From positions 6,237 to 70,236 of the forward strand of contig CAXFAS010000006.1 in the NCBI GenBank assembly GCA_964001175.1: a stretch of DNA of 64,000 nucleotides. Reading direction: 5' to 3'. The notes beneath the pieces are model-generated. The model had not been told where the DNA came from, did no database searches, and was given only the letters and a program-made list of their open reading frames with translations. Positions within the stretch are counted from its first letter, which is position 1. Each line of letters opens with the position of its first letter. The position numbers and the translations under genes are program-made. Shown piece after piece: positions 1-64,000 of this stretch. This DNA is from an uncultured euryarchaeote. Its GTDB lineage: Archaea; Thermoplasmatota; Poseidoniia; Poseidoniales; Poseidoniaceae.

Positions 1-2015
1 TTAACCAGTTTGTTAAAGCTATTAGCCAAGTCACCAAATCTGTAGAGGATGACAGTTTCGAATTCTAGCCCTTTAACAGACTCAATAGAATGTATATCCT
101 CACTTATACCCTCGTCCGATGAAATAGCAGTGAGATTTTCTAAGGTTTTATCTTTTGATTTCAATTCTTGTAATTCTTTGGTATCCCTAGACCAGATAAT
201 AGTACCAATATCACTTCCCAAAGACTCTTGAATAAAATTACTCATCTTTTCTCTCTGTTCCTCGTCATTGACATCATAAGAAACGCGAGCAATAAATCCT
301 TCAGTAGAATGTTCATCTAATGCCTTCATTAAATCAACATCTTCATCGCTAACAAACCCTCTTGCATTTATGATGACATTAGCAAAGTCAACTAATGATT
401 TTGGCATTCTGTGGCTAACAAGCATTCGAGAAGGGCGAATGTCAAATTTATCATTGCCACTGTCTTCAATTACCTTTCGAGTTATGAATGTTTCAAGATT
501 CTCCCAAGAGAAACCTGTTGGATTTATTGTTTGTAATGGATCTCCACCAACTACAATATTTATTTTCCCAGGATATTCTTTAAGGAGATAAGTCAGTAAT
601 TTGAATTCAACAATTGTTAAGTCTTGTCCTTCATCGATTAATGTAGTATGATATTTACTGATTAAATCGCCACTTTTAGAATTTCCAAATTCTATGGCTT
701 CCATTGCTCTTCTAACCAAATCAATATCATCTAAGTATTTATTTTCCTTTCTCCACTCTTCATACTTATAATGAATATTAAGTAGATTTCCAATCATTTC
801 TGGTGACATTTTTTCTGTTACCTTTCTACTAATTTTTCCATCCTTTCCTGTGATGGATGAAAAATCGTCTACGGTAATTTTTTCGCTACCATGCCAACCT
901 AATTCCCTTCCTTTCAAAATGCCTCTTATAAAATGCCAGGCTTGCTCGGCTGAAATATATTCATTAAGTTCTAAGTGATTGAAAAATTCACTTTTGAATT
1001 TATAGAAATTTACGAAAGTAGCATTTGCCTCAACCGAAGTAGGAATTGGGATATTTGAATTATCTTCTTTCTTTAACATTTGATGGTAAAGGTTCAGTGT
1101 GGGTAAGTAGTGAATTCTATCTAAGTATTTCTCATAAAATTCTGGAATCATTTTACTAATCCAATAATTGACATATTTTTCAATCATGTCTAGAACTCTT
1201 TTATTATATGCTACAACTAGTAAATTTGGTATAGTTTCGTCTTTTCTATCTTCAGAATCCCATATTTTGAAATGAGCTGCGATTCTTAATGCGATAATAA
1301 TTGATTTACCAGTTCCAGCATGGCCGTCGATTAGAAGCGGAGTCTTCTTTGCAATTTGTTCAAATTGGTCATCTGTAATACATATATTAGCTTCATTTAG
1401 TAAATCTTCAATATAATTTTCAGTTAGTTCGAGATTATCTTTGACAGATATAAATCCACTGTGCATCTTTAACAAATGACTATCCCTTTTGACAATATCT
1501 AATTCCCCGCCATCTGAGTCTGGAATAAATGGCTGAATTTCATCAAAAATAACGCCTCCTGTTCTGTTAATTATATTTCTAACTTCTTCTCTCCAGCCCA
1601 AATCTCTTTCGCCTTTGAGTTGGTATCCAAGCAATTTAACATACGTGACGTTATTTGGAGCGAAGTATCTGCAGAAGTAGATTCTATCAGATTTATTTGC
1701 AGATCTTTTAATTATCTTCACTGTATTGCCGTCTTCATCAACTATTTTTCCAACATATCCGCCGTGCTGGTTAATGATTGGAAAATTTGTTTTATCATTC
1801 CAAAATTCTGGATTGATTAATTTTGTTGTTATGTCTGTAAATATTTTTTTTACTGAAATACGATTTTTTTTCATATCATTTTCAATAATTTTCGTTAAAG
1901 AAGCACAATATTTCGGAATGTATAACTTAACGCCATCAGCCTTAGAAAGAGCTTTTTCATACATTTCTTTGAGAGTATCACTCGCAATGTAACGGTTGTC
2001 TTGCGCCATAGTCAT
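1..2015 (-). CDS. Superfamily-1 UvrD/Rep-like DNA helicase with a ~220-aa N-terminal extra domain; C-terminus runs off the left window edge
   Basis: Absent from the supplied ORF track because it has no stop inside the window. My minus-strand translation from the ATG at 2015 (MTMAQDNRY...; second in-frame ATG at 2009) stays open to nt 1. Motifs: Walker A LLIDGHAGTGKS, motif II TTLIDEGQDL, motif III VGGDPLQTI, HRMPKSL, and C-terminal SVKGLEFETVILY. Confidence 0.75.
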   Translation of the reverse strand, partial: MTMAQDNRYIASDTLKEMYEKALSKADGVKLYIPKYCASLTKIIENDMKKNRISVKKIFTDITTKLINPEFWNDKTNFPIINQHGGYVGKIVDEDGNTVKIIKRSANKSDRIYFCRYFAPNNVTYVKLLGYQLKGERDLGWREEVRNIINRTGGVIFDEIQPFIPDSDGGELDIVKRDSHLLKMHSGFISVKDNLELTENYIEDLLNEANICITDDQFEQIAKKTPLLIDGHAGTGKSIIIALRIAAHFKIWDSEDRKDETIPNLLVVAYNKRVLDMIEKYVNYWISKMIPEFYEKYLDRIHYLPTLNLYHQMLKKEDNSNIPIPTSVEANATFVNFYKFKSEFFNHLELNEYISAEQAWHFIRGILKGRELGWHGSEKITVDDFSSITGKDGKISRKVTEKMSPEMIGNLLNIHYKYEEWRKENKYLDDIDLVRRAMEAIEFGNSKSGDLISKYHTTLIDEGQDLTIVEFKLLTYLLKEYPGKINIVVGGDPLQTINPTGFSWENLETFITRKVIEDSGNDKFDIRPSRMLVSHRMPKSLVDFANVIINARGFVSDEDVDLMKALDEHSTEGFIARVSYDVNDEEQREKMSNFIQESLGSDIGTIIWSRDTKELQELKSKDKTLENLTAISSDEGISEDIHSIESVKGLEFETVILYRFGDLANSFNKLV

Positions 2016-2104
2016 GTTAACTATAAATACTTAATAAAAACGATGCATTCATTTTTTTTATCAAAAAGAGATTTAAGGAATAATTATTCGGTTTTCTTTA
2101 TGTT

Positions 2105-2398
2105 GTGTCGACCCTACGCATTAATCGAGGGCTGACCATGATGCAAGGCGAAGATATGATTTCTCGCTTATCTGGTCTTGTTGTTTATCTTCCTTCAGGC
2201 CAAAAATTAGGTGTAGTCTATGATGCGGTTGTAGATACCTCTGGAATCCGATGTACCCATCTTTTCGTAAGAGAAACCGATCATGAATTAGTCGAAGGCG
2301 GAATCAATGTTGCAGTCCCCTGGCGCTGGGTACGTGGAGTAAACGATGTAGTCATGCTCAGGTGGTTCCCACCAACTCCAATTCCAATGAATTCCTGA
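2105..2398 (+). CDS. PRC-barrel domain protein
   Basis: Small protein with the pattern SGQKLGVVYDAVVDTSGIRCTHLFV, typical of archaeal PRC-barrel proteins. The track start is GTG; an in-frame ATG at 2138 is a plausible true start. Confidence 0.5.
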   Translation: MSTLRINRGLTMMQGEDMISRLSGLVVYLPSGQKLGVVYDAVVDTSGIRCTHLFVRETDHELVEGGINVAVPWRWVRGVNDVVMLRWFPPTPIPMNS

Positions 2399-2407
2399 GG
2401 CGATATT

Positions 2408-3538
2408 ATGGGATTTGACATTCATATTCTAGGTACTTCTTCGGCTCGCCCAACCGGTTTTAGGCAAGTTAGTGGCAGTATTGTTGTTTGCGACGAAGGT
2501 GTCGCAATTGTAGATGCTGGCGAGGGTTTTCAGTCTCGCTTCGCAGTGCAAAGAAAGCGAATGAAACAGTTTGGTGAATCACAAATTAAAGTTGGTAAAG
2601 TCGATGTATTATGTTTGACACACGGGCATTTAGACCATACTTGGGGTGTACTTCCTTGGCTACAAACCATGTCTCTAGACAACCGCGACAAACCGTTACT
2701 GATTCTCGGTCCAACATCAAGCGAAGTTCTTGATTCATTATTATCTAACTCTAAGTTACCTGAAGATATGTCTCATTCTGATTTAATTATACAATGGCAA
2801 TCTTGGCATCAATTAGGTGGAACAACCGAAAAATTAGGATATCCTGTTCGGTGGATTCTAGGTGATGTCAAGGCTGATCGTTGGGTTGAAATAATTCCTG
2901 ATGAACAAAAAGTTGTTGCATTATCTTCAATGCCTCAACCTTCTGGATGGAAAAAGAATCAACTTACTGCACTGGAAACAGAACATACAGTTCCATCATG
3001 TGGTTGGCACTTTTCAGCCAAGGGCAAGAAAGGAAAATTCAACCGTCTCAAGGCCGCAGAATTGAAACTCAGCGAAAGTCAGAAAGCGGGACTCGCTAAA
3101 GGTGAAGATCAGGTGCTGGAAAGTGGTGAATTACTTGCTGCAGGTGAGTTTAGAGGTCCGGATTCTGGAGCGATTAGTGCAGTTCTTTCAGGAGATACCG
3201 CAGAGATGTCTCAAGGGATTTCTAATTTAGAGTCATGCGATGTTCTAATCCACGAAGCAACATTCCTTGATGCTTGGTCAGAGCATGCTTCAAATTACTT
3301 GCATAGTACGGCAAGTGGAGCAGCAAGGACAGCAAAATCATCCGGAGCTAAACACCTAGTATTGACTCATTTTGGGGCGCGAATAAAGAATACTGAAGAG
3401 ATGTTAGGCGAAGCCCAAAGTCAACTAGGCGAGACGGATGTCACATTAAGTGCGGCGTGTGATGGAGATAGAATCGTGCTTTCAGATAACGGACAAATTT
3501 CACATTTGGTTTGGAATGAACAAGGTTGGAATAATTGA
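2408..3538 (+). CDS. rnz: Ribonuclease Z-like metallo-beta-lactamase (tRNA 3' endonuclease)
   Basis: N-terminus ILGTSSARPT...VDAGEG, HxHxDH motif LTHGHLDH, and C-terminal block LIHEATF...HSTASGAA...GAKHLVLTHFGARI all match the RNase Z pattern. A longer central insert fits the flexible arm. Confidence 0.7.
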   Translation: MGFDIHILGTSSARPTGFRQVSGSIVVCDEGVAIVDAGEGFQSRFAVQRKRMKQFGESQIKVGKVDVLCLTHGHLDHTWGVLPWLQTMSLDNRDKPLLILGPTSSEVLDSLLSNSKLPEDMSHSDLIIQWQSWHQLGGTTEKLGYPVRWILGDVKADRWVEIIPDEQKVVALSSMPQPSGWKKNQLTALETEHTVPSCGWHFSAKGKKGKFNRLKAAELKLSESQKAGLAKGEDQVLESGELLAAGEFRGPDSGAISAVLSGDTAEMSQGISNLESCDVLIHEATFLDAWSEHASNYLHSTASGAARTAKSSGAKHLVLTHFGARIKNTEEMLGEAQSQLGETDVTLSAACDGDRIVLSDNGQISHLVWNEQGWNN

Positions 3539-3584
3539 TTCAAACAAGCGCATATTTGAAGTGTGAGAGTCCAAACAGCGGTAT

Positions 3585-6047
3585 ATGCGTTGTCAGTTTT
3601 TAGTTGCATTACTGCTGTGCATGATTATTTCTCCTGTAGCCTTAGGACAAACCGAAGGTCGTGCACCACCCTCATGCTCTGAAAGTAATGTTGCAGATAT
3701 TTCTAACTCATTATCTCTCGATGCAAATCTCTGTTGGAAGATGAATTTGGGAACACTTCAACCAGGTGATGTCTATGAGGTAGAAGTCAATATTATCAAT
3801 GATGCTATTGATGTTTTATTTTTTGACCAAAGTACCATTCAATCTTATGATTTAGGACAATCTTATCGTTCACAATTAGATACTAAATCTTCTATTGAAA
3901 ACGCCTCAGGAGGGTATAATTTCCATTGGAAAGTACCCGCTTCAATAAATCCAAAAACATGGTATATCGTTTTAGATAATTTGGCTCATGATGGAGACCA
4001 AGGGTTTGGAGATCAAGGAGGCGCAACTAGCCAAATTTCCCTTGATTTTATTAAACTACAAGATTCCTATTGGACTCCATATCATGATGTACTTTCAGTT
4101 CCTGCTCAATCATACCAAACACTGCTTTCAGGGGACGACTTGAAATTAGACTCCGGAACTACCATAGTTCTAACTGCATGGGAATTGGAAGGAGTGGGAG
4201 ATGTCTATCTACAGACAAAGCAAATGCATGATTTATATGTTTCAGGAGGTGTTGGCCAATTATACATAACCACAACCGAAATGCAATCTATTACTACTTC
4301 CGATTCTACTACTTGGGTCGTGCCAAATGAACTTGAAGGCGAAGAATTGGTTTTGATAGTAGATAATACGGATAATCCCGTTGGAGGCGGCGATGGTTCT
4401 CAAGATGTTAGAATTACAGTTAGAGTTCAACTAGCACCTCCAATCGACCCACAAATATCTGTTGCTAACTTAGGTATTACTTCGATAGGCGTTGGATTAG
4501 ATTTAGATTCTATGGCGACTCCAAATCTATTAGATCAAATTGAAACATTGAGTTGGGATTTTGATGATAGTGTTGACGTCGATGGAGATGGAATTTTCGA
4601 TAATGATGCTGACCAAGAAGGTTGGCAAGCAGTAGGGGTTTGGAATTCACCGGGTCAAAAAGTGGTAACTCTAACAGCCTCTTCAAAAGACTCACAAATA
4701 GCGAAGACAAATAGAACCATTACTGTTCAAGACACTGTTCCACCAACAGCAATAATTTCGAGTTCTGGCCAGGTAATTAGTGGTGGATGGAAGACAGATT
4801 TGAATGAAGAAATTCCATTCAGTTGTAGCGATAGTACCGATGATGATGAAGTCGTATTATGTAGTTGGACACTAGATGGAGAATTTTATGATGAGAATTC
4901 TACTATCGCTCTTTCATGGTCTAATATTGGAAACCATGTTTTAGTTTTGACAGTAGCAGACCCAGCGGGAAATAGCAATTCAATTAGCAAAAATATAGTA
5001 GTAAACGATGATTCAGATCCTGTTTTAGATCAATCTAAATTGGAATTATTAGCAGATTCTGGGGTTGAGGGCACACCTTTGAAATTTAGCGCATCTGCAA
5101 TTGATTCTTATGACCAAAGTTACCAGTTAACATATCACTGGGACTTGGACCCAAACGTTGATTCAGATGGAAATGGAAATAATAACGATGATCCTAATTT
5201 TGTAGGTTCTGAGGTCGAAATTATCTTTGAACAAACAGGAAGAGTAGATGTTGTTTTAACAGTTATTGATCAATCAGGAAACACAGATTCCCACCCATTT
5301 TCAGTAAATGTTGCCGCTGAATCTGAACCAACGAGTATTTTCGCCTTTGTAATCGTAATTTTATTCATAGGAGTAATCACCATGGCGGTTTCAATGATCG
5401 GTTATCGTAGATGGCAAGGTAATATTGCATTGGAGTTACTTACTGGCCGCGGCCTTTCACAGGCTGAAGCAAAAGCCCATATTAGAATGGTAAATCAAAA
5501 AATGAAAGTTCCAATTTTCGCCTCTGCTTCCGTTATTGCTGGTTTAGATACAAATCAACCTGTGGAATCTTCACAGGAAAAAGAAGAACGGGCCAAACAA
5601 GTCCGCTATGACTCAATTTATGGTTCAAAACAACAAGATCCTAACGCTGGATTCGCTCCTCAGAATAACACCTTTCAACCCATAGTTAGGCAAGTTAGCC
5701 AAGGTAGTCAAACCGCTGCAGCTGATGCATTGGCTATGTTCGCAGAGGATGAGACTGAAACGATAATTGAATCTAGAACCAATCAACAACCAGAAAAGGT
5801 AGTTGAAACCAAGGTAAATAGTGGAGGTATAGAGTTGCCACAGAATATCAAAACTAGAATTTCAACACCAGTTAAAGAGCCAGTTGAAGAGCCTATTCAA
5901 GAGCCCAACAAAGTAATAGATGATACGAGAAGTATTACGTGCCCTGAATGTAATCATCAGTTTAGTATTAAGATTCCACAAGGTGTTGAACAAGCAGTTG
6001 TTGCTTGTCCTTCTTGTAATATTGATTTCGGAATAGAATTTGCTTGA
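3585..6047 (+). CDS. Surface protein: signal peptide, three PKD-like repeats, single TM, long cytoplasmic tail ending in a zinc ribbon
   Basis: N-terminal hydrophobic signal FLVALLLCMIISPVALG. PKD-like blocks (WDFDD...VVTLTASSKD; CSWTLDG...VLVLTVADPAGNSNS; YHWDLD...VDVVLTVIDQSGNTDS). TM helix IFAFVIVILFIGVITMAVSMIGY. C-terminal CPECN-x18-CPSCN. Confidence 0.7.
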   Translation: MRCQFLVALLLCMIISPVALGQTEGRAPPSCSESNVADISNSLSLDANLCWKMNLGTLQPGDVYEVEVNIINDAIDVLFFDQSTIQSYDLGQSYRSQLDTKSSIENASGGYNFHWKVPASINPKTWYIVLDNLAHDGDQGFGDQGGATSQISLDFIKLQDSYWTPYHDVLSVPAQSYQTLLSGDDLKLDSGTTIVLTAWELEGVGDVYLQTKQMHDLYVSGGVGQLYITTTEMQSITTSDSTTWVVPNELEGEELVLIVDNTDNPVGGGDGSQDVRITVRVQLAPPIDPQISVANLGITSIGVGLDLDSMATPNLLDQIETLSWDFDDSVDVDGDGIFDNDADQEGWQAVGVWNSPGQKVVTLTASSKDSQIAKTNRTITVQDTVPPTAIISSSGQVISGGWKTDLNEEIPFSCSDSTDDDEVVLCSWTLDGEFYDENSTIALSWSNIGNHVLVLTVADPAGNSNSISKNIVVNDDSDPVLDQSKLELLADSGVEGTPLKFSASAIDSYDQSYQLTYHWDLDPNVDSDGNGNNNDDPNFVGSEVEIIFEQTGRVDVVLTVIDQSGNTDSHPFSVNVAAESEPTSIFAFVIVILFIGVITMAVSMIGYRRWQGNIALELLTGRGLSQAEAKAHIRMVNQKMKVPIFASASVIAGLDTNQPVESSQEKEERAKQVRYDSIYGSKQQDPNAGFAPQNNTFQPIVRQVSQGSQTAAADALAMFAEDETETIIESRTNQQPEKVVETKVNSGGIELPQNIKTRISTPVKEPVEEPIQEPNKVIDDTRSITCPECNHQFSIKIPQGVEQAVVACPSCNIDFGIEFA

Positions 6048-6110
6048 TATATCAAAAGTGAATTTTTAACGATTTTGTAATCAAAAAGGGGATGGTTTGA
6101 CATAGGTGAA

Positions 6111-9100
6111 ATGGCACCTGTGATTATGGATGAGTGTGAACCGCGTCTAATACGCGCTGGTCTACCTCAATTACATGATAATCGCAAAAGTGCTGTTTTT
6201 CTTGTGCTGCTGATGTTTGTGTCAGTAGCCCAACCTGTAACTGCAGATAGTTCGATTTCTCGCGATGACTTCGATGTACTCGATGCTTTGATGGAGACAT
6301 TGAATATGAGAAAAGAGAATGGAGAAGCAGAAATTGCCAATTCATTGGCTGAAAGTGCATTGAGTGCCGTCGATGCTGCGGCTAGACCGGTTGGAGATGA
6401 CGATCCGCTAACCGTAGCAAACAAATTCTTGGATAATGTTTCGATGCGTGATTCAAGTGCATATGAAGTAGATCATCCCCGCCCATACGAATTTTTGATG
6501 GACAGGTCCACTCAACCTGAAGGATTCCCAGATAATCTATTTGATACTCTATTTTCAACCGCTGCTCTGGGCAATGGAGATATTTTAGCGATTGGAATTA
6601 ATACTTATGCTGTTTATGTAAACTTCACATCAAGGAATAATGGGCCATCATACGAAGCATGGGAAAGAGGAACATTCACTGGAGAGTTAATAGTTGATGG
6701 ACAAATCGCTCTTTTTGATAATTACATTGATATCGACGGAGATGGTTCTGATGATTTAATTGTAGCCTTAACCATTGAAGGAATAATCAATCAAGGAGAT
6801 GGTTTTGGTGCGGAAACTAGCCCCGGTTTATTGGGGATTCCTATTATTGATAAACTTTGGATTAAGCCAACATTCCAATGGAAAGTTGAGGCAATAAACC
6901 TTGATGACCCTCTTTGGGGTTCTTTGAAACATTTAGAAGTTAGTCTGATGAAAGGCTTGGCATTTGATATTACACTGGACGATTCTGAATCATATGGCAT
7001 GGTCGTAGATACTAGGTTTACTCAACCGCCATACCGATTTACTCTAGGAATTGGAATAGATAGAATAGAATTTGATGTATCTGCGCAAAATGTATTACAA
7101 CTCGCACTTGGGACATTTTTCAATACCCTGAATTCATCTGAGTTAGCATTGACTTCTATTTCAGCACCATTTTCAGTTCAAATTTCTAATCCAAACGAAC
7201 CAGGTTCATCACTTCAAAATGATTGTCAAGACCCTGGATATTTTGATCCATTTGCAGACAATATAGCAGAAAGTGATGAACATAAATGTGGATTTGGAGT
7301 GGGTGTAGGTTTCATTAGATTTGATGGTGATGGGGGTGGTTCAGCAGCCCCAGTTTTAGAGATGAGTTATTTGGATGCAGGCTTCCATCCCGAAGTTGGA
7401 GAAACTACTCTGCCGTCTGAAGTAGATATAACAATAAGAAACGATAACTTAGGTGAAAATACCTTTGATACAGTTGAAATATTTTCAGATTTAGGAAGTG
7501 ATGTTTATCTTCATTACTACGAAGACCGCTCAAATGTAACAGAAGGGGATTCAGAGTTTGGTAATACAACCGATGCTAGGGTGTGGATTCATGGCTTACC
7601 TTCTGGTACGATGCCAACCGAAGAAATCGCTTCATATTTCACTATGCTTGGAGAGGCCCCAGGGTCTGCGAATTTACCAGGTGATGTTCCCTCAAGACTG
7701 TCATGGATTATTGGAATTAAAAATTTCTCAGGCGATAATACTGGTAATGTTGACGACCCTACTCTACCAATAAATCCTGTCGAAGCACCTAATACCCTCA
7801 TAGCAATTGCTGGTACTGAAAAGATAGACCGCCTAGAATATAAATCTACATTCAAGCGTGGAGGTTTTGATACTGATGCCTCGTCTCTACAAATTGAAAT
7901 TGAACAAGTACCTGAGGTGATAATTATCGAAGGAAGTTTCCTTGTTTCACCCACCGGAATTGACCGAGTCAATTTTGATAATCCGAATCTCAATTCTATC
8001 GCACAGATATTAGATAATGCCCTGCTTTCAGTGGTAGAAGTCGTACTTGATATTGGAGAAATTGTAAATTCCCTTCCGGATTCAATAGTTAGTACTGCAG
8101 GGTCTTCGGGAGGAACCCTAGAATTACATTGCTTTAGCCAAGTCAAAGGAAATATTGGAGGTAGTCCAAGGACTAGTGAATCTATTGGCAGAATAACTTT
8201 TGCATTTTCAAGTAATGACCATCCATGGATTCCAGACACTGACCACTTGTTGATTTCACAGGATAGTTCCATTGACCAAGTTCTTGGAAAACAAGGCCCT
8301 GTTGACCCGCTCGTTCCAGTCGCAATGAGTTTGAGAATAGCAGGAATTTCAGATGTGATATATTCCTATGACCCCGATACAAATATTCGAGATATAGAGG
8401 TTAAAGGAGATAATGGCGGCCCACTATTAATGGGTCATATCAAACATGATGGGTTAGATTTAGAATCTGCAATTACTCAATCCGCTTTATTCTCAAATAG
8501 ACCCTCTAGTTTACAAATTATACAGACTTCTGATGACTTGACATACCAAGCAAGTTCAACAATCTCTTCAATTACCTATGGTGGAAAGAGCCCTACCCAA
8601 CAAAATGCAATCAAATTAAATGGCTTGCCTACTAATTTCGGGTTGGTATTAGGAGATACCTTGGGATATTCCGCTAGTGAATCAATGGAATCAATTCAAA
8701 TTCAGTTGTCAAATGCAACAAATCCTGTTACAATGGATGGAGACCATTTTAGATTCTGGGTTGATGAGGACAATTCAGAAGCAAGTATGAGTCTTCAAAT
8801 TTCAGATGTTTTGAGTTTGAAACGTTTTTCTCCACAAGTACCCAATGCAACAGGACCTGAAGGTAATTCACAAATCGAATTGATTAGAACTCAATCATCT
8901 CCATTCCACGTATTGCTCGAAGATCAATCCAATTATGAAGACTCATTCCTTGGAATGAATGGAAGAATTGCAATTGACCCATTACCCTCTAATATCACTC
9001 TAGAATTCCCCAGTGGCGTAGATTCATCTGGATTGGAGTTGCCGAATTTTGATGAAGGCGAAGGTGTTGAAGCTCTATCTTTCTTCTTAGGCGATTTAGT

Positions 9101-10790
9101 GGACTTTGGTTCATCAGTCAATGACGTTGTTTATGACTTTATCAAAGATTTAGCTGGGACAGAAGATGATGAAGAAGATTTTGCTTTGGGCCTTAATCTG
9201 TTGACAGGTGAGAGTTTCAATCTCAGTATTGATGTTAGAAAAGGAGATAATTTCCAAGAAGTGCCGGATTGGGCTCATGGGATCTCGGCAAATATTTTTG
9301 AGGCTACAGTAATTGATTTCAATGTCTCGAGAATGCCTTCTTTAACGCAATCTTCAAAATCAGTAATCGATGCTGCTTTGGTCGATTTCAAGATTGATTC
9401 CAATGAGCAACAGGACGTATTAAATGCCCTATTAAGTGCAAATATTACTCAGTTTGATGATTTAGTAATGGCTCTTGAAGATGGAGTTGTTTATGGTTTT
9501 GAGATGAATGGCTTGAATTTAACCCAGTTAGATAGTTTAGGCATAGAATTGGAATTTAGGCGCTCTTGGCATACTAAAATTTGGTTGCCTCAATTACCTG
9601 CAGGTACTATTAGTCTAAATTATGACTTCCGCATGATAGATAATATTCCTACTTATGAAATCGATATGTCAATGTCCCAATGGAATCCTCTAAGAGAGCA
9701 AATTAGTATTATTATCAACGGAATTGAAGGTAGAGATATGAGTTTAGTAATTGATGGATTGGATACTTCAAAACCTAATGATGTTTCTGCAAATGCAGTA
9801 TTTTTCACACAGGATAATCTAACAGTGCCTCGATTTACTGTTGATATGAATTATGACTTAGGGTCTAAATTAGATTCAATTCATGGGATTTTTATTGATA
9901 GAATAGAGAAAACCAGGGTTGAAACTTTAATCGATGAAGTACCACAATCAATGGACTTCTCTGCTACAATAGGAGATATTTTCATAATTGATTTAGCAGT
10001 ACCTGACGAATTCATGACTGAGTCTAAAACCTCTATCGATAAATTGATGATTCAACAATTACGATTTGTTGATGGTTATTGGTGGCCCGCAACTGCATTT
10101 ATGAGAAATCTACCTGGAATCATGTCATTGAGTGCCGTGCCTGATAATGAATTCAATATTAGAGAAGATACATCCTTCCAAGGTATGATGACATTGGATT
10201 ACACTTCAAATGCAGAAAATATGGATTTATATCTGGAAGCAGCAGGAAGAGCTGTTGATTATCGAGGCGATGTTTTGATGATCGCTCAAGGATTGCCGTC
10301 AACATTCAAGGTAGATACTACAGAGGATTGGGGCATGAGAGTTGCATCATCTGGCGAAGGAGTTAGAAGTTTGTACATGAAACAATCTAACATGCCAGTT
10401 ATGCCAGGAGTGACTGTTCAAAGAGTAGAACTTATTGGACAAGACCTGAAATCCGCTACTATTCACGTTCATAGAGGTCCATATGAATATCCTGTAATTA
10501 TCCTTGATGATATAACCGAAGGTCGCATTGTCGCAAGTGCTCAAGTAACTTCTCAACCTGGTTATTATGTTGATATATTTGGTGAGAAGAAATTCGATGG
10601 TAGAGCAGTAATGCTTGACACACAAATGACTGGACCTATACCAACTGCCTCTTCTTTAGGGATAAATGGAGTAGTAGCAGATCTTTCTGTAGTAGGAACA
10701 ATTACAGGTGGTGCTGTTGAAACTAGACATATTTTACTTGTTGAGCCTATGACGTCAATGATTGCCAGTGGTTTGGCTATGCTGGGGTGA
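6111..10790 (+). CDS. Giant (1559 aa) secreted/anchored protein of unknown function with an FG-GAP/Ca-binding-like DxDxDG motif
   Basis: Uninterrupted 4.7-kb ORF with AGGTGA just upstream of the ATG. N-terminal hydrophobic segment AVFLVLLMFVSVAQPVTA. YIDIDGDGSDDLIVAL motif. No other family recognised. Confidence 0.6.
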   Translation: MAPVIMDECEPRLIRAGLPQLHDNRKSAVFLVLLMFVSVAQPVTADSSISRDDFDVLDALMETLNMRKENGEAEIANSLAESALSAVDAAARPVGDDDPLTVANKFLDNVSMRDSSAYEVDHPRPYEFLMDRSTQPEGFPDNLFDTLFSTAALGNGDILAIGINTYAVYVNFTSRNNGPSYEAWERGTFTGELIVDGQIALFDNYIDIDGDGSDDLIVALTIEGIINQGDGFGAETSPGLLGIPIIDKLWIKPTFQWKVEAINLDDPLWGSLKHLEVSLMKGLAFDITLDDSESYGMVVDTRFTQPPYRFTLGIGIDRIEFDVSAQNVLQLALGTFFNTLNSSELALTSISAPFSVQISNPNEPGSSLQNDCQDPGYFDPFADNIAESDEHKCGFGVGVGFIRFDGDGGGSAAPVLEMSYLDAGFHPEVGETTLPSEVDITIRNDNLGENTFDTVEIFSDLGSDVYLHYYEDRSNVTEGDSEFGNTTDARVWIHGLPSGTMPTEEIASYFTMLGEAPGSANLPGDVPSRLSWIIGIKNFSGDNTGNVDDPTLPINPVEAPNTLIAIAGTEKIDRLEYKSTFKRGGFDTDASSLQIEIEQVPEVIIIEGSFLVSPTGIDRVNFDNPNLNSIAQILDNALLSVVEVVLDIGEIVNSLPDSIVSTAGSSGGTLELHCFSQVKGNIGGSPRTSESIGRITFAFSSNDHPWIPDTDHLLISQDSSIDQVLGKQGPVDPLVPVAMSLRIAGISDVIYSYDPDTNIRDIEVKGDNGGPLLMGHIKHDGLDLESAITQSALFSNRPSSLQIIQTSDDLTYQASSTISSITYGGKSPTQQNAIKLNGLPTNFGLVLGDTLGYSASESMESIQIQLSNATNPVTMDGDHFRFWVDEDNSEASMSLQISDVLSLKRFSPQVPNATGPEGNSQIELIRTQSSPFHVLLEDQSNYEDSFLGMNGRIAIDPLPSNITLEFPSGVDSSGLELPNFDEGEGVEALSFFLGDLVDFGSSVNDVVYDFIKDLAGTEDDEEDFALGLNLLTGESFNLSIDVRKGDNFQEVPDWAHGISANIFEATVIDFNVSRMPSLTQSSKSVIDAALVDFKIDSNEQQDVLNALLSANITQFDDLVMALEDGVVYGFEMNGLNLTQLDSLGIELEFRRSWHTKIWLPQLPAGTISLNYDFRMIDNIPTYEIDMSMSQWNPLREQISIIINGIEGRDMSLVIDGLDTSKPNDVSANAVFFTQDNLTVPRFTVDMNYDLGSKLDSIHGIFIDRIEKTRVETLIDEVPQSMDFSATIGDIFIIDLAVPDEFMTESKTSIDKLMIQQLRFVDGYWWPATAFMRNLPGIMSLSAVPDNEFNIREDTSFQGMMTLDYTSNAENMDLYLEAAGRAVDYRGDVLMIAQGLPSTFKVDTTEDWGMRVASSGEGVRSLYMKQSNMPVMPGVTVQRVELIGQDLKSATIHVHRGPYEYPVIILDDITEGRIVASAQVTSQPGYYVDIFGEKKFDGRAVMLDTQMTGPIPTASSLGINGVVADLSVVGTITGGAVETRHILLVEPMTSMIASGLAMLG

Positions 10791-10794
10791 TTAA

Positions 10795-11388
10795 ATGAGT
10801 AGCCAAGAGGATTTAATTTTCGATAGCGATGGTGAAATGTTAGTCCACGAAGATTCAATCCAAAATACTACCATGACTCAAGATGAGTTGGCAATTTTGG
10901 AGGCTTCCAAAGAAGCTGCAAGATTTGTTGAAGATTTGAAGCAGGAAGTAACTCCAAACCGTGTGGCTTTGGCAGGAGTAATTTTACTACTGTTTATTGG
11001 GGCAATTTTTAGTAGCTGGTATTGGGTGATTCCAAGAGATTCAGTAATGGTGGAAAGTCTGTATCTTCAAAGAGGAGGGCATATTGTGATGTCTGAAATC
11101 CATAATACAGGTAGTAGAGAAATTACTGATGTTTCCTTAGACGTTAGATTCCAATCTCTTGATGGCGAGATATTAGAAACGATGAATATAGATGTAGAAT
11201 CAATTTCAGCACATTCTTCGGTTGCAGGAAACGACTTAGAGATGAAGATTTTAGGCTATACAGTTTGGGAAAATTATGTAATCGCAGTCGATTTAAGGTG
11301 GACTGATTACAATGGCGAGCAGCAAAATATTCTGGTAACTCATGAAGTTGGCGAATGGGCATGGGAAGAATTCAAAGATAGAAATTAA
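10795..11388 (+). CDS. Single-pass membrane protein with a small beta-sandwich-like ectodomain
   Basis: Starts 4 nt after the preceding stop. TM helix VALAGVILLLFIGAIFSSWYWVI. The HNTGSREITDVSLDV pattern resembles a CARDB-type domain. Confidence 0.5.
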   Translation: MSSQEDLIFDSDGEMLVHEDSIQNTTMTQDELAILEASKEAARFVEDLKQEVTPNRVALAGVILLLFIGAIFSSWYWVIPRDSVMVESLYLQRGGHIVMSEIHNTGSREITDVSLDVRFQSLDGEILETMNIDVESISAHSSVAGNDLEMKILGYTVWENYVIAVDLRWTDYNGEQQNILVTHEVGEWAWEEFKDRN

Positions 11389-11448
11389 TCTTGATTTTTA
11401 GCCCAAAAGACCCGAAGCAATAAAGCGGGGCGGGTCGGGGAAGATAAT

Positions 11449-14400
11449 ATGCAAACTAGTCGCGCTACTAGGGGAGCAATCCTCTTGGTCGCATTATTTG
11501 TTTTGCAAAGTTACTCAGTGTTTTTCACTCAACAAGAAGAATATTTATCCTCAGAAGATGAATATAATCAAATCGAATGGGTTAGATTTGATTTGAGAGA
11601 AGGGGTGTATAATGATGCTAAGGGGATTTATGACTACACTGAAACTCTAGAACAAAGAGAGGTCTATGCTGATTCATCAATCGGTATTTTCGATGATAAT
11701 GGATTAATTTTGAACCGGCCTGTACCAGTTGAAATGCTTCAATCCAGACCAGATCTAAACCTTCTGCTCATTTCTAATCAAGTCAACCTATTAGAATCGA
11801 GAGAAAAACTCAATGAAATCCAAGGTTTAACCATTCGAGATTTTATTTATCCTTCGGGATTGATTGTCCAAGGAACTCCTATGGCTTTGATGGAGGCTCA
11901 AAATTTAGATGTCATCTCTAGTTTTCATTCAGTTCCTTTGGCACTTTTCACCCAAGGTGAAATATTAGATATTTTATTACTTGAAGATGGAGAACAATCC
12001 TTAATTGGACAGACTATGAGATTACAAGGTTGGAGAAATGACTTAGGCCCTCAACAATCAATTTCTTTCACAGATTCATATGGCAATAATTTATTTCAAG
12101 ATGTAGCAGATGTTGCAGAATTAACACTCCAAGATACTATTCATTGGGATGAAGGAAGATATGAAGGCTCATTGAAAACTAGTGATATAGCCTCGATTAT
12201 GATTCAGCCATCGGTTAACTCACTTAGATTTAATCCTCAGTTTACCATTGATAATAATCAAGCTGGAAGTCATATGAAAACAGGCACTATGAAAATTTAT
12301 TTCAATTCTGATTTAGATGGTTCTAATCAAACGGTTGCAGTTGCAGATTCTGGGCTAGATGATGACCATGGAGATTTTGGAAATAGAGTAGTTGGTAATT
12401 ATGACGTAATCAATGACGGTTCCACTGCCGATAAATGGTCTGGGCATGGAACTCACGTTTCATGCACTATCTTAGGTGATGGTTTCAGAGGAGGGTATAC
12501 CGGTGTTGCTCCTGAAGCAGACCTATATTTTCAAGCGATGGAAAACGATAACACTGGGAATTTCCAATCTCCTTCCTTGAATTATTTACTAAATTCTGCT
12601 TACAATGACGGCGCTAGAACACACACTAATTCGTGGGGTAGCGGTGGAAATAACATCTATGGAAGATATACATCAGAAAGCCAAGATGTCGATGATAGAG
12701 CAAATTATTATGATAGATATTACAATGGTGCTGAAGGATTAACAATTCTTTTTGCTGCTGGGAATGATGGACCTAATCCAGATACTATCGGTCCGCCAAG
12801 TACTGCTAAAAATTCTGTGACCGTTGGAATGCATCAAAATCGATATTCAGGTGCCCCAGATACAATCATGTCAGGTTCATCTAGAGGTCCAGTTGATGAT
12901 GGTAGAATAAAACCAGATGTTCTTGCTCCTGGAGGTTATGTCCGCTCTTGTAAGGCACAAGAAGCTGGAGACACTGGTGGAAATACATGGTCTAGTCAAT
13001 GGTATCTAGAGTATACAGGGACATCAATGGCGACCCCAAATGCTGCTGGCGCATCAGCCATGATTAGACAATATCTTGAGGAGATTGCTCTACGAGAATC
13101 GCCTCAAGGAGCGCTAGTTAAAGCATTATTAATTCTAGGTGCAGAAGATGTAGGTTCCCGAGATATTCCAAACAACGACGAGGGATGGGGCCGAATAAAT
13201 ATTAGAAATTCCTTAGCACCTGTTGACGGACAAGGAATTTGGGTCGATGATAGGTCATTGCTTTCAGCAACTGGTAATTCTAAATCATATGATTTTGATA
13301 TCGACGTAGCAAACGATGCTTTCAAGGCTGTTTTAACATGGTCTGATGAGTATGCATCAACAAGTTCCAATAAACAACTTGTCAATAATTTCGATCTCGA
13401 AGTCACAGATCCAAATGGTAATGTGTATCTTGGTAATGATTTTGCCAATGGCCGTTCAACCACTGGTGGTTCTGCAGATAATGTCAATAATGTGGAAGTA
13501 GTTCTAATAGACCAAGCAATTATCGGTCAGTGGACTGTAAAAGTGAAAGATACATTCCACGGCGGAAGTCGTTCTCAACCATTTTCTTTAGCCGTGATGG
13601 GACATGGAATCAATGATTTATTGCCTGATTTAGCAGTAGTTCCTGAAGATTATAGCATGGATATTGAAGTTCCCGGAGTTGGAGATGAGGTACATTTCAC
13701 ATCAACAATTGAAAATACTGGCAATGTGAAATCAGACTATTTTGATGTAGTATTACAAGTCAATGGAGTAGTTGTTGAAACTAAAAATATGGATGTCGGA
13801 GGCGGCACCCAAAAGAACCTCTATTGGACATGGACTCCACAAAGTGCTGGAGAGAAATTAATTTCATTCATAATTGACCCGGACAATCAAGTTGATGAAA
13901 CACTAGAAACAAATAATCGTCATGATGTTCTTATCGAGGTAACAACCCCAGGAGTTGCATTTTCCTCTCCTCAAAGAGTTTCGACATTAACAGATCCGTT
14001 GGAAACCTCTACTTCTTGGCAAGTTAATTTGAGTAATACCGGTTTACTACCAATAAATGCTAGTATTACTAAGCAAAGCGTACTAAACGTCCAAACAGGT
14101 CAACAAGTTTCATGGTATGTTGGTATTTCTTCAACGAACTTTTCGTTGGAAGGAAGAGAGTCAAAAACTGTCAGTGTGACTATGATTCACCCTGAAACCC
14201 CGCAAAAGGGGACCTATGAAATACAACTGTTTGGATTAGATGTTGATAACGGAGTATCAAATGTTTATACATTGGAATTAGAAGTACTAGATATAGCAAA
14301 TGTAAATGTTGAATATAATTACGATATTGTTCCTGTTCACCCAATTGATCCTACAACATTTGCTGTTTATGTACAAAATTTAGGTAATTCCGATTTGATT

Positions 14401-16092
14401 TATGATCTTCAAGTTCAGCCGCCTAATGGGTGGAATGCTTACTTTGGCGAAGGTGATACAGCGGGTCGTTTCATAAGTACTGAACCAATCCCTATTAGTC
14501 AAATCTCAACCTTAAATTTGACAATACAGCCACCTAATATAATCCAAGACGCAGGAGTCGAAAGGATTGTTTCAATCAATGTTCTTTCACGTACGACTCC
14601 GATTAAGAGTTGGATTATTGATGTCCCGATTAAGGTAGAGGCAGTTAAATCAATAGAGATAAGCCTAGATTCTCAGATGAATAAAGTACTTCCAGATACT
14701 GAATTTGCATTAATTTATTCGATAGAAAACAAAGGAAATGTTGATGTTAGACTTTATCCATCTTTCTTTTTACCTCAAGGTATTCAAACTATTGAAGGGG
14801 CATCACCGTTTAATCTCGATATTGGAGAATCAAGGATATACATTCTCTCTCTTTACGCTGGACAAAGTGCGAAAACAGGACAGATAACTATGAATTTGGA
14901 TAATGGTTCTGATAGATTCTCTTGGAATGAAATTTTAGAAGTAGAAATTTTTGCTAAACCATCTTTGAAATTCACTAATTTGATTTATGAAAGCGGAGAA
15001 CAGTATTCGACATATCTCGGTTCAGGTAGCCACTATGCAGGTCAAGTTTTGATTTATAATTGGGAATTAAGCAATCTAGAAGATATCGATTGGACGCCTG
15101 AGATTGAAATACAGAGCGATGAAGACTTAGAAGTAAGTTGTAATGCGATAAATACTGTACTTGGGCTCAATGATAAGACGGAAATGGACTGTGCAGTGAT
15201 TATAGATCCCAAAGCTGAACCATACACACAACCCTCTTTCACTTTGACTTTAGGGGGTAGTGGGGCACAGTTTTCAGAAACAATTTCGCTTTATGTAGCT
15301 GGTGTTGAAGAAATTACATGGGGTAGTTTATCGTCAAATACTTTTGAGACAGATGAGGAAAAATTAATCCAAATCATGGCTACAAATACTGGCAATATCC
15401 CTTTCAATCATCGACTTGAGGTTTCATCCGAAGACGATTGGGATATCGAATTAGATGCAAATGATGTAGTTGACCTTCAAGTTGGAGAATCAGTACTCGT
15501 ACGAATTAAAGTTACCGCGAATGAACCAGGGTTTTCATCCATTAAACTAGACTTTAGTTCCTCAGATTCGCCACAATCTACCGAGTTTAGATTCAATGTT
15601 TCCTCTACTGGCGAATCTTCAGACTCTTTTGGAAGCACAGGCCAAATAATCACTAGTGTAATGCTAATAGTTGTAGTAATCGCCATTATTGGAATGAGTG
15701 TTGCTTTATTGAAATCAAAAAAGAAGCATCCAATGATGCCTTTACCGCCTAGGCAAATGGCTGGAAATCAGTTTACTAATCGGCCGTTGGCTCTTCCTAA
15801 AAATTTACCACAAATAGCGCCGCCTGCGGCTGCAATAACTGCGCCAGTTCCAGCAGTAATCCCTGCAGTAATTCCGGCACCTATTCCAGAAGTTGACCAA
15901 GAAGTTGTTGAAGAAAATCAAGCGCCTCTTCCAATATGTTGGTCTTGCCGAGGTTCGATTCAAGGAGCCGTTCTTGGATGTCCTTCATGTGGGGCTAGAT
16001 ATCATGGTGAAGGTCATGAGTCCTGTAGTATCTCAAATCTTGAAAAGTGCATCAGTTGCTCTGGTCCAACCTCTGATTTTATTGATGGTTAA
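11449..16092 (+). CDS. Giant S8 subtilisin-like serine protease with CARDB-type repeats, TM anchor, Pro/Ala-rich linker and cytoplasmic Cys-rich zinc-ribbon tail
   Basis: Catalytic triad motifs VAVADSGLDDDHGDF (Asp), SGHGTHVSCTILG (His) and GTSMATPNAAGASAMI (Ser). CARDB-like IENTGNVKSDYFDVVLQVNG...LETNNRHDV. TM helix ITSVMLIVVVIAIIGMSVALL. C-terminal CWSC...CPSC...C-x9-CISC. Confidence 0.85.
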   Translation: MQTSRATRGAILLVALFVLQSYSVFFTQQEEYLSSEDEYNQIEWVRFDLREGVYNDAKGIYDYTETLEQREVYADSSIGIFDDNGLILNRPVPVEMLQSRPDLNLLLISNQVNLLESREKLNEIQGLTIRDFIYPSGLIVQGTPMALMEAQNLDVISSFHSVPLALFTQGEILDILLLEDGEQSLIGQTMRLQGWRNDLGPQQSISFTDSYGNNLFQDVADVAELTLQDTIHWDEGRYEGSLKTSDIASIMIQPSVNSLRFNPQFTIDNNQAGSHMKTGTMKIYFNSDLDGSNQTVAVADSGLDDDHGDFGNRVVGNYDVINDGSTADKWSGHGTHVSCTILGDGFRGGYTGVAPEADLYFQAMENDNTGNFQSPSLNYLLNSAYNDGARTHTNSWGSGGNNIYGRYTSESQDVDDRANYYDRYYNGAEGLTILFAAGNDGPNPDTIGPPSTAKNSVTVGMHQNRYSGAPDTIMSGSSRGPVDDGRIKPDVLAPGGYVRSCKAQEAGDTGGNTWSSQWYLEYTGTSMATPNAAGASAMIRQYLEEIALRESPQGALVKALLILGAEDVGSRDIPNNDEGWGRINIRNSLAPVDGQGIWVDDRSLLSATGNSKSYDFDIDVANDAFKAVLTWSDEYASTSSNKQLVNNFDLEVTDPNGNVYLGNDFANGRSTTGGSADNVNNVEVVLIDQAIIGQWTVKVKDTFHGGSRSQPFSLAVMGHGINDLLPDLAVVPEDYSMDIEVPGVGDEVHFTSTIENTGNVKSDYFDVVLQVNGVVVETKNMDVGGGTQKNLYWTWTPQSAGEKLISFIIDPDNQVDETLETNNRHDVLIEVTTPGVAFSSPQRVSTLTDPLETSTSWQVNLSNTGLLPINASITKQSVLNVQTGQQVSWYVGISSTNFSLEGRESKTVSVTMIHPETPQKGTYEIQLFGLDVDNGVSNVYTLELEVLDIANVNVEYNYDIVPVHPIDPTTFAVYVQNLGNSDLIYDLQVQPPNGWNAYFGEGDTAGRFISTEPIPISQISTLNLTIQPPNIIQDAGVERIVSINVLSRTTPIKSWIIDVPIKVEAVKSIEISLDSQMNKVLPDTEFALIYSIENKGNVDVRLYPSFFLPQGIQTIEGASPFNLDIGESRIYILSLYAGQSAKTGQITMNLDNGSDRFSWNEILEVEIFAKPSLKFTNLIYESGEQYSTYLGSGSHYAGQVLIYNWELSNLEDIDWTPEIEIQSDEDLEVSCNAINTVLGLNDKTEMDCAVIIDPKAEPYTQPSFTLTLGGSGAQFSETISLYVAGVEEITWGSLSSNTFETDEEKLIQIMATNTGNIPFNHRLEVSSEDDWDIELDANDVVDLQVGESVLVRIKVTANEPGFSSIKLDFSSSDSPQSTEFRFNVSSTGESSDSFGSTGQIITSVMLIVVVIAIIGMSVALLKSKKKHPMMPLPPRQMAGNQFTNRPLALPKNLPQIAPPAAAITAPVPAVIPAVIPAPIPEVDQEVVEENQAPLPICWSCRGSIQGAVLGCPSCGARYHGEGHESCSISNLEKCISCSGPTSDFIDG

Positions 16093-16162
16093 ACCATTTC
16101 ATCATATTTTTTGATGAACAACAAAGGGTAGGCTTTTGATAGTAAGTCTTCCACCGGGGGTC

Positions 16163-19100
16163 ATGGACCCCCGAGGAAAACCGCAGAAATCTACCCATCG
16201 TGGCGCTATTTTCCTGATTTGGCTAATGCTATTCTCCGTACTTCCTTTACTTGCTCCAAATGTTGCTGCAGCACCTAGTATCAATCTAAATGTTTCACCT
16301 AATTCAATGGAAGTTAATCCAGGGGAGTCAGGAGAGTATACTGTAGTAATTTACAACACAGGGTCTGATCCAGTTTCTGTAAATCTTCAGGCTAGTAATG
16401 AACCTGGTGAAGATTGTAATGGTTATACTACAACTATACTCCAAATTCCAGGTCAAATTGAAGCAGGTTCTTCAGAAGAGACGACTATGAATGTTACCTT
16501 GGCCCAAAATGTAGAGCCTGAATCAACCTGTGATACAACCGTCACTGCTACAATCGTACTTTCAACCGGAACGCCTGACCCTGCTGCTCCCGAGCCTTCA
16601 ACAGAAACAGTTTCAACAACTGCCGGGGATGGTTCAGGAAGTGCATTATTCGGTGTTGATCTATATTTCGATAATATCGAAGAAAGAAATTCACAACAGA
16701 AATCCCTAGGTGCAGGTTCAGATACTGTGACATACTACATTACTGTTGAAAATACAGGTCAGACCAACCAATCAATAGATTTGGTATTGGAAGAAGTAAC
16801 AGATAGCGGATGCAGTAATCCTCAAGACCTTACAGTAACCCTTAGCGAAACCAATGTTGCATTAGATGTAGAAGAAACTGAGCAAGTAACCGTAGAGGTG
16901 GAAGTCCCCGATGGCCAGCAAGCAAATGACTACTGTTGGGAATTAACAGGAACCGTTTCTGGCTCCAATCCTGCTCAAAACGCTACTGATACAGTGGATT
17001 TCGAACTAGAAGTTCCTGTGCTAAAGGAGTGTTCAATGAGTTTATCAAAAACCAACCTAAACCTCAATCCTGGCGATGTTGGAACTCTAACTGCAACGTT
17101 GACTAACGAAGGAAATAGTGACTGGTCTGTTGGCATGTCAATTACTGGAGACCCAGGTGTTGGCAGCAATAAATGGGTATCATTCGATGGACCATCTAGT
17201 GGATTACTGCCTTATGACGATGGTGATGGAACCAAATCCTTTGATTTGGAAGTAGAGCCTGATGATTCAAGAAGCGCTGGGTCTGAAACTCAAATTACAG
17301 TTCAAGCAAAAGATGGAAATTCTCTAAAATGCGTCAAACAATTTACCGTAATTTTAGGCCAAAGTTATGGCGCCTCTCTAAGTCTACAAACCTCTAGCCT
17401 AGGCCCTATTGAGCCTGGAGAGAATAGAACTTCTAGTCTAACTGTGACCAATACCGGAAATGGTGAAGACACTCTTAGAATTACAGTCTCTTCACCTCCT
17501 TCTGGATGGTCGATTTCACTTGACCAATCTAGCGTTACTGTTGGCTCTAAACATGGTTCAAGCAAGTCGGAAAGCGTCGACTTCATTGTTTCAGTTCCTG
17601 AAGACGCACTTGCAACTGAAAGTATTGAATTGACTTTCTCAGTTTTACCTAATGGTGGAGGGCAAGCTTACCAAACTAAGATTTTGACAGTCACAGTCAA
17701 AGAAACACATGGCATGGAAGTCGAGCGAGGACAAAATCAGACAGGTCGCTCTAACACTATTCTTTTATTCCCAATCACAGTTGAAAATCTTGGTAATAAT
17801 GAAGATAACTTTAGATTTTACACTAAGAGAAATTCCGAAAATTGGGAAAATTGGTATACCGATGAAGAAGGAAATCAGCAAACAGAATTTACAATCGATG
17901 CTAGAGAAACCGCTGTAATCACTCTAAATGTAAGAGTCAAAGTAGGTACTGAGAATTGGGAGTTTACCGATATTGACGTCGAAATTACTAATCTTGGAGA
18001 CTCCAATTCTGCCGATGATAATTCTGATGGTTTGCCTGATAATAAGCGATTGGAGAAGTTTAGAGCAGTTCGTTCAGATGTCAATTACTCCATGGATATT
18101 AGATTCGGAGACGGCGACTTTGACGGCATATCGATTGATAACAGAGTCGGAACATTGGTATTACCTCCTGAGGGTGAAGCAATGTTCGATTTATGGATTG
18201 AAAACACTGGTGATGAGAATTATGATTATGCTGTATTTGAAATCAATGGCCTAGAAGGAATAGCAACTAGAGAACTAATGCTCGATGGTGAAATTGTCGA
18301 TATAGATGAAAAATTCAAGATTAAAAGAGGCTATGGTCTTTGGAATTCTACTACAAATTCATTCCAATTAGATGACGAAGGAAACCTAATTCATTCGTAT
18401 TCTGAAAATGGAATAAATGCTGAGAAAGAGAAGATTGGCAAGACAGAACTTCAAGCAATGAAATACAAAAAACAGTTCCAGTTGATAATAGAAGTTAATC
18501 CAGGTGCAGTTACTGGCGATAGCGGAATTTTAGAAATCATAGTTACTAGTGAATCTAATTCTGCAGATCGCACAGGATATACATCATTGAGTTTAGAAGT
18601 TCAAACCATTTATGATATACAATTCAGTTCTGATGTAGACTTACATTATACTCTTGAGTATCCTGATAAGAAAACAATCTTAGTAGACGCTATCAATCAA
18701 GGAAATGTTAGGACTCAATTCAATGTCTTGACTCCAGAAGGACTCCGTGGTTGGTCGGTTTCTCTAGACTACGCAAATGGCTCTTGTTCATCCAATTCAG
18801 ATGGCTTAACATGTTGGCTGGATGTCGGAGAATCAATTGGACTTGTAGTTGATGTAAGACCTTCTTACGAGGCAGAAGTGAAAGATAATTTCTCCTTTAC
18901 ACTTTCAGTTGAGCCTGTCGAAACGGGCGTAATTGATAGAGAGAATATTGAGTTCTCTGTACTTGGTGAACCTTATGCTGGCGCCTTTGGACTGGGGATT
19001 CAACAAGAACATATCAAATCTGGAATGTATTTAATAATAATTTTGATATTCCTAGGAGTGATATATCAAGGAGCAAAGCCAACACTCAGAGACATGAATG

Positions 19101-19696
19101 CAAAATCATCTGCAAAGCGTCAATTAATTTATTCTGAAAAATTGTCTAGCGCAAAAGAAAGTGGATTTGTGAGAAAAATGTCAGTTAGGGTTAGCCCAAT
19201 TCCATACAGGAATCCAATCATGCAATGGCTTATTTTTACACCTCTAACCTTAGGATTATATCCGCTTGTAGCATTATTCAAATGGGGTGAAGAGCTGAAG
19301 AATAATGCTGAAATTGGACCAGGTGGGGCAAAGAATCTATTGTTCTTCATAATACCATTTTTCAATATTTATTGGTTTTTCAAGTTGATTGGAAATGTCA
19401 GAGCGTTGGAATCGAAAACTATGCATCAAACAAAGCTGTCCAGCAGTTCTCCAATTATTTGGTTCATTCTCGGAGTTATAGTATTCCCTGCACTAGGTGC
19501 TGTGGTATTCTTGCTAGGGGCGTTATTTATGATCCCAACAGTTGCGACATTCCCATCTTTTCTTTCAACGCCAATTTTAGCAATATTCTATCTAGTTGTA
19601 ACTTGGATATTCGTTTTCCCGAGTTACAAGATTTGGTCTTTATTACAAAATTCAATGAATGATTCCTGGACTATTTGGTTTGGGAAATCGGCTTAA
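16163..19696 (+). CDS. Multi-repeat surface protein (CARDB/NEW3-like beta-sandwich repeats) fused to a C-terminal polytopic DUF4234-like membrane domain
   Basis: Track ORF begins at TTG 16136. The ATG at 16163 gives a classic signal peptide (MDPRGKPQKSTHRGAIFLIWLMLFSVLPLLAPNVAAA). Repeated xTVxNTG(N/S)xxD...GWS modules. The C-terminal ~220 aa carry several TM helices and the motif NPIMQWLIFTPLTLGLYPLVALFKWGEEL. Confidence 0.6.
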   Translation: MDPRGKPQKSTHRGAIFLIWLMLFSVLPLLAPNVAAAPSINLNVSPNSMEVNPGESGEYTVVIYNTGSDPVSVNLQASNEPGEDCNGYTTTILQIPGQIEAGSSEETTMNVTLAQNVEPESTCDTTVTATIVLSTGTPDPAAPEPSTETVSTTAGDGSGSALFGVDLYFDNIEERNSQQKSLGAGSDTVTYYITVENTGQTNQSIDLVLEEVTDSGCSNPQDLTVTLSETNVALDVEETEQVTVEVEVPDGQQANDYCWELTGTVSGSNPAQNATDTVDFELEVPVLKECSMSLSKTNLNLNPGDVGTLTATLTNEGNSDWSVGMSITGDPGVGSNKWVSFDGPSSGLLPYDDGDGTKSFDLEVEPDDSRSAGSETQITVQAKDGNSLKCVKQFTVILGQSYGASLSLQTSSLGPIEPGENRTSSLTVTNTGNGEDTLRITVSSPPSGWSISLDQSSVTVGSKHGSSKSESVDFIVSVPEDALATESIELTFSVLPNGGGQAYQTKILTVTVKETHGMEVERGQNQTGRSNTILLFPITVENLGNNEDNFRFYTKRNSENWENWYTDEEGNQQTEFTIDARETAVITLNVRVKVGTENWEFTDIDVEITNLGDSNSADDNSDGLPDNKRLEKFRAVRSDVNYSMDIRFGDGDFDGISIDNRVGTLVLPPEGEAMFDLWIENTGDENYDYAVFEINGLEGIATRELMLDGEIVDIDEKFKIKRGYGLWNSTTNSFQLDDEGNLIHSYSENGINAEKEKIGKTELQAMKYKKQFQLIIEVNPGAVTGDSGILEIIVTSESNSADRTGYTSLSLEVQTIYDIQFSSDVDLHYTLEYPDKKTILVDAINQGNVRTQFNVLTPEGLRGWSVSLDYANGSCSSNSDGLTCWLDVGESIGLVVDVRPSYEAEVKDNFSFTLSVEPVETGVIDRENIEFSVLGEPYAGAFGLGIQQEHIKSGMYLIIILIFLGVIYQGAKPTLRDMNAKSSAKRQLIYSEKLSSAKESGFVRKMSVRVSPIPYRNPIMQWLIFTPLTLGLYPLVALFKWGEELKNNAEIGPGGAKNLLFFIIPFFNIYWFFKLIGNVRALESKTMHQTKLSSSSPIIWFILGVIVFPALGAVVFLLGALFMIPTVATFPSFLSTPILAIFYLVVTWIFVFPSYKIWSLLQNSMNDSWTIWFGKSA

Positions 19697-19717
19697 TTAT
19701 TCAATCAAATTAAGCCG
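19689..19717 (+). terminator. Perfect 10-bp inverted repeat straddling the stop codon at the end of the surface-protein gene block
   Basis: CGGCTTAATT (19689-19698) and AATTAAGCCG (19708-19717) with a 9-nt loop. The TAA stop is at 19694-19696. The repeat lies between the surface operon and the nuo operon. Function as a terminator is inferred only. Confidence 0.3.
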
Positions 19718-19826
19718 TATTTAGGTCATAATCGCCGGTTGAAAAATAACTTTGATTTGGCAACCCTTATTGAGGGGTAATTATTGGAAAGATTGCTGAG
19801 CGTATGCTTTGCAACTGGGTGAACAA

Positions 19827-20312
19827 ATGTCCGGATTAGAATCGGTACCTAGCGCATACCTTTCAATAGGCTTTTTGACGCTTGTTGGCATCCTTATGCC
19901 ATTAACCAATTTCATCATCACATGGGTCGTTAGACCACGCGTTGACCCTGCCAGACCTCACATTACCAAATCCTATCTTTTGGAAGGTTATGAAAAAGAC
20001 CACAGCCTATATCCTCGAAGATTAACAACATTCGAATGTGGAAGTGAGCCGGTTGGAGATGCAATGATTCAATTCCACTTTCAATATTATTGGTATGCTA
20101 TTATTTTCTTGGTTTTTGATGTCGCCTTTATGTTCTTAGTTTTGGGAGGTTTTGTGGCCTCTGATGCAACTGCGCAAGATCTCTCAGACAGTGCTAGAGA
20201 AAGCGCTGTCTCTAAAGCGAAAAATGCGTTATTAGTTCTCAGTGGATTTTTTGCTACAATGTCACTTGGCGTTTGGTATGTTTTCAGGAAGCGAGGGCGA
20301 ATTTACATTTGA
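19827..20312 (+). CDS. nuoA: NADH-quinone oxidoreductase subunit A
   Basis: FECGSEPVGDA...FHFQYYWYAIIFLVFDVAFMFL signature. First gene of the nuo cluster. The track start is TTG 19809; ATG 19827 is more likely. Confidence 0.85.
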   Translation: MSGLESVPSAYLSIGFLTLVGILMPLTNFIITWVVRPRVDPARPHITKSYLLEGYEKDHSLYPRRLTTFECGSEPVGDAMIQFHFQYYWYAIIFLVFDVAFMFLVLGGFVASDATAQDLSDSARESAVSKAKNALLVLSGFFATMSLGVWYVFRKRGRIYI

Positions 20313-20317
20313 GGTGA
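20311..20317 (+). promoter_or_regulatory. Shine-Dalgarno GAGGTGA upstream of nuoB
   Basis: GAGGTGA lies 4 nt before ATG 20322. The same heptamer or a near variant precedes nuoH (22718-22724), nuoI, nuoL (26057-26063), nuoK, nuoN and both micro-ORFs at 60.3-60.4 kb. Confidence 0.6.
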
Positions 20318-20321
20318 AACA

Positions 20322-20915
20322 ATGGCAGATACAGGAGAAAATTTTGCAGCATTCAACAGCAGAGCCTTGGTTGAAATGGTCGGTGGAGTTACCGATGAAG
20401 CACTCAAGGTAACAAAAATCAAGCAATTTCTAAGCGTTCTTGCTGGTCGATTTTTCAATTGGGCTGGGAGAAAATCTTTGTTCACTCTTCACCTTGGGAT
20501 AAAGTGCTGTGCTATTGAGATGGCAGCAGCAGCAACTCCAAGATTTGATGGCGACAGATTTGGAGTTCTATTCCGTTCATCACCTAGACAGTCCGATGTC
20601 TTGCTGGTTAACGGGCCAGTATCAAAGAAATTCGCAGATAAGATCGTCCGTCTTTGGGAGCAAATGCCAGAGCCTAAGTACTGCATAGCAATGGGTGAGT
20701 GTGCTATTTCTGGAGGGCCATACTTCCAATCATACAATATCCTAGAAGGCGTAGATACTGTGATTCCAGTCGATGTTTACATTCCTGGCTGCCCACCTAG
20801 GCCAGAAGCACTAATCGATGGATTTGGTCTTCTTCGTGAAAAGATTATCAAAATTGGCGGTGCTCCAAGTTCTCAAAGAGAGAGCGAAAAGCCAATCATA
20901 GTTGGAGATGAGTAA
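20322..20915 (+). CDS. nuoB: NADH-quinone oxidoreductase subunit B
   Basis: GIKCCAIEM, RSSPRQSDVLLVNGPVS, MGECAISGGPY and VDVYIPGCPPRPEAL: the conserved N2-cluster Cys motifs. Confidence 0.95.
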   Translation: MADTGENFAAFNSRALVEMVGGVTDEALKVTKIKQFLSVLAGRFFNWAGRKSLFTLHLGIKCCAIEMAAAATPRFDGDRFGVLFRSSPRQSDVLLVNGPVSKKFADKIVRLWEQMPEPKYCIAMGECAISGGPYFQSYNILEGVDTVIPVDVYIPGCPPRPEALIDGFGLLREKIIKIGGAPSSQRESEKPIIVGDE

Positions 20916-21570
20916 AATGGGGACCACTATCACTGCATCTCAAAACATTGAGGCTGCTAATGAGTGTCTTGAAGCCATAAATGCTAGATTCTCCGGTTCA
21001 GGAATTGTTGCCTCAGTAGAACACCATTCAAATGCAAAAAAATTCGCATTTATTAGAATTACAACACCTCCACAACACTGGCAAGCTTTAGCAAAATGGA
21101 TGCGTTTTGACCTAGAAGTAAATTATTGCTCAATGGTCACAGGCACCCATTTTCCAGATGGCCCTGATGAAAGAGGGTGGGAAGTTGCTTATCATTTTCT
21201 ACGACAACCGATTACCGACCAACTACCCGATACAAGTACAGTTTATGTTGCAGAAAAACTCGACGGAAAACTGATTCCAATGGAGTTCGAAGTACTAATT
21301 CCTCTAGAGAATAATGATTCACCAGTAGTTCCAACAGTTCAACATATATGGGTGGGTGCCGATTGGAACGAAAAAGAAACATGGGATTTAGTTGGGATTA
21401 AATTTGAGGGGCATAATAACATGCACAGAGTCCTAAATCCTCACGATAGTCCTGAAGGTTTCCATCCCTTACAGAAACAACACAAAATCCGATATCAAGA
21501 TCATAATGAAATGTATGACGATGCTCAAGGCTTTGGCCGAAAACCTGCGGACGAGGGCCGCGTTAAGTGA
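20908..21570 (+). CDS. nuoC: NADH-quinone oxidoreductase subunit C
   Basis: PTVQHIWVGADWNEKETWDLVGIKFEGHNNMHRVL matches the 30-kDa subunit signature. The start overlaps the nuoB stop. Confidence 0.85.
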   Translation: MSKMGTTITASQNIEAANECLEAINARFSGSGIVASVEHHSNAKKFAFIRITTPPQHWQALAKWMRFDLEVNYCSMVTGTHFPDGPDERGWEVAYHFLRQPITDQLPDTSTVYVAEKLDGKLIPMEFEVLIPLENNDSPVVPTVQHIWVGADWNEKETWDLVGIKFEGHNNMHRVLNPHDSPEGFHPLQKQHKIRYQDHNEMYDDAQGFGRKPADEGRVK

Positions 21571-21579
21571 GGCGATATT

Positions 21580-22719
21580 ATGGCACAAATGTGGATTACA
21601 ATGGGCCCGCAGCATCCTATGACACATGGTTTATGGACGCTGAGAGTCAAAGTAGACGGAGAGACAGTTGTCGACACAGAAGCGGAACTAGGATACATCC
21701 ATCGCGGTGTTGAGAAAATCTGCGAATCTAGAGATTTCACCCAAGTCACGCCATACTGCGACAGGCTTTGCTACGTTAGCGCAATGACTTGGGCAAATTC
21801 ATACATTTATGCTGCTGAAGATTTACTAGAAGCAGAAGTGCCTGAAAGAGCAGAATATATTCGTTTGATTGCTGCTGAATTACAGCGTCTAGCTTCTCAC
21901 TTGATGTGGCTGGGCGCATTTGGGCCAGACATAGGCAATTTGACCTTGATGACTTGGTGCATGCGAGACAGAGAAATGTTCCTCGACCTATTGCAAGAAC
22001 TAGGAGGTTCAAGAATGCACTACAACTACCCAAGAATTGGTGGAGTTAAGAGAGATATTCCAATTGGTTTTGCCGATAGAATGATTGCTAAAGTCAAACT
22101 GTTCGAGCGAAGAATCGAAGAATACGAAATGATGCTTGATGAATCAACCATTTGGCTAGTCCGATTACAGGGTGTTGGTTATGCTAATGCAGAAGAGATG
22201 GTGTCTGCAGGAGTTTCAGGGCCTAATGTTAGGGCTGCAGGAGTAAATTACGACGTTAGATGGGCACACCCATATTCGGTTTACGACGAAATCGATTGGG
22301 AGCCTGCCGTAGAAAAACCTACTTCGGTCAAGGGTGCTGATTGTTATGACCGTTATCGTGTCAGAATGGAAGAGATGCGACAATCCTGTAGAATGGTTTT
22401 GGATGCAATCGAAAAAATACCAGGTGGCAAGAATACAAATTACGCCAATGGTGATGAAATGATATACAAAAAAGCGCCTACTAGAGCCCCAGAAGGTGCA
22501 ACTGGCTTCAGCAATTATGAATGTACCAGAGGCGCATCTCAATTCTACCTGTTAGGCGGAGGTGAAGGGCGTGGTAAGAATCCTTACAGAGTATCTATTC
22601 GCTCTCCTATGTTTATCACAATTCCATTTGTAGCCAAGACAATGATTGGGTACAAAGTCGCCGATATACCGGCAATTATGGGTAGTTTTGACCCATGTAT
22701 CGGAGAAACAGATCGTTGA
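21580..22719 (+). CDS. nuoD: NADH-quinone oxidoreductase subunit D
   Basis: MGPQHPMTHG...LGYIHRGVEK...RLASHLMWLG, the 49-kDa subunit pattern, in the expected operon position. Confidence 0.95.
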   Translation: MAQMWITMGPQHPMTHGLWTLRVKVDGETVVDTEAELGYIHRGVEKICESRDFTQVTPYCDRLCYVSAMTWANSYIYAAEDLLEAEVPERAEYIRLIAAELQRLASHLMWLGAFGPDIGNLTLMTWCMRDREMFLDLLQELGGSRMHYNYPRIGGVKRDIPIGFADRMIAKVKLFERRIEEYEMMLDESTIWLVRLQGVGYANAEEMVSAGVSGPNVRAAGVNYDVRWAHPYSVYDEIDWEPAVEKPTSVKGADCYDRYRVRMEEMRQSCRMVLDAIEKIPGGKNTNYANGDEMIYKKAPTRAPEGATGFSNYECTRGASQFYLLGGGEGRGKNPYRVSIRSPMFITIPFVAKTMIGYKVADIPAIMGSFDPCIGETDR

Positions 22720-22728
22720 GGTGATACT

Positions 22729-24231
22729 ATGGATGATGCATACGACTTAAGGGGGTTAATTTTCGACCTTGTTGAAAAGACAATACCTCCCTTATTGGAA
22801 GGAACTCCTTTAGAGGATAGTTCAGGACAAATCGCATTTGGATTAGCAACCTTTGCCGTAGTCAATATTGTATTTTTGATGCTTTTCTTCTCTCAATTCG
22901 CTATACTTTGGATTGAGAGGAAGGCTGTTGCTAGAATGAATGACCGAAGAGGTGCTACTACCGCTTTACGTTCATTATGGGTCGGAGAAAACGGCGTTAC
23001 TGCTGGCGATTGGTGGAATATGTTACCATTTGGCCTTGGCAAACCAGTCGGCGCAGTAAACAAATTCTTGAATAAGAAATTCGGTAATAGAGATGAGAAG
23101 TTTGCAACTGTTGACAGAGTCAATAACAGGTCTTGGATGGGGTATTCAATATTCCCTGGTTTCTTCCAGAACGTGGCCGATGGAATGAAATTTCTCCTCA
23201 AAGAACACATGGTTCCGCAGCGAGCTGACAAGTTAATTTTTGAAGTTTCACCATTCCTAATCGTCTCTTCAACACTGTTAATCCTTGGAATTATTCCTTT
23301 ATCTAGTGGGATTTATGCGACTAATCCCGAACTCTCCATACTGTATGCAATTGCTATTTTTGGTATTGCTCCGATAGGAGTTTTCTTTGCAGGATGGTCA
23401 TCTAATAACAAGTATACATTGATTGGCGGTATTCGTTCTGCAGCGCAGTTGACTGCTTATGAAATACCTCTTTTACTGACTTTACTTTCGGTTGCAGTAT
23501 TGTCTGGGACATTCAATATTATTGAAAGCGTTCATTTCCAGCATTCTGCAGGAGCCTGGAATTTATTCTTGATGCCTTTGGGTGCAGGCTTATTCCTGCT
23601 CACTATGATTGCTGAGGTGGAAAGAGTCCCGTTCGATATGCCCGAAGCAGAGGCTGAACTTGTCGAAGGTTGGTGGACTGAGTATGGTGGAATGAGATTT
23701 GGTATGTTATTCATGGCAGAATATATCAGAACTTATGCTGCTTGTTTCTTATTCACCCATTTCTTCCTTGGAGGATGGCACTTACCGTTCCAAGGACTAA
23801 TTAGTACAATACCAATTCTTGGCGACCTGTATGTTTTAATTCCAGGAGCTGTTGTTGTATTGATCAAATCTTGGCTTGTATTCCTCTTAGTATTCGTTTG
23901 GGCTAGATTTTCACTTGCTAGAATCAGAACCGATCAAATCTTAGAATTCGGTTGGAGAATTTTACTACCATTGGCTGTATTCCAACTAGTTCTTTCCGCT
24001 GTTTACAGATTATACTTCTTTGACCCTACTGCACTTTCCGACAGTGCTTATGGGGGAACATCTTGGGATGCTTTCGGTATCCCATTCCTAATCCCCGTCA
24101 TTACGACCATAATTTGGCTTGGAATTTTCTTCCTTATGCTGAATGATGAAGATAAGAGCGGGAATACGGAACGTATGTTCCATGTCTATACAGATAAGCC
24201 TGCGGGAACATATGTCCCGGGGCAGGAGTGA
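22729..24231 (+). CDS. nuoH: NADH-quinone oxidoreductase subunit H, unusually long (500 aa)
   Basis: ERKAVARMNDRRG ... FQNVADGMKFLLKE ... AEVERVPFDMPEAEAELVEGW... are NuoH/ND1 signatures, with an extra loop and a C-terminal extension. Confidence 0.9.
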   Translation: MDDAYDLRGLIFDLVEKTIPPLLEGTPLEDSSGQIAFGLATFAVVNIVFLMLFFSQFAILWIERKAVARMNDRRGATTALRSLWVGENGVTAGDWWNMLPFGLGKPVGAVNKFLNKKFGNRDEKFATVDRVNNRSWMGYSIFPGFFQNVADGMKFLLKEHMVPQRADKLIFEVSPFLIVSSTLLILGIIPLSSGIYATNPELSILYAIAIFGIAPIGVFFAGWSSNNKYTLIGGIRSAAQLTAYEIPLLLTLLSVAVLSGTFNIIESVHFQHSAGAWNLFLMPLGAGLFLLTMIAEVERVPFDMPEAEAELVEGWWTEYGGMRFGMLFMAEYIRTYAACFLFTHFFLGGWHLPFQGLISTIPILGDLYVLIPGAVVVLIKSWLVFLLVFVWARFSLARIRTDQILEFGWRILLPLAVFQLVLSAVYRLYFFDPTALSDSAYGGTSWDAFGIPFLIPVITTIIWLGIFFLMLNDEDKSGNTERMFHVYTDKPAGTYVPGQE

Positions 24232-24241
24232 GGTGAAAATT

Positions 24242-25216
24242 ATGCCAATGCATCCACATGCAAAACCGAATTTTAGAAACTTATTTTGGTACCCGTTTAA
24301 GATTACCCTGATTACAGCATTACGAACATTCCCAATCTTTGGTAAAATATTCGGGAAGCGTCTATCAGGCGGCTATCACAACACAACCCATCCTGAATTC
24401 TTAGATGATGGCTCAGCATCCAGAGCCTCAAAGAACGCTCAATTCAACGATATTTCTCAACAAGAATTTGCGCCTGACAGAGTAACTTCAGATTTATTCC
24501 CTACATTATGGAAGCCTCAAACAGTTCAATATCCGTATGAAAGATTAGAGGATATGGAACCGTGGCTTTTCGTTCCAGGAAATTATAATGGTAGAATTGG
24601 TGTAATTTGGGAAACTTGTACTGCATGTAAATTATGTGTTACAGCCTGCCCTAACGATTGCCTCCACATGACAACCGAACTTCGAGTAGATGTTTTGGAT
24701 GGAGCAGACGGAGAGCATGGTGGAATGGGTTCCGAATTAGAAGTCGGAGGTTATGCTGCTCAACAAATTGTCGAAGTTACAGAATCACTAGAGGACTTTA
24801 ATCACGTAACAGCGCATTCTGACACTCCAGATCAATGGAGGTTTGCTGAAATTTTAGACCTTTCAGGAAATACCGCTACAGTTCGTTGGAATGATTCAGG
24901 AGCTGAACAAGAAGTCGAGACCTCAGAATTATTTGTAGCAGATGACCAAATTGTTTCTGGACGTATCGATATGGGAAGATGTATGTTTTGCGGCCTTTGT
25001 ATGGAAGCCTGTGGGTTTACATCTTTCTTCATGACAAATGAGTATGATGGTATGTCTGGTTTCACACGACAAGACCTTTGGTTCGATGCAAGTAGAACTC
25101 GTGTTCTACCATCAGTTCATCAAGAGGCAGTTGATTCAGAACTAGCAAAGCGCGCCAATAAAGAGCGCGACAAGAGAGCGAAGAAAGCAGCGAGAGCTGC
25201 TAAGGAGAGTGCCTGA
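24242..25216 (+). CDS. nuoI: NADH-quinone oxidoreductase subunit I with a large insertion between the two ferredoxin motifs
   Basis: CTACKLCVTACP and CMFCGLCMEACG are the 2x[4Fe-4S] motifs. GAGGTGA precedes ATG 24242; the track extension back to 24143 lies inside nuoH. Lys/Ala-rich C-terminal tail. Confidence 0.85.
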   Translation: MPMHPHAKPNFRNLFWYPFKITLITALRTFPIFGKIFGKRLSGGYHNTTHPEFLDDGSASRASKNAQFNDISQQEFAPDRVTSDLFPTLWKPQTVQYPYERLEDMEPWLFVPGNYNGRIGVIWETCTACKLCVTACPNDCLHMTTELRVDVLDGADGEHGGMGSELEVGGYAAQQIVEVTESLEDFNHVTAHSDTPDQWRFAEILDLSGNTATVRWNDSGAEQEVETSELFVADDQIVSGRIDMGRCMFCGLCMEACGFTSFFMTNEYDGMSGFTRQDLWFDASRTRVLPSVHQEAVDSELAKRANKERDKRAKKAARAAKESA

Positions 25217-25493
25217 TTTGGACGTTGGAGCAATTGTCGAAGCAGGTGTATTCTTCCTGTTTGCCACCATAACTATAGGTGGTGCTTTGGGACTTATTTT
25301 GGCTCAAAGAGTTGCTCACTCCATGCTTTCATTGATATTCTGTTTTATGGCGGTCTCTGGAATTTTTATCCTACTTGGTGCTGAATTCCTTGCTGCAATT
25401 CAGATTTTAGTTTATCTTGCCAGCGTTGGACTTGTAGTATTATTCGGCATTATGCTCACTAGAAGACAAATACTTGAGGAGGATTTCGAATGA
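25209..25493 (+). CDS. nuoJ: NADH-quinone oxidoreductase subunit J, N-terminal part
   Basis: Three TM helices. Its operon position and the motif LGAEFLAAIQILVYLASVGLVVLFGIML match the NuoJ core. Confidence 0.7.
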   Translation: MPDLDVGAIVEAGVFFLFATITIGGALGLILAQRVAHSMLSLIFCFMAVSGIFILLGAEFLAAIQILVYLASVGLVVLFGIMLTRRQILEEDFE

Positions 25494-25759
25494 AATTTCT
25501 TTCTCTTGTAACTCGAATTGGCCTACTAGCGCTTGGGATGATTCTGGTTTCAGTATTAAGCGCTGACGAAGTATGGGATAATTCAAGTGAAAGTGAACCA
25601 ACAACAAATGCCTTAGCAGATATTATGCTTAATGAATGGGCATTACCACTGTTAATGCTTGGGGTTTTGATGTCTATTGCAATGATTGGTGCTGCATATT
25701 TAGTTCGTGATGAGAGAAGAGAAAACCTTCTCTGGGAATTTGGAGGTGAAGAGGAATGA
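25490..25759 (+). CDS. nuoJ: NADH-quinone oxidoreductase subunit J, C-terminal part (separate ORF)
   Basis: ATGA start/stop overlap with the preceding ORF and its own GAGGAGG SD. Two TM helices in the position of the NuoJ C-terminal half. I recall a split nuoJ1/nuoJ2 in other archaea. Confidence 0.55.
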   Translation: MKFLSLVTRIGLLALGMILVSVLSADEVWDNSSESEPTTNALADIMLNEWALPLLMLGVLMSIAMIGAAYLVRDERRENLLWEFGGEEE

Positions 25760-26058
25760 TCGATCCATCATGGGTTTCAGCCCTTTCAGCCCTATTATTC
25801 ATTATTGGACTTGCTGGGGCATTTACTCGTAAGAATGCAATAATTGTTCTAATGTGCATTGAATTAATGTTGAATGCTGCCAATATGCAATTTGCCGCTG
25901 CTGCTGTTCATCACGGAGATGCTACTGGCTGGATTTACACTATTTTTGCAATTGCAATTGCTGCAAGTGAAGTTGCTATAGGATTAGCAATTTTCCTTGC
26001 AATGTATGGTAAGCATGAATCGATATCATTGGACGATGTGGACGTCCTTAAAAACTGA
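25756..26058 (+). CDS. nuoK: NADH-quinone oxidoreductase subunit K
   Basis: 100 aa with LFIIGLAGAFTRKNAIIVLMCIELMLNAAN, the NuoK signature. Confidence 0.9.
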   Translation: MIDPSWVSALSALLFIIGLAGAFTRKNAIIVLMCIELMLNAANMQFAAAAVHHGDATGWIYTIFAIAIAASEVAIGLAIFLAMYGKHESISLDDVDVLKN

Positions 26059-26067
26059 GGTGAGATA

Positions 26068-28347
26068 ATGGCAGGTTCAAGTTCTAATGTTATTCTGGAC
26101 AGCGATATGATTCAATATGCGCCACTTATCATTCTTCTACCAATGTTGGCTTTCCCAGTAATTCTATTCCTTGGTTATGTATTCAATAGAAACCCATTTT
26201 GGAAAAATAATCTGAAAGAGGGTGGCTTGATTGCTCTACCTGTAATGGCTGCTAGCCTAATTATTTCTTTACTACTTATCAAAGACCACATAGGTAGCTT
26301 TTCAGGAATCAAAGACTCATTCAATCTTCTATGGGTAAATACCAATGTTTGGGATGGAGGCGTTTTGGAACCAGTAACCTTTGGGTTTGGAATATATGTG
26401 GACCACGTCACAGTTATGCTATTATTTGTAGCATCTTTCCTATGTCTTTTGATTAATATTTTCAGTGTTGGGTATATGAATACTGATCCAATCAACGATA
26501 ATAAAAACCACAGATTTTACGCAGAATTCGTTCTTTTCTGTTCCGGTATGTTAGGAATGGTTCTTGCAGATTCCTTCCTTTGGTTATTCATTTTCTGGGA
26601 AATTATGGGTCTTTGCTCATACTTACTCATCGGCTTTTATTACGAAAAACCGAGTGCTGCTTATGCTGCAAAGAAAGCGTTCCTTACAACACGTATCGGT
26701 GATGTTTTCTTAATGATTGGTCTTGTAATGATGTGGGACCTATTTGGCTCTCTAGACTACGCAGTGGTATTTGATGAAACGAATATTGCCGCAGTAGCCG
26801 CTGAATCCTCAAGTACCTTACAGTGGGCACTTGGAATGATGTTTATTGGAGCGGTTGGTAAATCCGCACAATTCCCATTACACGTTTGGTTGCCAGATGC
26901 TATGGAAGGGCCAACTCCGGTTTCTGCTTTGATTCACGCTGCAACCATGGTAAATGCTGGACTATATCTTGTTGCTAGAATGTTCCCATTCTTCGGTGCT
27001 GAAGCACTTAACGGAGAACTTGTAGACTTAGCATTCATAATAGCATTAATCGGTGGAATTACTGCAGTCATGGCTGCAGCAATTGCCTTTGTCCAAAACG
27101 ACTTGAAGAAGGTATTAGCTTACTCAACTATGAGTCAATTGGCATATATCTTCACAGGTTTAGGATGTGCAATGTACCTAGCCAATACCTTGGATTGGCA
27201 TAATGATAGTAAAGCGCATTATATTGTAATTGTAGCCTTTGGTGCTGCGCTATTCCACCTTTTCAACCACGCAATGGCAAAAGGAATGCTGTTTATGGCA
27301 AGTGGTTCAGTAATTCACGAAGTTCATCATGCACATCACCACTTACACCACCACGACGATCATGGCGACGACCATGGCGATGGGCATCATGATGACGATC
27401 ACCACGATGAGGAGTTCGATGCTCAGTCAATGGATAATATGGGCGGATTAGCATCTAAAATGCCTCTTACTGCAACCGCTATGTTAGTTGGTTCAGCATC
27501 TATTATGGGTCTACCACTAATCGGAGGGTTTTGGTCCAAAGAGGGAATTATTGCTAATGCCTGGAGAGTCGCACAAGACGACCCTAGATTCCTAATTCCT
27601 GCAATGTGCGTGTTAATCGGCGCAGGTATGACAGGTTTCTATATGTCTAGAATGTGGTTAAAGACCTTCGCTGGTAAACCGAATAATGAGGTTGCAGCCC
27701 ATGTTGGACCAACTAATACATGGATTAAGATTCCATTATTTGTATTGACTTTCGTATCTTTATCTGCTATTTTGTTTGCTGGAATGGGCTTTACTCACTG
27801 GGCACCAGACAGCGAATACAGTTTCCTTTCGGAGAAGAATTTACTAGAAGGAATCGCTTATGAAATGGAACATGCATTCGCAAATAGTGATGCCTTCTTC
27901 TTTATCATTACATACATAGCAATTGCAATTGGTGCAATATTAGGGCCAGGTCTCGCAATGGCTCTTTATGGTGGTAATTTGGCTGAAGGAGAAGAGACTA
28001 AGCCTTGGATGAGACCAGTAATTAGATTGAATGCTTGGGTCTACAATCGCTTCAATTTCAATAACAGTTCTATAGCAAATTCTAGTCTAACTAGGGCACT
28101 TGAACAGAGATTATACTTCGATCACTACTATGACATGGCAATGTTGAAAATCGTTGCAGCCTTTTCCAATAAATCAGCAGAGGTAGATTCATCTGTAATC
28201 GATGGAACGATTAAGAATATTGAATCTGGTTCTCAGTCTCTATCAAGTATCATTCGTTCGATGACAACTGGTTCAGCAAGAGATTACATCCTGATGGTTT
28301 CTGTTGGTACTTTAGCGATTTTCTTTTTATTGTGGGGGGTGGCTTGA
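26068..28347 (+). CDS. nuoL: NADH-quinone oxidoreductase subunit L with a His/Asp-rich insert
   Basis: Antiporter-like motifs GKSAQFPLHVWLPDAMEGPTPVSALIHAATMV and MASGSVIH...NMGGL. 759 aa. Confidence 0.9.
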   Translation: MAGSSSNVILDSDMIQYAPLIILLPMLAFPVILFLGYVFNRNPFWKNNLKEGGLIALPVMAASLIISLLLIKDHIGSFSGIKDSFNLLWVNTNVWDGGVLEPVTFGFGIYVDHVTVMLLFVASFLCLLINIFSVGYMNTDPINDNKNHRFYAEFVLFCSGMLGMVLADSFLWLFIFWEIMGLCSYLLIGFYYEKPSAAYAAKKAFLTTRIGDVFLMIGLVMMWDLFGSLDYAVVFDETNIAAVAAESSSTLQWALGMMFIGAVGKSAQFPLHVWLPDAMEGPTPVSALIHAATMVNAGLYLVARMFPFFGAEALNGELVDLAFIIALIGGITAVMAAAIAFVQNDLKKVLAYSTMSQLAYIFTGLGCAMYLANTLDWHNDSKAHYIVIVAFGAALFHLFNHAMAKGMLFMASGSVIHEVHHAHHHLHHHDDHGDDHGDGHHDDDHHDEEFDAQSMDNMGGLASKMPLTATAMLVGSASIMGLPLIGGFWSKEGIIANAWRVAQDDPRFLIPAMCVLIGAGMTGFYMSRMWLKTFAGKPNNEVAAHVGPTNTWIKIPLFVLTFVSLSAILFAGMGFTHWAPDSEYSFLSEKNLLEGIAYEMEHAFANSDAFFFIITYIAIAIGAILGPGLAMALYGGNLAEGEETKPWMRPVIRLNAWVYNRFNFNNSSIANSSLTRALEQRLYFDHYYDMAMLKIVAAFSNKSAEVDSSVIDGTIKNIESGSQSLSSIIRSMTTGSARDYILMVSVGTLAIFFLLWGVA
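27316..27414 (+). repeat. Low-complexity His/Asp-coding tract inside nuoL
   Basis: Encodes HEVHHAHHHLHHHDDHGDDHGDGHHDDDHHDEE. The CAY/GAY-rich DNA is visible directly. Confidence 0.9.
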
Positions 28348-29976
28348 ATGAATGATTGGATTTCTATTCCTTTAGTTGCATTCCCATTAGTATCTAGTAT
28401 GATTTTATTGGGCTTCGTATCTAATGCATCTCCGCGAGTTAGGGACGGATTGGTCAATCCGGTTAGAATGGCATGTCTTGTCTTCTCACTAGTTATGTTA
28501 GCACTAACAACAGGAATGTTTTTCAGATACTTTGGAGATGTATCATGGATGGATATTGCATTCAATGATTATGAATTCTTTGTAACCTATTCTTGGATTG
28601 ATTCTTTAGGAATAAATTGGACTGTAGGATTAGACGCCTTATCTTTCCCTATGGTTTGGTTGACAACTTTCTTGTTACCTGTTACAATAATTGCTACATG
28701 GAATGAGAAATATGGTGCTACTTATTTCCCTCTTCTTTTGATGATGGGTGGAGCTTTAATTGGAGTATTTGTATCTCTAGACTTATTCATGTTCTATATC
28801 TTCTGGGAGTTAACTCTAATCCCTATGTTCTTCCTAATTCTCAAATGGGGTGGAAAAGACCGAAAGTATGCTGCTCAGAAATTCTTCATTTACACGTTTA
28901 CTGCTTCTGTAGTTATGTTACTCGGCCTAATTACTCTATACTTCTTACAAGAGCCGAATACTCTTGCTTCTGCAGGTTCTATGACAGGTCGAAGTTTCTC
29001 TATTCCAGAATTGATAGATTCTGCAAGAACAGCAAATGCTGGAGATAACTGGTTCCTTGGAAAGACAATGCAGAATATTTTGTTTGTTATGCTAATGATT
29101 GGATTTTTAGTAAAACTTCCAGCAGTACCATTCCACACTTGGTTGCCCGACGCTCACGTTCAAGCACCTACAGGCGGTTCTATGCTTTTAGCAGGTGTAA
29201 TGCTGAAGATGGGTGCTTATGGAATGTTTAGACTTCCTCTAAGTTTATTCCCTCACGCTCTCTATCACTTCCAGTTAGCATTAATGATCATCGGAATAGT
29301 ATCTTTGGTCTGGGGAGCAATTGTCTGTTTAGGTCAAACCAATTTGAAGAAGATGGTTGCTTATTCATCGGTTTCACACATGGGTGTTATTTTGATTGGT
29401 ATTGCTACAATGCAACCTATGGGATGGGCTGCTGCATTGTTCATGATGTTTGCACACGGAATTATTAGCCCAATGTTATTCGCCGTATGTGGTGCTTTCA
29501 AGCATCATTATCACAGTATGGAAATTGGTGCAATGCGGGGAATGGCTAAGCATTCTCCATGGCTTGCAACATCTATGATGTTTGCTTGGATGGCTTCTTT
29601 GGGACTTCCACTTCTTGCAGGATTTGTAGCAGAAATAATGATGTTAATCGCACTTTGGCATTTAATTTCATTAGATGGATGGAGTATCTGGTGGATGGTT
29701 GGTCCTGCACTTGTATTAGCATTGACTGCAGCATACTATCTATGGTCCATGCAAAGAACAATTTTCGAAGGAGGGGCTGATACACAACCTCCAGAATCGA
29801 TGCGTGGAAAAGCGATTCCGGATATTTCTAATCCAGAGAAATTTGCTATGATTTTACTTGCCTTCTTTACAATCCTATTTGGAATAATGCCTTGGATTGC
29901 CTTAGATATGATGGACGATTGGACAAAACAAATTTTCAATGGCTTAATTATATTTGTTGGAAAGGGAGGTGCCTGA
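28348..29976 (+). CDS. nuoM: NADH-quinone oxidoreductase subunit M
   Basis: LVKLPAVPFHTWLPDAHVQAPTGGSMLLAGVMLKMG and KKMVAYSSVSHMG, the NuoM/ND4 pattern. Confidence 0.9.
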   Translation: MNDWISIPLVAFPLVSSMILLGFVSNASPRVRDGLVNPVRMACLVFSLVMLALTTGMFFRYFGDVSWMDIAFNDYEFFVTYSWIDSLGINWTVGLDALSFPMVWLTTFLLPVTIIATWNEKYGATYFPLLLMMGGALIGVFVSLDLFMFYIFWELTLIPMFFLILKWGGKDRKYAAQKFFIYTFTASVVMLLGLITLYFLQEPNTLASAGSMTGRSFSIPELIDSARTANAGDNWFLGKTMQNILFVMLMIGFLVKLPAVPFHTWLPDAHVQAPTGGSMLLAGVMLKMGAYGMFRLPLSLFPHALYHFQLALMIIGIVSLVWGAIVCLGQTNLKKMVAYSSVSHMGVILIGIATMQPMGWAAALFMMFAHGIISPMLFAVCGAFKHHYHSMEIGAMRGMAKHSPWLATSMMFAWMASLGLPLLAGFVAEIMMLIALWHLISLDGWSIWWMVGPALVLALTAAYYLWSMQRTIFEGGADTQPPESMRGKAIPDISNPEKFAMILLAFFTILFGIMPWIALDMMDDWTKQIFNGLIIFVGKGGA

Positions 29977-29977
29977 T

Positions 29978-31705
29978 ATGTCTACATTGAAGACAGTAGA
30001 ACCATTTGGTGAAGGTTTCATTTCCGCTTTATGTCCTGAACTAATTCTATTTGCAGGTTTGATTCTATTGATTATTGTTCCAAATCTTGGAACTGGTAAA
30101 TTTAGGGTTCCAGGAACTCAGACCAGAGTTTATTGGTTATTTGGTGGTAATAGATTCAAACTTACCAGTGACCCAAGATTACCTTCTTGGATCGCAGTAA
30201 TAACTCTCGGTACAGCTTTCCTAATGTCCATACTTTCATTCCAAGATGGAGTTGAAAGAACCGCAATAGTTAGTGAAGGAGGAACTGAAATACTGATGGT
30301 AAATGCCTTTAGCAGAGTATTTGAATTGGTATTTTTCGGTGCTTTGACTTTAGCAGCATTTGCATCTATGAATAGAATGGATGTCAAAGGCATTGGAGCA
30401 AAATTATCCTCTGAAGATTTATACAATAACCGCAGACAAGGTGACTTCTATATTTTGATGGTAACATGTGCTATAGGTATGTCTATTGTTGCATTAGCAC
30501 AGGATTTATTCGTTCTTTTCATTGGACTTGAACTTGCATCATTCTCAACTTATGTGCTTGTCAGTTTCTTTAAGGAAACCAAGGCTGGAACAGAGGCAGG
30601 GATGAAGTATTTCATTGTCGGTTCAGTTGCTTCTGGTGTAGGGTTGTATGGTTTGTCGATGCTCTATCTATGGGCTGGTTCTCTACAATTAGATGTTCTA
30701 GCAACAACATTTGCTAGTTCCGGCAGCGAAGCACTTCCAATGATTGCGATTGGATTCGTATTAGTTGGCTTTGGCTTCAAAGTTAGTGCTGCTCCTTTCC
30801 ACTTTGCAGCCCCTGATGCTTACTCAGGTGCTAGTAGCCCTGTTGCTGGGGTTCTTGCTACAGCAAGTAAAGCGATGGGAATTGTCGGTTTGCTCAGAGT
30901 ATTACTGATTATAGCAGCTCCAGAATCAAGTGAAGATGGAACAGTTTGGCTTGTACTTCTAGGATTATTATCTGTGATTACAATGACCTGGGGTAATCTA
31001 GCAGCTCTAGGAAGTACCAACCCGAAGAGAATGTTGGCTTACTCATCAGTTGCTCACGCCGGATATATGCTTGCAGCTATTACTGCAATAGGGGCTTGGA
31101 ATTGGGATGAGAATTTATCAGGAGATCCTGGAGAAGCGGCTGTTGTTGTTCTTGCCGCCATTATCTTCCATCTTATTGTTCTAGTAGCATTCAAGCTAGG
31201 TGCATTCTTAGTTCTTTCAGTACTTGAAACAGAAGGAGGAGGATCAAGATTATCCTCATTAGGCGGCTTAGCAAAGAGAGAGCCTTTCCTAGCAGTTTCT
31301 ATGTTTATTTTTATGATCTCTCTAGCAGGTGTTCCACCTCTAGCAGGTTTCATGTCTAAATTACTTGTAATTATGGGAATAGTTAAGGTCGCCTTAGGAG
31401 ATATGAGCGATGCTATTGCCACAGGTAGCGAACTTGGTTTATCAGATGTTCATTGGGTTTGGTGGCTAGCATTTGCCATGATTATCAACTCTGCAATTTC
31501 CGTATATTATTATCTTAGAATTGGTGTTGTAATGTTCTTTGAAGAAGCAGAGCCAGGTAGAGATGGACCTCTACCAAATGGTTGGCAAGTTAGATTTGCT
31601 ATTCTAGCCTGTTTATTAGCCACTTTATTCATTGGAGTTGCTAGTGATAAGTTGATTGAGATTTGTACGATTGCTGCTGAAAGTTTCAATTATAATTGGT
31701 CTTAA
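29978..31705 (+). CDS. nuoN: NADH-quinone oxidoreductase subunit N
   Basis: GFKVSAAPFHFAAPDAYSGASSPVAG and KRMLAYSSVAHAGYM, the NuoN/ND2 pattern. GGGAGGTG SD before ATG 29978. Confidence 0.85.
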   Translation: MSTLKTVEPFGEGFISALCPELILFAGLILLIIVPNLGTGKFRVPGTQTRVYWLFGGNRFKLTSDPRLPSWIAVITLGTAFLMSILSFQDGVERTAIVSEGGTEILMVNAFSRVFELVFFGALTLAAFASMNRMDVKGIGAKLSSEDLYNNRRQGDFYILMVTCAIGMSIVALAQDLFVLFIGLELASFSTYVLVSFFKETKAGTEAGMKYFIVGSVASGVGLYGLSMLYLWAGSLQLDVLATTFASSGSEALPMIAIGFVLVGFGFKVSAAPFHFAAPDAYSGASSPVAGVLATASKAMGIVGLLRVLLIIAAPESSEDGTVWLVLLGLLSVITMTWGNLAALGSTNPKRMLAYSSVAHAGYMLAAITAIGAWNWDENLSGDPGEAAVVVLAAIIFHLIVLVAFKLGAFLVLSVLETEGGGSRLSSLGGLAKREPFLAVSMFIFMISLAGVPPLAGFMSKLLVIMGIVKVALGDMSDAIATGSELGLSDVHWVWWLAFAMIINSAISVYYYLRIGVVMFFEEAEPGRDGPLPNGWQVRFAILACLLATLFIGVASDKLIEICTIAAESFNYNWS

Positions 31706-31770
31706 ATTAACTCTTAAACGGGTGATGGCTTCAATAAGGGTAGACTATCAGCCATGTACAGTGAGGCATC

Positions 31771-32472
31771 GTGGGTAGACGACGTGAAGAAAAGGTAGAC
31801 GTGGAAGAACTAGCCCGTCTAGAGAATCCAGAAGATGGTTTTTCTGGAAAGATTCGTGTCAAGATGCCAAATCGAAAAATAAACGAAATGTTTGCACTAG
31901 CAGAACAAATTCTAGGCGGACGTAGAGTTACAGTTCTTTGCGAAGACGGAGAGACTAGATTGGCTAGAATTCCAGGTAAAATGCGAAGAAGACAATGGGT
32001 CCGTGAAGGTGACTTAATTATCGTTTGGCCATGGGACTTCCAAGATTCCAAAGCAGATGTAAAACATCGGTATACTAAGACACAATCAATGTATTTGTCT
32101 AGAAAAGGCGTATTACCGGATGATGTTGATGTGTTTGGAATGAATGTATCTCATGATGATGATGATGAACATGACGATTTGTTTGGAACAATGGATCAAG
32201 AAGATTCAGATTTATTTGAAGATTCAGAAGAAGAATCTGATGATGACGTTGATGATTTATTTGGAGATTCTGATGATGATGATGAAGACGATGATTTATT
32301 TGCATCTGATGATGATTCAGAAGATGATACAGCAGAAGAATTAGCCAATAGTGAAGAAACTAAGGCGGAAGAAGAGACTGAATTTATTCCAGTAGAAGAG
32401 TATCCAGAATCTGAAGAGGCCGAAGAAGAAGATGATGATGACGATATTGATATTGATTCATTATTTGGATGA
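31771..32472 (+). CDS. eif1a: Translation initiation factor aIF1A with a ~110-aa hyper-acidic C-terminal extension
   Basis: S1/OB core RVTVLCEDGETRLARIPGKMRRRQWVREGDLIIVWPWDFQDSKADVKHRY. Tail rich in D/E with five D-x-LF(G/E/A) motifs. GTG start. Confidence 0.85.
   Translation: MGRRREEKVDVEELARLENPEDGFSGKIRVKMPNRKINEMFALAEQILGGRRVTVLCEDGETRLARIPGKMRRRQWVREGDLIIVWPWDFQDSKADVKHRYTKTQSMYLSRKGVLPDDVDVFGMNVSHDDDDEHDDLFGTMDQEDSDLFEDSEEESDDDVDDLFGDSDDDDEDDDLFASDDDSEDDTAEELANSEETKAEEETEFIPVEEYPESEEAEEEDDDDDIDIDSLFG
32152..32472 (+). repeat. GAT/GAA-rich low-complexity coding tract (acidic tail of aIF1A)
   Basis: Runs of gatgatgatga/gaagaagaa. This tract creates the spurious ORFs in other frames (32099..32305 -, 32144..32344 +, 32196..32498 -). 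Confidence 0.85.
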
Positions 32473-33485
32473 AATTTATTGGCCTTATGGGTGGTCAAAT
32501 GGTAATTAAAGACGATGAATGGGATGAACTTGCCATCAATAAGAATCGTCGTCGCAGTAAAAAAAAGAAATTCAAAAATTTAGAACATCAAAAAGATGCG
32601 GAATTTTCACATTTTGAAGAAAAGAGATTCATTGAAACCTTAGAAAATTCTTCAGGAAAATATTCTTGGATGAAAGAGAAGCGATATAAATCGATGTTTA
32701 GAGATATTGAAGGTAAGATTCAAGGCGCTATTGGAAAAGGTAGTTTTGAGTGGGTAGATAGACGAGTTTTCGACCAAGTTTTTGATAGATTAACTTTGAT
32801 GTCTTTGTATAAACTTATGAAAAATGGAGTTATTGACACCTTGGATTTCCCCGTAGCAAGAGGTAAGGAAGCCCATGTATTCCATGGCACTGATATAGAT
32901 GGAAATCCTGTTGCTGTGAAAATTTTTCATACATCAAATGCTGTATTCAAGAATTTGATGCAGTACATAGAAGGTGATCCGAGATTCACAGGTCTACGAA
33001 GAAGACATCGAGATCTTGTCGATATTTGGGTGCGAAAGGAACAAAGAAATCTTACCAGATTGGCAAAATGGGGTCTTCCAGTCCCCAAACCTCTAGGTTT
33101 GCATAAGAATGTCTTGGTAATGCAATATTTAGGAAATGAAACCTCACCATACCCTAAACTTCGGGAAGTTAAAGTTGAAAATCCAAAACCGGTTTATGAT
33201 GAACTTTTGGAGTTTTTAGCAGTTTCTTGGCAAAAGGCTAGCCTTGTTCATGGTGATTTTTCTCCATTCAATATTTTATGGAATGAAGACGATAAGCCAG
33301 TTGTGATAGATGTCGGTCAAGGGGTGGTACAATCTCATCCTAAAGCACAAGATTTCCTTGTCAGAGATGTCACTAGATTGGTTGAGTGGGGTCAAAAGAA
33401 TAATCTTGAAGTCGACCTTGCAGAAGCGATGTATGATGTATTAAACATGGATTTAAGCCACGTTAAAGAAGTACCAATCGACTGA
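32469..33485 (+). CDS. rio1: RIO-type serine/threonine protein kinase (Rio1-like)
   Basis: GKEAHVFHG...VAVKIF, LVHGDFSPFNILW and VIDVGQGV. ATGA overlap with the aIF1A stop. The aIF1A-Rio linkage is a conserved archaeal arrangement. Confidence 0.85.
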   Translation: MKFIGLMGGQMVIKDDEWDELAINKNRRRSKKKKFKNLEHQKDAEFSHFEEKRFIETLENSSGKYSWMKEKRYKSMFRDIEGKIQGAIGKGSFEWVDRRVFDQVFDRLTLMSLYKLMKNGVIDTLDFPVARGKEAHVFHGTDIDGNPVAVKIFHTSNAVFKNLMQYIEGDPRFTGLRRRHRDLVDIWVRKEQRNLTRLAKWGLPVPKPLGLHKNVLVMQYLGNETSPYPKLREVKVENPKPVYDELLEFLAVSWQKASLVHGDFSPFNILWNEDDKPVVIDVGQGVVQSHPKAQDFLVRDVTRLVEWGQKNNLEVDLAEAMYDVLNMDLSHVKEVPID

Positions 33486-34229
33486 TTATTCTTCTTCCCA
33501 GTTGATAGTCTCATCTTCAGAAAGTTGCATCATTGCTTCAACAGCCTCTTCATCTTCAGGATTTACTTGGGATGCTTTCATCCTTCTAGAGCGTCTATCG
33601 CTAATATCGGATAGTCCAGGGACTAAATGCTCAAAGCCTGTGCTCTGCGTATCGTCGGATTTCAATTCGATACTTTCGAGAGAACGATTAGACAGTTTTG
33701 ATCTTCTTCTATCTTTTTCTAAATAACTTAGCACAGAACCATGTTCAGAACCACCTGCAAGCATTTCTATTGCTTGTCGGGCGGCGAAAAGGCCGTCTTC
33801 TTCTCCAATAATTACTACAGTTGACTTGTAAATAGTAATTTCAGTATCAGTTAGATTTTCAATTAATTTTCTAATTTTACCTTGGCTTCCAATAATTCTT
33901 GACCTGATTCTTCGTTGTTGATTGGAACGTTTACCAACATAATCTCTCAAATCCACCATTTCGAAAAAGTTTTGATCTTCAAATAATCTTAAGGCAGCTT
34001 TAGGAGCCATTCCTCTGCCGATTGCTTTGATTACATTAGGTAATTTCATTGCTTTAACAGGGTCATAGGACCCAACTTCACCCCAAACAACCTCAACATC
34101 GCCAGATACCGAATCAATGTTCAATTCTTTACAACCAGCAGAATTTCTAAGAGATTTTGCTGTCGAACCACTAGCTCCAATCAAGACAGCAATCCTGTCT
34201 TTGGGAACTCTAGGCAATGCTTGGCGCAT
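33486..34229 (-). CDS. KH-domain RNA-binding protein (aDim2/Pno1-like) with an acidic C-terminal extension
   Basis: Two KH modules (RIAVLIGASGSTAKSL; RIIGSQGKIRKLIE with GxxG). Sits next to aIF1A and Rio. Confidence 0.75.
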   Translation of the reverse strand: MRQALPRVPKDRIAVLIGASGSTAKSLRNSAGCKELNIDSVSGDVEVVWGEVGSYDPVKAMKLPNVIKAIGRGMAPKAALRLFEDQNFFEMVDLRDYVGKRSNQQRRIRSRIIGSQGKIRKLIENLTDTEITIYKSTVVIIGEEDGLFAARQAIEMLAGGSEHGSVLSYLEKDRRRSKLSNRSLESIELKSDDTQSTGFEHLVPGLSDISDRRSRRMKASQVNPEDEEAVEAMMQLSEDETINWEEE

Positions 34230-34254
34230 GTCCTTCCCTGCAGCCCTTCTCTTT

Positions 34255-36069
34255 TCAATCTCTTGTTCTATTAGAGATGTAAGAAATAAACAAAGATGTA
34301 ATGATAAGCATCAAAATTGATGGTGCAAAAGAAGGAGCGTCAATTATACTACTAATCGTTGCACCAGTCACTACCATGTGGTTCTTATTATTGGATTCAT
34401 CATACTCGTCAATTACATTATTTGGGTCAATTACCAATCGAAGGTCAAATTGTCCTGAACTAGGAACGGTATAATTCCAAATTAGTAATTCACTAGAATC
34501 TGAAAGAGTACCTGAACCTAGAGTTCTAGATTCTAGGACAGTCCAAGATACGGCTGAAGTTCTATCTGCAGGGGCAGATTCTAACTGGACAGTTACTCCA
34601 CCACCGTAACTTTCACTGGATTCTAGTAAACTAGTAATTGTCACATTCCCACTATTTTCACCTGGTTTGACAATCAATCTATCTAAATTGGTTTCACTGA
34701 TATTCCAAGAGAAGTCAAGGCTTGGAAGAATTTGGTAAGAGGCAGGTGAAGTGGTTATAGAATTGCCAGCAAGATCAAACACATGTGCTCTCAACATCAA
34801 ATATTGTCTTGATTTAGTAATCCAACTCGACTGGGCAACAACTCCTGAAAGTCCAGTTGAAGAAATTTGTTGCCAACTTCCTGAAAGGTCTGGTGTCTGA
34901 CCTACGCCATTTGAATCAAATCCATATTCGATATAAGAGGCACTAGTATCAATTCCGGAAGTAGAATCGATAGCTGAAAATTCTACAGGCACAGGACCTA
35001 TCCTATCTGTAGTTATTTGTTCGACATTCCATCCAATTTCTTCGGGATTTTCGGTATCGATTTGGATATTTAATTGAGATATAGGGCCGACATTACCAAC
35101 TCTGTCAGTCGCTCGTACAGAAACAGAATTAATTCCTTCATTCAAAGTTAGAACATACGTATCGCTGGTTGTAGAAGTCCAAGTCGTTCCATCTGTACTT
35201 ATTTCACTAAAATCAATTCCACTACCCTGTCCATCATCAGCACTTATTATCAGTCCAGAAAGTGTAATTGTTGAGGTATCATGCCAATTGGAGTTGTCTT
35301 GAACTGTAACCGAACTAAGACTAGGTCCTGTTCTGTCTATTCCGATAAAGATTGTTTCAGATGCTGACAAGCCTGAATCATCATAAACAGTGATTCTAGG
35401 ATTCCAAGTTCCTTCCTGCATATTACCTGATGACCAATCCCATCCATATGCGATTGTACCTGGTCCATCATTTGCTGGTGTACTTGGGCCTGGAACGTTA
35501 ACTAAACTAGCCCTTAACAAATCATCATCTATTGCGCCCCATCTAAATTCAAGAGTTCCAGTTGATTCAATATCGAACCAAGCTCTATCATTAGCTGAAT
35601 TTCCAGTTCCTATCATTGGGTTAAGAACAGTAAAAATTGTAATTTCTGGAACTTGATTATCAATTGTGAATGAGTTAGAAGTTTGAACAACACTTTCTTC
35701 AGCTGTAGAATCATAGGCAGTGGCTCTTAATGTGTAAGTTCCGTTGTCATAACTAGTAGAATCAAGGTGCGTCAGCCAAGGTGAAGAGGTCAAATTTGTT
35801 ACAGTTGTCCAAGTAACGCCATCAGAGATTTCGACCAACAGAGAAGAAACAGTTCCAGTTCCCCCAAGAGAGAATGAAACCGTGAATAATCCAGTTACAC
35901 TCTGTCCGTTACTAGGCCCATTTGAATAAGTAATGGTAACATCCGAATTAGAGAATAGTGAGACATTATCAACTAGTTCAGATGAAGGATTTGAATCATT
36001 TTCTATTTGACAAAGCACCGAAGAAAGTAGAATAATTCCAAGAATTATAGCAACCCCACCTCTTCGCAT
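34255..36069 (-). CDS. Surface protein with Ig-like/CARDB-like repeats and a C-terminal TM anchor
   Basis: N-terminal signal VAIILGIILLSSVLC, repeated beta-rich modules, CARDB-type end motif IDEYDESNNKNH, and C-terminal TM helix ILMLIITSLFISYI. Confidence 0.55.
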   Translation of the reverse strand: MRRGGVAIILGIILLSSVLCQIENDSNPSSELVDNVSLFSNSDVTITYSNGPSNGQSVTGLFTVSFSLGGTGTVSSLLVEISDGVTWTTVTNLTSSPWLTHLDSTSYDNGTYTLRATAYDSTAEESVVQTSNSFTIDNQVPEITIFTVLNPMIGTGNSANDRAWFDIESTGTLEFRWGAIDDDLLRASLVNVPGPSTPANDGPGTIAYGWDWSSGNMQEGTWNPRITVYDDSGLSASETIFIGIDRTGPSLSSVTVQDNSNWHDTSTITLSGLIISADDGQGSGIDFSEISTDGTTWTSTTSDTYVLTLNEGINSVSVRATDRVGNVGPISQLNIQIDTENPEEIGWNVEQITTDRIGPVPVEFSAIDSTSGIDTSASYIEYGFDSNGVGQTPDLSGSWQQISSTGLSGVVAQSSWITKSRQYLMLRAHVFDLAGNSITTSPASYQILPSLDFSWNISETNLDRLIVKPGENSGNVTITSLLESSESYGGGVTVQLESAPADRTSAVSWTVLESRTLGSGTLSDSSELLIWNYTVPSSGQFDLRLVIDPNNVIDEYDESNNKNHMVVTGATISSIIDAPSFAPSILMLIITSLFISYISNRTRD

Positions 36070-36213
36070 GTCAATAAGAGATTAGTGGTTATCCTTCAAT
36101 GCTCCCCTTGTAAAAGCATATTTTGGATAAATTATACAAAAATATTCTAATGCGGAGAACGAAAATTAATGCTTATGTAGCCAAATTAATGCTATGTTTA
36201 GAGATGGGTTCAA

Positions 36214-39009
36214 GTGCTTTGCAATATGTCGATGTTGTATATGGCAGGAAAGTGGCAGGCAATCATTGGCTTGATGATACTATGTGTTGCGACGCTTCCA
36301 ATTAATGCTACTGCTTATGATAGTAATGGGATAGAAGCCTCAGAAGCCCAAGTTACTCTAAGCCCATCAACAGGTTTGACACAAGGTGATTCTGTAACAG
36401 TATACCTAACTTTGACAAATACTTTACAATCTGACGCATTTGATGTTGAATTTGCTTTTTTCAAGAATGATTATACTTCGAGTCAACAATTGTTGAGAAG
36501 TGTTGTAGATATTTATGCTCAGGAAAGTGAGACTGTATCTGTAACATGGGATAATTTACAGGAAAGTGATAGTCGTGTTTGGATTGTTTTTGAGTATGGG
36601 GGTTCTGAGCAATCGTTTTACATGGACTTTGATGTAGCCGGACTACCGAATTTACGAATTATTCAATCGGATTTATCACCCGCCTCAGGTATTAATTCAG
36701 GAGATACAGTTCAACTTTCTACTCTAGTAAAAAACACAGGTTCTGAAGCAGCACAGTCCAGTACCCTTCATATCGATTTTCCAGCACCATTAGTTGATCA
36801 AGAAATTACTACTTCAGCCCTAAATACTGGCCAAGAAGAGTGGATTAATACAACTTTCATAGCACCTCAAAGCAACTCTTATTCAATTTATATTACGCCA
36901 GATTTCCATGATGATGTTATTGAAGCATCAGAAAATAATAAGGTAGAAACAGTCACTCTAAATGTTGAGCCTAGAATGGATGTTTACCATCAAGAAAATA
37001 TTACAATTACTGCAGTTGAGGGTGCTCTAGAAGGCCCTTGGACAATATCGGGTAAGTTAGCAAGAACCGGCGGTAGTGGAACAACGGTAGTTCCTATGTG
37101 GATAGAAATCGCTACAGGGCAAGGAGGAATAATCACCGCTCAACCTTTTGATGTAACTCTTCAAGGAGCAGGGTACGCAGAACAACCATGGTCTTTCACT
37201 CTTAATTCTAGTATAGTTACATCTCTTTCTGCTGGAGGATATACTTTATCTGCTCAAATTGATCCATTTGATGATCCAAATTTCCTTCAAGAGACTACTA
37301 CGAATGACCGTTCCAGTGCATTATTAACTATACTTGAAGTTCCAGATGTATTTGTAGACCCCAAAGCAAGACCATCCTCTCCACAAGTTAATTCAGGCGA
37401 GAAAGTGACGTGGCAAGTTACTGTTACCAATACTGGTGGATTACAAGTCAGTGGAAAAATTGAGTATACCTTTGAAGGAGTTACCGACTTATCAAGTCTA
37501 ATTACACTCAATCCTAGTGAATCTTATACTTGGAGTAAAGAACTTTCAACGGGAGTTGGAGCACATATTGCTCCATTCGAAGCAAATTGGATTGCAACAC
37601 AGGGTAGCTGGGATAATAATTTGATGAATAATCAGGCAGTTAGCAATATTTCAGTTGAAGCAAATCTTAGACTAAATTGGGCAACCTCTTCTCTTCGTTT
37701 AACCGACGCTTCGGGCAGTGATGTAAATTTCCCAATAGAAGAGGGAGAGACATATGTATTTTCAATAAATCTTACAAGTCAGGAATTAGGTGATTTATCA
37801 TTTGACTGTAGAAATGGTGAAAATCAAATTCTATCCACTACTGAAGTAAATGTCTCTAGTACTGGACAAAAAGTATCATTACAATGTGAATTTACTGCTA
37901 TTGCGCCTCTTTCTACTATTCAGTTAATACCTTCGGATACTTCAGTTACTACTACTTTCACCAGACAATTTTCAACTTCTTTCACCTCTGATGATGACTC
38001 ATCAGCACAATCAAAGTCTGGGACTATGACTTTAATTGGAATAGTCGTTGTAGCCTTAATTGCAATTCTAGCACTTGCAGTTTGGTTTACTAGAGAAACA
38101 GAAGAAGAAGTGGAAAGAGACATTTTCGAATACTGCCCAGCCTGTGATGGAGAACTTGAAGGCGATGAGTCACGTTGCCCTCACTGTTCATTTAATCTAA
38201 ACAAGGCTAGAAAGCAATTCCACCAATGCCATGAATGTGGTGAATCTGTTCCAGACTTGATGGATAATTGTCCGTACTGTGGTGCTAAGCAAGATGTTTC
38301 TTCATTCTTTGAGAGAAGGGAAAGAAAAGTTAGAACTGCCCCGAAGGTTGAAATTGCCCTTCCTGAGGATGATGACGATGAAATAGTTTCAGGAACTGAA
38401 AACTTTGCTGAAACCGTCAAAGAATTTGGCTATGATGAAGATCAACTAGAAGAGGAGTGGGATCAGAAGTTTGCTAAAGCAGAGGCTGAAATTGCCGAAT
38501 TAGAGCAATTATATGAAGAGGAAGATATTTCTACAGAAGGTATGACTCCAGAAGAGATTGAAGAACTAGAATCTCAGGTTACAACTAAATTACGAACACT
38601 CAAGCAATTAGGTGAAGATTCTAGTAGTATAGAGGAGATGTTAGCTGCTAAAGGTGATTTGATTTCTCATAAAGACGATGGTGGTGAATTATCGGCTAGT
38701 GATGCAGATATTAGAGGAAGATTGTATGAGATTACTGGTGAAGCGGGAATTATGCCTGGCGATGAAGTTCATGTTGGAATGACTCTTTCTGATGCCGCTT
38801 TGGCTGGTAATGAAATCGAAGAAGCACAGAGTGATTTTACCTTTGAAGATAATGAACCAGTTGCAAAATTAGAAACTAAAGATGAACTAACCCCTCAAAG
38901 ACAAAAACCCAAGCGGCGTGAAAAGAAAACCGCAGAATGTGGTGCTTGTGGTGCACAAATCCCAATTATGGCAAAAGAATGCCCTGTTTGCGGTGCAGAA
39001 TTTGAGTGA
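36214..39009 (+). CDS. Surface protein: CARDB-like repeats, single TM, cytoplasmic double zinc ribbon, acidic coiled-coil region and a terminal zinc ribbon
   Basis: CARDB patterns (GDTVQLSTLVKNTGSEAA; IEASENNKVE). TM helix MTLIGIVVVALIAILALAVWF. CPACDG-x8-CPHC...CHECG-x10-CPYCGA, and terminal CGACG-x10-CPVCGAEFE. Confidence 0.6.
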   Translation: MLCNMSMLYMAGKWQAIIGLMILCVATLPINATAYDSNGIEASEAQVTLSPSTGLTQGDSVTVYLTLTNTLQSDAFDVEFAFFKNDYTSSQQLLRSVVDIYAQESETVSVTWDNLQESDSRVWIVFEYGGSEQSFYMDFDVAGLPNLRIIQSDLSPASGINSGDTVQLSTLVKNTGSEAAQSSTLHIDFPAPLVDQEITTSALNTGQEEWINTTFIAPQSNSYSIYITPDFHDDVIEASENNKVETVTLNVEPRMDVYHQENITITAVEGALEGPWTISGKLARTGGSGTTVVPMWIEIATGQGGIITAQPFDVTLQGAGYAEQPWSFTLNSSIVTSLSAGGYTLSAQIDPFDDPNFLQETTTNDRSSALLTILEVPDVFVDPKARPSSPQVNSGEKVTWQVTVTNTGGLQVSGKIEYTFEGVTDLSSLITLNPSESYTWSKELSTGVGAHIAPFEANWIATQGSWDNNLMNNQAVSNISVEANLRLNWATSSLRLTDASGSDVNFPIEEGETYVFSINLTSQELGDLSFDCRNGENQILSTTEVNVSSTGQKVSLQCEFTAIAPLSTIQLIPSDTSVTTTFTRQFSTSFTSDDDSSAQSKSGTMTLIGIVVVALIAILALAVWFTRETEEEVERDIFEYCPACDGELEGDESRCPHCSFNLNKARKQFHQCHECGESVPDLMDNCPYCGAKQDVSSFFERRERKVRTAPKVEIALPEDDDDEIVSGTENFAETVKEFGYDEDQLEEEWDQKFAKAEAEIAELEQLYEEEDISTEGMTPEEIEELESQVTTKLRTLKQLGEDSSSIEEMLAAKGDLISHKDDGGELSASDADIRGRLYEITGEAGIMPGDEVHVGMTLSDAALAGNEIEEAQSDFTFEDNEPVAKLETKDELTPQRQKPKRREKKTAECGACGAQIPIMAKECPVCGAEFE

Positions 39010-39154
39010 TGTCCGTCGGCTTTCATAGGGTTCGTCATTGCCTAGGCTCGGCCACCATGTGCGTCATTCGGACAGGCTGCGATAGGTCTTTGCCTTTCAA
39101 ATAAACGCTCATTTTTGGATTCAATTCATAGCCGATGATATTTTCGCAGTACTA

Positions 39155-39703
39155 ATGAGAGTCAAGATTTTACCTATTTTAGTAACTCTGACTTTTGTTA
39201 CTGTCAGCCTATCAGGTTGTCTAGGTCTAATACAAGCGAGAGAATCATTAGAAAGCCTAAGAGGCGAGCCTGAAGATGTTGAATACACAGAAAAAACATC
39301 GGTACTCTATACTTTTGATACGATAGACTCAAAGCAATTTAATGAATCATTTACCGTCAATGAAAAGGTACAAAGAATCGAAATTTACATCAAAGTTAAA
39401 TTTAATTTTGATGAATTTATTCCTTGTTTTGATGGTTCACCAAGGTATGTCCGAGCAGAAATAATCAAGCCATCTGGAGAACCCTTGTGGTCTATGGATG
39501 TCTGTGAAGATTATTCGCCTCCCAATTTCAATTTTAACAGCTCATCTACTACTTTTGAATCTGGAACATGGGATCTAAATGTAGATGCTCAAGCTGGCGG
39601 TGAGACTGCACTTGGAGGTCTAGTTAAAGATGAATTCATCATTATTGTAAACGTTTACCACAAATGCAGACAATATCCTCAGGATACTCCATGTAATGAA
39701 TGA
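39155..39703 (+). CDS. Putative lipoprotein / small secreted protein
   Basis: Signal peptide ending in the lipobox-like LSGC. No family recognised. Confidence 0.4.
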   Translation: MRVKILPILVTLTFVTVSLSGCLGLIQARESLESLRGEPEDVEYTEKTSVLYTFDTIDSKQFNESFTVNEKVQRIEIYIKVKFNFDEFIPCFDGSPRYVRAEIIKPSGEPLWSMDVCEDYSPPNFNFNSSSTTFESGTWDLNVDAQAGGETALGGLVKDEFIIIVNVYHKCRQYPQDTPCNE

Positions 39704-39705
39704 AA

Positions 39706-40902
39706 TTATGCAAGAGATTCATCACATGCATAACGGCGAGAACAATTTTGACATTTGCCTTTTCTTTGATGATTCCTTTTCGCTCCACCTTCAATCATTA
39801 ATCTTTGAATCTCTTGAATCGATTTGTTCAAAAGTTGTTTTGCTTCTTCATCCCATTTTATCTGATGAATATCTTCATTGCCATATCTAAGAATTCCATA
39901 AGGAGTATTTCGCTTTGTATTTATTTCTACAAGCTGAAGATATGCTAATAATTGCATCTTATGTGAAGTATGAGGTCTTTTAGGAACACGCCCAGTTTTT
40001 TGCTCTACGGGTATGAATTCTCCATCAATAACTACGATTTGATCTGGCCTGCCCCTAAGTCCAGAGTTTTCATCAATGAGAAGACCGGAACTCTCCTCAT
40101 CATCCGAATATGCTATCTCAGTATCTTTTTCTAAACCAGTATGTTTCCTTGCTAGTTCAGCAGAATTTTCAGTAAGAAGTACTCTTTGAAGTTGCCATGA
40201 TGCAGCTAGAGTCCATAACATTGCTAAAGTAAATAGAATAAATCCTGCTTGAGTTCTATTTTCAGCACCAACTAAAGCAATTGAATGGATTCCAAGTAGA
40301 ATAATACTGAATAGTAATCCGGTTTCAAATTTACCTGCTTCAAACCATCCTCCTTTGAAATCTAGAGATTCCCATTCAGACTCTAGAATTTGACTTTCTC
40401 TTCTCAGTCGGTTCTTTTTTTCTCTAATTGTTTCTTCAAACCCGAGCCAGTTACGCCATGGAACTGAAATTGCTATTATAGCAAAAATTAGCAAACTGAC
40501 ACTCCACATAGCAAGATATCTTGCTAAATCTACCGGTGAGAAAACAATATCATCAATAATAATGAATGCTATAGAATCTATTGAAAGTGCAATAATTACC
40601 GTAAACCACCATGTCCAGATTACTAGATGACGCTTAAATTCTGATTGTTTTTCTTGAAATTGAATAACTTGCTCATGAATTTCAGCATGTTTCTGTTTTC
40701 CGAGTTTTATCGCCTCTCCTTGGCCAGAATTACCTTCTCTGGCTAGTGACCAAGACATTGGACAATAACTATGCCTTTCTATATCGCTGGCGCTAATTCT
40801 AAGCGGGTTGTTATTTGAATCTCTCCAAAACCCATCTTTGCATAATTTTGCGTCAAAAAGGGTGTTTGAGCGGGACATCTGATTACTTCCAGTCTCCGCC
40901 AT
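39706..40902 (-). CDS. Cas4/RecB-like PD-(D/E)XK nuclease with Fe-S cysteines, interrupted by four predicted TM helices
   Basis: N-terminal SDIERHSYCPMSW and KLGKQKHAEIH. C-terminal RGRPDQIVVIDGEFIPVEQKTG (D...ExK), HKMQLLAYLQL (QxxxY) and CQNCSRRYAC (Cx2Cx5C). Four hydrophobic helices lie between them (for example VIWTWWFTVIIALSIDSIAFIII and YLAMWSVSLLIFAIIAISV). Confidence 0.6.
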   Translation of the reverse strand: MAETGSNQMSRSNTLFDAKLCKDGFWRDSNNNPLRISASDIERHSYCPMSWSLAREGNSGQGEAIKLGKQKHAEIHEQVIQFQEKQSEFKRHLVIWTWWFTVIIALSIDSIAFIIIDDIVFSPVDLARYLAMWSVSLLIFAIIAISVPWRNWLGFEETIREKKNRLRRESQILESEWESLDFKGGWFEAGKFETGLLFSIILLGIHSIALVGAENRTQAGFILFTLAMLWTLAASWQLQRVLLTENSAELARKHTGLEKDTEIAYSDDEESSGLLIDENSGLRGRPDQIVVIDGEFIPVEQKTGRVPKRPHTSHKMQLLAYLQLVEINTKRNTPYGILRYGNEDIHQIKWDEEAKQLLNKSIQEIQRLMIEGGAKRNHQRKGKCQNCSRRYACDESLA

Positions 40903-41045
40903 AACTGTCCTTAATCGTCTTCGACCTTGTAATCTTCGTTAATTTGAATCAAGGAAATATTACAAAATTAAGACTTTCAAACTTTTATTATGCTGCGAAG
41001 CGGTTTAATATGGGGGCTAAGTGGAGCGAACGCTGAGGTTATTAG

Positions 41046-41654
41046 ATGTCTGAAGAAGCGAGCCTTTTATTGCCATATGAATCCTATGAGGAAAACGCTG
41101 TAAATATTGGTACTCAACAAAAGAGTGCAGATATGGCTAGATTTATCGAAAAGGTCAGAGAAGATGGATTATATTTGCTAGATGTAAATATGACCGACTC
41201 CAGAATCAGGACAACAGCATCGTTCTTGAACAAGTATGATGCTTCTAGAATCATGGTTGTCTCTGCTCGCCAGTATGGCCAGAGGCCAGCAAGAATGTTT
41301 GCAGAAGCTATTGGTGCAAAGGAAAGAGTTGGAAGATTTATTCCAGGTTCTCTTACTAACCCATCTCTTCGTTCTTATGTCGAACCTGACGTCTTGTTTG
41401 TTACAGACCCTGCTTCAGATCAGCAAGCTCTCAGAGAAGCGGTAAATTCTGGACTTCCAGTAATTGGAATTGTCGACGCTAATAATAATCTACGTAATGT
41501 AGACATTGCAGTTCCTGCTAATAACAAAGGGCGTCGTTCTTTGGCTCTTATCTACTGGTTGCTTGCTCGTGAAGTTCTAAAAGTACGCGGGGAAACCACT
41601 GATGAAGATTGGGCTGCTGCTAATGATGTTGAAGAGTGGCAATCTACTTTCTGA
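41046..41654 (+). CDS. rps2: 30S ribosomal protein uS2 (archaeal type)
   Basis: [16 protein letters not shown]..., [63 protein letters not shown]. Confidence 0.9.
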
Positions 41655-41674
41655 CCGATGTCAAAATCTAATAA

Positions 41675-44503
41675 GTGACTTTTAGTGCCCTGCTTATGGG
41701 AACTGGAGACGATAGTTACATCGACTATGGTAAGTATCAAGCCTCCCTTGAAGATTTGAGTTTTAGAAATAGAAGTATCCTACTTTGGTTTAGTTTTGGG
41801 ATAATTTGGTTATTTTTAAATATCTACGTATTCAATATTCTTTGGTTTTGGGAAGAATTCTATTTTGCAATTTCAGAGGCAGGATGGCAAGTTGTCACTG
41901 AGAATTCCGACGGCACTCAGTGTGTAGTTACTGAATATGAATCATGTGAACGTCTTGTAGGTGCAGGCGGGGTGTGGTGGTCATTACTAGGTAGTTTGAC
42001 GACCGGAATTGCGGTTGGGCCATTAGTCTTCTCTGCTTTGATATTATCATACCGAAATAAGGATGTAACGAAAAAGTGGAAAGAAGAAACATGGGGATTA
42101 TTATTTCTAATCAATCCTTCAATTATTTGGGCTTTATTATTCCTAATATGTTTGCCATATGCATGGACATTATTACCATGGGGTGAATGGTCTACAAATT
42201 GGTGGAAAATTTTTCCCTTTGGATTCGGATTGATTTGGTTGGGCGGACTTCCACCGATTTTGGTTATTAGTAATTTTTTCAAGAAACTTTTCAACCGAGA
42301 ATATAACTCAGACATAACAGTGGAAGCGGGGATTATGCCTGGTGAAGATAGTGAAGAAGGTCAAATGCCAACACAACCAACAGCTTCAGAGGTTGCTAAT
42401 TCAGTAGATGCGAGGTCGTCATATATTGAGGCTGGAATACCCCCAGAACCATCGTTAGGAGGCAGTGCAATATTTGTCGCAATTTTGGCTGCACTCATGA
42501 TAATTCCTGGAATAGTATTGCTAATAATTGGTGGCGTAATGGCAGAAGAGTCCATTGAAGGGGAAGGGAGTTCTAGTTATACTCTAGAGATCATTGATGA
42601 AGACAGTTCAGGTGACCTAGGATTCATCATATTCATTCAAGCAACGCCTGGTGATTTCAACGGAAATGGAATGCATGATTATTGTGAAAATATAATCGTT
42701 AATGCTAATCATTCGGGAGCCTGGATGAGTGACCCATGGACAGGATGGTCCTCATATAATGAGCCGGATGAAACAAGGCAAGTATTCGAACTTGAAATTT
42801 CTCATAGGGGTAGTGGTTGCGATACACAACACTGGCCGAAAGAAAAGTGGGTAAACGATATTCAATTGGTAAAAATTGGAAGAGCATGTTATGGTTGTAT
42901 GGCAGGGAACACAACAATCACTGCAGAATATACACCTGAAACTGAACCAAAACCAGTCGGGATGTGGATACAAGATGGCGAAAAAATCAAAGAATCTACT
43001 ACTTTGACAATTATTGGAGCTGTTCTGACTGGAATTGGTGGATTGTCACTCACGATAATAATTATAGTAATAATTTCTAAATCCAAAGCAGCAGCGATGC
43101 AAGACTCTGAAGGTCAAAAAGAGCCAATTGAGATTATTGAATCGAAACCAGGTCAACCGGTACGCTTCAGAATCAATGACCCTCCGAATGGGAGGGATGC
43201 ATGGGTAGGCATCTATCCTCCTAGCGCTGGTGATCAAGACCACGGTGATAGATGGAGTTGGCTCAGAGATATTGATGTGAATAACGCCACATTACCGGGA
43301 CAACCTGCCGGCGAGTGGAGCATTCGGGTCTTCAAGGACGGCGGATACAAACTCCAGCATCGCGTGGATTTCGAGATTTCTAGTAGCCCCCAACACCCCG
43401 CTAGACCAACCTCATCTGAAGGCATAGTCGGAGGAAATGCAACAATCACAACCTCCAAATCCACATACACGATTGATGAGGGTATCGATTTCTCTTTCGC
43501 CGCACCCAAACTACCCAATGACGCTTGGATAGGAATCGTACCCGTAGCGATACCTCATGGCGATGAAGCAGTTAACGATAGCCACGATACCAGTTATGAG
43601 TATCTTGGAGGCAGGACCAAGGGGGACATCATCCTGCCTAACCCTGGATTGGGAACGTGGACTCTAAGGCTTCATAATACGGACAACAATGGTCGAGAGC
43701 TTACACACGTCGTCTTTGAGGTTGTTTCATCTCCTGCTAGACAGCAAGAATCCATTGAAATTTTACAAGCAGTAGTCGGCAAACCAGTGCGTTTCAAAAT
43801 CAACAATCGTCCTAGCGGTAACGAAGCTTGGTTTGGTTTGTATCCTGTGCAAGCGACTGACCACGAGCATGGAGAACAACACCAAAACTGGATGTATTTC
43901 CGAGACGTAGGTCAAAATGAACTCTCTCTTCCAGCCAAATCTGCAGGCAGATGGAGCATTAGAGTCTTTTCAGATGGTGGATTTAACATGATTAAGCGAT
44001 TAGATTTTGATATTACCGGGACTCATGGCAATGTCGCTCAATTACACCCCTCCGATGGGCGCTACGAATTAGCGCCAGATGAGTTGTCTTGGAATGAGCA
44101 CAATGACCGTGCTCTAGCGATGGGAGGCCACCTTGTTTCGATTACCACCGCAGAGGAAAACGAACTGGTCGCACGAATCGCTGGTAAAAGAACCGTATGG
44201 ATTGGTGGAATGAGGAAAGGCTCGGGCAATGGCCCTGGTGCTGACCACTGGTATTGGTGTGACGGGCAACCTTGGATATATGCGAACTGGGCTCCAGGCG
44301 AGCCGAACAACTACGGAGGTAACGAGAACAGAATACACCTATTCGGACATAACAAATTGTGGAACGATGTCGGTGAGGATTGGAGAGGCCCCGCAGTATA
44401 TCAATTGCCAAAGGAAAAATCAATACAGTCGGCCAAGAAAATACAGTCAGCATTAAAACAGTCTACTAGAGAAAAGAAAGATAACTTTTGGGATTCAGCA
44501 TGA
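41675..44503 (+). CDS. Polytopic membrane protein with a Cys-containing extracytoplasmic loop domain, three ~95-aa repeats and a C-terminal C-type lectin-like domain
   Basis: About six TM helices. R1 and R3 share clear residue similarity by eye (PVRFRINDPPNGRDAWVGIYP... versus PVRFKINNRPSGNEAWFGLYP...), with a divergent middle copy. The C-terminal CTLD pattern is GGHLVSITTAEENELV...VWIGG...WYWCDGQPWIYANWAPGEPNN...KLWNDV. GTG start; alternative ATG at 41696. Confidence 0.65.
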   Translation: MTFSALLMGTGDDSYIDYGKYQASLEDLSFRNRSILLWFSFGIIWLFLNIYVFNILWFWEEFYFAISEAGWQVVTENSDGTQCVVTEYESCERLVGAGGVWWSLLGSLTTGIAVGPLVFSALILSYRNKDVTKKWKEETWGLLFLINPSIIWALLFLICLPYAWTLLPWGEWSTNWWKIFPFGFGLIWLGGLPPILVISNFFKKLFNREYNSDITVEAGIMPGEDSEEGQMPTQPTASEVANSVDARSSYIEAGIPPEPSLGGSAIFVAILAALMIIPGIVLLIIGGVMAEESIEGEGSSSYTLEIIDEDSSGDLGFIIFIQATPGDFNGNGMHDYCENIIVNANHSGAWMSDPWTGWSSYNEPDETRQVFELEISHRGSGCDTQHWPKEKWVNDIQLVKIGRACYGCMAGNTTITAEYTPETEPKPVGMWIQDGEKIKESTTLTIIGAVLTGIGGLSLTIIIIVIISKSKAAAMQDSEGQKEPIEIIESKPGQPVRFRINDPPNGRDAWVGIYPPSAGDQDHGDRWSWLRDIDVNNATLPGQPAGEWSIRVFKDGGYKLQHRVDFEISSSPQHPARPTSSEGIVGGNATITTSKSTYTIDEGIDFSFAAPKLPNDAWIGIVPVAIPHGDEAVNDSHDTSYEYLGGRTKGDIILPNPGLGTWTLRLHNTDNNGRELTHVVFEVVSSPARQQESIEILQAVVGKPVRFKINNRPSGNEAWFGLYPVQATDHEHGEQHQNWMYFRDVGQNELSLPAKSAGRWSIRVFSDGGFNMIKRLDFDITGTHGNVAQLHPSDGRYELAPDELSWNEHNDRALAMGGHLVSITTAEENELVARIAGKRTVWIGGMRKGSGNGPGADHWYWCDGQPWIYANWAPGEPNNYGGNENRIHLFGHNKLWNDVGEDWRGPAVYQLPKEKSIQSAKKIQSALKQSTREKKDNFWDSA

Positions 44504-44505
44504 TT

Positions 44506-45273
44506 TTAGATCCATCCAAGACCCTTAGATGCTTCATAAATATACATGAATCCACTTACAATTATTGCTGCCAATATTCCAGTTCTTATCCAAGAATCTT
44601 TCCAAGATAAGAGCCACTTTTTACCAAGTTGTACTCCCATTATTGCTGCAAAAACTAATGCGATAATCAAAATATATTCATCCAAAATTCCTCGGCCTTC
44701 AAAGAATATGTAAATTGGAATTCTAGTTAAATCAACTACCAATGCTAGAACACTTGCAGTGGCAGCATAGGCCATCTTATCAGGTAGTCTTTTTTGTAAA
44801 AACAATGCCCTTAAAGCACCTTGATGGCCCGTAAGTCCACCGAAAAACCCTGAACCAAAACCACCAATTCTATCTTCAGTTTCACCAAGCCTAAGTTTAG
44901 TCCATTTTTCGGTTACCGATAAAAGAGGCAGAATAATCAATGCGATTCCAACAACCAAAAGTAGGGGATTGGATGGTATTCTCGATTGTAATAATGAACC
45001 AATGATTGCTCCTAAAATTAGCGCCCAACCATATCTTTTTACTGCATCAATATTGATACTAGAACGTAAAACTTTCAATTTCCACGCATTGTGTGCACCG
45101 TGGATAATTGCTACAACAGCAATTGCTTCATGAGGCGGTAGCCATAGTAAAACTACAGGTGTTAGCATTGTTGCAAGGCCAAAACCAGCAGGCACAGTTA
45201 ATGCTGCAGCAATCAATGTAATGACCATGCTAAAAATGATCAACATCACATCCATGATAATGCTAGTAATCAT
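44506..45273 (-). CDS. TauE/SafE (TSUP) family membrane transporter
   Basis: About 8 TM helices in a two-half organisation, with Gly-rich GGFGSGFFGGLTGHQGALR typical of DUF81/TauE. Confidence 0.6.
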   Translation of the reverse strand: MITSIIMDVMLIIFSMVITLIAAALTVPAGFGLATMLTPVVLLWLPPHEAIAVVAIIHGAHNAWKLKVLRSSINIDAVKRYGWALILGAIIGSLLQSRIPSNPLLLVVGIALIILPLLSVTEKWTKLRLGETEDRIGGFGSGFFGGLTGHQGALRALFLQKRLPDKMAYAATASVLALVVDLTRIPIYIFFEGRGILDEYILIIALVFAAIMGVQLGKKWLLSWKDSWIRTGILAAIIVSGFMYIYEASKGLGWI

Positions 45274-45416
45274 TTAGCAATAAGGATGTCTAAATAGGGT
45301 TATGTCAATTTACAGTTTATTTTAGTGGCATGGCGAACTCCAATAGCTATGATGAGATGGTTTATTTCGTCTTATTTCCAGAAAAGAAGGCAACTACGAA
45401 CTCGTAGAGATTTGAG

Positions 45417-46451
45417 TTATGATAGTACAGTACCAACTAAAAATTCACTAATTGATTGAGCAAAATCTTCTGGAGTTGGTTGTAAATGCATTAGGCTTCG
45501 AACTTTTTTAGCCCCTGGTAACCCTTTACTAAATGCGACAGCGTGTCTTTGCATCCATTTACCTTGAATACCAGAAGTTTGTTTTGATAATTCAATATAT
45601 TTGTCCCAGCACCATTTCCTAGTTGCAAAGGCTTGTCCAATATCATCTAGTTCATACCAGTGTTCTTTGTTTGCCTTAACCCAAGGTAAGTCATCTTCTT
45701 CAATCCATCCGAGTCCAACTTTCATTTCTCCAAACATGGATGGTCTACCTATTGCCCCTCTACCGATCATCAAGCCTGCAGCATGTGTAGTTTTCAGGCA
45801 CTCAGTGGCACTTTTCGCATCGATTACATCACCATTTGCGACTACAGGGATATCAACTGAATCTACAACTTTTTTGATATAATTCCAATCTGCTTCACCT
45901 GAATATCTCTGCCTAAGAGTTCTTCCATGAACGCACAATCTTTGTGCTCCAACTTTTTCTAATCTCTTACAGATTTCAACTGCATTGTGTTCGCTATTTC
46001 CAGTGCCTAGCCTCATTTTGGCTGTTACAGGAATATCTACTCTTTCAACAATTCCTTCAACCATTGAAACAAGATTATCAGGTTCACCCATTAGAGCAGC
46101 ACCTGCACAAATCTTTGTTACTTTAGGGGCTGGACATCCAAAATTAAGATCGATGATATCAGCATTAGGCGATAACATTTCTGCTGCAGTAGCCATATCA
46201 TTTGCGTTTCCACCAAAAATCTGGGGGATAAATGGAATTTCGGTTTCATGAGACTCCATCTTTTTCCAAGATACCGCTGCCTCTCTGCTGAGAGCAGTAC
46301 TATTGGTGAACTCTGTAATAGTTACATCCGCTCCACACTGTTTTGCAAGTAGCCTAAATGGTAAGTCGGTTACTCCAGACATCGGAGCAAGATATAGTGG
46401 ACGAGGCTCACCTTCCCACTTATTCGGTTTATCACCAATGAACTCGCTCAC
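45417..46451 (-). CDS. dus: tRNA-dihydrouridine synthase
   Basis: LAPMSGVTDLPFRLL, IDLNFGCPAPKV (catalytic Cys), VTAKMRLG, HGRT..QRYSG, VANGDV. Confidence 0.85.
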   Translation of the reverse strand: MSEFIGDKPNKWEGEPRPLYLAPMSGVTDLPFRLLAKQCGADVTITEFTNSTALSREAAVSWKKMESHETEIPFIPQIFGGNANDMATAAEMLSPNADIIDLNFGCPAPKVTKICAGAALMGEPDNLVSMVEGIVERVDIPVTAKMRLGTGNSEHNAVEICKRLEKVGAQRLCVHGRTLRQRYSGEADWNYIKKVVDSVDIPVVANGDVIDAKSATECLKTTHAAGLMIGRGAIGRPSMFGEMKVGLGWIEEDDLPWVKANKEHWYELDDIGQAFATRKWCWDKYIELSKQTSGIQGKWMQRHAVAFSKGLPGAKKVRSLMHLQPTPEDFAQSISEFLVGTVLS

Positions 46452-46493
46452 ATATAGTGGTCATACAACTTGTTTTTCAAGCATTGGACATTA

Positions 46494-47612
46494 TTACTCA
46501 TTAAGATTTGATTCTAACATCTCTGCAACTCTACGCATTCTTCTGAGAACTCTATCCAATTGGTCTTTTACTCTACGAATATTTTGACTTGAATCTTCAC
46601 CATGTAATCTATGGCCTAAAGGAAGTCTTCCCCCAAGAAGATTCAATAGCAGCATTTGCTGTTTTGGTTCAATTCCTTTCATCTCTGATTCAACTTCTTC
46701 GATAGTTAATTTTCCTTTTTTCAATTTCATTAAGATAGATGACTGTTTCTTGGAATTTAAGATTCTTTGAAATCCACCTTTTTTCAGCATCCAATCTTCT
46801 CCTCTGCGTTGATGTTGTGTTGTCATTGCAGTCCAAAGTGCGATAGCCAATCTATCAGTTCTTGGAATTCTTTCTACCATAGAACTAGCTCGAAATCGTT
46901 CCATTATTCTACCAATTCTAGGTTTTTGTTCACCTATTAGTTCTGCAGCCTCATCCAAAGATAGCGGTGCATCACGGGACAATAATAGTTCGAATAATCG
47001 AGCAGAAGCCGAATCAGCATTAATTTCTTTACCGGGTCTTTCTCCAAGTAGTCCAAAATCCCCCATCCATTGTGAAAGTATACTAGAGGGGCTATCGTTG
47101 ATTAGTGGACGGTGATCAACAATTCCCAAAGAGAGAAGCGGTGTATCATTTTCTGGTAATTCTAGTATGAGTCTAGGATTTTCTCTTTTCCACATTTTTT
47201 CAATTAAGTCCAGTCTCTGAGCAACTATTGTTTTACATTGTAGAGAAAATAATTCTATCGCCTTAGTAATGGTGCCACCTCGAAGATAGTATCTTCGCCA
47301 TCCTTTGCCTTCATTTGTATATCCGATAATCCCTGCTTGTACTAATCTAGTAAGATGGTGATTCAGCGAGGCAGGAGTTAACGCTAATTCATCAGCTAGC
47401 ATCTGCGCATCCCATCCAATTTCTGGTTGAGCAAAAATATAATCTCTGAGAAGACGATGGACAGGGTTTGCTTTACCTCCATCGGCCATTTCTTCACCGC
47501 GCTTTCTAACAAGACACAATGAATCAGTAAACCATGAAACTAGACTATCTAAATCTCTATCACTGGTAGGTAAGGCTACCTCTTGAATTCGAACACTGAA
47601 CATCTTGCTCAA
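46494..47612 (-). CDS. Winged-helix (ArsR-like) DNA-binding protein
   Basis: MLADELALTPASLNHHLTRLVQAGIIGY is an HTH pattern. The rest is uncharacterised. Confidence 0.5.
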   Translation of the reverse strand: MSKMFSVRIQEVALPTSDRDLDSLVSWFTDSLCLVRKRGEEMADGGKANPVHRLLRDYIFAQPEIGWDAQMLADELALTPASLNHHLTRLVQAGIIGYTNEGKGWRRYYLRGGTITKAIELFSLQCKTIVAQRLDLIEKMWKRENPRLILELPENDTPLLSLGIVDHRPLINDSPSSILSQWMGDFGLLGERPGKEINADSASARLFELLLSRDAPLSLDEAAELIGEQKPRIGRIMERFRASSMVERIPRTDRLAIALWTAMTTQHQRRGEDWMLKKGGFQRILNSKKQSSILMKLKKGKLTIEEVESEMKGIEPKQQMLLLNLLGGRLPLGHRLHGEDSSQNIRRVKDQLDRVLRRMRRVAEMLESNLNE

Positions 47613-47687
47613 ATGGGAAAAAATGGCGAAGGTCTTTGAATACTGTGCATTAATTGGCTCTCAAGAGGCGTAAATTATAGTTAAATT

Positions 47688-48350
47688 TCACCTTCGCTCG
47701 TCTTCCCAATCATAATCTACGCCATGTGTTCCATGCCATTGAATGTCCATATCGATATGAGGCATTAATTCTATTCTATCTTCTCTTAATATGCCTCTTC
47801 GCCTAAGTACTTTGATGGCAGAGTGAACGGTAGCTCTACTCCTACCAATTCTTCTAGCAAGGTCTGATTGAGAACGAGGTATTCCTTCTTTGACAATATC
47901 TTCAATTATTAATCTTTGAACTAATGAAAGTCCAATTGGAAGAGATCTAGCAGCCCTTTGCTCATTAACAGAAATACCTTTTAGAACTTCTATTTGACTT
48001 GGTGCACCTGCAAAATAACATGTTCTTCCGTTGACATGCATTACTGTAACGCTTCTTCTAGATTGCAATACATCTAGGTGGTGCCTTAGAGTTCCATTAG
48101 CAGCATTTAGTGTTGATTGCAATTCACGATAACAAAGGCCAGGATGTTTTTCCAGTGTTGTCAAAACTCGCCTTCTTAGAGGGTGGTCGTTATTTCTTGA
48201 TTTTGAGGACACTCCTTGCCATGCGAGAGCACCTACAGCACTTGCAGCAGCGGCCATCGTTCCTGCAACTCCAGCAATTCCTCCAGCAGCACCAGCAATT
48301 CCAGCAGCTAGCCAAGGTCTCTGACGTACCCATTGTGCTAACAATGCCAT
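47688..48350 (-). CDS. Winged-helix protein with an N-terminal Gly/Ala-zipper hydrophobic segment and two wHTH modules
   Basis: N-terminus AAGIAGAAGGIAGVAGTMAAAASAVGALA. HTH patterns CYRELQSTLNAANGTLRHHLDVLQ and QSDLARRIGRSRATVHSAIKVLRRRGIL. Confidence 0.5.
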   Translation of the reverse strand: MALLAQWVRQRPWLAAGIAGAAGGIAGVAGTMAAAASAVGALAWQGVSSKSRNNDHPLRRRVLTTLEKHPGLCYRELQSTLNAANGTLRHHLDVLQSRRSVTVMHVNGRTCYFAGAPSQIEVLKGISVNEQRAARSLPIGLSLVQRLIIEDIVKEGIPRSQSDLARRIGRSRATVHSAIKVLRRRGILREDRIELMPHIDMDIQWHGTHGVDYDWEDERR

Positions 48351-48413
48351 AGGCTCGGGTTTACCTTCTCCTTTGTTAAAGCATCCCGTATTTGATCAAG
48401 CAAATTTTGATAT

Positions 48414-48872
48414 CTATTTTCCAACTTGTACCGAGCCAGTGTAAATTTTGAGATGAGCAACTAATGGAGAAAGCAATCTTCCACATGTCTTACCATGTTC
48501 ACTAAGGGCATAATTGACTCTAATTGGTGGGCCATCGTCTACATGTCGAATTATCAAACCCTCTTCGGCTAAAAGTCTCAATTTATCGGATAGAGTTCTA
48601 GAAGAGATTCCTTCGAGTAGGTTTTTCATCTCATTAAATCTTCTAGGTCCTGCAATATATAGTGTAGAAAGTATCTCTATAGTCCATCTTGAACCAAAAA
48701 CATGTAGTGCTTCAACTGCGGCTTGTACTTCCCAATTTGTATTATATGGGGATTTATTTGAGTAAGGTGCTAATGTCTCTCTAATCGAGGTGCCTATCGC
48801 TATTGTAGATTCAATATTATCTTGTAAAAAAGAGTATGACTCATGTGAAATTCTTTGAATTGGTTCTGGCAT
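48414..48872 (-). CDS. HxlR-family winged-helix transcriptional regulator
   Basis: GSRWTIEILSTLYIAGPRRFNEMKNLLEGISSRTLSDKLRLLAEEGLI matches the HxlR-type HTH. Confidence 0.75.
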   Translation of the reverse strand: MPEPIQRISHESYSFLQDNIESTIAIGTSIRETLAPYSNKSPYNTNWEVQAAVEALHVFGSRWTIEILSTLYIAGPRRFNEMKNLLEGISSRTLSDKLRLLAEEGLIIRHVDDGPPIRVNYALSEHGKTCGRLLSPLVAHLKIYTGSVQVGK

Positions 48873-49061
48873 TATATCAATTTCCTACGGTTTTGATGCG
48901 ACCGAAAAGCACTTCCTTTTTTACACTTGGTATTTCTCTTGTAATAATTCAGTGCCGAGTTTAAATGAATTTCTTTGGCAATTTTGGTTTACAATGTTAA
49001 TGCGATATTTATAGCCACAGTAGGTGTAATGTTTAACACCTAGATGGTTTGACGAGGAACG

Positions 49062-51761
49062 ATGAGTATGTTAAATAACAGCAAGATGATGCTTGGTGCC
49101 GCTTTGGCACTATTAGTTTTGAGTGCCCCTTTGTCGATGCTTTCGACAGGTGCGGTTGAAGGCGCAGTGGAAGAAAATTTTGAAACATTCCCTGCAGATA
49201 ATGCCTGTGCAAATGATGATTGTACAGAAGCAGAAGAAGATTGGGCAACAAGCACTGGTGAAAGAAGTTACTACGCTTGGAATCTAACCAATCCAGGCGC
49301 TGCAGAACCAGTGTATGAACAGGTAGGTCCTTTTGATTATGATATCACTTACACACGTGAAATCATTGATTTCAATGAGTCTGCTGGAACCCTAACTTAC
49401 AGTGAATCTAAGGTTTACACATGTGCTGAAGACACAAGAACCGCCTGTGATACTGAGGTTACTACAACCAATATTCCATTCCAACCACAAGTTGTTGGAG
49501 CAACAGGACTAGCAATTTCTGGAATCATGGATCTTACTAAGGCCGGATTCGCTGCAGGAGCAATCAACAATGAGATGACTTCATTCAGTGCTGGTAAAGC
49601 AACTGCTGACGGTCTTGCAACCACTTACGGTGGTATCCAAGCTGGAGCAATGACCGGTGGAGCAGCAGTCGATGCAGGAACAGCTTCAACGATGATTGGT
49701 GTTGGTTATTATGACGCTTTTGACGCATTCTTTGCCGCATCCAACATGTCCGGAATGGGCGCCGTAACATACACACAAGCAATCCAAGGACAACAAGCAG
49801 CTTCCGGTGGAGTAACCTTCGCAGGTAACTCATCAATTACCAATATGTCTTACGCATTCGACTCCGCAATGATGCCAACAGGTGAAGATGTTTCACTAAC
49901 TGGAATGGTCGGTGTTATGGTCCTTTCTGGACACTGTAATGCATTCCCAACAGCAACCTATGATGAAGTAATGGCTGACGCAGCAAATGGCTTTGAAAAC
50001 GTTGGAACTATGCAAAGAGCCAGTATCTGGGGATTCACAGTAATGGCAAGTGAATCCATGCCTGATGTTAACGCTACTATTGCCAACGACTGGGCTCTGT
50101 GCTTCGGCGTTGGCGGCACATTCGCTAACACTCATGGTGGCGGTGATGACGGATGGTTTACTGACCAAACTGGTACTGCTATCAATGCATCAACTCGTAT
50201 GATGAATTATCTTGGAGTAGATATTGACAATGCAGTAGCAATGAATCTATTGTTTGGAGGTCAAGGCGATGCAGTTCCAACTGGTCTGTTAGCAACCGAC
50301 GCAGTTGGTAGTGATTCAGCAACAGCATTCGGTGTTGCAACATTCATTGGAATGGACGCTGCAACCGCAATGACCACTTACAGTTTAGATATGGCACAAT
50401 ATGGTGCAATCGCCACATGGGTTGGCGGATGGCTTACCAGTCAATCCGCACTACCAATGGTTCTTCTAGGCGGTTCAGGAACAATAACTGCTGAGGAATT
50501 CGTTAACGTCACTCTTGGTGGACAAGACCCAATTAATGGGGGCTATCTAACTTACAGCCTAAACCTAGGTGGAGCATGGGGTACAGCATTAATGCCTACA
50601 TCACCTCAAGGTACTCCGGTATCTGTTGATGCAGCAACTGCTGGAAACTTGCTATACGGACCACTTGGAATTACCACATCAACTGGAGCTGGTTTATTCC
50701 TATACGGTGAACTATTTGGTGAAACTCCTCCTATTGACCTACAAACAATGTCACCTGGAGCGCCGATGACTTGGGATGAAACTACAGTTTCAGCAATCTA
50801 CGGAATTGACGCAAATGCTGCCGCAGCACTAAGAATTATGCTAAGAGATGTAGTATACGATGACTTTGTACCAGGTTTCCTAGTAGGATTAGGTAGTGAT
50901 GGTCAATACAAGACACAAACTGTAAACGAGTGGCTATATGGTTGGAGAGATCCAGTAAGCGCTTTCGTTGCTGGTGATATAACCAATATGTCTCTAGGTT
51001 GGACTAAACTAGAAACTAACCAAACCTACTACGGTTCTGGCGGTGTTTCAACTGGACCTGCAACAACTTACACAATTTGTACCGGACACAACTCAGACTG
51101 TGACAAAGGAGAGACACTTCTTGAAGATGGCTCCAACGAACTATCTTGGCACAGCACACAAATGATGATGGCTACATTCGGCTTAGTTGGCGTTGAAACT
51201 TTGAATGAAACCACTGGTGGATTCCTAACTGGTGATGGTGACAAGGTTGATGCTGGTGGCTATGCGATAACAGCAGTAACCTGTTCAGGAACTAGTGAAG
51301 TCAAGAATATTCCAGTTGATGATTGTTCTGCATCTGTTGACCCAACAACACGACCAATTACTGCTAAACTAATCAAGTCATTTACTTTAGTAGATGCAAT
51401 TGTCCCTGCTTTACCTGTTTACTTCGGTACTGAAATTAACATGCAAGCAGAGCAACTATCTGGATTGATTATCGCTGGTGATTCAACTTCTACTTTCTAC
51501 CTAGATATGAGAGGCCCATATGATAGAGCAACTGCGCCACAAATGAGCGACTTGCAACCAGTATTCCAAATCGTACAATCCTCTGAGATTGCTGATGATG
51601 ATGCAGAGGATATGGAAAGTTCCATTGTAACCAATCAAAATGGTTTGAGTTACTGGACTAACTTCGATGTTCCTACTGACTACATTGCACTACTATTGTA
51701 CCTTGGTGCAGTTGCATGTCTAGTTCTTGCTGTTATGGCAATGAACAAAGAAGAAGAGTGA
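49062..51761 (+). CDS. CD36/LIMP-2/SR-B-family-like membrane glycoprotein homologue with a ~470-aa Ala/Gly/Thr-rich insertion
   Basis: N- and C-terminal hydrophobic anchors. Three blocks resemble CD36-family signatures as I recall them (YFFNVTNP...EVGPYTY...NI.F.DNGT.S; TV.ELLWGYKD; the PHF...F.DI.P.TG region). They are SYYAWNLTNPGAAEPVYEQVGPFDYDITYTREIIDFNESAGTLTYS...TTNIPFQPQV; TQTVNEWLYGWRDPVSAFV; and LPVYFGTEINMQAE...TFYLDMRGPY...LQPVFQIVQS. Confidence 0.5.
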   Translation: MSMLNNSKMMLGAALALLVLSAPLSMLSTGAVEGAVEENFETFPADNACANDDCTEAEEDWATSTGERSYYAWNLTNPGAAEPVYEQVGPFDYDITYTREIIDFNESAGTLTYSESKVYTCAEDTRTACDTEVTTTNIPFQPQVVGATGLAISGIMDLTKAGFAAGAINNEMTSFSAGKATADGLATTYGGIQAGAMTGGAAVDAGTASTMIGVGYYDAFDAFFAASNMSGMGAVTYTQAIQGQQAASGGVTFAGNSSITNMSYAFDSAMMPTGEDVSLTGMVGVMVLSGHCNAFPTATYDEVMADAANGFENVGTMQRASIWGFTVMASESMPDVNATIANDWALCFGVGGTFANTHGGGDDGWFTDQTGTAINASTRMMNYLGVDIDNAVAMNLLFGGQGDAVPTGLLATDAVGSDSATAFGVATFIGMDAATAMTTYSLDMAQYGAIATWVGGWLTSQSALPMVLLGGSGTITAEEFVNVTLGGQDPINGGYLTYSLNLGGAWGTALMPTSPQGTPVSVDAATAGNLLYGPLGITTSTGAGLFLYGELFGETPPIDLQTMSPGAPMTWDETTVSAIYGIDANAAAALRIMLRDVVYDDFVPGFLVGLGSDGQYKTQTVNEWLYGWRDPVSAFVAGDITNMSLGWTKLETNQTYYGSGGVSTGPATTYTICTGHNSDCDKGETLLEDGSNELSWHSTQMMMATFGLVGVETLNETTGGFLTGDGDKVDAGGYAITAVTCSGTSEVKNIPVDDCSASVDPTTRPITAKLIKSFTLVDAIVPALPVYFGTEINMQAEQLSGLIIAGDSTSTFYLDMRGPYDRATAPQMSDLQPVFQIVQSSEIADDDAEDMESSIVTNQNGLSYWTNFDVPTDYIALLLYLGAVACLVLAVMAMNKEEE

Positions 51762-51793
51762 ATAACTGTTCAAAGCGACTCATCTTTCAATAG

Positions 51794-52966
51794 GTGAGAG
51801 CCCTTGGTCTAGCCATGGCCAAGCGAGTAATGCTAGTTAGAGGAGGTGTCCTTGGCCGTAATTCAGGCTTAGGTTCTGCTCATCATAATTTAGCAGATTT
51901 ACTAGGTTCAGGCAGTATTCCAGGGTGGGAAACTGATTCTGTATGTGAGTATGAATTATCCTCAAGAGCATCTCCAATTCTGCGCCTATGGAAACGTTGG
52001 TTTTCTCACCCTAGAGCAGTTAAAAAAGCTATATCTAAGTCTATTTCCAAGGGTTCTTGTGATTTGATTCATATCACCGATCAAGAACAGGCACATCTGA
52101 TTCCTAAAAATTCTAAGTTACCAGTTGTAGTTACAGTCCACGATTTATTTCATTTATTTCCTACAAAAATGACATTGGGTGAACAAGAAATTGATATTGG
52201 TGAACAGAATCCTCCTAGTTATCGTCGTCGTGATATTAAGAAATTGAAAAGAGGTCTTGCACGTGCAGATTTACTCATTTGTGATTCTAACGCAACTTTG
52301 CGAGATTGCCAAAAGCATTTTCCAAATGTTAAATCGATATGTGTCCCTTTAGGAATTGATGTTTCATCTTATTCACCAAATAATCGAACTATTCAGGTAG
52401 AACCAATCAATGATAGATGCAATCTTTTGATTGTAGGTAGTAATGACCCAAGAAAGAGAATGGAATTTATCTGTAAAATATTAGGTTCAATAGAATCATC
52501 AATACTTAATGAATTACAAATTCATCATGTGGGGCTAGGAGAAAGTAATTTTGGACAACCTGCAATTATTGATTTGGCTCTACAAAATAAAGTCAATAAT
52601 TGGACAGGACATGGACCTTCAGTTAGCGAGTCTAAACTTATGCAGTTAAGAGACATCAGTGAATGTCTATTATTTCCTTCAGCGAGCGAAGGCTTTGGTT
52701 ATCCTCCATTAGAGGCATTGGCAAGTGGTTTACCTGTTATGTGTGCTGATTTACCTTCACATAATGAATTGATGCCAGAGGATTACTACTTACCTGCCGA
52801 TGATATGTCTTCTTGGAAAGATTCTATCATTGAAGTATACCAAACTTGGAAGAGTCGTGGCGGTAAGCCTCGACAATTTTCAATCGAGTTAGTTGAGCAT
52901 GCTAAAAAGTTTGATAATACTGTATTCTCCTCAAGGATGGCTGATGCATATAATTCCCTAGGCTGA
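51794..52966 (+). CDS. Family 4 glycosyltransferase
   Basis: C-terminal FPSASEGFGYPPLEALASGLPVMC (EX7E motif) in a GT-B layout. GTG start; alternative ATG at 51815. Confidence 0.75.
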   Translation: MRALGLAMAKRVMLVRGGVLGRNSGLGSAHHNLADLLGSGSIPGWETDSVCEYELSSRASPILRLWKRWFSHPRAVKKAISKSISKGSCDLIHITDQEQAHLIPKNSKLPVVVTVHDLFHLFPTKMTLGEQEIDIGEQNPPSYRRRDIKKLKRGLARADLLICDSNATLRDCQKHFPNVKSICVPLGIDVSSYSPNNRTIQVEPINDRCNLLIVGSNDPRKRMEFICKILGSIESSILNELQIHHVGLGESNFGQPAIIDLALQNKVNNWTGHGPSVSESKLMQLRDISECLLFPSASEGFGYPPLEALASGLPVMCADLPSHNELMPEDYYLPADDMSSWKDSIIEVYQTWKSRGGKPRQFSIELVEHAKKFDNTVFSSRMADAYNSLG

Positions 52967-53005
52967 GGTATAACTCATTTTCTTTCGATAAAGTGGTAGA
53001 CTAAT

Positions 53006-53557
53006 CTACCAAGGGAATTTTACATTCCATAATATACCATCGAGGAATATACATTGTATACTCAGCATTACTGAACCTAGGAGCATGGTTCCTGCTCCTT
53101 CAACTCCATCTTGATATGCAGAGTAAGCAAGCAGTCCAAACATTATATTTCCAATTGAAGCAAGTGTGAGTATACCAATTACCAAAAACGGTGTCCAAGA
53201 ATAGTCATTATTCATATGAAATAGTGTACTTTCAAGCCATAGCATTGATGGTATCATGAACACACAATAAGTTAGCAGTAATCGATTGGCTCCTTTACCA
53301 TCCGATTCCCCCCAAGGCCAACGTAGATTATCGATCACAGAAGCATCAACGCTGTAGAGAATTGTCCACCAATACATTAGAAATCCAATGGCAGCAATAA
53401 ACATCCATGGTACAATGAATTTAGTCCAACTAAGAGGTATTCCGCCCCAAAGTGCTGTAGCATCATCAGATTTAGAAACCCCATAAACATATGATAAAAG
53501 TACTAAAATTCCAACAATTATGACGAATGTTCTAATGAACTGTCGTGTTATTTCCAT
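53006..53557 (-). CDS. Integral membrane protein of unknown function (about 5 TM)
   Basis: Hydrophobic helices throughout. No family recognised. Confidence 0.4.
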   Translation of the reverse strand: MEITRQFIRTFVIIVGILVLLSYVYGVSKSDDATALWGGIPLSWTKFIVPWMFIAAIGFLMYWWTILYSVDASVIDNLRWPWGESDGKGANRLLLTYCVFMIPSMLWLESTLFHMNNDYSWTPFLVIGILTLASIGNIMFGLLAYSAYQDGVEGAGTMLLGSVMLSIQCIFLDGILWNVKFPW

Positions 53558-53626
53558 AAGCCTTCGTCTTTAATTTAATAGATAAAGCGTTGCTCGCTTC
53601 CGTGTGCAATTTTCCGCATTATTCAT

Positions 53627-55741
53627 GTGCGGGCTTCAATTCGGCAGTTTATGCAACCGATTCAAAGTGTAGCGATTGTCGGCGCCGGAAATATGGGCTC
53701 AGGTATAGCTCAAAAATCTGCACAAGAAGAATTTGATGTCCAAATGGTAGATAGAGAGCAACAATGGGTTGAAAGAGGCCAAGGAATAATTTCAGATTTC
53801 TTGTCAGAGGCAGTCGAAAGAAGGATTTTTTCTCCACAACAAGTTGAAGATATTAAAGATCGAATTTCTGGAGTTATTGGAGTTGAAAATACTGCTTCTG
53901 ATACAGACCTAGTTATTGAAGCAGTTTTCGAGGATTTTGATATCAAAACCGCAGTATTCAACACCTTAGACGAAGTTTGTGGACCAGAAACAATTCTTGC
54001 ATCAAACACCTCGTCACTTTCTGTTAATGAATTGGCAGAAGCAACAGGAAGAGCTGACAGGTTTGTTGGGCTGCATTTCTTTTATCACCCAGCAAAAAAT
54101 AGGTTGATTGAAGTAATTCCAGCAAAGTCAACAAGTCAAGAAACTGTTGACAAAGTAGTCCAATACTGTAAGATGTTAGGTAAAGTTGTGATTGTGTGTG
54201 CTGATAGACCTGGATTTGTTGTTAACAGATTCTTTGTACCATGGTTAAATGAAGCCTGTTTATTACTTCAAGAGGGTGTTGCTAGTGCTGCTCAAATAGA
54301 TGCTGCTGCCTGTAAAGCATTCAAAATAGGCCTGGGTCCTTTTGGTTTGATGAATTTAACAGGACCTCCTATCGCTTTACATTCAACCGATTATTTAGCA
54401 GAGCAACTTGAGACTTCAAGATATACCGGTGCTAAGAATCTAAGAGACTTGATTGAATCAAATCAACAATGGGAAATTTCAGATGAAAAAGAATATTCAA
54501 GCGAACAATATGATATGATCTCAAAACGCCTTTATGGTGTAGTATTTGGAGTAGCTTCACAAATTGTTGATGAAGGAGTATGCTCTATGGAAGATGTAGA
54601 CAGAGGGGCTAAAGTTGGTCTTAGATGGGCCAAAGGTCCTTTCGAATTGATGAATAGAATAGGTGTAGGCAATGCCTATCAAATGGCGGAATCATATGCT
54701 GAATTATGTAAACTTTCAGAAGGTAGTAGTTCGTGGGAAGTTCCAGAATTTTTCAAGCAACAAGCGTCTTCAAATCAGCCTTGGGATTTTACTTATGTAG
54801 ATACAAACATCTCTAATGGAATTGCAACTTTAACAATAAATAGACCAGAAGCAATGAATGCTTTGAATGAAACAGTGGTTAACCAACTTACTAAAGCAAT
54901 CGATAAGGTAAATTCTGATGACTCAGTTAATACAATAGTAATAGATGGTGCTGGGAAAGCATTTGTTGCTGGTGCTGATGTGAAATTCTTTGTTGACAAG
55001 ATTAGAGCAGAATCAATCGATGATATCTATGAGTTTACTGCAAATGGTCATAAGATGTTGAATTCAATTGAAAACTCCTCTAAGACTACAGTTGCATTAA
55101 CTACAGGATTAGCATTAGGCGGAGGTCTTGAATTGGCTTTAAGTTGCGATTATAGAATTGGAACTAGAAGAACTCAATTTAGATTCCCTGAAACATCGAT
55201 AGGAATTTATCCAGGTCTGGGTGGTTCACAAAGACCTGCAAAGATTTGTGGTATTCCTGCAGCGAGATGGGCTGTTTTAGCAGGAAATTTCATGACTGCT
55301 GATATTGCTTTTGACTTAGGATTACTGACTCATCTTGTAGAAATTTCAGCCGTAGAGTCGTGTGTATCTAGTTGTTCAAAACTTGGAAAACCAGACAATA
55401 AATATCCAGGCAAGCCTGCAAAACAAGATAGTAAGATTGCAAATTTTGCTGCACAATTTTACAGTGACAAGAATATGGAATCATTACTTCAAGGAAAATG
55501 CCCTGAAGGCTTTGATAGTGAAGATAAATTAATTTCCAGACAATTAAAGAATCTCAAATTCACTGCACCAATTGCTCTTTCTATGGCTAGTGATTTGATC
55601 GATGCCACTGCAAGTAATTCACTTGCTGATGGGTTGGATATGGAATTGTCAAAATTACATGACATATTTGCAACAAATGATGCACTAGAAGGCTTATCTG
55701 CTCTGATAGAAGGACGTCGACCTACGTACAATAATTCTTGA
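53627..55741 (+). CDS. Fused 3-hydroxyacyl-CoA dehydrogenase (N-terminal) / enoyl-CoA hydratase (C-terminal)
   Basis: Rossmann VAIVGAGNMGSGIAQ, NTSSLS, HFFYHPAKNRLIEV and RPGFVVNRF. Then the crotonase block ITINRPEAMNAL...DGAGKAFVAGADVKFF...GGGLELALSCD. I recall the HAD-then-ECH order as the archaeal arrangement. Confidence 0.85.
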   Translation: MRASIRQFMQPIQSVAIVGAGNMGSGIAQKSAQEEFDVQMVDREQQWVERGQGIISDFLSEAVERRIFSPQQVEDIKDRISGVIGVENTASDTDLVIEAVFEDFDIKTAVFNTLDEVCGPETILASNTSSLSVNELAEATGRADRFVGLHFFYHPAKNRLIEVIPAKSTSQETVDKVVQYCKMLGKVVIVCADRPGFVVNRFFVPWLNEACLLLQEGVASAAQIDAAACKAFKIGLGPFGLMNLTGPPIALHSTDYLAEQLETSRYTGAKNLRDLIESNQQWEISDEKEYSSEQYDMISKRLYGVVFGVASQIVDEGVCSMEDVDRGAKVGLRWAKGPFELMNRIGVGNAYQMAESYAELCKLSEGSSSWEVPEFFKQQASSNQPWDFTYVDTNISNGIATLTINRPEAMNALNETVVNQLTKAIDKVNSDDSVNTIVIDGAGKAFVAGADVKFFVDKIRAESIDDIYEFTANGHKMLNSIENSSKTTVALTTGLALGGGLELALSCDYRIGTRRTQFRFPETSIGIYPGLGGSQRPAKICGIPAARWAVLAGNFMTADIAFDLGLLTHLVEISAVESCVSSCSKLGKPDNKYPGKPAKQDSKIANFAAQFYSDKNMESLLQGKCPEGFDSEDKLISRQLKNLKFTAPIALSMASDLIDATASNSLADGLDMELSKLHDIFATNDALEGLSALIEGRRPTYNNS

Positions 55742-55981
55742 TTAAGCCCACTTTCTCTGCATTGAAACTATACTTTGTACTAATTCTTCAAGGTTTAACT
55801 GTTCTTGATTTTCTTGAGCTAATTTAATTCCATTTCTTACAGCTTCAACTAATTCACGATTTGGTCTTTCATGAATCATATCTGTGATTACCTGTTCGAT
55901 TGTTTGTCCTTTACCATTTAGAATAGCCAGTCTTGCCTTCGCTAATTCTTCTTCATCTTTTGGTTCCCTTACTCCAGTCAT
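55742..55981 (-). CDS. Small (79 aa from MTGVREP) predicted all-helical protein, third gene of the E1-like/JAB cassette
   Basis: ATG 55981-55979 overlaps the JAB TGA (55980-55978) as ATGA, with GGAG upstream. The track ORF extends to 56026. No family recognised. Confidence 0.4.
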   Translation of the reverse strand: MTGVREPKDEEELAKARLAILNGKGQTIEQVITDMIHERPNRELVEAVRNGIKLAQENQEQLNLEELVQSIVSMQRKWA

Positions 55982-56535
55982 ACGATCTTCTCCATCAAAG
56001 TATTTTTTTCTAATGAGATATACCACTGTTTCCAGTTAACAATTTCCTCATCAGTCCACTGATTTAGTGGTCCAGATTGTGAAATTCTTTCACTATCTTC
56101 TTCAAATGTACAAAATGTTGAGTTCCTAGTTCTTTTGATTCCTGGAGCTCCAAGTACTAGTGCTGTTTCAATAATCATTGAACCCAGTGCTAAGCTATTA
56201 GTGTCTGTCGAACTCCAATATGCCATGAAACCAGGGTGGGTGTGAACCCATAGTTTGAATGGCGCCATGAAACCATGAGGGGCTTTGAGAATCACTCTTC
56301 CAGGATCTCCCCAATCTATTGAAACATTATCCTCACTATCGATTAGAACTGAGGTTTCAAGGCCAGCAAGTAGTGATAATGAGTATACAATATCCCATCT
56401 GCCTAATGAAGATGCATTTCTTTGAACCTCAAGCAGTACCGGACTTTCTACATCTCTCCTCTTTGCCAATTCACAAACATCAAACCACTGATTCTGTGTT
56501 ATTCCTAATTGTTCTAAATTTGGTATCTCTATCAT
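55978..56535 (-). CDS. JAB/MPN (JAMM) metalloprotease
   Basis: JAMM motif HTHPGFMAYWSSTD (HxHx7Sx2D) at 56203-56244, with upstream Glu (LLEVQRN). ATG 56535-56533 overlaps the E1-like TGA (ATGA), and AGGTGAT lies 5 nt upstream. The track start at 56622 lies inside the E1-like gene. Confidence 0.75.
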   Translation of the reverse strand: MIEIPNLEQLGITQNQWFDVCELAKRRDVESPVLLEVQRNASSLGRWDIVYSLSLLAGLETSVLIDSEDNVSIDWGDPGRVILKAPHGFMAPFKLWVHTHPGFMAYWSSTDTNSLALGSMIIETALVLGAPGIKRTRNSTFCTFEEDSERISQSGPLNQWTDEEIVNWKQWYISLEKNTLMEKIV

Positions 56536-57188
56536 TGTATCACCTTCTGTTTTTTGTTTATTTTTGGAAAACTCAATTGTCCAAAATTCATCGATCCCAT
56601 ACTTTGAATAGGTGCAGGGCAATTTCTAAGTTGTTGTAATGCCCATTGTGCTCCATATGAAGCAGCGATAGCAAATCCAAACTCTAGATTTCCAATTTCC
56701 AGCGCACCATCATGTTGACAACTTTTTGGTTCATGGTCAGGAGTCATCTGTGCAACTAGTTCTTTTTCTGATTCTGAAGACATGACTAGATACCCATCAC
56801 CACCACACCTCAAATCAATCCAAGGAATCTCTAATGAGTGAACTAGTCTTCTTGGTTCAGGTCTGTCGACACAAATAATCACTAAATCCGCCTCCTTCAA
56901 TTGATTGAGTTGACGAAAGTTTTCTGCTACACCTCTAACAATTACACCATCATCTTTGGAAGAGGAATATTTTGCTTCTAAACACTTTACTTTCGAACTT
57001 CCGATATCTGATTCAGTATATTTTTGATGTCCTAAATTAGTACTTTCAACAATATCTCCATCCATTATTATAATCTCACACCTCTGATTGATTCTCTTGA
57101 GTGCTGGAATTAGGAGGTCAACGGTTTGACTTCCAATTCCTCCTGCACCAATAATGGTTAGAATAGGATGATTATTATCACTAGACAT
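56532..57188 (-). CDS. Minimal ThiF/MoeB/E1-like adenylyltransferase (218 aa)
   Basis: ILTIIGAGGIGSQTVDLL (Rossmann), IIIMDGDIVESTNLGHQKY (the D.D.VE.SNL.RQ motif with His in place of Arg), DIGSSKV, and DLVIICVDRPEPRRLV (DN..R-like). I see no CxxC pairs, rhodanese or E2 domain. Confidence 0.7.
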   Translation of the reverse strand: MSSDNNHPILTIIGAGGIGSQTVDLLIPALKRINQRCEIIIMDGDIVESTNLGHQKYTESDIGSSKVKCLEAKYSSSKDDGVIVRGVAENFRQLNQLKEADLVIICVDRPEPRRLVHSLEIPWIDLRCGGDGYLVMSSESEKELVAQMTPDHEPKSCQHDGALEIGNLEFGFAIAASYGAQWALQQLRNCPAPIQSMGSMNFGQLSFPKINKKQKVIQ

Positions 57189-57274
57189 GCAAGCATATCA
57201 ATTCTACAGCATTTAAACAATTAACACCGGGAATCTTCGCCGACATTTGAAAAGGTGAATGCCTACGCAGGTTC

Positions 57275-58339
57275 ATGTCCGGCAAGGTGGCGATGATTAC
57301 CGGTGTAACTGGCCAAGATGGTTCCTATCTTGCAGAATTATTACTTTCAAAGGGATATACTGTTTATGGTTTAGTTAGGCGAGTATCCCAACCTGCTCTA
57401 GGTAGAAGTTTAATCAATCACTTGATTGATAATGATAATTTTCATTTGATGAATGGCGATTTAGCAGATCAAAATTCGATAGATAATGCTGTATCAACCA
57501 CTCAGCCTGAAGAATTTTACAACTTAGGTGCAATGTCCTTTGTTCCTGAATCTTGGAGGTCCCCAATGATGACTGCGGACATTACAGGACTAGGTGCTCT
57601 AAGATGTCTTGAGGCAATTCGTAAGCATGCTCCTGCGTGTAAATTTTATCAAGCGGGCTCTTCAGAACAATATGGAAAGGTAAGAGATGTGCCTCAAACA
57701 GAGAAGACACCTTTCCACCCTAGGTCTCCATATGGGTGTGCGAAAGTTTTCGCTTTTGAGATTACTAGGAATTACCGTGAATCATATGATATGTTTGCTT
57801 GTACTGGGATTCTATTTAATCATGAGAGTCCAAGGAGAGGACTTGAGTTTGTCACTCGAAAGGTGACAATGACCGCTGCAAGAATTGCTCATGGATTTGA
57901 TGAATGCTTATGGATTGGAAATGTAGAAGCGAAGAGAGATTGGGGATTTGCTGGAGACTACGTTGAAATGCAGTGGAGAATGCTTCAACAAGACAAACCT
58001 GGAGACTATGTAGTTGCAACTGGAAGAACACATAGTGTCAGAGACATGATATCACTCGCCTTTTCTCATGTTGGTATGAATTTGACATGGTCAGGAGAGG
58101 GAGTTGATACTATCGCTACTGATCAACAAGGCGAAGTTAGAGTTAGAACTAATCCCAAATTTTTCCGTCCTGCTGAGGTTGATTTATTGATTGGTGATGC
58201 ATCATTATCTCAGAAAGAATTGGGGTGGGTCCCCGAAACATCATTTGAAGAATTAGTTGCTATGATGGTTGATTCGGATATGAAAATAGTCCAAGAAGCA
58301 GTAGATGGAGGATATGCCCCTCCGACACCTCCAGAATGA
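57275..58339 (+). CDS. gmd: GDP-mannose 4,6-dehydratase
   Basis: MITGVTGQDGSYLAELLLSKGY, GSSEQYG, PRSPYGCAKVFAFEITRNYRESY, ILFNHESPRRG. Confidence 0.9.
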   Translation: MSGKVAMITGVTGQDGSYLAELLLSKGYTVYGLVRRVSQPALGRSLINHLIDNDNFHLMNGDLADQNSIDNAVSTTQPEEFYNLGAMSFVPESWRSPMMTADITGLGALRCLEAIRKHAPACKFYQAGSSEQYGKVRDVPQTEKTPFHPRSPYGCAKVFAFEITRNYRESYDMFACTGILFNHESPRRGLEFVTRKVTMTAARIAHGFDECLWIGNVEAKRDWGFAGDYVEMQWRMLQQDKPGDYVVATGRTHSVRDMISLAFSHVGMNLTWSGEGVDTIATDQQGEVRVRTNPKFFRPAEVDLLIGDASLSQKELGWVPETSFEELVAMMVDSDMKIVQEAVDGGYAPPTPPE

Positions 58340-58346
58340 TGGAGAA

Positions 58347-58961
58347 ATGGAAATGTCCAAAGATTCAATTTTGTACAGTTTTCGAAGATGTCCTTACGCA
58401 ATGAGAGCAAGGATGTCAATAGTTAGAGTCGATTATCGGGTTGAACATCGTGAAGTTATTCTTCGCGATAGACCTCAACACATGATGGAAATCTCACCGA
58501 AAGGAACAGTTCCAGTGCTCCAGTTATCTGATGGTAGCGTTATTGAAGAAAGTCTTGAAATTATGCAGCATGTACTTGACTGGGACCTCAGTGATATTGA
58601 AAGCGAGTGGGTGTCAAGAAATGATGATGAATTCAAATATCACCTTGATAGATACAAATATCCTAATCGATATGATAATGTTGACGGCCTTCATCATCGT
58701 CAAGAAGCATCGAGTTATCTCAAAGATTTAGATGATTTTCTTAGAAATACTGGAATGACCACAGCTCTAAGCGATGCTCTTTTCCCATTTGTTCGTCAAT
58801 TTGCTAATCATGATAGAGATTGGTTTGATTCACAAGACTGGAATAATGTACATCAATGGCTTTCCAGTAATTTGCAGAGTTTAGAATTTGGAATTTGTAT
58901 GAAGAAGTATAAGCAATGGAATCATGGAGATGAGCCAGTTTTTTTTCCAATTATTGAATGA
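58347..58961 (+). CDS. Glutathione S-transferase-like / thioredoxin-fold protein
   Basis: LYSFRRCPYAMRARM...ISPKGTVPVL...GSVIEESLEIM is a GST N-terminal pattern. The track start at 58305 overlaps gmd; ATG 58347 or 58353, after GGAG, is more likely. Confidence 0.55.
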   Translation: MEMSKDSILYSFRRCPYAMRARMSIVRVDYRVEHREVILRDRPQHMMEISPKGTVPVLQLSDGSVIEESLEIMQHVLDWDLSDIESEWVSRNDDEFKYHLDRYKYPNRYDNVDGLHHRQEASSYLKDLDDFLRNTGMTTALSDALFPFVRQFANHDRDWFDSQDWNNVHQWLSSNLQSLEFGICMKKYKQWNHGDEPVFFPIIE

Positions 58962-59958
58962 TTGGAAGATGCTTCACTGATGGCGCAATTCCTAGGTCAT
59001 CCGGGAAAAACATAGTTGGTTCAGGGATTGGAATCGGTGTTATCTCATGACCTACAAGAGCGACCCGACTAGGCTTTGAATCGGATAGAATTTTTCTTCC
59101 AGTAAGCGGAGCAATCTTCGCCGAGAAATCCATTATATCATCATGACTTGGCATATTTTCGGCACTTAGATTTTCTCTACTATGTCCAACAAAAACATAT
59201 CCTTTGTTCTCAATAAAATCTGGTTCTGCTCTATTATCTAAAGCAGCGAACTGTTCAATGTGTTTATCACTCATATTGATACCTTTCATCAATGTATGTC
59301 GGCAAACAATTCGAGTATCTAATGATGGTAGTAAATCGATAGTTTTCTCGAATTGCTCCCATGCTCTAGAATTCCACTTTGGCTTACATACCTCATCGAA
59401 GACCTTCTTATTTGGTGCATCGACAGAAACATAGAGTTGAGTTGGTAAGGTATCTAGATTTTCTAATACCTTGGGGAAGGTACCATTTGTTACAAGCATT
59501 GTAGTCATGCCATGTTTGTGACACAAGTCCATGTACTCAGCCAGTCGAGTGTACAGTGTAGGTTCACCATTCAAAGAAATAGCAACATGTTTAGGATTCT
59601 GAGCATCGAGCCATTTTTCTCTAGGGACTTTTGGGTTGCCACCAAATCCAGAGAGTAATCTACGTTGTGCTCTAACAGATTCATACAATAGTTCCATTGG
59701 GTCTTGGTCAGTCAACTCAAGAGTGTCCATATGCGGCTCTCTCCAACAATATGTGCAGGCGAGGTTACATTGATCAACGACTGGAGAAGTCTGCATACAA
59801 TTATGACTTTGAACGCCGTAGAATTTTCCTTTGTAACATTGCCTGTCTCTAAGTAGAGATTCTTTGGTCCAATGACAGGTTTTTACTCCACCATGTTCCC
59901 CAACAATGTGGTATCTCTGCTTCTGCAATTTTGCTTTTAATGCTAAGTCCATACCCAT
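58951..59958 (-). CDS. taw1: tRNA 4-demethylwyosine synthase (radical SAM, Taw1/TYW1)
   Basis: HGGVKTCHWTKESL...CYKGKFYGVQSHNCMQ...CNLACTYCWR (CX3CX2C), GEPTLY. The track start at 59997 is possible. Confidence 0.8.
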   Translation of the reverse strand: MGMDLALKAKLQKQRYHIVGEHGGVKTCHWTKESLLRDRQCYKGKFYGVQSHNCMQTSPVVDQCNLACTYCWREPHMDTLELTDQDPMELLYESVRAQRRLLSGFGGNPKVPREKWLDAQNPKHVAISLNGEPTLYTRLAEYMDLCHKHGMTTMLVTNGTFPKVLENLDTLPTQLYVSVDAPNKKVFDEVCKPKWNSRAWEQFEKTIDLLPSLDTRIVCRHTLMKGINMSDKHIEQFAALDNRAEPDFIENKGYVFVGHSRENLSAENMPSHDDIMDFSAKIAPLTGRKILSDSKPSRVALVGHEITPIPIPEPTMFFPDDLGIAPSVKHLPIIQ

Positions 59959-60257
59959 TTGGCACACTCTCCTTAGCCGTCTTCCTCTGTCCCACAAGTG
60001 GTGTCGGGTTAGGCTCGGATAAACTACCCTACGGTAATCTTTTTATCAATGGCGCGCATAATTTAATTGATAGAAAATACGAATTATATCCAACTAAAGT
60101 AACGACTGTTTGATTAGTAAATGGCCTTTGTAGCAAGGTTGTTTTTACTACACTTGCTTTATTTTTTACACCTATGTGTTGGCTTTGTTACCGCTTATTA
60201 ATATAGTGCGGGTTCCTAATTTACACTGAAGAAACAAAAACAACTGAGGCGGATAAT

Positions 60258-60419
60258 ATGGATAAAGAATTAGATAATTATGTTGAAGAAATAATGGAAA
60301 AACAGATTTACAGAAATGGTATTTTTACCAGCTGGATTGACAGAGTTGTACAGGCTATGTCCGATTTTCGTGCTGTTCCTAGTAGCCGTGGGATGTATGG
60401 AATTAGAGGTGGAAACTGA
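60258..60419 (+). CDS. Micro-ORF (53 aa), paralogue of the following micro-ORF
   Basis: Below the track size cut-off. GAGGCGGA SD 7 nt before the ATG. MDKELDNYVEEIMEKQIYRNGIFTSWIDRVV...GIRGGN. Confidence 0.35.
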   Translation: MDKELDNYVEEIMEKQIYRNGIFTSWIDRVVQAMSDFRAVPSSRGMYGIRGGN

Positions 60420-60532
60420 TGGACGAATACTTAGATCAATATATTGAAAACGTTCTTGAATCGCAACAATTTCGTAGTGGCATTAGATTTGCACCTTCCT
60501 GGTTTACAAGATTTTTTAGTCGTAAGAATTGA
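60419..60532 (+). CDS. Micro-ORF (37 aa), paralogue of the preceding micro-ORF
   Basis: The ATG shares one nt with the preceding TGA (TGATG). GAGGTGG SD at 60406-60412. MDEYLDQYIENVLESQQFRSGIRFAPSWFTRFFSRKN shares MD..LD.Y.E...E.Q.(Y/F)R.GI...SW..R with the first. Confidence 0.35.
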   Translation: MDEYLDQYIENVLESQQFRSGIRFAPSWFTRFFSRKN

Positions 60533-60577
60533 TTCTGATAATACTAACCTCCTTAACTGACCGGTCTATCGTGTGAC

Positions 60578-61528
60578 ATGGTCAGGTGGACGTACCATCT
60601 TCTTGGATTACTTACGCCATTAGTTACCATACTAGGTATCTATCTTGGCGGATGGTGGATGGGTTCGACTATTTACCTAGCTCTTGGATTGTATCCAATT
60701 CTAGATTATATCTCAGGAACTAGCTCCGAAGTTCCTTCAGTAGATAGTCGTCGTCCGTTTGATATTATTGTACATATTCATGGCTTTTTAGTTCCAATCG
60801 TAATAATTGTATTGTTTTGGAAAATTTTGACCTTCCCTCAAGAACCGTTGTTGTGGTTAGGGGTGATATCTGTAGGGTTTAGTTCAGGTGCATCAGGTAT
60901 TATTACTGCTCATGAATTAGGTCATAGGAAACCTAAATCCTTCAGTTGGTGGCTTGCTAGACTTGATTTATTGTGTGTAAATTATTTGCATTTCACTGTA
61001 GAACATAATCATACACATCACAAACATTGGGCGCGCCCAATAGACCCAACCTCTGCACCAATTGGCAGAAATGTATACTTTCATTTTTTGCGTACAATCC
61101 CACTTCAAATAAAGGGTGCTTACAAAGCTAGGCCAAAAGATGTAAGAATCTCATTTTTGGTTGAAGCAGTATTGCTAATCTCGTTATTTTTGTTTTCAGA
61201 GGTTATCTTCTTGGCATTTATTGGACAGGCAATTGTTGCGATTTTCTTATTAGAATTTGTCAATTATTTACAACATTATGGTCTGTCACGTGGAATGGAT
61301 GAAAGAGCGAATGCATCTCATGCTTGGGAAAGTAGACATCGATGGTCTAGATGGACTTTAATGGAATTGCCTTTACATCCTTCGCATCACCTAAGATCTA
61401 GTACACCTTATCATGACTTATCTGTGCACGACGAGTCCCCTCAACTGCCAAATGGATACTACATAATGTTCTGGACAGCACTCATTCCACCATTGTTTCA
61501 TAGAAGAATGAAAAGAGCCCTTAGATGA
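60578..61528 (+). CDS. AlkB-like integral-membrane di-iron hydroxylase (fatty-acid desaturase superfamily)
   Basis: His boxes HELGHR, EHNHTHHK, NYLQHYGL and LHPSHH, in the order and spacing characteristic of alkane 1-monooxygenase-type enzymes. Several TM helices. Confidence 0.7.
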   Translation: MVRWTYHLLGLLTPLVTILGIYLGGWWMGSTIYLALGLYPILDYISGTSSEVPSVDSRRPFDIIVHIHGFLVPIVIIVLFWKILTFPQEPLLWLGVISVGFSSGASGIITAHELGHRKPKSFSWWLARLDLLCVNYLHFTVEHNHTHHKHWARPIDPTSAPIGRNVYFHFLRTIPLQIKGAYKARPKDVRISFLVEAVLLISLFLFSEVIFLAFIGQAIVAIFLLEFVNYLQHYGLSRGMDERANASHAWESRHRWSRWTLMELPLHPSHHLRSSTPYHDLSVHDESPQLPNGYYIMFWTALIPPLFHRRMKRALR

Positions 61529-61578
61529 CATCTTGAAACATTCATATATATATGAAAACCTAATGATGCTGCTTATTA

Positions 61579-62310
61579 GTGGATATCATGCTGGAAATCG
61601 AACAACTTACCAAAACATTTGGCATGGGGTCAAATAAACTCCAAGTTCTAAAAGGAATAGATATGAAAATGAAGACTGGCGAACTTGTCGCCTTGATGGG
61701 ACCATCAGGTTGCGGTAAGTCTACACTTCTCAACATAATCGGTGGCTTATTGCCTGGCGATGGCGGAAAAATCACTCTGAAATCCAGAGATTATGGCCTA
61801 AAAGGTCCTTCAAATGTTGTCGATATCCGTCGAGAATTAGTTGGTTGGATTTTCCAAGATTTCCATTTATTGAATCATCTTTCCGCATTGGATAATGTAG
61901 CGATGGCTCTAGAGTTATCGGGAACAGAATCTAAAGAAGCAGAGGTTAGAGCAGCGGAAGCATTGGAAAGAGTTGGCTTAGGAGATAGAATGCATCATAT
62001 TCCTGAGCAATTATCTGGAGGTCAGCAGCAAAGAGTCGCAATCGCTAGGGCTATTGCCGGAAATCGTCCATTACTTCTTGCTGATGAACCAACCGGTAAC
62101 CTAGATATAGCCAGTGGAAAAGAGGTATTGCAATTATTCAAAGATTTATGCCATGATGAAGAAAATCCGATATCTATTCTTATGGTAACCCACGACCCAG
62201 AGCTTGCTTCAAATGCAGACAGAATGCTACTATTGACCGATGGAAAAACAAAAGCATCTGACATAAGAAGTGCTTGGGGCATTGATGAAACAGAAGGTGA
62301 AGAAGAGTGA
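61579..62310 (+). CDS. ABC transporter ATP-binding protein (MacB/LolD type)
   Basis: GPSGCGKSTLLN, LSGGQQQRVAIARA, LLLADEPTGNLD, VTHD. GTG start; ATG at 61588. Confidence 0.9.
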   Translation: MDIMLEIEQLTKTFGMGSNKLQVLKGIDMKMKTGELVALMGPSGCGKSTLLNIIGGLLPGDGGKITLKSRDYGLKGPSNVVDIRRELVGWIFQDFHLLNHLSALDNVAMALELSGTESKEAEVRAAEALERVGLGDRMHHIPEQLSGGQQQRVAIARAIAGNRPLLLADEPTGNLDIASGKEVLQLFKDLCHDEENPISILMVTHDPELASNADRMLLLTDGKTKASDIRSAWGIDETEGEEE

Positions 62311-64000
62311 GTTCTAAATCTACAGAGGAAACTTTTGATGCATTCACTGTTGAAGAAGTTCCTAAAATAAATTTCATCGAAAGGTGGCGTAGAAGAGTTC
62401 GTGATGCTCCAGAAAATATCAGACTTGCCTCACAGAGTGCTTGGCGAGGAAGAGAAAGAGGACTAGCCGTTGTTGCAGGAGTTTTCCTTGCTTCTTTAGT
62501 AATCACAACTGTACTTTCATATGGAGTTGGACTTTCTCAGATTTTCTTCGATGAATCACTTAGCGGCGAGCCAATAGATGCTAAGATTGAATATGCACGC
62601 GAACCGGTTGAAGGGGCTTCTGGCTGGTCAAATAATACTACCACAATGCAGAATGTTTGTTCAGAATTAATGGAAACGTATTCTGAGGAGTTGAGTGATT
62701 GTGCTCTAATTTTTGGACGACAAGGAATCCATAGTGGTGGATTTTTCAATGAAGATTTCGTCTTTGCTCAACCGCTTGAAATGAGGGCTATAACCGATGA
62801 TCAAAATCCATATTGGCTCAATGTGACTTTCCAATATGTTGAGCTCGATGACGGTGGACCACCGATTTCTGACATGCGTTCAATTCGATTAATGGGTCCA
62901 GAGGCTTTCGATGGAGAATTAGCCAGCAGATATGGAGAAAGAATCATTCAAGGGCAAGGAGAATGGCCAACGCCTGAAAACATGTCTTCACAAAGAGGTG
63001 TAATTTTACCATCTAATATTGCTTCGCAAGCGAAGGCTGAAGTCGGAGATGTGTTAGAAACTGTAGAATTTGTTTACGTAGTCGATAGCGAATTCTTCGA
63101 TTCTGGTGGAGTAGAATTAGTTGAATCATGTTCTGGTGTGGCTTCAGCATCTCCAAATGGGAAAATATACTGTCGTCAATCGATTATTATGACAAATATG
63201 ACTGTTGTAGGAATCTATCAACCATGGGATTTAGGAAATCCTACTCTCGCGCCAAATCCAATATTTACTACTTGGACCGCTCTTGATGAAAGCCAGAGAG
63301 CGACTTTGATGGATTATGACCACATGTATCTTGGAGTTACAATCGATAGAAGTCAGTTGCCAACCTCATCAACTGCAGATGCCCAAGATTGGCTTAATGT
63401 GTTGAAGAGCGATATTATGGATGACAACTATACTTCAGAAGGAGTAGAATTATTTTATACTGATATCGTTGGAGGAACCATTACTTTCCTCAATATTTTC
63501 CTTGGTTTGATTCAAACTTTTGATTATATAATCATGGTGCCAATTGTTGTAATGTCCTTGGCAGTCCTTGTTTATGGGTTGATACTCTCACTTGAGCAAC
63601 GTCGTAAAGAGATTAGTATTCATCGAGTTATTGGTGCTGACAGCGCTGGGCTTCAAGGGATGGTTCTGTTAGAATTAGCTGTATTTTCCTCAGTTGCTTG
63701 GATTGCAGGTTATCTTTTAGCAATGTTTTCTGTACCTATTGTTCTTTCAGCAGTTGGATTCATGGAATTTAGGACTGGAGAATATGATATTGATCCTGCA
63801 CTAAGTTTAGGTTCTACAATATTTACTGCACTTTCTACGCTTGGTCTTGCGATTCTTTTCGGGAGGAAGCGTTCACAGAAATTCATTGAATTAGAAATCG
63901 AAGAGGGAGTAAAAAGTACAATGCAAGCCGCTGAACCAAAGAGATGGCTTCATTGGTTATGTTTCATTTTTGGATTGATTTCAGTCATAGATACTTGGCT
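62307..64000 (+). CDS. FtsX/MacB-like ABC transporter permease with a large periplasmic-type domain; runs off the right window edge
   Basis: Absent from the ORF track because it has no stop inside the window. GTG 62307 overlaps the ATPase stop (GTGA), and the frame is closed upstream by TGA at 62298. My translation gives TM1 GLAVVAGVFLASLVITTVL, a ~330-aa soluble domain, then LSLEQRRKEISIHRVIGADSAGL... (FtsX signature) and further TM helices. Confidence 0.75.
   Translation, partial: MSSKSTEETFDAFTVEEVPKINFIERWRRRVRDAPENIRLASQSAWRGRERGLAVVAGVFLASLVITTVLSYGVGLSQIFFDESLSGEPIDAKIEYAREPVEGASGWSNNTTTMQNVCSELMETYSEELSDCALIFGRQGIHSGGFFNEDFVFAQPLEMRAITDDQNPYWLNVTFQYVELDDGGPPISDMRSIRLMGPEAFDGELASRYGERIIQGQGEWPTPENMSSQRGVILPSNIASQAKAEVGDVLETVEFVYVVDSEFFDSGGVELVESCSGVASASPNGKIYCRQSIIMTNMTVVGIYQPWDLGNPTLAPNPIFTTWTALDESQRATLMDYDHMYLGVTIDRSQLPTSSTADAQDWLNVLKSDIMDDNYTSEGVELFYTDIVGGTITFLNIFLGLIQTFDYIIMVPIVVMSLAVLVYGLILSLEQRRKEISIHRVIGADSAGLQGMVLLELAVFSSVAWIAGYLLAMFSVPIVLSAVGFMEFRTGEYDIDPALSLGSTIFTALSTLGLAILFGRKRSQKFIELEIEEGVKSTMQAAEPKRWLHWLCFIFGLISVIDTW

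What the first reader, a model, noticed from the sequence alone, without database searches (positions are those of the whole stretch)
32152..32472. aIF1A with a hyper-acidic tail of repeated DLF motifs ending in LFG, resembling the ribosomal stalk C-terminus
Archaeal aIF1A is normally little more than the OB core. Here the core is followed by about 110 residues, almost entirely D/E. Five copies of D-x-L-F-(G/E/A) punctuate the tail (DDLFG, SDLFE, DDLFG, DDLFA, and the extreme C-terminus DIDIDSLFG). Two known precedents make this notable:
- Eukaryotic eIF1A has an acidic C-terminal tail ending DIDDI that binds eIF5B.
- The archaeal stalk protein aP1 ends in an acidic linker plus ...LSALFG, which recruits aEF1A, aEF2 and aIF5B.

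This tail could therefore be a stalk-mimicking or eIF1A-like recruitment element for a translational GTPase, which would be an unusual feature for an archaeal initiation factor.
Basis: partly seen in the sequence, partly recalled or inferred. Interest (0 to 1): 0.65.

Follow-up and report, generated by a model that had tools for sequence, protein, structure and literature searches.

The report
aIF1A with stalk-like acidic tail
In Marine Group II archaea, translation initiation factor aIF1A carries a long acidic tail that textbooks say archaeal aIF1A lacks. The tail always ends in a short motif resembling the factor-recruiting tip of the ribosomal stalk, so it probably tethers a translation factor such as aIF5B to the small subunit.

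Summary
Window 31771..32472 (+) encodes a 233-aa aIF1A: an OB core (residues 26-119) followed by a 110-residue tail. The flagged 106 residues are 56% D/E with net charge -58. They hold five LF motifs and end DIDIDSLFG.

- **Organism and orthology:** it is a Poseidoniaceae (Marine Group II) archaeon. The gene is the syntenic aIF1A ortholog, lying directly upstream of Rio1.
- **Conservation:** all 113 distinct Poseidoniales aIF1A sequences recovered carry a tail of 42-125 aa. The linker varies, but the C-terminus is always hydrophobic-x-x-[L/F]-F-[G/A] (one copy is frameshifted).
- **Outgroups:** 32 distinct aIF1A from other Thermoplasmata, in the same synteny, stop at ...IDIF or one to two residues later; two more have a short unrelated tail.
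- **Stalk likeness:** the terminal spacing (I228/L231/F232-G) matches aP1 L103/L106/F107-G108, the stalk residues needed to bind aEF1A, aEF2 and aIF5B. The lineage's own aP0 and aP1 end GLG[S/D]LFG.
- **Specificity:** in 0.8 Mb of sampled Marine Group II DNA, only aIF1A, aP0 and aP1 have such C-termini.

The best reading is a disordered tether presenting a stalk-like ligand, most likely for aIF5B. Binding is untested. The likeness to the eukaryotic DIDDI terminus is superficial. I found no description of this in the literature, which states that archaeal aIF1A has no C-terminal tail.

The parts
31771..32472 (+). aIF1A gene, 233 aa, GTG start, TGA stop
   Evidence: ORF list and sequence. Pfam PF01176 and NCBIfam TIGR00523/NF003084 score above their cut-offs. 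There are 100%-identical proteins on 24 public contigs.
31846..32127 (+). OB-fold core plus C-terminal helical part of aIF1A (residues 26-119)
   Evidence: NCBIfam match to residues 26-119. The region aligns to M. jannaschii 1JT8 and to P. abyssi aIF1A chains.
32125..32139 (+). VDVFG junction (residues 119-123), the position where tail-less relatives end (...IDIF-COOH)
   Evidence: Thermoplasmata orthologs stop at ..S[IV]D[IV]F, whereas Marine Group II reads ..VD[VL]FG and continues. The junction is invariant in alignment A3.
32140..32469 (+). Acidic C-terminal tail (residues 124-233)
   Evidence: Residues 128-233 are 56% D/E with net charge -58. AlphaFold2 predicts no regular structure, but the model has low confidence. 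The tail is present in 113 of 113 distinct Poseidoniales sequences.
32173..32187 (+). First LF motif, DDLFG (residues 135-139), within the conserved HDDDDEHDDLFG
   Evidence: D129-E133, H134, D136, F138 and G139 are invariant in A3. A related first motif (DDFDDEDGLFA, DDYDDAGIFG, EFSDTFG) occurs in other clades.
32206..32220 (+). Second LF motif, SDLFE (residues 146-150)
   Evidence: Read from the sequence; F149 is invariant in A3.
32251..32265 (+). Third LF motif, VDDLFG (DDLFG = residues 161-165)
32290..32304 (+). Fourth LF motif, DDLFA (residues 174-178)
32238..32316 (+). 39-nt tandem DNA repeat encoding two DDLF[GA] units
   Evidence: Tandem Repeats Finder: period 39, 2.1 copies, 83% matches. 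Close relatives differ by whole in-frame units: P0037 has one fewer, P0024 has an exact duplication and P0057 has one more.
32380..32406 (+). EFIPVEEYP motif (residues 204-212), a second conserved island in the tail
   Evidence: F205, V208, E209, E210, Y211 and P212 are invariant in A3. [VA]VEEYP or PVEE[YF]P is seen in many Poseidoniaceae clades and is absent in Thalassarchaeaceae.
32431..32469 (+). Terminal motif DDDDDIDIDSLFG (residues 221-233); core I228-x-x-L231-F232-G233-COOH
   Evidence: 112 of 112 in-frame tails end hydrophobic-x-x-[LFVM]-F-[GASD]; two of them add PA. One further tail carries the motif out of frame. The spacing and C-terminal position match aP1 L103/L106/F107/G108 (PMC5887453).
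32469..33485 (+). Rio1 kinase gene; its ATG overlaps the aIF1A stop (ATGA)
   Evidence: Pfam RIO1, E 2e-50. Rio1 lies directly downstream on the same strand in both tailed and tail-less loci.
33486..34229 (-). KH-domain protein (arCOG04150, Dim2/Pno1-like), inverted here
   Evidence: NCBIfam TIGR03665, E 9e-51. It lies on the same strand in tail-less relatives and is inverted in 75 tailed loci.

Best explanation
The tail is an intrinsically disordered, strongly acidic tether. [quoted passage not shown]

aIF1A sits in the A site of the 30S initiation complex. From there the tail would capture a stalk-binding translation factor by inserting I228, L231 and F232 into a hydrophobic groove. The most likely partner is aIF5B, which works next to aIF1A. 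This would couple aIF1A to aIF5B before the 50S subunit arrives with its seven stalk tails, a job done in eukaryotes by the eIF1A C-terminal tail.

Poseidoniaceae have added 1-5 internal DDLF[G/A] repeats by in-frame tandem duplication. These would enlarge the capture radius or the avidity.

**Shown:** orthology, the architecture of the tail, order-wide conservation of the terminal motif against a variable linker, its match to the stalk pattern, its absence in sister lineages, and transcription.

**Inferred:** disorder, helix formation on binding, the identity of the partner, and the effect on subunit joining.
For: - **Orthology.** The gene is aIF1A. It is the syntenic ortholog upstream of Rio1 in both tailed and tail-less genomes.
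- **Conservation.** 112 of 112 in-frame Poseidoniales tails end in the same hydrophobic pattern, and one more carries it out of frame. Tail length ranges 42-125 aa and D/E content 29-56%. A short linear motif on a linker of free sequence is what this pattern suggests.
- **Match to the stalk.** P. horikoshii aP1 ends EALAGLSALFG. L103S, L106S and F107S abolish binding to aEF1A, aEF2 and aIF5B, and the three residues lie on one helix face (PMC5887453; PMC6791870). The window protein has I228, L231 and F232 at the same i, i+3, i+4 spacing, ending in G-COOH.
- **Same-lineage stalk.** Marine Group II aP1 and aP0 end GF[EDG]GLG[SD]LFG behind an acidic stretch. Many aIF1A copies end ..DLFG, exactly like aP0.
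- **Specificity.** Among 1,932 other ORFs of at least 80 aa in 0.8 Mb of Marine Group II DNA, only one (probably spurious) has the pattern. With a position matrix built from 97 non-Marine-Group-II aP1 termini, aIF1A termini have a median of -7.5 bits. Other ORFs have a median of -32 bits and a 99th percentile of -13 bits.
- **Proximity to aIF5B.** In P. abyssi complexes the aIF1A C-terminal helix, from which this tail emerges, contacts aIF5B domain IV (PMC9226500).
- **Expression.** The tail-coding DNA occurs in marine metatranscriptome assemblies with no differences.
Against: - No binding or co-folding test was possible.
- The motif lacks the stalk's G-L-G. The position equivalent to G102 is Asp, and G102S abolishes aEF2 binding.
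- With the stalk matrix, true stalk termini score 15.7-23.3 bits, while aIF1A reaches at most 6.4 bits.
- About 90% of the internal repeats lack the third hydrophobic residue.
- The AlphaFold2 monomer model is of low confidence throughout (mean pLDDT 46.7), so it shows neither disorder nor a helix.
- The Marine Group II aIF5B was not recovered, so no complementary feature was examined.
- The 0.8 Mb background sample is biased towards the neighbourhoods of aIF1A and aP1.
Confidence: 0.45

Rival explanations
1. Eukaryote-type mode. The acidic tail and its terminus bind the helical subdomain of aIF5B domain IV, as the eIF1A C-terminal DIDDI does with eIF5B-D4, rather than the stalk site on the G domain. 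The partner is the same but the docking site differs.
For: - The window protein ends DDDDDIDIDSLFG, close in composition to eukaryotic ..DDDEDIDDI.
- HMMER extends the alignment with yeast eIF1A (3wbk_C, listed only as eukaryotic translation initiation factor 1A) into the tail, to residue 158.
- The domain IV helical subdomain exists in archaeal aIF5B although archaeal aIF1A normally has no tail (PMC5009744).
- The tail starts at the helix that touches aIF5B domain IV.
Against: - DIDID is confined to one subclade.
- The order-wide invariant is hydrophobic-x-x-[L/F]-F-G, not [DE]-[IL]-D-D-[IL]-COOH. DEDIDDI scores -39 bits on the stalk matrix, and the two patterns differ in register.
- In A. 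pernix and P. abyssi aIF5B an extra C-terminal helix occupies the surface that binds the eIF1A tail in eukaryotes. Whether Marine Group II aIF5B has that helix is unknown.
Confidence: 0.15
2. Ribosome-directed or self-directed tail. The polyanionic tail folds back on the basic OB surface and N-terminal tail of aIF1A, or lies on basic ribosomal or aIF2/aIF1 surfaces. In this way it would tune 30S binding, start-codon selection or premature subunit association. The LF motifs would serve as low-affinity anchors rather than as a GTPase ligand.
For: - In human eIF1A the C-terminal tail contacts the OB domain and inhibits eIF5B binding (PMC5009744).
- The core is basic (20% K/R) and the tail has net charge -58.
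- The repeated unit looks like a copy of aIF1A's own ancestral C-terminus..[IV]D[IV]F, which in P. abyssi belongs to the C-terminal helix packed at the aIF1A/aIF5B interface.
Against: - A purely electrostatic role does not explain an invariant hydrophobic triad placed exactly at the free C-terminus in 113 species while acidity varies from 29% to 56%.
- It also does not explain why the only other proteins with this ending are aP0 and aP1.
Confidence: 0.15
3. A different partner. The stalk-like terminus binds another protein: the ATPase ABCE1 (a known stalk ligand that stays on 30S after recycling), aEF1A or aEF2 (acting as a decoy or a gate), the co-transcribed Rio1 kinase, or the 20S proteasome through an HbYX-like L-F-G end.
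For: - The aP1 tail also binds aABCE1 and both nucleotide states of aEF1A (PMC6791870).
- The aIF1A stop codon overlaps the Rio1 start codon, and the two genes are syntenic throughout Thermoplasmata.
Against: - Synteny with Rio1 predates the tail, since tail-less relatives have it too.
- Asp at the G102-equivalent position argues against aEF2.
- Nothing here points specifically to the proteasome or to ABCE1.
Confidence: 0.12
4. Neutral low-complexity expansion. GAT/GAA slippage in an acid-shifted proteome produced a tolerated tail with no specific function, and the LF motifs are by-products of duplicating the original ..DVFG end.
For: - A 39-nt tandem repeat is present, and close relatives differ in copy number.
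- The window's proteins are generally acidic, with D/E above K/R in most ORFs.
- Neighbouring KH and Rio1 proteins also carry extensions.
Against: - The terminal motif is retained across both families of the order, although the linkers are unalignable between them.
- A tail is retained in every Poseidoniales genome examined.
- The first motif and the EEYP island are also conserved within Poseidoniaceae.
- The tail-coding DNA is transcribed.
Confidence: 0.05

Closest known systems
Canonical archaeal aIF1A (M. jannaschii 1JT8; P. abyssi aIF1A in 30S initiation complexes 5JB3, 6SW9, 7ZAG)
   Same: The OB core and C-terminal helix are the same (E 6e-27 to 7e-23, aligned over residues 26-118). The family models match, and so does the aIF1A-Rio1 synteny.
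   Different: These proteins are 102-134 aa long and end a few residues after the helix. [quoted passage not shown] The window protein adds 110 residues.
C-terminal domain of the archaeal ribosomal stalk proteins aP1 and aP0 (..EEEE..GLxxLFG-COOH)
   Same: - Both have an acidic flexible segment ending in L-F-G at the free C-terminus.
- Both have hydrophobic residues at -5, -2 and -1, the positions (L103, L106, F107) required to bind aEF1A, aEF2 and aIF5B.
- The lineage's own aP0 ends ..GLGDLFG, and many aIF1A copies end ..DLFG.
- Both are multi-copy: seven tails per stalk, and up to six LF motifs per aIF1A.
   Different: - There is no Ribosomal_60s or aP1 N-terminal dimerisation domain, and the protein is not part of the 50S subunit.
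- G-L-G is replaced by D-[ILV]-[DEN].
- The stalk-matrix score is far below that of true stalks.
- The copies lie in cis on one chain, and most internal copies lack the -5 hydrophobic residue.
Eukaryotic eIF1A C-terminal tail (acidic, F-G-containing elements, terminal DIDDI that binds eIF5B domain IV)
   Same: Both are long acidic tails on the same factor, starting at the same point after ..LP(x)n D-x-F-G. Both have F-G motifs in an acidic context and an Asp/Ile-rich end. Yeast eIF1A aligns into the tail. The functional logic of coupling factor 1A to factor 5B would also be shared.
   Different: - The terminal motif differs: ..[IL]-x-x-L-F-G against ..[IL]-D-D-[IL].
- The tail is 110 aa against about 25-45 aa.
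- It is absent from all sister Thermoplasmata, so it arose independently within Poseidoniales.
- There is no basic N-terminal tail of the eukaryotic type.

Membership tests
aIF1A/eIF1A (PF01176, TIGR00523) | An S1-like OB domain scoring above the curated thresholds | tested here: met
   Pfam 70.3 bits (cut-off 30.2). TIGR00523 116.3 bits (cut-off 102.9). NF003084 122.3 bits (cut-off 91).
aIF1A/eIF1A (PF01176, TIGR00523) | Orthologous genomic position (aIF1A-Rio1 gene pair of archaea) | tested here: met
   Rio1 lies directly downstream on the same strand in 118 of 127 tailed loci and 37 of 40 tail-less loci. The stop and start codons overlap in the window.
Archaeal P-stalk C-terminal factor-binding motif (aP1/aP0 C-terminal domain) | The motif sits at the extreme free C-terminus, behind an acidic flexible segment | tested here: met
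   The window protein ends ..EEEDDDDDIDIDSLFG-stop. The same placement occurs in 112 of 112 in-frame relatives.
Archaeal P-stalk C-terminal factor-binding motif (aP1/aP0 C-terminal domain) | Hydrophobic triad equivalent to L103, L106 and F107 (i, i+3, i+4), followed by Gly | tested here: met
   I228, L231, F232 and G233 in the window. Across relatives, position -5 is I/L/V (or F), -2 is L/F, -1 is F and 0 is G/A. The reference residues come from PMC5887453.
Archaeal P-stalk C-terminal factor-binding motif (aP1/aP0 C-terminal domain) | Conserved G-L-[GSA] preceding x-L-F-G, including G102 | tested here: not met
   97 of 102 non-Marine-Group-II aP1 end in LFG, and nearly all of those end GL[GSA]xLFG. 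aIF1A has D-[ILV]-[DEN] there. Its matrix score is at most 6.4 bits against 15.7-23.3 bits for the stalk.
Archaeal P-stalk C-terminal factor-binding motif (aP1/aP0 C-terminal domain) | Carried by a stalk protein (aP1 N-terminal dimerisation domain or the aP0 body) | tested here: not met
   The only Pfam domain is eIF-1a.
Archaeal P-stalk C-terminal factor-binding motif (aP1/aP0 C-terminal domain) | Binds aEF1A, aEF2, aIF5B or ABCE1 | not testable with these tools
   No multimer prediction or assay was available, and the Marine Group II factors were not recovered.
Eukaryotic-type eIF1A C-terminal tail | A long acidic unstructured extension after the helical subdomain | tested here: met
   A 110-aa tail, of which residues 128-233 are 56% D/E. 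The yeast eIF1A alignment runs into it. Disorder itself is not shown, because the AlphaFold2 model has low confidence.
Eukaryotic-type eIF1A C-terminal tail | Terminal [DE]-[IL]-D-D-[IL]-COOH (DIDDI) | tested here: not met
   All tails end ..[LF]F[GASD]. Eukaryotic representatives in the same search end DLDDL, DIDDL or DLADI. DIDID occurs only in the window's subclade.
Eukaryotic-type eIF1A C-terminal tail | Common descent with the eukaryotic tail | tested here: not met
   34 distinct aIF1A orthologs from other Thermoplasmata lack the tail, as do the nearest 50-58%-identity cluster representatives. The tail is therefore a gain within Poseidoniales.
Eukaryotic-type eIF1A C-terminal tail | Binds eIF5B/aIF5B domain IV | not testable with these tools
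   The same limitation as for stalk-factor binding.

The most novel reading that the evidence does not exclude
Poseidoniales have built a 'mini-stalk' on the small subunit. aIF1A carries one to six stalk-type ligands on a tether roughly 100 residues long. These concentrate aIF5B (or another stalk client) at the 30S initiation complex and hand it over to the 50S stalk at subunit joining. This would be an independent, convergent invention of the eukaryotic coupling between the eIF1A tail and eIF5B, made by duplicating aIF1A's own ..[IV]D[IV]F end. It would also be the first case of P-stalk motif mimicry by a cellular translation factor.
Probability: 0.3. Interest if true: 0.8.

Novelty: new variant of a known kind. 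Interest (0 to 1): 0.62.

Why it matters
- **It contradicts a standard statement.** Structural papers and reviews say that archaeal aIF1A has no C-terminal tail, and that the aIF1A-aIF5B tail contact is specific to eukaryotes. Here a whole order of very abundant, uncultured ocean archaea carries such a tail.
- **It would be a new mechanism.** If the tail binds aIF5B or another stalk client, it is a natural convergent replay of the eukaryotic tail mechanism. It would also be the first stalk-motif mimic found on a translation factor.
- **It is testable with simple reagents.** Peptides and synthetic genes could show what the stalk motif recognises and why coupling factor 1A to factor 5B is advantageous.
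- **It suggests an origin.** A tail could arise from the ancestral ..D-x-F(G) end of factor 1A by duplication.

Tried and rejected
- **First genome scan.** The scan with the full protein was swamped by poly-acidic patterns and gave only 12 loci. I redid it with core-only alignments.
- **AlphaFold2 monomer on 15 close homologs.** Mean pLDDT was 46.7, and even the OB core was poorly modelled. The model is not usable as evidence for disorder or for a terminal helix, so I ran no fold search.
- **Marine Group II aIF5B.** No G-domain motif was found in any fetched locus or in the window. The ranked protein searches list only the best 120 hits, so a query from another archaeon would not have reached the Marine Group II copy. 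I left this step out rather than spend a large search on a gamble.
- **Literature.** Searches for Poseidoniales with 'initiation factor 1A', and for stalk mimicry with LFG, found nothing. The primary paper on the stalk-aIF5B structure (PMC6066748) is not held. I cite it only through PMC6791870 and PMC7531240.
- **Cluster look-up.** It gave no taxon names for the nearest tail-less proteins. Whether any of them are Marine Group III remains open.
- **Out-of-frame representatives.** Several 50%-cluster representatives have basic or Cys/Thr-rich 'tails' (P0121-P0123, P0125, P0126, P0129). I rejected these as alternative isoforms: they are out-of-frame readings of the same GAT/GAA-rich DNA. L262 shows the true motif in the +1 frame.
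- **A tail-less paralog in Marine Group II.** None was seen among the named Poseidoniales genomes, and the tailed gene occupies the orthologous site. This is not an exhaustive exclusion.
- **Second RIPGK match.** A match on the minus strand of the window near 37836 lies antisense inside another ORF, and I took it as chance.
Full report
**What is there**

Window 31771..32472 (+) is a 233-codon ORF with a GTG start and a TGA stop. Residues 38-100 match Pfam eIF-1a (E 1.1e-19). Residues 26-119 match NCBIfam aIF1A models above their curated cut-offs.

Beyond residue 123 (..LPDDVDVFG) the protein continues for 110 residues. The flagged span 32152..32472 is residues 128-233 plus the stop codon. It holds 35 D, 24 E and one K, which is 56% D/E and net charge -58.

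Five of the six Leu in the tail are followed by Phe. No shuffle out of 100,000 reached that number. Two motifs lie in a 39-nt tandem DNA repeat at 32238..32316.

'Almost entirely D/E' is really 56%. SDLFE does not fit a strict D-x-L-F.

**Organism and orthology**

Identical or near-identical proteins come from marine metagenomes, and the named ones are Candidatus Poseidoniaceae (Marine Group IIa). A 10.5-kb marine metagenome contig matches 31600-32700 without a difference. Metatranscriptome contigs match 32046-32429 exactly, so the tail-coding DNA is transcribed.

The Rio1 kinase start codon overlaps the aIF1A stop codon. Rio1 follows aIF1A on the same strand in 118 of 127 tailed loci and in 37 of 40 tail-less loci. 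The tailed gene is therefore the ortholog of ordinary aIF1A, not a side copy.

**Distribution**

From two scans of one genome per GTDB species I recovered 148 distinct aIF1A sequences.
- 112 sequences, from genomes named Poseidoniales, Poseidoniaceae, Poseidonia, Thalassarchaeaceae or Thalassarchaeum, or with the same core sequence, have tails of 42-125 aa (median 94.5).
- One more, L262, has the tail's end in the +1 frame. This is probably an assembly error.
- 32 distinct sequences from other Thermoplasmata (Methanomassiliicoccales, SG8-5 and unnamed Thermoplasmata) end at ..S[IV]D[IV]F or one to two residues later. Two more have a short unrelated tail of 20-24 aa.

A word-index-free search of 1.84 billion cluster representatives with the core alone gave the same picture. 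Proteins with at least 77% core identity are long. The next group, at 50-58% identity, ends at ..DIF. A few distant archaeal aIF1A carry acidic tails of about 40 aa, but none ends in LFG. Solved archaeal aIF1A chains are 102-134 aa and align only to residue 118.

**Anatomy of the tail across the order**

The linker is free to vary. It cannot be aligned between the two families, and its D/E content ranges from 29% to 56%.

The C-terminus is fixed. All 112 in-frame tails end hydrophobic(-5)-x-x-[L/F](-2)-F(-1)-[G/A](0). The commonest endings are DIDSFFG (35), DIDALFA (26), DIDSLFG (14), EINDLFG (8), DLEDLFG (7) and GVDELFG (6).

Most Thalassarchaeaceae have only this terminal motif on a linker of about 55 aa. 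Poseidoniaceae add a conserved first motif (HDDDDEHDDLFG, DDFDDEDGLFA), between 0 and 4 further DDLF[G/A] units, and often a [PA]VEEYP island. Close relatives differ by whole in-frame units.

The unit [VI]-D-D-L-F-G and the terminal I-D-S-[LF]-F-G resemble the protein's own junction ..VD[VL]FG and the ancestral terminus ..ID[IV]F-COOH. Duplication of the original end is a simple origin for the tail. This is an inference.

**Comparison with the stalk**

A degenerate DNA pattern for the aP1 N-terminus returned 120 archaeal loci.
- 97 of 102 complete aP1 from outside Marine Group II end in LFG, and nearly all of those end GL[GSA]xLFG.
- Eleven Marine Group II loci give aP1 ending ..GFEGLGSLFG or ..GFGGLGDLFG. 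The adjacent aP0 ends ..GF[GDA]GLG[SD]LFG.

In P. horikoshii aP1 (..EALAGLSALFG), L103, L106 and F107 lie on one helix face. Each is required for binding aEF1A, aEF2 and aIF5B, and G102 is additionally needed for aEF2 (PMC5887453). The conserved Phe sits in a hydrophobic pocket in the complexes with aEF1A, aEF2, aIF5B and aABCE1 (PMC6791870).

The window protein has I228, L231, F232 and G233 in the same register and at the free C-terminus. Asp replaces the G102 equivalent.

Specificity was checked in 0.8 Mb of Marine Group II DNA. Of 1,932 ORFs of at least 80 aa other than aIF1A, aP0 and aP1, one (probably spurious) has the pattern. On a matrix built from the non-Marine-Group-II stalk termini the scores are:

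| Class | Score (bits) |
|---|---|
| aIF1A termini | median -7.5, maximum 6.4 |
| Other ORFs | median -32, 99th percentile -13 |
| True stalk termini | 15.7-23.3 |

. The aIF1A ending is therefore clearly stalk-like. It is not a stalk terminus in the strict sense.

**Comparison with the eukaryotic tail**

The literature treats the eIF1A tail and its DIDDI-eIF5B domain IV contact as specific to eukaryotes. It states that archaeal aIF1A lacks a tail (PMC9226500, PMC7531240, PMC5009744).

The window's ..DIDIDSLFG recalls DIDDI, and HMMER carries the yeast eIF1A alignment into the tail. However, DIDID is limited to one subclade, and the general invariant is the stalk-type triad. The sister lineages lack the tail, so it was gained within Poseidoniales. 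Any likeness to the eukaryotic tail is convergent.

**Most likely mechanism**

I propose a disordered polyanionic tether that presents a stalk-like ligand for a hydrophobic groove on a translation factor. aIF5B is the best candidate for three reasons.
- It is a known stalk client.
- It acts beside aIF1A on the 30S complex, where the aIF1A C-terminal helix already touches its domain IV.
- Eukaryotes solve the same problem with a tail on the same factor.

The extra repeats in Poseidoniaceae would raise avidity or reach, by analogy with the multivalent stalk (PMC7768734, listed).

I put this at 0.45. The main weaknesses are these:
- There is no binding test.
- The terminus has Asp at the G102 position and lacks G-L-G.
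- The internal repeats mostly lack the third hydrophobic residue.
- The AlphaFold2 model is uninformative.
- The Marine Group II aIF5B was not examined.

The rivals are docking on aIF5B domain IV in the eukaryotic manner (0.15), a self-directed or ribosome-directed regulatory tail (0.15), another partner such as ABCE1, aEF1A or Rio1 (0.12), and neutral low-complexity growth (0.05).

**Novelty and verdict**

Searches of the held literature found no description of this feature. It is a new variant of a known kind: an ordinary aIF1A core with an order-specific tail that combines the logic of the eukaryotic eIF1A tail with the motif of the P-stalk.

Its interpretation is partly supported: conservation and stalk likeness hold, the DIDDI likeness is weak, and the interaction is untested.

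Noticed in passing
L092, L101, L103, L116, L149, L153, L167, L193, L200, L204, L209 (aP1 and adjacent aP0 genes): Marine Group II stalk proteins end GF[EDG]GLG[SD]LFG. They have an extra Phe at -8 that about 100 other archaeal aP1 in the same scan lack. From memory, this recalls the eukaryotic P1/P2 ending ..GFGLFD.
   Followed up: partly
window 32125..32139; loci L211-L290: Tail-less Thermoplasmata aIF1A end ..[SK][IV]D[IV]F-COOH, while the Marine Group II core reads ..VD[VL]FG before the tail. The tail's repeat unit and terminal motif look like copies of this ancestral end.
   Followed up: partly
window 33486..34229 (-) and loci L001-L090, L211-L290: The KH-domain gene (arCOG04150) after Rio1 lies on the same strand in tail-less Thermoplasmata and in 46 tailed loci. 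It is inverted in 75 tailed loci, including the window. The window's KH protein also has an acidic C-terminal extension of about 65 aa (..EDETINWEEE) beyond the family model.
   Followed up: partly
P0121, P0122, P0123, P0125, P0126, P0129; L262 1930-2035: Many 50%-cluster representatives of Marine Group II aIF1A have out-of-frame tails that are basic or Thr/Met/Cys-rich. L262 carries the true ..DDIDSFFG end in the +1 frame. The GAT/GAA-rich repeat region appears prone to assembly or sequencing frameshifts, and such products seed their own clusters.
   Followed up: partly
window 49062..51761 (+): An 899-aa protein has a CD36-family Pfam match (residues 67-151, E 3.8e-12) and a hydrophobic C-terminus. 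This is an unusual family for an archaeon.
   Followed up: no
window 3585..19696 (+), 36214..39009 (+), 41675..44503 (+), 34255..36069 (-): A run of very large, acidic, lysine-poor proteins carries PKD, subtilase S8 + CARDB, Ig-like, C-type lectin and double-zinc-ribbon domains. One 1,559-aa protein has no Pfam match. They look like secreted or surface proteins of a protein-degrading heterotroph.
   Followed up: no
window 39706..40902 (-): A 398-aa protein has a Cas4/PD-(D/E)XK nuclease domain at its C-terminus. I did not look for a CRISPR array or other cas genes.
   Followed up: no
window 32469..33485 (+): The Rio1 kinase has an N-terminal extension of about 100 aa, rich in Lys/Arg and Glu, ahead of the RIO domain (residues 137-313). 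Its ATG overlaps the aIF1A stop codon (ATGA), which suggests translational coupling.
   Followed up: no
P0187, P0244, P0251, P0263, P0268: A few distant, unnamed archaeal-type aIF1A representatives carry acidic tails of about 40 aa (..EEKTEDIVEE..TEEETEDEE..ESGGEESE) with no LFG or DIDDI end. Short acidic tails on aIF1A may therefore be less rare in archaea than the literature implies.
   Followed up: no

Follow-up and report, generated by a model that had tools for sequence, protein, structure and literature searches.

The window, i.e. the whole 64 kb stretch of DNA that was analysed, carries on its minus strand a complete ORF that encodes a protein of 398 aa (Table 1). All of the sequence motifs quoted for this protein in the initial annotation were found where it had placed them. 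C47 lies within HSYCPMSW, G68 and H72 within GKQKHAEIH, D287 in RPDQIVV, E300 and K302 in VEQKTG, Q317 and Y321 in QLLAY, and C384, C387 and C393 in CQNCSRRYAC. Conservation of these residues was determined for 87 family sequences, which span clades that are 23–34 % identical to one another. C47, G68, C384, C387 and C393 were invariant, H72 was conserved in at least 90 % of the sequences, and D287, E300, K302, Q317 and Y321 were either invariant or at least 90 % conserved. Retention of the catalytic residues across clades so distant from one another is the pattern expected for an active enzyme.

The first 36 residues are poorly conserved, with a mean identity to the orthologues of 0.30 as compared with 0.6–0.7 in the remaining parts of the protein. 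In the AF2 model, pLDDT was below 50 for residues 1–11 and about 90 for residues 21–50. The real start codon may perhaps be that of an internal methionine, e.g. M9. Upstream, the region separating the gene from the divergently transcribed uS2 (rps2) gene presumably holds the promoters of both, promoter function being inferred.

Table 1. Features of the predicted membrane-bound nuclease gene and the adjoining intergenic region, in window positions
Feature	Position	Strand	Basis or location
Putative membrane-embedded Cas4-family nuclease ORF	39706..40902	-	ORF list; stop codon 39706-39708
N-terminal extension, residues 1-36, poorly conserved	40795..40902	-	Identity, pLDDT
Cas4 domain N-terminal half, residues 37-91	40630..40794	-	Conservation, I-C Cas4 alignment
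Fe-S ligand C47 (predicted)	40762-40764	-	N-terminal half
H72 of G68...H72 metal-ligand helix	40687-40689	-	N-terminal half
TM hairpin 1 (predicted), residues 92-148 (TM1 ~92-116, TM2 ~125-148)	40459..40629	-	Hydropathy, AF2
Interhairpin loop, residues 149-189, predicted cytoplasmic, charged	40336..40458	-	pLDDT, K/R, identity
TM hairpin 2 (predicted), residues 190-243 (TM3 ~190-213, TM4 ~221-243)	40174..40335	-	Hydropathy, AF2
Helical linker from TM4 to β-sheet core, residues 244-261, predicted cytoplasmic	40120..40173	-	AF2, K/R
Cas4 domain C-terminal half, residues 262-398	39709..40119	-	PF01930, PF12705, TIGR00372 matches
D287...E300-x-K302	39997-40044	-	C-terminal half
Q317xxxY321	39940-39954	-	C-terminal half
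C384x2C387x5C393	39724-39753	-	C-terminal half
Intergenic region shared with divergent uS2 (rps2), 143 bp	40903..41045	.	Sequence

The proposed assignment of the protein to the Cas4/PD-(D/E)XK nucleases was upheld by profile searches, in which the Cas4 profiles scored above their curated cut-offs. PF01930 gave 46.3 bits (cut-off 22.7) and PF12705 gave 38.1 bits (cut-off 22) in the Pfam search, and TIGR00372 gave 67.1 bits (cut-off 65) in the TIGRFAM search. The Cas4 profile matches were limited to C-terminal residues, approximately 266–394 (~271–393 for PF01930 and TIGR00372), and neither the TM region nor the N-terminal half had a Pfam match when searched in isolation. Cas4 models of PADLOC matched the protein at 1e–19; the output of that program consisted of generic Cas4 and DruK nuclease models only. 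By profile, by its RecB-type catalytic motifs and by its set of four cysteines, the predicted protein qualifies as a member of the Cas4 family, with DNase activity and cluster binding inferred.

A contiguous soluble domain of about 160–220 aa, which is a trait of Cas4, is not present here, the domain being interrupted by residues ~92–243. The protein is collinear with Cas4 only after excision of the insert in silico. When an insert-free family profile (residues 92–250 excised) was aligned to the I-C Cas4 structure 8d3l_I, its positions 7–208 matched residues 7–202 with an E value of 5.6e–8, and the Cys motif, the G..H element and Cx2Cx5C each lined up. The two halves are thus present in the canonical order of a single Cas4 domain, as had been claimed. 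The AF2 model of the protein had a pLDDT of 78 and a pTM of 0.71. Its best Foldseek matches were the nucleases Dna2, Cas4 and MGME1; these alignments comprised the C-terminal half only (138 columns, TMt 0.48) and do not address the packing of the N- and C-terminal halves. An AF2 model of a relative with two TM helices was aligned with the whole of I-C Cas4 over 280 columns, with a TM-score of 0.66 (normalised to target length). That the two halves could still form one fold, as the initial annotation suggested, is supported indirectly by the invariant Cys set, by the model of this relative and by the split genes described below. Assembly into one nuclease domain therefore has indirect support, and N/C packing and Cys geometry remain unverified in the protein’s own model.

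H72 and D287 are separated by 214 residues, as compared with 36 between His62 and Asp99 of Sso0001 (PMC12501428), so that the net insertion amounts to about 175 residues. An insertion of ~190 residues had been described; its presence was borne out, but its size was overestimated, the membrane module itself (~92–243) comprising about 150 aa. This module consists of two helical hairpins, i.e. four TM helices. The Kyte–Doolittle maxima (19 residue window) of TM1 to TM4 were 2.16, 2.28, 2.19 and 1.50, respectively, and it is evident that, of the four helices originally designated strongly hydrophobic, three deserve that description and TM4 is moderate. All four segments were modelled by AF2 as long helices (62–115, 123–146, 186–212 and 216–255), the last of which carries on past TM4 into the linker. 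In each hairpin, the two helices are separated by a short loop, predicted to lie outside. The loop between the hairpins (pLDDT below 50, identity 0.40) is probably disordered, as judged from the model.

The distribution of lysine and arginine residues was determined for the segments flanking and connecting the helices. Mean K/R was 4.3 in the N-flank, 0.9 (0.86) in loop 1–2, 5.0 in loop 2–3, 0.8 in loop 3–4 and 3.3 in the C-flank. The inside segments exceeded the outside loops in every one of the 78 family sequences. The positive-inside rule places both halves of the nuclease in the cytoplasm, a prediction for which there is no experimental localisation. Hydropathy, the AF2 helices and the same rule predict an integral membrane protein. 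As proposed, then, the insert is a TM module and not a buried core, on the evidence of its hydrophobic helices and of the K/R pattern. The TM region is about as conserved as the nuclease, and TM4 has the highest identity of all segments (0.72). W230 and A234, both in hairpin 2, are invariant throughout the family, and D109 (TM1) and H206 (hairpin 2) are invariant within MGIIa. The conservation of the TM region, together with the intramembrane D109 and H206, suggests a role beyond that of a passive anchor.

Relatives of the protein with 2, 4 or 8 TM helices, all at the identical insertion point, occur in Poseidoniia, Thermoplasmata and Methermicoccus. Between Cys47 and the GxPD motif, the spacing fell into three classes, 124–150 residues (19 proteins), 192–241 residues (28) and 330–449 residues (15), corresponding to 2, 4 and 8 TM helices. 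These numbers agree with the earlier argument that an even helix count would keep both halves on the same side of the membrane. Odd counts (1, 3, 5, 7 or 9) obtained in first hydropathy passes were attributable to the buried QxxxY helix or to merged helices. Hairpin 2 is the one common to the 2-TM relatives, which align to residues ~195–397 of the query. In the 8-TM forms, a 4-TM module is duplicated in tandem, with Smith–Waterman z values of 5–22 in 10 of 13 cases. Hairpins 1 and 2 were matched to each other by profile–profile comparison (hhalign probability 96.5 %), and single-sequence Smith–Waterman comparison of the two hairpins of the window protein was not significant (z = 1.2). TM composition may inflate the hhalign score, and duplication of a hairpin in the step from two to four helices, for which there is profile–profile support only, is therefore regarded as probable and not as demonstrated.

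Anaerolineae-like bacteria have the 2-TM form divided between two genes that lie side by side, one encoding the N-terminal half with TM1 (e.g. 74 aa) and the other TM2 with the C-terminal half (e.g. 175 aa). At least 20 of 22 bacterial loci contain an ORF of 74–84 aa directly 5′ of the gene for the TM helix and C-terminal half, and this ORF carries the Cys motif, G..H and one TM helix. The split arrangement recurs in a second bacterial lineage that is only ~29–40 % identical to the first. The bacterial split forms are located in an ssb operon or beside a UDG gene. The existence of separate genes for the two halves lends indirect support to reassembly of these halves by way of the hairpin.

More than 1100 database proteins match at an E value of 1e–3 or below, and a relative is encoded in 186 species-representative genomes. 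Orthologues with identities of 92 % to 53 % were listed for 80 species genomes, and the full-length architecture is repeated across hundreds of independent assemblies. Relative to the closest orthologue, dN/dS was 0.04 in the N-terminal half, the TM region and the C-terminal half alike. These data confirm a genuine, strongly conserved gene of Marine Group II archaea and not a chance ORF. Adjacency to the divergent uS2 gene is kept in 79 of the 80 Poseidoniaceae species loci, and the gene behaves in this family as a syntenic core gene at a single locus. The other flank is likewise fixed in Poseidoniaceae, being occupied by a convergent gene for a putative lipoprotein of 182 aa that had no family match. 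No conserved partner gene that would reveal a pathway was found, the neighbours varying among lineages. Since the Poseidoniaceae flanks represent lineage synteny and the neighbours elsewhere differ, an operon-based function was rejected for the archaeal forms.

Pfam searches of ORFs of at least 120 aa revealed no cas genes in the 64 kb window, and no CRISPR-like repeats were found in it. Nor were cas genes found beside the relatives in eight other sampled lineages, where the neighbours are ribosomal, tRNA-modification or metabolic genes. The description of the gene as ‘solo’ in the initial annotation is thereby extended beyond the window. Membership in a CRISPR adaptation module, as defined by cas1/cas2 or array adjacency, is not met. 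The solo-Cas4 definition in the sense of Hudaiberdiev et al. 2017 is met, by synteny, housekeeping neighbours and the absence of viral homologues. No viral homologues were detected in INPHARED by tblastn or in IMG/VR by a pattern scan, and on this basis a viral origin was rejected. In one Thermoplasmata lineage (P0139), the gene lies inside a type IV pilus-like cluster, with a T2SSE-type ATPase and a 664-aa protein on one side and a prepilin peptidase on the other. In this context, DNA uptake might be suspected in preference to repair, but such a cluster was seen in only one of roughly nine lineages and does not permit a general link to type IV pili.

Taken together, these results favour a polytopic protein of the inner membrane, with a single, catalytically intact Cas4-family [4Fe-4S] PD-(D/E)XK nuclease on its cytoplasmic side, activity and Fe-S binding being inferred; a probability of about 0.6 is assigned to this reading. 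The architecture, its conservation, the topology signal, the family distribution and the solo context are matters of observation. The helix bearing the metal-ligand His would pass straight into TM1, and TM4 would lead back to the β-sheet core. The continuous helices 62–115 and 216–255 indicate that the module has grown out of the helix pair by which the N-terminal Cys/His element is normally linked to the core. The membrane module would consist of two copies of one helical hairpin, each adding two helices, so that both halves of the nuclease remain in the cytoplasm, where they would join around the 1+3 Cys cluster and the H-D-ExK metal site. By inference, the hairpins would hold a sequence-non-specific DNA nuclease at the inner face of the membrane, such that only DNA arriving at the membrane would be cut or resected and the bulk nucleoid would be kept away from the enzyme. 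Confinement of a non-specific Fe-S nuclease to this face is the most likely arrangement, although activity, Fe-S binding and substrate are inferred. As to its function, the protein may be the constitutive ‘solo Cas4’ of its lineage, with a housekeeping role in the processing of DNA ends or ssDNA during repair or recombination. This role is likewise inferred and is held tentatively, at somewhat less than even odds; incidental breakdown of entering foreign linear DNA, as by RecBCD, would also be possible. The roles that the initial annotation had offered, destruction of DNA entering at the envelope or DNA processing coupled to the membrane, are likewise hypothetical.

Other explanations were weighed against this reading. 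That the gene is misassembled or a fusion, or that its hydrophobic segments form the buried core of a soluble protein, would be suggested by the unusual architecture and by nothing else. Such an artefact is effectively refuted by the recurrence of the architecture in independent assemblies, the purifying selection on all parts, the positive-inside pattern in 78 of 78 sequences, the quantised 2/4/8 TM classes and the natural split genes with one TM helix per half. MGII archaea inhabit oxidising surface waters, which would suit a Cas4-like fold without catalytic activity, serving at the membrane as a tether that binds DNA or as an Fe-S sensor of redox state. For some Cas4 and Dna2-type enzymes, furthermore, a structural or sensory function of the Fe-S cluster has been put forward (PMC12501428). 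With H72, D287, E300, K302, Q317 and Y321 invariant or nearly so, however, a protein that does not cut is highly doubtful.

It is also conceivable that the protein is an innate antiviral or anti-plasmid nuclease that cuts DNA as it enters, distinguishing self from non-self by location. There is a precedent in SNIPE, which is constitutively membrane-bound and cleaves phage DNA during injection (bioRxiv 10.1101/2025.11.03.685801), and the predicted position at the inner membrane face, the historical link of the Cas4 family to defence and the lack of CRISPR-Cas in the window are all compatible with such a role. Core-genome status does not exclude it. Nonetheless, the fixed uS2 synteny is the behaviour of a core housekeeping gene, the dN/dS of 0.04 gives no sign of an arms race, the neighbours in the eight other lineages are never defence genes, PADLOC returned only its generic models and the protein has no evident domain by which viral proteins would be recognised. 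The gene does not meet the expectation for a SNIPE-like defence gene, being a syntenic core gene under ordinary purifying selection, and its core-gene behaviour fits housekeeping better than classical defence; the antiviral role is considered unlikely. Alternatively, an oligomer of TM hairpins might form or line the conduit of a machine that takes up or translocates DNA, with the Cas4 domain processing the entering or leaving strand at the cytoplasmic mouth. The conservation of the TM region on a par with the catalytic domain (W230 and A234; D109 and H206 within MGIIa), the pilus-type neighbours in one Thermoplasmata lineage, the bacterial split form in an operon with ssb and the toroidal or high-order oligomers of other Cas4 proteins (PMC12501428) could be read in this way. 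A defined channel is, however, hard to reconcile with a helix number that varies between 2, 4 and 8 and with the absence of a polar intramembrane residue conserved family-wide, and the pilus neighbourhood is confined to one of roughly nine sampled lineages. Neither a conserved channel domain nor a competence or pilus link, as expected of a ComEC-like protein, is in evidence, and a machine of this kind is improbable. Slightly less credence still is given to the specific proposal of a DNA-handling portal formed by a hairpin oligomer, with a ring of nucleases at its cytoplasmic mouth. If true, it would represent an unknown archaeal and Chloroflexi device that imports, exports or intercepts DNA, in a role like that of ComEC.

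On the favoured reading, that of a nuclease held at the inner membrane face, the proteins constitute a widespread family of predicted membrane-tethered Cas4 nucleases that is apparently undescribed in the literature. Solo-Cas4 proteins are found in most archaea and their role is a long-standing question. That an entire solo-Cas4 clade is predicted to be built into the membrane provides the first concrete spatial clue, namely DNA at the membrane, and predictions as to topology, Fe-S content, DNase activity and oligomeric state can be tested. Experimental work could start from the split forms or from Methermicoccus shengliensis, a host that is in culture and whose orthologue is WP_052353351. The family would also exemplify domain evolution in which a hairpin grows from a soluble enzyme into the bilayer and then doubles twice, from 2 helices to 4 and on to 8, with the even-number constraint kept throughout and even the gene split falling at an outside loop. 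In genomes that lack CRISPR, the pipeline label ‘CRISPR-associated protein Cas4’ is misleading.

The initial annotation knew of no described membrane-embedded Cas4-family enzyme, and a search of the literature found none. The ‘novel Cas4-like’ protein of JCVI-syn3.0 was rejected as a precedent, as it is a soluble Cas4–DEDD fusion. The fold recurs in the iron-staple nuclease domains of Dna2, AddB/AdnAB, Exo5 and MGME1 and in the Argonaute-associated Cas4-like ACE1, which rank with the closest matches by structure. These domains are soluble, are either helicase-fused or Argonaute-partnered, and have no TM interruption. The competence channel ComEC and competence-related membrane nucleases, e.g. 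EndA, resemble the window protein in joining a polytopic membrane moiety to a nuclease that acts on DNA at the membrane (PMC5031224, PMC12455585). They do not belong to the Cas4 family, and the window gene has no conserved link to uptake genes; ComEC has a metallo-β-lactamase nuclease, OB-fold domains and a large dedicated channel domain, and EndA works outside the cell. SNIPE of E. coli offers an analogy to how the window protein may work, in that a nuclease resides constitutively at the cytoplasmic membrane and its location may limit the DNA that is cut. It is, however, a defence system that associates with the phage tape-measure protein and host entry proteins (bioRxiv 10.1101/2025.11.03.685801), whereas the window gene is a syntenic core gene without defence context.

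Canonical Cas4 (COG1468 / PF01930 / TIGR00372), as exemplified by Sso0001 (4IC1), Pcal_0546 (4R5Q), I-C Cas4 (8D3L) and the I-G Cas4–Cas1 fusion (7MI4), has the same RecB-like PD-(D/E)XK core with His, Asp, ExK and QxxxY, and the same ‘iron staple’ of one N-terminal and three C-terminal cysteines. The window protein differs in that its His helix is followed by the four-helix module of ~150 aa before the first core strand is reached, and its gene has no cas1, cas2 or CRISPR neighbours. The archaeal solo-Cas4 genes are likewise encoded outside CRISPR-cas loci, in lineages mostly without CRISPR-Cas, and share vertical inheritance and ordinary purifying selection; they have been reported to be inherited vertically, with evolutionary rates at the median for the genome (Hudaiberdiev et al. 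2017, PMC5704561). The Solo-Cas4 of M. mazei is a non-specific Fe-S DNase, overexpression of which slows growth (Rentz et al. 2025, PMC12501428). TM insertions go unmentioned in these two reports, and solo-Cas4 proteins have hitherto been purified and characterised with no reference to TM segments, whereas the window protein is, by prediction, integral to the membrane. The host clade of the TM-Cas4 would seem to form a lineage of its own that is inherited vertically.

All of the Cas4 motifs reported in the initial annotation were found in the translated window protein at the positions assigned to them there (see the table below). Profile searches supported that assignment, with matches of 46.3 bits to PF01930 (cut-off 22.7), 38.1 bits to PF12705 (cut-off 22) and 67.1 bits to TIGR00372 'cas4' (cut-off 65), all within residues ~266–394; PADLOC Cas4 models matched the protein at values down to 1e-19. 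Judged by motifs and profile scores, the protein belongs to the Cas4 family. It fails to satisfy the criterion of a contiguous soluble domain, and its gene that of CRISPR association. In an alignment of the protein with 86 relatives (23–92% identical; Poseidoniaceae and ~330-aa Thermoplasmata forms), C47, G68, D287, K302, Q317, Y321, C384, C387 and C393 are invariant, with H72 and E300 conserved at 90% or more; conservation of all the catalytic and cluster residues is established.

Positions of the features discussed (nucleotides of the window, residues of the window protein, or nucleotides of the named locus)
Feature	Position	Strand	Remarks
Complex-I-type nuo operon	19809-31705		Subunits A, B, C, D, H, I and three antiporter-like
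eIF1A homologue	31771-32472		C-terminal acidic tail repeats at 32160-32315
931-aa protein	36214-39009	+	CARDB-type domains, one TM helix, zinc-ribbon tail
182-aa putative lipoprotein gene	39155-39703	+	2 bp from Cas4 gene
Membrane Cas4 ORF	39706-40902	-	398 codons, uninterrupted (ORF listing)
H206 codon	40285-40287		TM3
D109 codon	40576-40578		TM1
Large proteins (two)	41675-44503; 49062-51761	+; +	Match mostly eukaryotic domains
N-terminal Cys motif HSYCPMSW	C47		Read from translation
GKQKHAEIH element	G68, H72		Read from translation
RPDQIVV	D287		Read from translation
VEQKTG	E300, K302		Read from translation
QLLAY	Q317, Y321		Read from translation
CQNCSRRYAC	C384, C387, C393		Read from translation
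Continuous helix (AlphaFold2)	residues 62-115		His helix into TM1
TM2 (AlphaFold2)	residues 123-146
Disordered charged loop (AlphaFold2)	residues 149-189
TM3 (AlphaFold2)	residues 186-212
Continuous helix (AlphaFold2)	residues 216-255		TM4 and back out; beta/alpha core after
Split pair, locus L092	2780-3004 + 3001-3528		Among loci L092-L114, Anaerolineae-like
Split pair, locus L110	1197-1502 + 1510-2049		Among loci L092-L114
Type IV pilus-like cluster, loci L085 / L086	389-7698		Around 4-TM Cas4 gene; one Thermoplasmata lineage

H72 and D287 are separated by four hydrophobic segments, whose Kyte–Doolittle maxima (19-residue) are 2.16, 2.28, 2.19 and 1.50; the fourth is moderately hydrophobic here and reaches 1.9–2.5 in relatives. 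The two residues are 214 apart, compared with 36 for His62 and Asp99 of Sso0001 (numbering per PMC12501428), which indicates a net insertion of ~175 residues, ~150 of them (92–243) forming the membrane module. The insert had been described as ~190 residues with four strongly hydrophobic helices; the number of segments is correct, but the length was overestimated and the fourth segment is only moderate. No Pfam family matched the isolated insert or the isolated N-half.

When residues 92–250 were excised in silico, a profile of 16 members aligned over positions 7–208 with residues 7–202 of a solved type I-C Cas4 structure, 8d3l_I (E 5.6e-8), with all three elements in register: N-terminal Cys motif, G..H and Cx2Cx5C. 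Pfam coverage of the excised sequence extended further N-terminally, to profile position 30. This establishes the interrupted architecture, with both Cas4 halves in canonical order as originally proposed. An AlphaFold2 model of the window protein, built from the 87-sequence alignment, had a pLDDT of 78 and a pTM of 0.71. Its top Foldseek matches (Dna2, type I-C and I-G Cas4, MGME1 and ACE1) were confined to the C-half because of the long insert. The model of P0187, a natural relative with two TM helices (pLDDT 83), superposed on the whole of the I-C Cas4 8d3l_J over 280 columns (target-normalised TM-score 0.66). The model of this relative indicates that the Cas4 fold is reconstituted around the hairpin in this family.

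It was possible to infer the topology from the distribution of lysine and arginine in 78 four-TM members. Mean K+R counts were 4.3 and 3.3 in the 15 residues upstream of TM1 and downstream of TM4, respectively, and 5.0 in the TM2–TM3 loop (mean length 20.5), versus 0.9 and 0.8 in the TM1–TM2 and TM3–TM4 loops (mean lengths 8.7 and 7.5). The 'inside' segments exceeded the 'outside' loops in every one of the 78 sequences, a topology signal that is established. Taken with the absence of a signal peptide and the predicted Fe-S cluster, the positive-inside rule would put the two nuclease halves on the cytoplasmic side and leave just two very short loops outside. The initial expectation that an even helix count would keep the halves on one side is thereby supported, by inference and not by experiment.

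The wider family was retrieved by an exhaustive HMMER search of 1.84 billion cluster representatives, which gave 794 proteins at E≤1e-3. Three markers (the N-terminal Cys motif, GxPD and the C-terminal Cys triad) were all present in 63 of the best 150 of these matches. It is apparent that the Cys-to-GxPD distance in the 63 proteins is quantised, intermediate values being absent: 69 residues in one protein with no insert, 124–150 in 19, 192–241 in 28 and 330–449 in 15, the last three classes corresponding by hydropathy to two, four and eight TM helices. The even-number rule is thus established. The 2-TM forms align with hairpin 2 (TM3 and TM4) and the C-half of the window protein, and the 8-TM forms carry a tandem duplication of the 4-TM module (Smith–Waterman z 5–22 in 10 of 13). 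Hairpins 1 (TM1 and TM2) and 2 of the 4-TM forms matched each other with an hhalign probability of 96.5%; since their single-sequence comparison was not significant, an older duplication giving rise to both is only probable. Going by source names, Poseidoniaceae and many Thermoplasmata (Natronoplasma and Saliniplasma among them) have 4-TM forms; 8-TM forms come from Thermoplasmata, and the 2-TM class is represented in other Poseidoniia (MGII/III) and in a cultured methanogen, Methermicoccus shengliensis (WP_052353351). In annotation pipelines the relatives appear as 'CRISPR-associated protein Cas4' or 'Dna2/Cas4 domain-containing protein'. Odd TM counts among relatives were rejected as artefacts.

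Lower-scoring relatives of ~170 aa do not qualify as soluble Cas4 proteins: they comprise an N-terminal TM helix and the C-half only. They are bacterial (named Anaerolineaceae), and their length stays the same on contigs reaching 134 kb. In metagenome loci retrieved with one of them, an ORF of 74–84 aa lies directly upstream; its product is the Cas4 N-half (xYCxRAWWY, GxxEH) with a single TM helix after it. The stop codon of this ORF either overlaps the start of the second gene or comes no more than ~70 nt before it. The second product (~175 aa) has one TM helix and the C-half. The arrangement was found in at least 20 of 22 bacterial loci, including a second lineage that shares only ~40% (C-half) and ~29% (N-half) identity with the first. 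One lineage lies in an ssb–DUF3467–(translin-like) operon, and another adjoins a gene for a family-4-type uracil-DNA glycosylase (UDG). The existence of split genes is established, and their sequences indicate that this is a conserved split of a 2-TM Cas4, broken exactly in the predicted outside loop. Such a split would be difficult to account for if the two TM helices did not pair and join the halves. The suggestion that two halves could assemble as one fold thus receives independent support.

Without exception, the nearest proteins and loci belong to Marine Group II archaea (Candidatus Poseidoniaceae or Poseidoniales), the original MG-II genome CM001443 among them. One locus, on CAXQWT010000025.1, is binned as 'MAG: Salipiger bermudensis', a bacterium; its gene order, Dus–uS2–Cas4TM–lipoprotein, is the one typical of Poseidoniaceae, and the contig almost certainly comes from an archaeon and was binned wrongly. 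In its gene content the window (64 kb) is ordinary chromosome, carrying the nuo operon and genes for eIF1A, RIO1 kinase, a KH protein, uS2, Dus, a wyosine radical-SAM enzyme, fatty-acid oxidation and several giant surface proteins. No cas gene, CRISPR-like repeat array or tRNA gene was found in it. The first description of the gene as 'solo' is therefore correct, and it also fits the solo-Cas4 class as Hudaiberdiev et al. define it.

The uS2 gene divergently adjoins the membrane Cas4 gene in 79 of 80 Poseidoniaceae species loci, the exception being cut by a contig end, and the putative lipoprotein gene lies tail-to-tail with it in 78. The 182-aa lipoprotein-like product has a hydrophobic segment at its N-terminus and then a Cys (LSGC), and had no match in Pfam or PADLOC. 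Against the closest orthologue (dS ~1), dN/dS is 0.041 overall and 0.026, 0.045 and 0.030 for the N-half, TM region and C-half. Mean identity to orthologues falls in the same range for the TM helices (0.54–0.72) and the catalytic halves (0.61–0.71). The behaviour of a solo core gene is thus established. D109 (IDSIA) and H206 (IHSIA), at repeat-equivalent positions of the two hairpins, are invariant within MGIIa, across 80 Poseidoniaceae orthologues; this conservation is absent in the wider family. Charged or polar residues in the bilayer suggest a helix–helix lock or an ion or metal site.

Several other features of the window were noted. The 931-aa protein, whose gene position is kept across Poseidoniaceae, has an unusual surface-protein-to-zinc-ribbon architecture, with presumably extracellular CARDB-type domains and several zinc ribbons (DZR, UPF0547) in its C-terminal tail. 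One of the two large proteins contains a C-type lectin domain (27.8 bits, cut-off 22.6), and the other a CD36-family segment (45.9 bits, cut-off 26.5; 84 of 463 profile positions). The eIF1A tail consists of four imperfect 39-nt coding repeats, Asp/Glu-rich with LFG-like motifs, the sole direct-repeat family in the window. NuoE, NuoF and NuoG families were not found among the scanned ORFs of the nuo operon (ORFs of <120 aa, 25216–26068, were excluded), and thus no NADH-binding module is encoded there by ORFs of at least 120 aa.

The data are consistent with an active Fe-S DNA nuclease at the inner membrane face, which remains an inference; a non-catalytic role, for a protein with these conserved residues, is given very little credence. 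Housekeeping processing of DNA ends or ssDNA is the preferred role, with a probability of about 45%, on the basis of core synteny, low dN/dS, the ssb and UDG contexts and the published evolution of solo-Cas4 (PMC5704561). In eight other lineages sampled, the neighbourhoods were likewise housekeeping and mutually different: a SecY–ribosomal cluster alongside ribonucleotide reductase; GlmS, GlmU and RNase HII; chaperones; or Trm1, RpoL and TruD. In one lineage only, the 4-TM gene lies in a type IV pilus-like cluster, downstream of a DUF87 ATPase, a T2SSE-type ATPase and a 664-aa ORF and immediately upstream of a prepilin peptidase (Peptidase_A24) gene. The arrangement may point to DNA uptake, and the TM region is conserved; no such cluster was seen in the other lineages sampled, and a role as an uptake or translocation portal is considered doubtful. 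Innate interception of foreign DNA on entry may be entertained somewhat more readily, while still unlikely; it rests on analogy with SNIPE, a membrane-bound anti-phage nuclease of E. coli (bioRxiv 10.1101/2025.11.03.685801). No homologues were found in phage or viral collections.

Full-text searches of about 8.3 million papers turned up no account of any Cas4 that has TM helices, in agreement with the initial remark that no membrane-embedded Cas4-family enzyme was known. Specialists are likely to be surprised by a membrane module interrupting a catalytic domain, by the doubling of helix count (2 to 4 to 8), by the split-gene forms and by core-gene status in a globally abundant archaeal group. 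Whichever DNA is cut, a point that the proposed mechanism leaves open, the simplest reading of membrane Cas4 is the spatial confinement of a non-specific nuclease: a tethered enzyme would leave the nucleoid intact and reach only DNA close to the membrane. The Solo-Cas4 of M. mazei degrades linear as well as supercoiled DNA without specificity, and growth is slowed when it is overexpressed (PMC12501428).

What the first reader, a model, noticed from the sequence alone, without database searches (positions are those of the whole stretch)
49062..51761. Archaeal homologue of the eukaryotic CD36/LIMP-2/SR-B scavenger-receptor family with a ~470-aa insertion
The protein has the CD36 topology, with a hydrophobic segment at each end and a large N-glycosylation-sequon-rich ectodomain. 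Its blocks line up with the family signatures as I recall them from human CD36, SCARB1 and SCARB2:
- SYYAWNLTNPGAAEPVYEQVGPFDYDITYTREIIDFNESAGTLTYS (compare FYFFNVTNPEE...EEVGPYTYRE...NIQFGDNGTTISA), nt about 49263-49400.
- TTNIPFQPQV (compare TLNIPVLTV).
- TQTVNEWLYGWRDPVSAFV (compare HTVDELLWGYKDEILSLI), nt about 50910-50960.
- LPVYFGTEINMQAE...TFYLDMRGPY...LQPVFQIVQSSEI (compare the PHFYQAD...FVDINPLTG...VFPVMYLNESV region), nt about 51400-51600.

Between the NIP block and the WGY block, metazoan proteins have a few tens of residues, the apical helical bundle that binds ligand. This protein has about 470 Ala/Gly/Thr-rich residues there. To my knowledge the CD36 family is regarded as essentially eukaryotic: lipid, lipoprotein and particle receptors with an internal lipid tunnel. 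A bona fide archaeal member would bear on both the family's origin and lipid or particle uptake in this organism.
Basis: partly seen in the sequence, partly recalled or inferred. Interest (0 to 1): 0.8.

Follow-up and report, generated by a model that had tools for sequence, protein, structure and literature searches.

The report
Archaeal CD36-like receptor, giant apex domain
An abundant group of marine planktonic archaea (Marine Group II) carries a real, conserved relative of the animal CD36/LIMP-2 lipid scavenger receptors with a large extra helical domain on top, which bears on where this supposedly eukaryotic family came from and on how these archaea may take up lipids.

Summary
ORF 49062-51761 (+) encodes an 899-aa protein with a hydrophobic helix at each end. 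It passes the Pfam CD36 gathering cut-off (45.9 vs 26.5 bits), as do 7 of 7 divergent relatives. A family profile hits only LIMP-2/CD36 in PDB. hhalign gives 95.8 % probability for the N-terminal part. The C-terminal part aligns collinearly but weakly (E 3.9e-4). An AlphaFold2 model (pLDDT 83.7) retrieves only LIMP-2/CD36 as significant folds (E about 2e-6, TM about 0.4). A roughly 470-residue, confidently modelled, mostly helical domain replaces about 24 LIMP-2 residues just after the NIP motif, at the ligand-sensing apex. It is present in every member, is under purifying selection, and has no Pfam, PDB or viral match. The gene sits on Poseidoniales contigs up to 1.8 Mb, in both MGIIa and MGIIb, so it is not contamination or a chimera. 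NCBI already labels some copies "CD36 family protein", but I found no paper on them. Lipid or fatty-acid capture at the cell surface is the most likely function, but this is inferred and no operon partner is conserved family-wide. The sequon richness is not statistically significant. The internal tunnel could not be tested.

The parts
49062..51761 (+). CDS of the CD36-family protein (899 aa; many relatives start two codons later, at the second ATG)
   Evidence: ORF; Pfam PF01130, 45.9 bits vs cut-off 26.5; identical proteins of 897 aa
49086..49154 (+). N-terminal hydrophobic helix (about residues 9-31), a predicted signal-anchor or TM1
   Evidence: hydropathy; helix in the model; in relatives P0130 and P0132 the Pfam CD36 profile aligns from profile position 2, i.e. 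from the N-terminal TM. Cleaved versus uncleaved was not tested.
49224..49478 (+). N-terminal part of the CD36 beta-core (residues 55-139), ending in the TTNIP motif
   Evidence: Pfam best stretch 67-151; hhalign window 27-139 to LIMP-2 28-139, probability 95.8 %; strands 63-75, 85-105, 110-121 and 132-136 at pLDDT 85-91
49479..50897 (+). Apex expansion (residues 140-612): a mostly alpha-helical domain of about 470 aa specific to this family, replacing about 24 residues of LIMP-2 (140-163, the alpha4/alpha5 region)
   Evidence: boundaries; pLDDT mostly 85-94; present at 399-494 aa in 19 of 19 diverse members; dN/dS 0.08-0.31; no Pfam hit; no PDB or BFVD fold match
50898..51596 (+). C-terminal part of the CD36 beta-core (residues 613-845), including the WLYGWRDP block and the long strands 786-797, 802-815 and 831-842
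   Evidence: hhalign window 612-858 to LIMP-2 164-432 over 222 columns, E 3.9e-4, probability 36 %; HMMER C-terminal profile hits only LIMP-2, E 0.5-1.7; Foldseek aligns about 300 of about 390 LIMP-2 residues
51675..51743 (+). C-terminal hydrophobic helix (about residues 872-894, TM2), followed by a short acidic tail
   Evidence: hydropathy; helix 871-895 in the model
49008..49058 (+). Putative expression signals: TTTATA at 49008-49013 and GAGGA at 49054-49058, 3 nt before the ATG. These are read from the sequence and are inference only.
51794..52966 (+). GT4 glycosyltransferase starting 32 nt after the stop codon. It may be co-transcribed and is a candidate to glycosylate the ectodomain. It is context only and is conserved only in the close clade.

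Best explanation
This is a genuine chromosomal gene of a Marine Group II archaeon (Candidatus Poseidoniaceae). It encodes a highly divergent member of the CD36/LIMP-2/SR-B family.

Shown here:
- The protein has a hydrophobic helix at each end.
- Its ectodomain beta-core is homologous to the CD36 domain. It is split after the NIP motif by a conserved, folded, mainly helical domain of about 470 residues. That position is the membrane-distal apex, which senses ligand in animal receptors.
- The family occurs in both Poseidoniales families, always in the long form, and evolves under purifying selection.

Inferred:
- The protein sits in the cytoplasmic membrane with both ends inside the cell and the ectodomain outside.
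- The enlarged apex captures a hydrophobic ligand, most likely long-chain fatty acids or other lipids from algal or particulate organic matter.
- The beta-core passes the ligand to the membrane through a CD36-type tunnel, feeding the fatty-acid degradation pathway that all Poseidoniales genera encode.
- The gene most likely entered the ancestor of Poseidoniales by ancient transfer from a eukaryote, and the apex then expanded.

My confidence is about 0.9 for the homology and architecture and about 0.4-0.5 for the lipid-uptake role. The figure given below is for the whole statement.
For: Homology:
- Pfam PF01130 scores 45.9 bits against a gathering cut-off of 26.5. The seven divergent members tested score 29-70 bits.
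- The family profile searched against all PDB sequences hits only CD36-family chains: LIMP-2 at E 1.2e-5 and CD36 at 0.012.
- hhalign against PDB-verified human LIMP-2 plus CD36 gives probability 95.8 %, E 7e-9, for residues 27-139. The C-terminal part gives a collinear 222-column alignment at E 3.9e-4.
- The AlphaFold2 model has pLDDT 83.7 and pTM 0.74. Its top 13 Foldseek PDB hits are all LIMP-2/SCARB2/CD36, with E from 2e-6 to 1.5e-3, probability 1.0, and about 300 aligned columns.

Topology: hydropathy.

The insert is a real domain:
- pLDDT is 85-94.
- It has its own invariant Gly, Pro, Trp, Arg and Asp residues.
- It is present at 399-494 aa in 19 of 19 members.
- Its dN/dS is 0.08-0.31.

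Not an artefact:
- The gene lies on contigs of 1.27-1.83 Mb with conserved synteny.
- 213 relatives were found in GTDB species genomes, and the 80 listed are Poseidoniales-type.
- Named members come from Poseidoniaceae and Thalassarchaeaceae.

Function:
- CD36-family proteins carry lipids through an internal tunnel (established knowledge; PMC10715195).
- All Poseidoniales genera encode fatty-acid degradation (PMC6461757).
- In this clade a FadB-like enzyme lies two genes downstream. In the two related loci with annotated genes, a fatty-acid desaturase lies about 6-8 kb downstream.
- Eukaryotic SR-Bs longer than 500 aa also carry independent helical apex expansions at the alpha4/alpha5 position (PMC10715195).
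Against: - Sequence support for the C-terminal half is weak when taken alone: no Pfam hit, HMMER E 0.5-1.7, and hhalign probability 36 %.
- Foldseek TM-scores normalised to the target are only 0.39-0.42, with rmsd about 7 A.
- The tunnel was not examined.
- The link to fatty-acid genes holds only in the clade at roughly 70 % identity or more. No neighbour is shared by more than 22 of 83 loci.
- Animal family members bind many ligand classes, so homology does not fix the ligand.
- There are no expression or biochemical data.
- The direction and date of any transfer are untested, because no phylogeny with eukaryotic sequences could be built here.
Confidence: 0.55

Rival explanations
1. The fold and family are the same, but the cargo is carotenoids, xanthophylls or retinal taken from the environment for the cell's rhodopsins. 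This would parallel SCARB1, CD36 and NinaD, which mediate carotenoid uptake in animals.
For: - The role of class B scavenger receptors in animal carotenoid uptake is established knowledge and was not tested here.
- MGII are rhodopsin photoheterotrophs (PMC6461757).
- MGII carry fenestrated ACB rhodopsins of the xanthophyll-antenna type. The pelagic Asgard lineage studied in that paper must obtain retinal and xanthophylls from the environment (PMC12137139).
Against: - The gene is also present in a Guaymas MAG (L053), which I take to be a deep-water source.
- It occurs across both families, whereas five genera have lost proteorhodopsin. Co-variation with rhodopsin genes was not tested.
- There is no carotenoid or rhodopsin gene near the locus.
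Confidence: 0.15
2. The protein is a surface recognition or adhesion receptor that does not transport lipid. The large apex domain binds particles, algal surfaces, other cells or an S-layer component, and the CD36 core acts only as a stalk.
For: - Animal CD36-family members also act as pattern-recognition and adhesion receptors (PMC10715195 abstract).
- The window is rich in large surface proteins: PKD, CARDB, a subtilase and a C-type lectin.
- The most recurrent neighbour is a small two-TM Cys-rich surface protein.
- The apex evolves faster than the core.
Against: The beta-core is the most conserved part (43-44 % identity vs 33-35 %, dN/dS 0.02-0.12). That suggests the core itself has a function and is more than a spacer. 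No adhesion-type domain was detected in the apex.
Confidence: 0.15
3. The protein is not a true family member. It is an independently evolved or very anciently related prokaryotic lipid-binding beta-barrel, like mycobacterial LmcA, and the motif resemblance to CD36 is coincidental.
For: - LmcA, LppX and LprG appear as weaker structural neighbours (E 0.06-2).
- LmcA has a published CD36-like fold with no detectable sequence relationship (PMC8972800).
- The C-terminal sequence signal is weak.
Against: - The Pfam gathering cut-off is passed by all eight family members tested.
- hhalign gives 95.8 % probability.
- Only CD36-family chains are hit, in collinear order on both sides of the insert.
- The two-TM topology is shared with CD36.
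Confidence: 0.05
4. The gene is eukaryotic contamination, or a chimeric assembly joining two CD36 halves to an unrelated Ala/Gly/Thr-rich sequence.
For: None was found. Three related contigs sit in MAGs labelled as alphaproteobacteria.
Against: - The same architecture occurs in hundreds of independent assemblies (538 hits; 213 genome loci).
- It lies on contigs of 1.27 and 1.83 Mb with archaeal neighbours.
- The reading frame is continuous.
- The insert is under purifying selection.
- GC is uniform across the window.
- The 'alphaproteobacterial' contigs have 45-49 % GC, within the range of the other loci, and look mis-binned.
Confidence: 0.01

Closest known systems
Eukaryotic class B scavenger receptors (CD36/SCARB3, LIMP-2/SCARB2, SR-B1; Pfam PF01130)
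   Same: Both have the hairpin topology with one TM helix at each end. Both have an ectodomain beta-core with the same order of sequence blocks: WNxTNP, GPxxY, NIP, WLxGWxDP, FYLDxRG and PVFxIxxSxxI. These are the only significant sequence and fold matches in PDB.
   Different: - Identity is only about 14 %.
- About 470 residues replace about 24 at the apex, in place of the compact three-helix bundle.
- The cysteine pairs lie at different positions from the metazoan disulfides.
- The host is an archaeon.
- The ligand and the tunnel are untested.
Eukaryotic SR-B homologues with lineage-specific apex expansions (e.g. Dictyostelium LmpA, Phytophthora and Tetrahymena SR-Bs; Boohar et al. 2023, PMC10715195)
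   Same: Both keep a conserved beta-barrel and carry a multi-helical expansion with no known domain homology at the position corresponding to alpha4/alpha5 of the apex.
   Different: Those are eukaryotic, and the authors consider them independent events. Whether the archaeal apex domain is related to any of them could not be tested here, because no eukaryotic sequences or AlphaFold DB were available.
Mycobacterial LmcA (MSMEG_0317; PDB 7n3v/7shw)
   Same: It is a prokaryotic, membrane-associated, elongated asymmetric beta-barrel with enclosed cavities, and it is structurally similar to LIMP-2/CD36 (PMC8972800). It is also the next-best structural neighbour of the archaeal model.
   Different: LmcA has no PF01130 sequence signal and no helical apex, and it is much smaller. 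Its match to the archaeal model is weak (E 0.06, about 153 columns) compared with LIMP-2 (E 2e-6, about 300 columns).

Membership tests
CD36/SR-B family (Pfam PF01130) | Match to the curated family profile above its gathering score | tested here: met
   45.9 bits against 26.5. Seven divergent relatives score 29.3-70.5 bits. The signal comes from the N-terminal part of the profile (positions about 2-134 of 463).
CD36/SR-B family (Pfam PF01130) | Hairpin topology: N- and C-terminal TM helices flanking one large ectodomain, with short tails | tested here: met
   The only two hydrophobic segments are at residues 9-31 and 872-894, and both are helices in the model. This is a prediction only. Whether the N-terminal segment is cleaved as a signal peptide was not tested.
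CD36/SR-B family (Pfam PF01130) | Asymmetric antiparallel beta-barrel core of the LIMP-2/CD36 type | tested here: met
With a model at pLDDT 83.7, the 13 best PDB matches are all LIMP-2/SCARB2/CD36 (E from 2e-6 to 1.5e-3, probability 1.0, 294-346 alignment columns of 316-400 residues). Caveat: TM-scores are 0.39-0.42, and this is a predicted structure.
CD36/SR-B family (Pfam PF01130) | Sequence homology of the C-terminal two-thirds of the domain | tested here: inconclusive
   The C-terminal part alone gets no Pfam hit. The HMMER profile hits only LIMP-2, but at E 0.5-1.7. hhalign gives a collinear alignment of 222 columns, E 3.9e-4, probability 36 %.
CD36/SR-B family (Pfam PF01130) | Three-helix bundle (alpha4, alpha5, alpha7) at the membrane-distal apex | tested here: not met
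   A helical domain of about 470 residues replaces LIMP-2 residues 140-163. Its first helix (140-193) and last helix (584-609) may correspond to alpha4 and alpha5. Eukaryotic members longer than 500 aa deviate at the same place (PMC10715195), so this feature does not define the whole family.
CD36/SR-B family (Pfam PF01130) | Continuous internal hydrophobic tunnel or cavity from the apex to the membrane | not testable with these tools
CD36/SR-B family (Pfam PF01130) | Metazoan disulfide pattern in the C-terminal half | tested here: not met
   The archaeal cysteines form other, pairwise co-occurring sets (49/54, 121/129, 292/347, 673/680, 741/755), each present in 7-13 of 19 members. PMC10715195 discusses disulfide-bridge conservation under a Metazoa-specific heading, so I do not treat it as defining for the whole family.
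LmcA-like actinobacterial lipoglycan-pathway proteins | Close structural or sequence similarity to LmcA | tested here: not met
   Only a weak partial structural match was found (E 0.06-0.18, about 150 columns). There was no sequence hit.

The most novel reading that the evidence does not exclude
The CD36/SR-B family is not purely eukaryotic. The dominant planktonic archaea of the surface ocean have carried it since before the MGIIa/MGIIb split, as a cell-surface import device for hydrophobic nutrients (fatty acids, lipids or algal carotenoids). Its large apex domain, which has no match in PDB, BFVD or Pfam, would act as the ligand catcher. That would provide a first candidate lipid-uptake route for an archaeon. 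It would also be evidence for an ancient gene exchange between eukaryotes and Poseidoniales, or for a pre-eukaryotic origin of the fold.
Probability: 0.3. Interest if true: 0.8.

Novelty: new variant of a known kind. Interest (0 to 1): 0.66.

Why it matters
[quoted passage not shown] A conserved, order-wide archaeal branch changes the taxon sampling needed for any origin scenario. It also offers a prokaryotic member that may be easier to study.

For marine microbiology, Poseidoniales are uncultured, very abundant, and thought to grow on proteins and lipids from particles. All genera encode fatty-acid degradation (PMC6461757), but I am not aware of a described uptake route. This protein is a concrete, testable candidate.

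The apex domain of about 470 residues has no detectable relative in Pfam, PDB or BFVD. It parallels the independent apex expansions seen in protist receptors, which makes the family a natural experiment in how ligand specificity evolves.

Tried and rejected
- NCBIfam scan: no hit.
- tRNA and Rfam scans of the window, to help name the organism: nothing found.
- Single-sequence search against PDB: only E about 0.6 to LIMP-2. Family profiles were needed.
- First AlphaFold2 run, with 49 close homologues: mediocre (pLDDT 65). It was replaced by a run with 42 diverse sequences.
- Building a full-length eukaryotic CD36 profile from the protein collection failed. The collection holds only 39 short exon-like fragments. 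I therefore used human LIMP-2 and CD36 recalled from memory, after confirming them residue for residue against PDB chains.
- Operon-based functional inference was rejected. The HxlR/GT4/FadB neighbourhood holds only in the clade at roughly 70 % identity or more, and no neighbour is present in more than 22 of 83 loci.
- Internal duplication of the insert: no convincing signal (best probability 14 %).
- Viral structure library: no match.
- Contamination or chimera: rejected.
- The 'alphaproteobacterial' hosts of three loci were judged to be mis-binning, on GC.
- The third protein-database search was left unused, because no query design would have revealed other prokaryotic CD36 lineages among the top 120 hits.
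Full report
**The observation**

The window contains an ORF at 49062..51761 on the + strand, encoding 899 aa, exactly as reported. Kyte-Doolittle analysis finds two hydrophobic segments, at residues 9-31 and 872-894, and none in between. The protein is very acidic, with 102 Asp+Glu against 23 Lys+Arg. Ala, Gly and Thr are enriched throughout, not only in the insert.

It has 12 N-X-S/T sequons against 7.1 expected from composition (P about 0.06). 'Sequon-rich' is therefore not a significant property. One sequon, N653-Q-T, is conserved in all 19 diverse members examined.

**Organism and contig integrity**

The window has a uniform GC of about 0.40. It encodes ordinary archaeal chromosomal genes: ribosomal protein S2, complex I subunits, Dus and a GDP-mannose dehydratase. 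It also encodes many large surface proteins.

The protein has 538 relatives in the 5.8-billion-protein collection. The 120 best are 68-100 % identical and nearly all about 900 aa long, apart from three shorter fragments. All but those three carry a precomputed PF01130 hit. Two are named by NCBI 'CD36 family protein [Candidatus Poseidoniaceae archaeon]'.

Relatives lie on contigs of 1.27 and 1.83 Mb with this gene order: Dus, three HTH genes, then the CD36-like gene, GT4, a small membrane protein and a FadB-like gene. A scan of GTDB species genomes found 213 relatives. The 80 listed are Poseidoniales or 'Euryarchaeota' MAGs. Three exceptions are contigs binned with alphaproteobacteria. Their GC is 45-49 %, within the range of the other loci, so they look mis-binned.

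Named members of divergent clusters come from both Poseidoniaceae (MGIIa) and Thalassarchaeaceae or Thalassarchaeum (MGIIb). Contamination and chimeric assembly are excluded.

**Is it a CD36-family protein?**

*Sequence evidence*
- Pfam PF01130 scores 45.9 bits (E 3.8e-12) against a gathering score of 26.5, with the best stretch at residues 67-151 on profile positions 51-134.
- All seven divergent relatives tested also pass, at 29-70 bits, always through the N-terminal third of the profile. For two of them the match starts at profile position 2, which includes the N-terminal TM helix.
- A profile of 19 members (down to 27 % identity) searched against every PDB sequence hits eight sequences, all of them LIMP-2/SCARB2 or CD36. 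The best E-value is 1.2e-5.
- For an HHpred-style test I needed eukaryotic sequences. The protein collection holds only fragments. I therefore wrote out human LIMP-2 and CD36 from memory and confirmed them residue for residue against chains 4q4f_A and 5lgd_A.
- hhalign of the archaeal profile against these gives probability 95.8 %, E 7e-9, for window residues 27-139 against LIMP-2 28-139.
- The C-terminal region is weaker. It has no Pfam hit when scanned alone. HMMER gives E 0.5-1.7, but only LIMP-2 chains are hit and they are collinear. hhalign gives E 3.9e-4 at 36 % probability over 222 collinear columns, window 612-858 against LIMP-2 164-432.

*Structure evidence*
- An AlphaFold2 model built on 42 diverse sequences reaches pLDDT 83.7 and pTM 0.74.
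- Its 13 best Foldseek matches in PDB are all LIMP-2/SCARB2/CD36, with E from 2e-6 to 1.5e-3, probability 1.0 and roughly 300 aligned columns (294-346). TM-scores are only 0.39-0.42.
- The earlier, poorer model gave the same ranking.

Taken together, homology to the CD36 domain is well supported. The N-terminal part is supported by sequence and the C-terminal part mainly by fold and collinearity.

**The insert**

The alignments bracket it precisely. TTNIP (residues 135-139) pairs with LIMP-2 TLNIP (135-139), and YKTQTVNEWLYGWRDP (616-631) pairs with FVTHTVDELLWGYKDE (168-183). Residues 140-611/612 therefore stand in for LIMP-2 140-163, the alpha4/alpha5 part of the apical helix bundle.

The insert is not a linker. 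It is modelled with pLDDT mostly 85-94 as a bundle of helices, including 140-193, 205-226, 336-357 and 584-609. It contains family-invariant Gly, Pro, Arg, Asp and Trp residues. It is present at 399-494 aa in 19 of 19 diverse members. It is conserved at 33-35 % identity, against 43-44 % for the core. Its dN/dS is 0.08-0.31, against 0.02-0.12 for the core.

It has no Pfam match, no PDB or viral structural neighbour, and no convincing internal repeat. An exhaustive profile search of 1.84 billion representatives found only 211 proteins. All full-length ones are 843-969 aa long, so no short form of this family was seen.

**Context and function**

In the clade at roughly 70 % identity or more, the gene is flanked by a divergent HxlR-type regulator, a GT4 glycosyltransferase 32 nt downstream, a small membrane protein and a FadB-like beta-oxidation enzyme. 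In the two related loci with annotated genes, a fatty-acid desaturase lies about 6-8 kb downstream. This arrangement disappears in more distant members. No neighbour is shared by more than 22 of 83 loci. Function must therefore be inferred from the family.

CD36-family proteins pass lipids through a tunnel in the beta-core, and ligand is first caught at the apex (PMC10715195). All Poseidoniales genera encode fatty-acid degradation and are thought to use lipids from particles (PMC6461757). The most economical model is a surface lipid or fatty-acid capture and delivery protein with an enlarged ligand-binding apex.

A serious rival is carotenoid or retinal uptake. Animal class B receptors do this (established knowledge). 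MGII carry xanthophyll-type fenestrated rhodopsins, and the pelagic Asgard lineage in that study must import these pigments (PMC12137139). A pure adhesion or recognition role is also possible.

**Comparison with known systems, and novelty**

The closest known family is the eukaryotic SR-B/CD36 family. Within it, the closest analogues are the protist members with independent helical apex expansions at the same alpha4/alpha5 position.

No paper in the searchable library combines CD36 with Poseidoniales, and none of the listed results from the broader searches does so for Marine Group II, Euryarchaeota or Thermoplasmatota. The 2023 family survey searched eukaryotes only. The family assignment is, however, already made automatically in NCBI records. 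I therefore rate it a new variant of a known kind: a known family found in an unexpected domain of life, with a new apex domain.

**Origin**

The family occurs in both MGIIa and MGIIb, and no member was seen outside Poseidoniales-type genomes. By contrast, an SR-B is inferred for the last eukaryotic common ancestor. Ancient transfer from a eukaryote into the Poseidoniales ancestor is therefore the most parsimonious reading. This is inference only, because no phylogeny with eukaryotic sequences could be built here.

**Limits**

- TM-scores are modest.
- Topology and glycosylation are predictions.
- There are no expression or biochemical data.
- Other prokaryotic PF01130 lineages were not searched for systematically.

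Noticed in passing
window 41675-44503 (+): This 942-aa multi-domain membrane protein ends in a C-type lectin domain (PF00059, E 4.6e-6, above the cut-off), another typically eukaryotic module. Its residues about 265-520 form a TM, Cys-rich ('VKIGRACYGC'), TM module. That module is 25-30 % identical to proteins of about 280 aa lying 41-100 bp or about 0.9-1 kb downstream of the CD36-like gene in 20 other loci. It is the most recurrent neighbour (22 of 83 loci) and a possible partner.
   Followed up: partly
window 46494-48872 (-): Three helix-turn-helix regulator genes lie in a row, divergent from the CD36-like gene: HxlR-type (152 aa), HTH_24/HVO_0163-like (220 aa) and a 372-aa weak HTH protein. 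They are conserved with the gene only in the clade at roughly 70 % identity or more.
   Followed up: partly
window 51794-55741: A GT4 glycosyltransferase starts 32 nt after the CD36-like stop codon. It is followed by a 183-aa membrane protein with no Pfam hit on the opposite strand, and then a 704-aa FadB-like fusion of 3-hydroxyacyl-CoA dehydrogenase and enoyl-CoA hydratase. The arrangement is clade-specific.
   Followed up: partly
window 49062-51761 compared with L004, L006 and L008: Synonymous divergence differs several-fold between regions of the same gene pair (L004: N-core 1.12 vs C-core 0.19; L006: 0.18 vs 0.68). L008 has a best protein segment at 99 % identity but only 83 % nucleotide identity over 9.4 kb. 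This looks like recombination mosaics among MGIIa populations.
   Followed up: no
L017, L026, L028: Contigs carrying the archaeal gene sit in public MAGs labelled Rhodobiaceae, Yoonia and Salipiger. Their GC is 45-49 %, within the range of the other MGII loci, so they are probably mis-binned.
   Followed up: partly
L044 and L081 (same MAG, 02um_A1D0714_6.38): One Poseidoniaceae MAG carries two copies, at about 65 % and about 37-40 % identity to the query. The family therefore has at least two paralogous lineages in some genomes.
   Followed up: no
window 6111-10790 (+), 11449-16092 (+), 16136-19696 (+): There is a run of very large predicted surface proteins. One of 1559 aa has no Pfam hit at all. 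One of 1547 aa is a subtilase with a CARDB domain. One of 1186 aa has Ig-like domains.
   Followed up: no
window 49062-51761, residues 49/54, 121/129, 292/347, 673/680, 741/755: Cysteines appear and disappear across the family in neighbouring pairs, with equal counts per pair for four of the five pairs. This suggests five lineage-variable disulfides at positions different from the metazoan CD36 disulfides.
   Followed up: partly
window 50217-50429 vs 50619-50849 (residues about 386-456 vs 520-596): There is a faint internal similarity within the apex domain (hhalign E 0.0019, probability 14 %, 65 columns). It is not significant.
   Followed up: partly
window 39706-40902 (-): A 398-aa Cas4-like / PD-(D/E)XK nuclease gene lies next to ribosomal protein S2, in the same position as in L001. 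I did not look for a CRISPR array.
   Followed up: no
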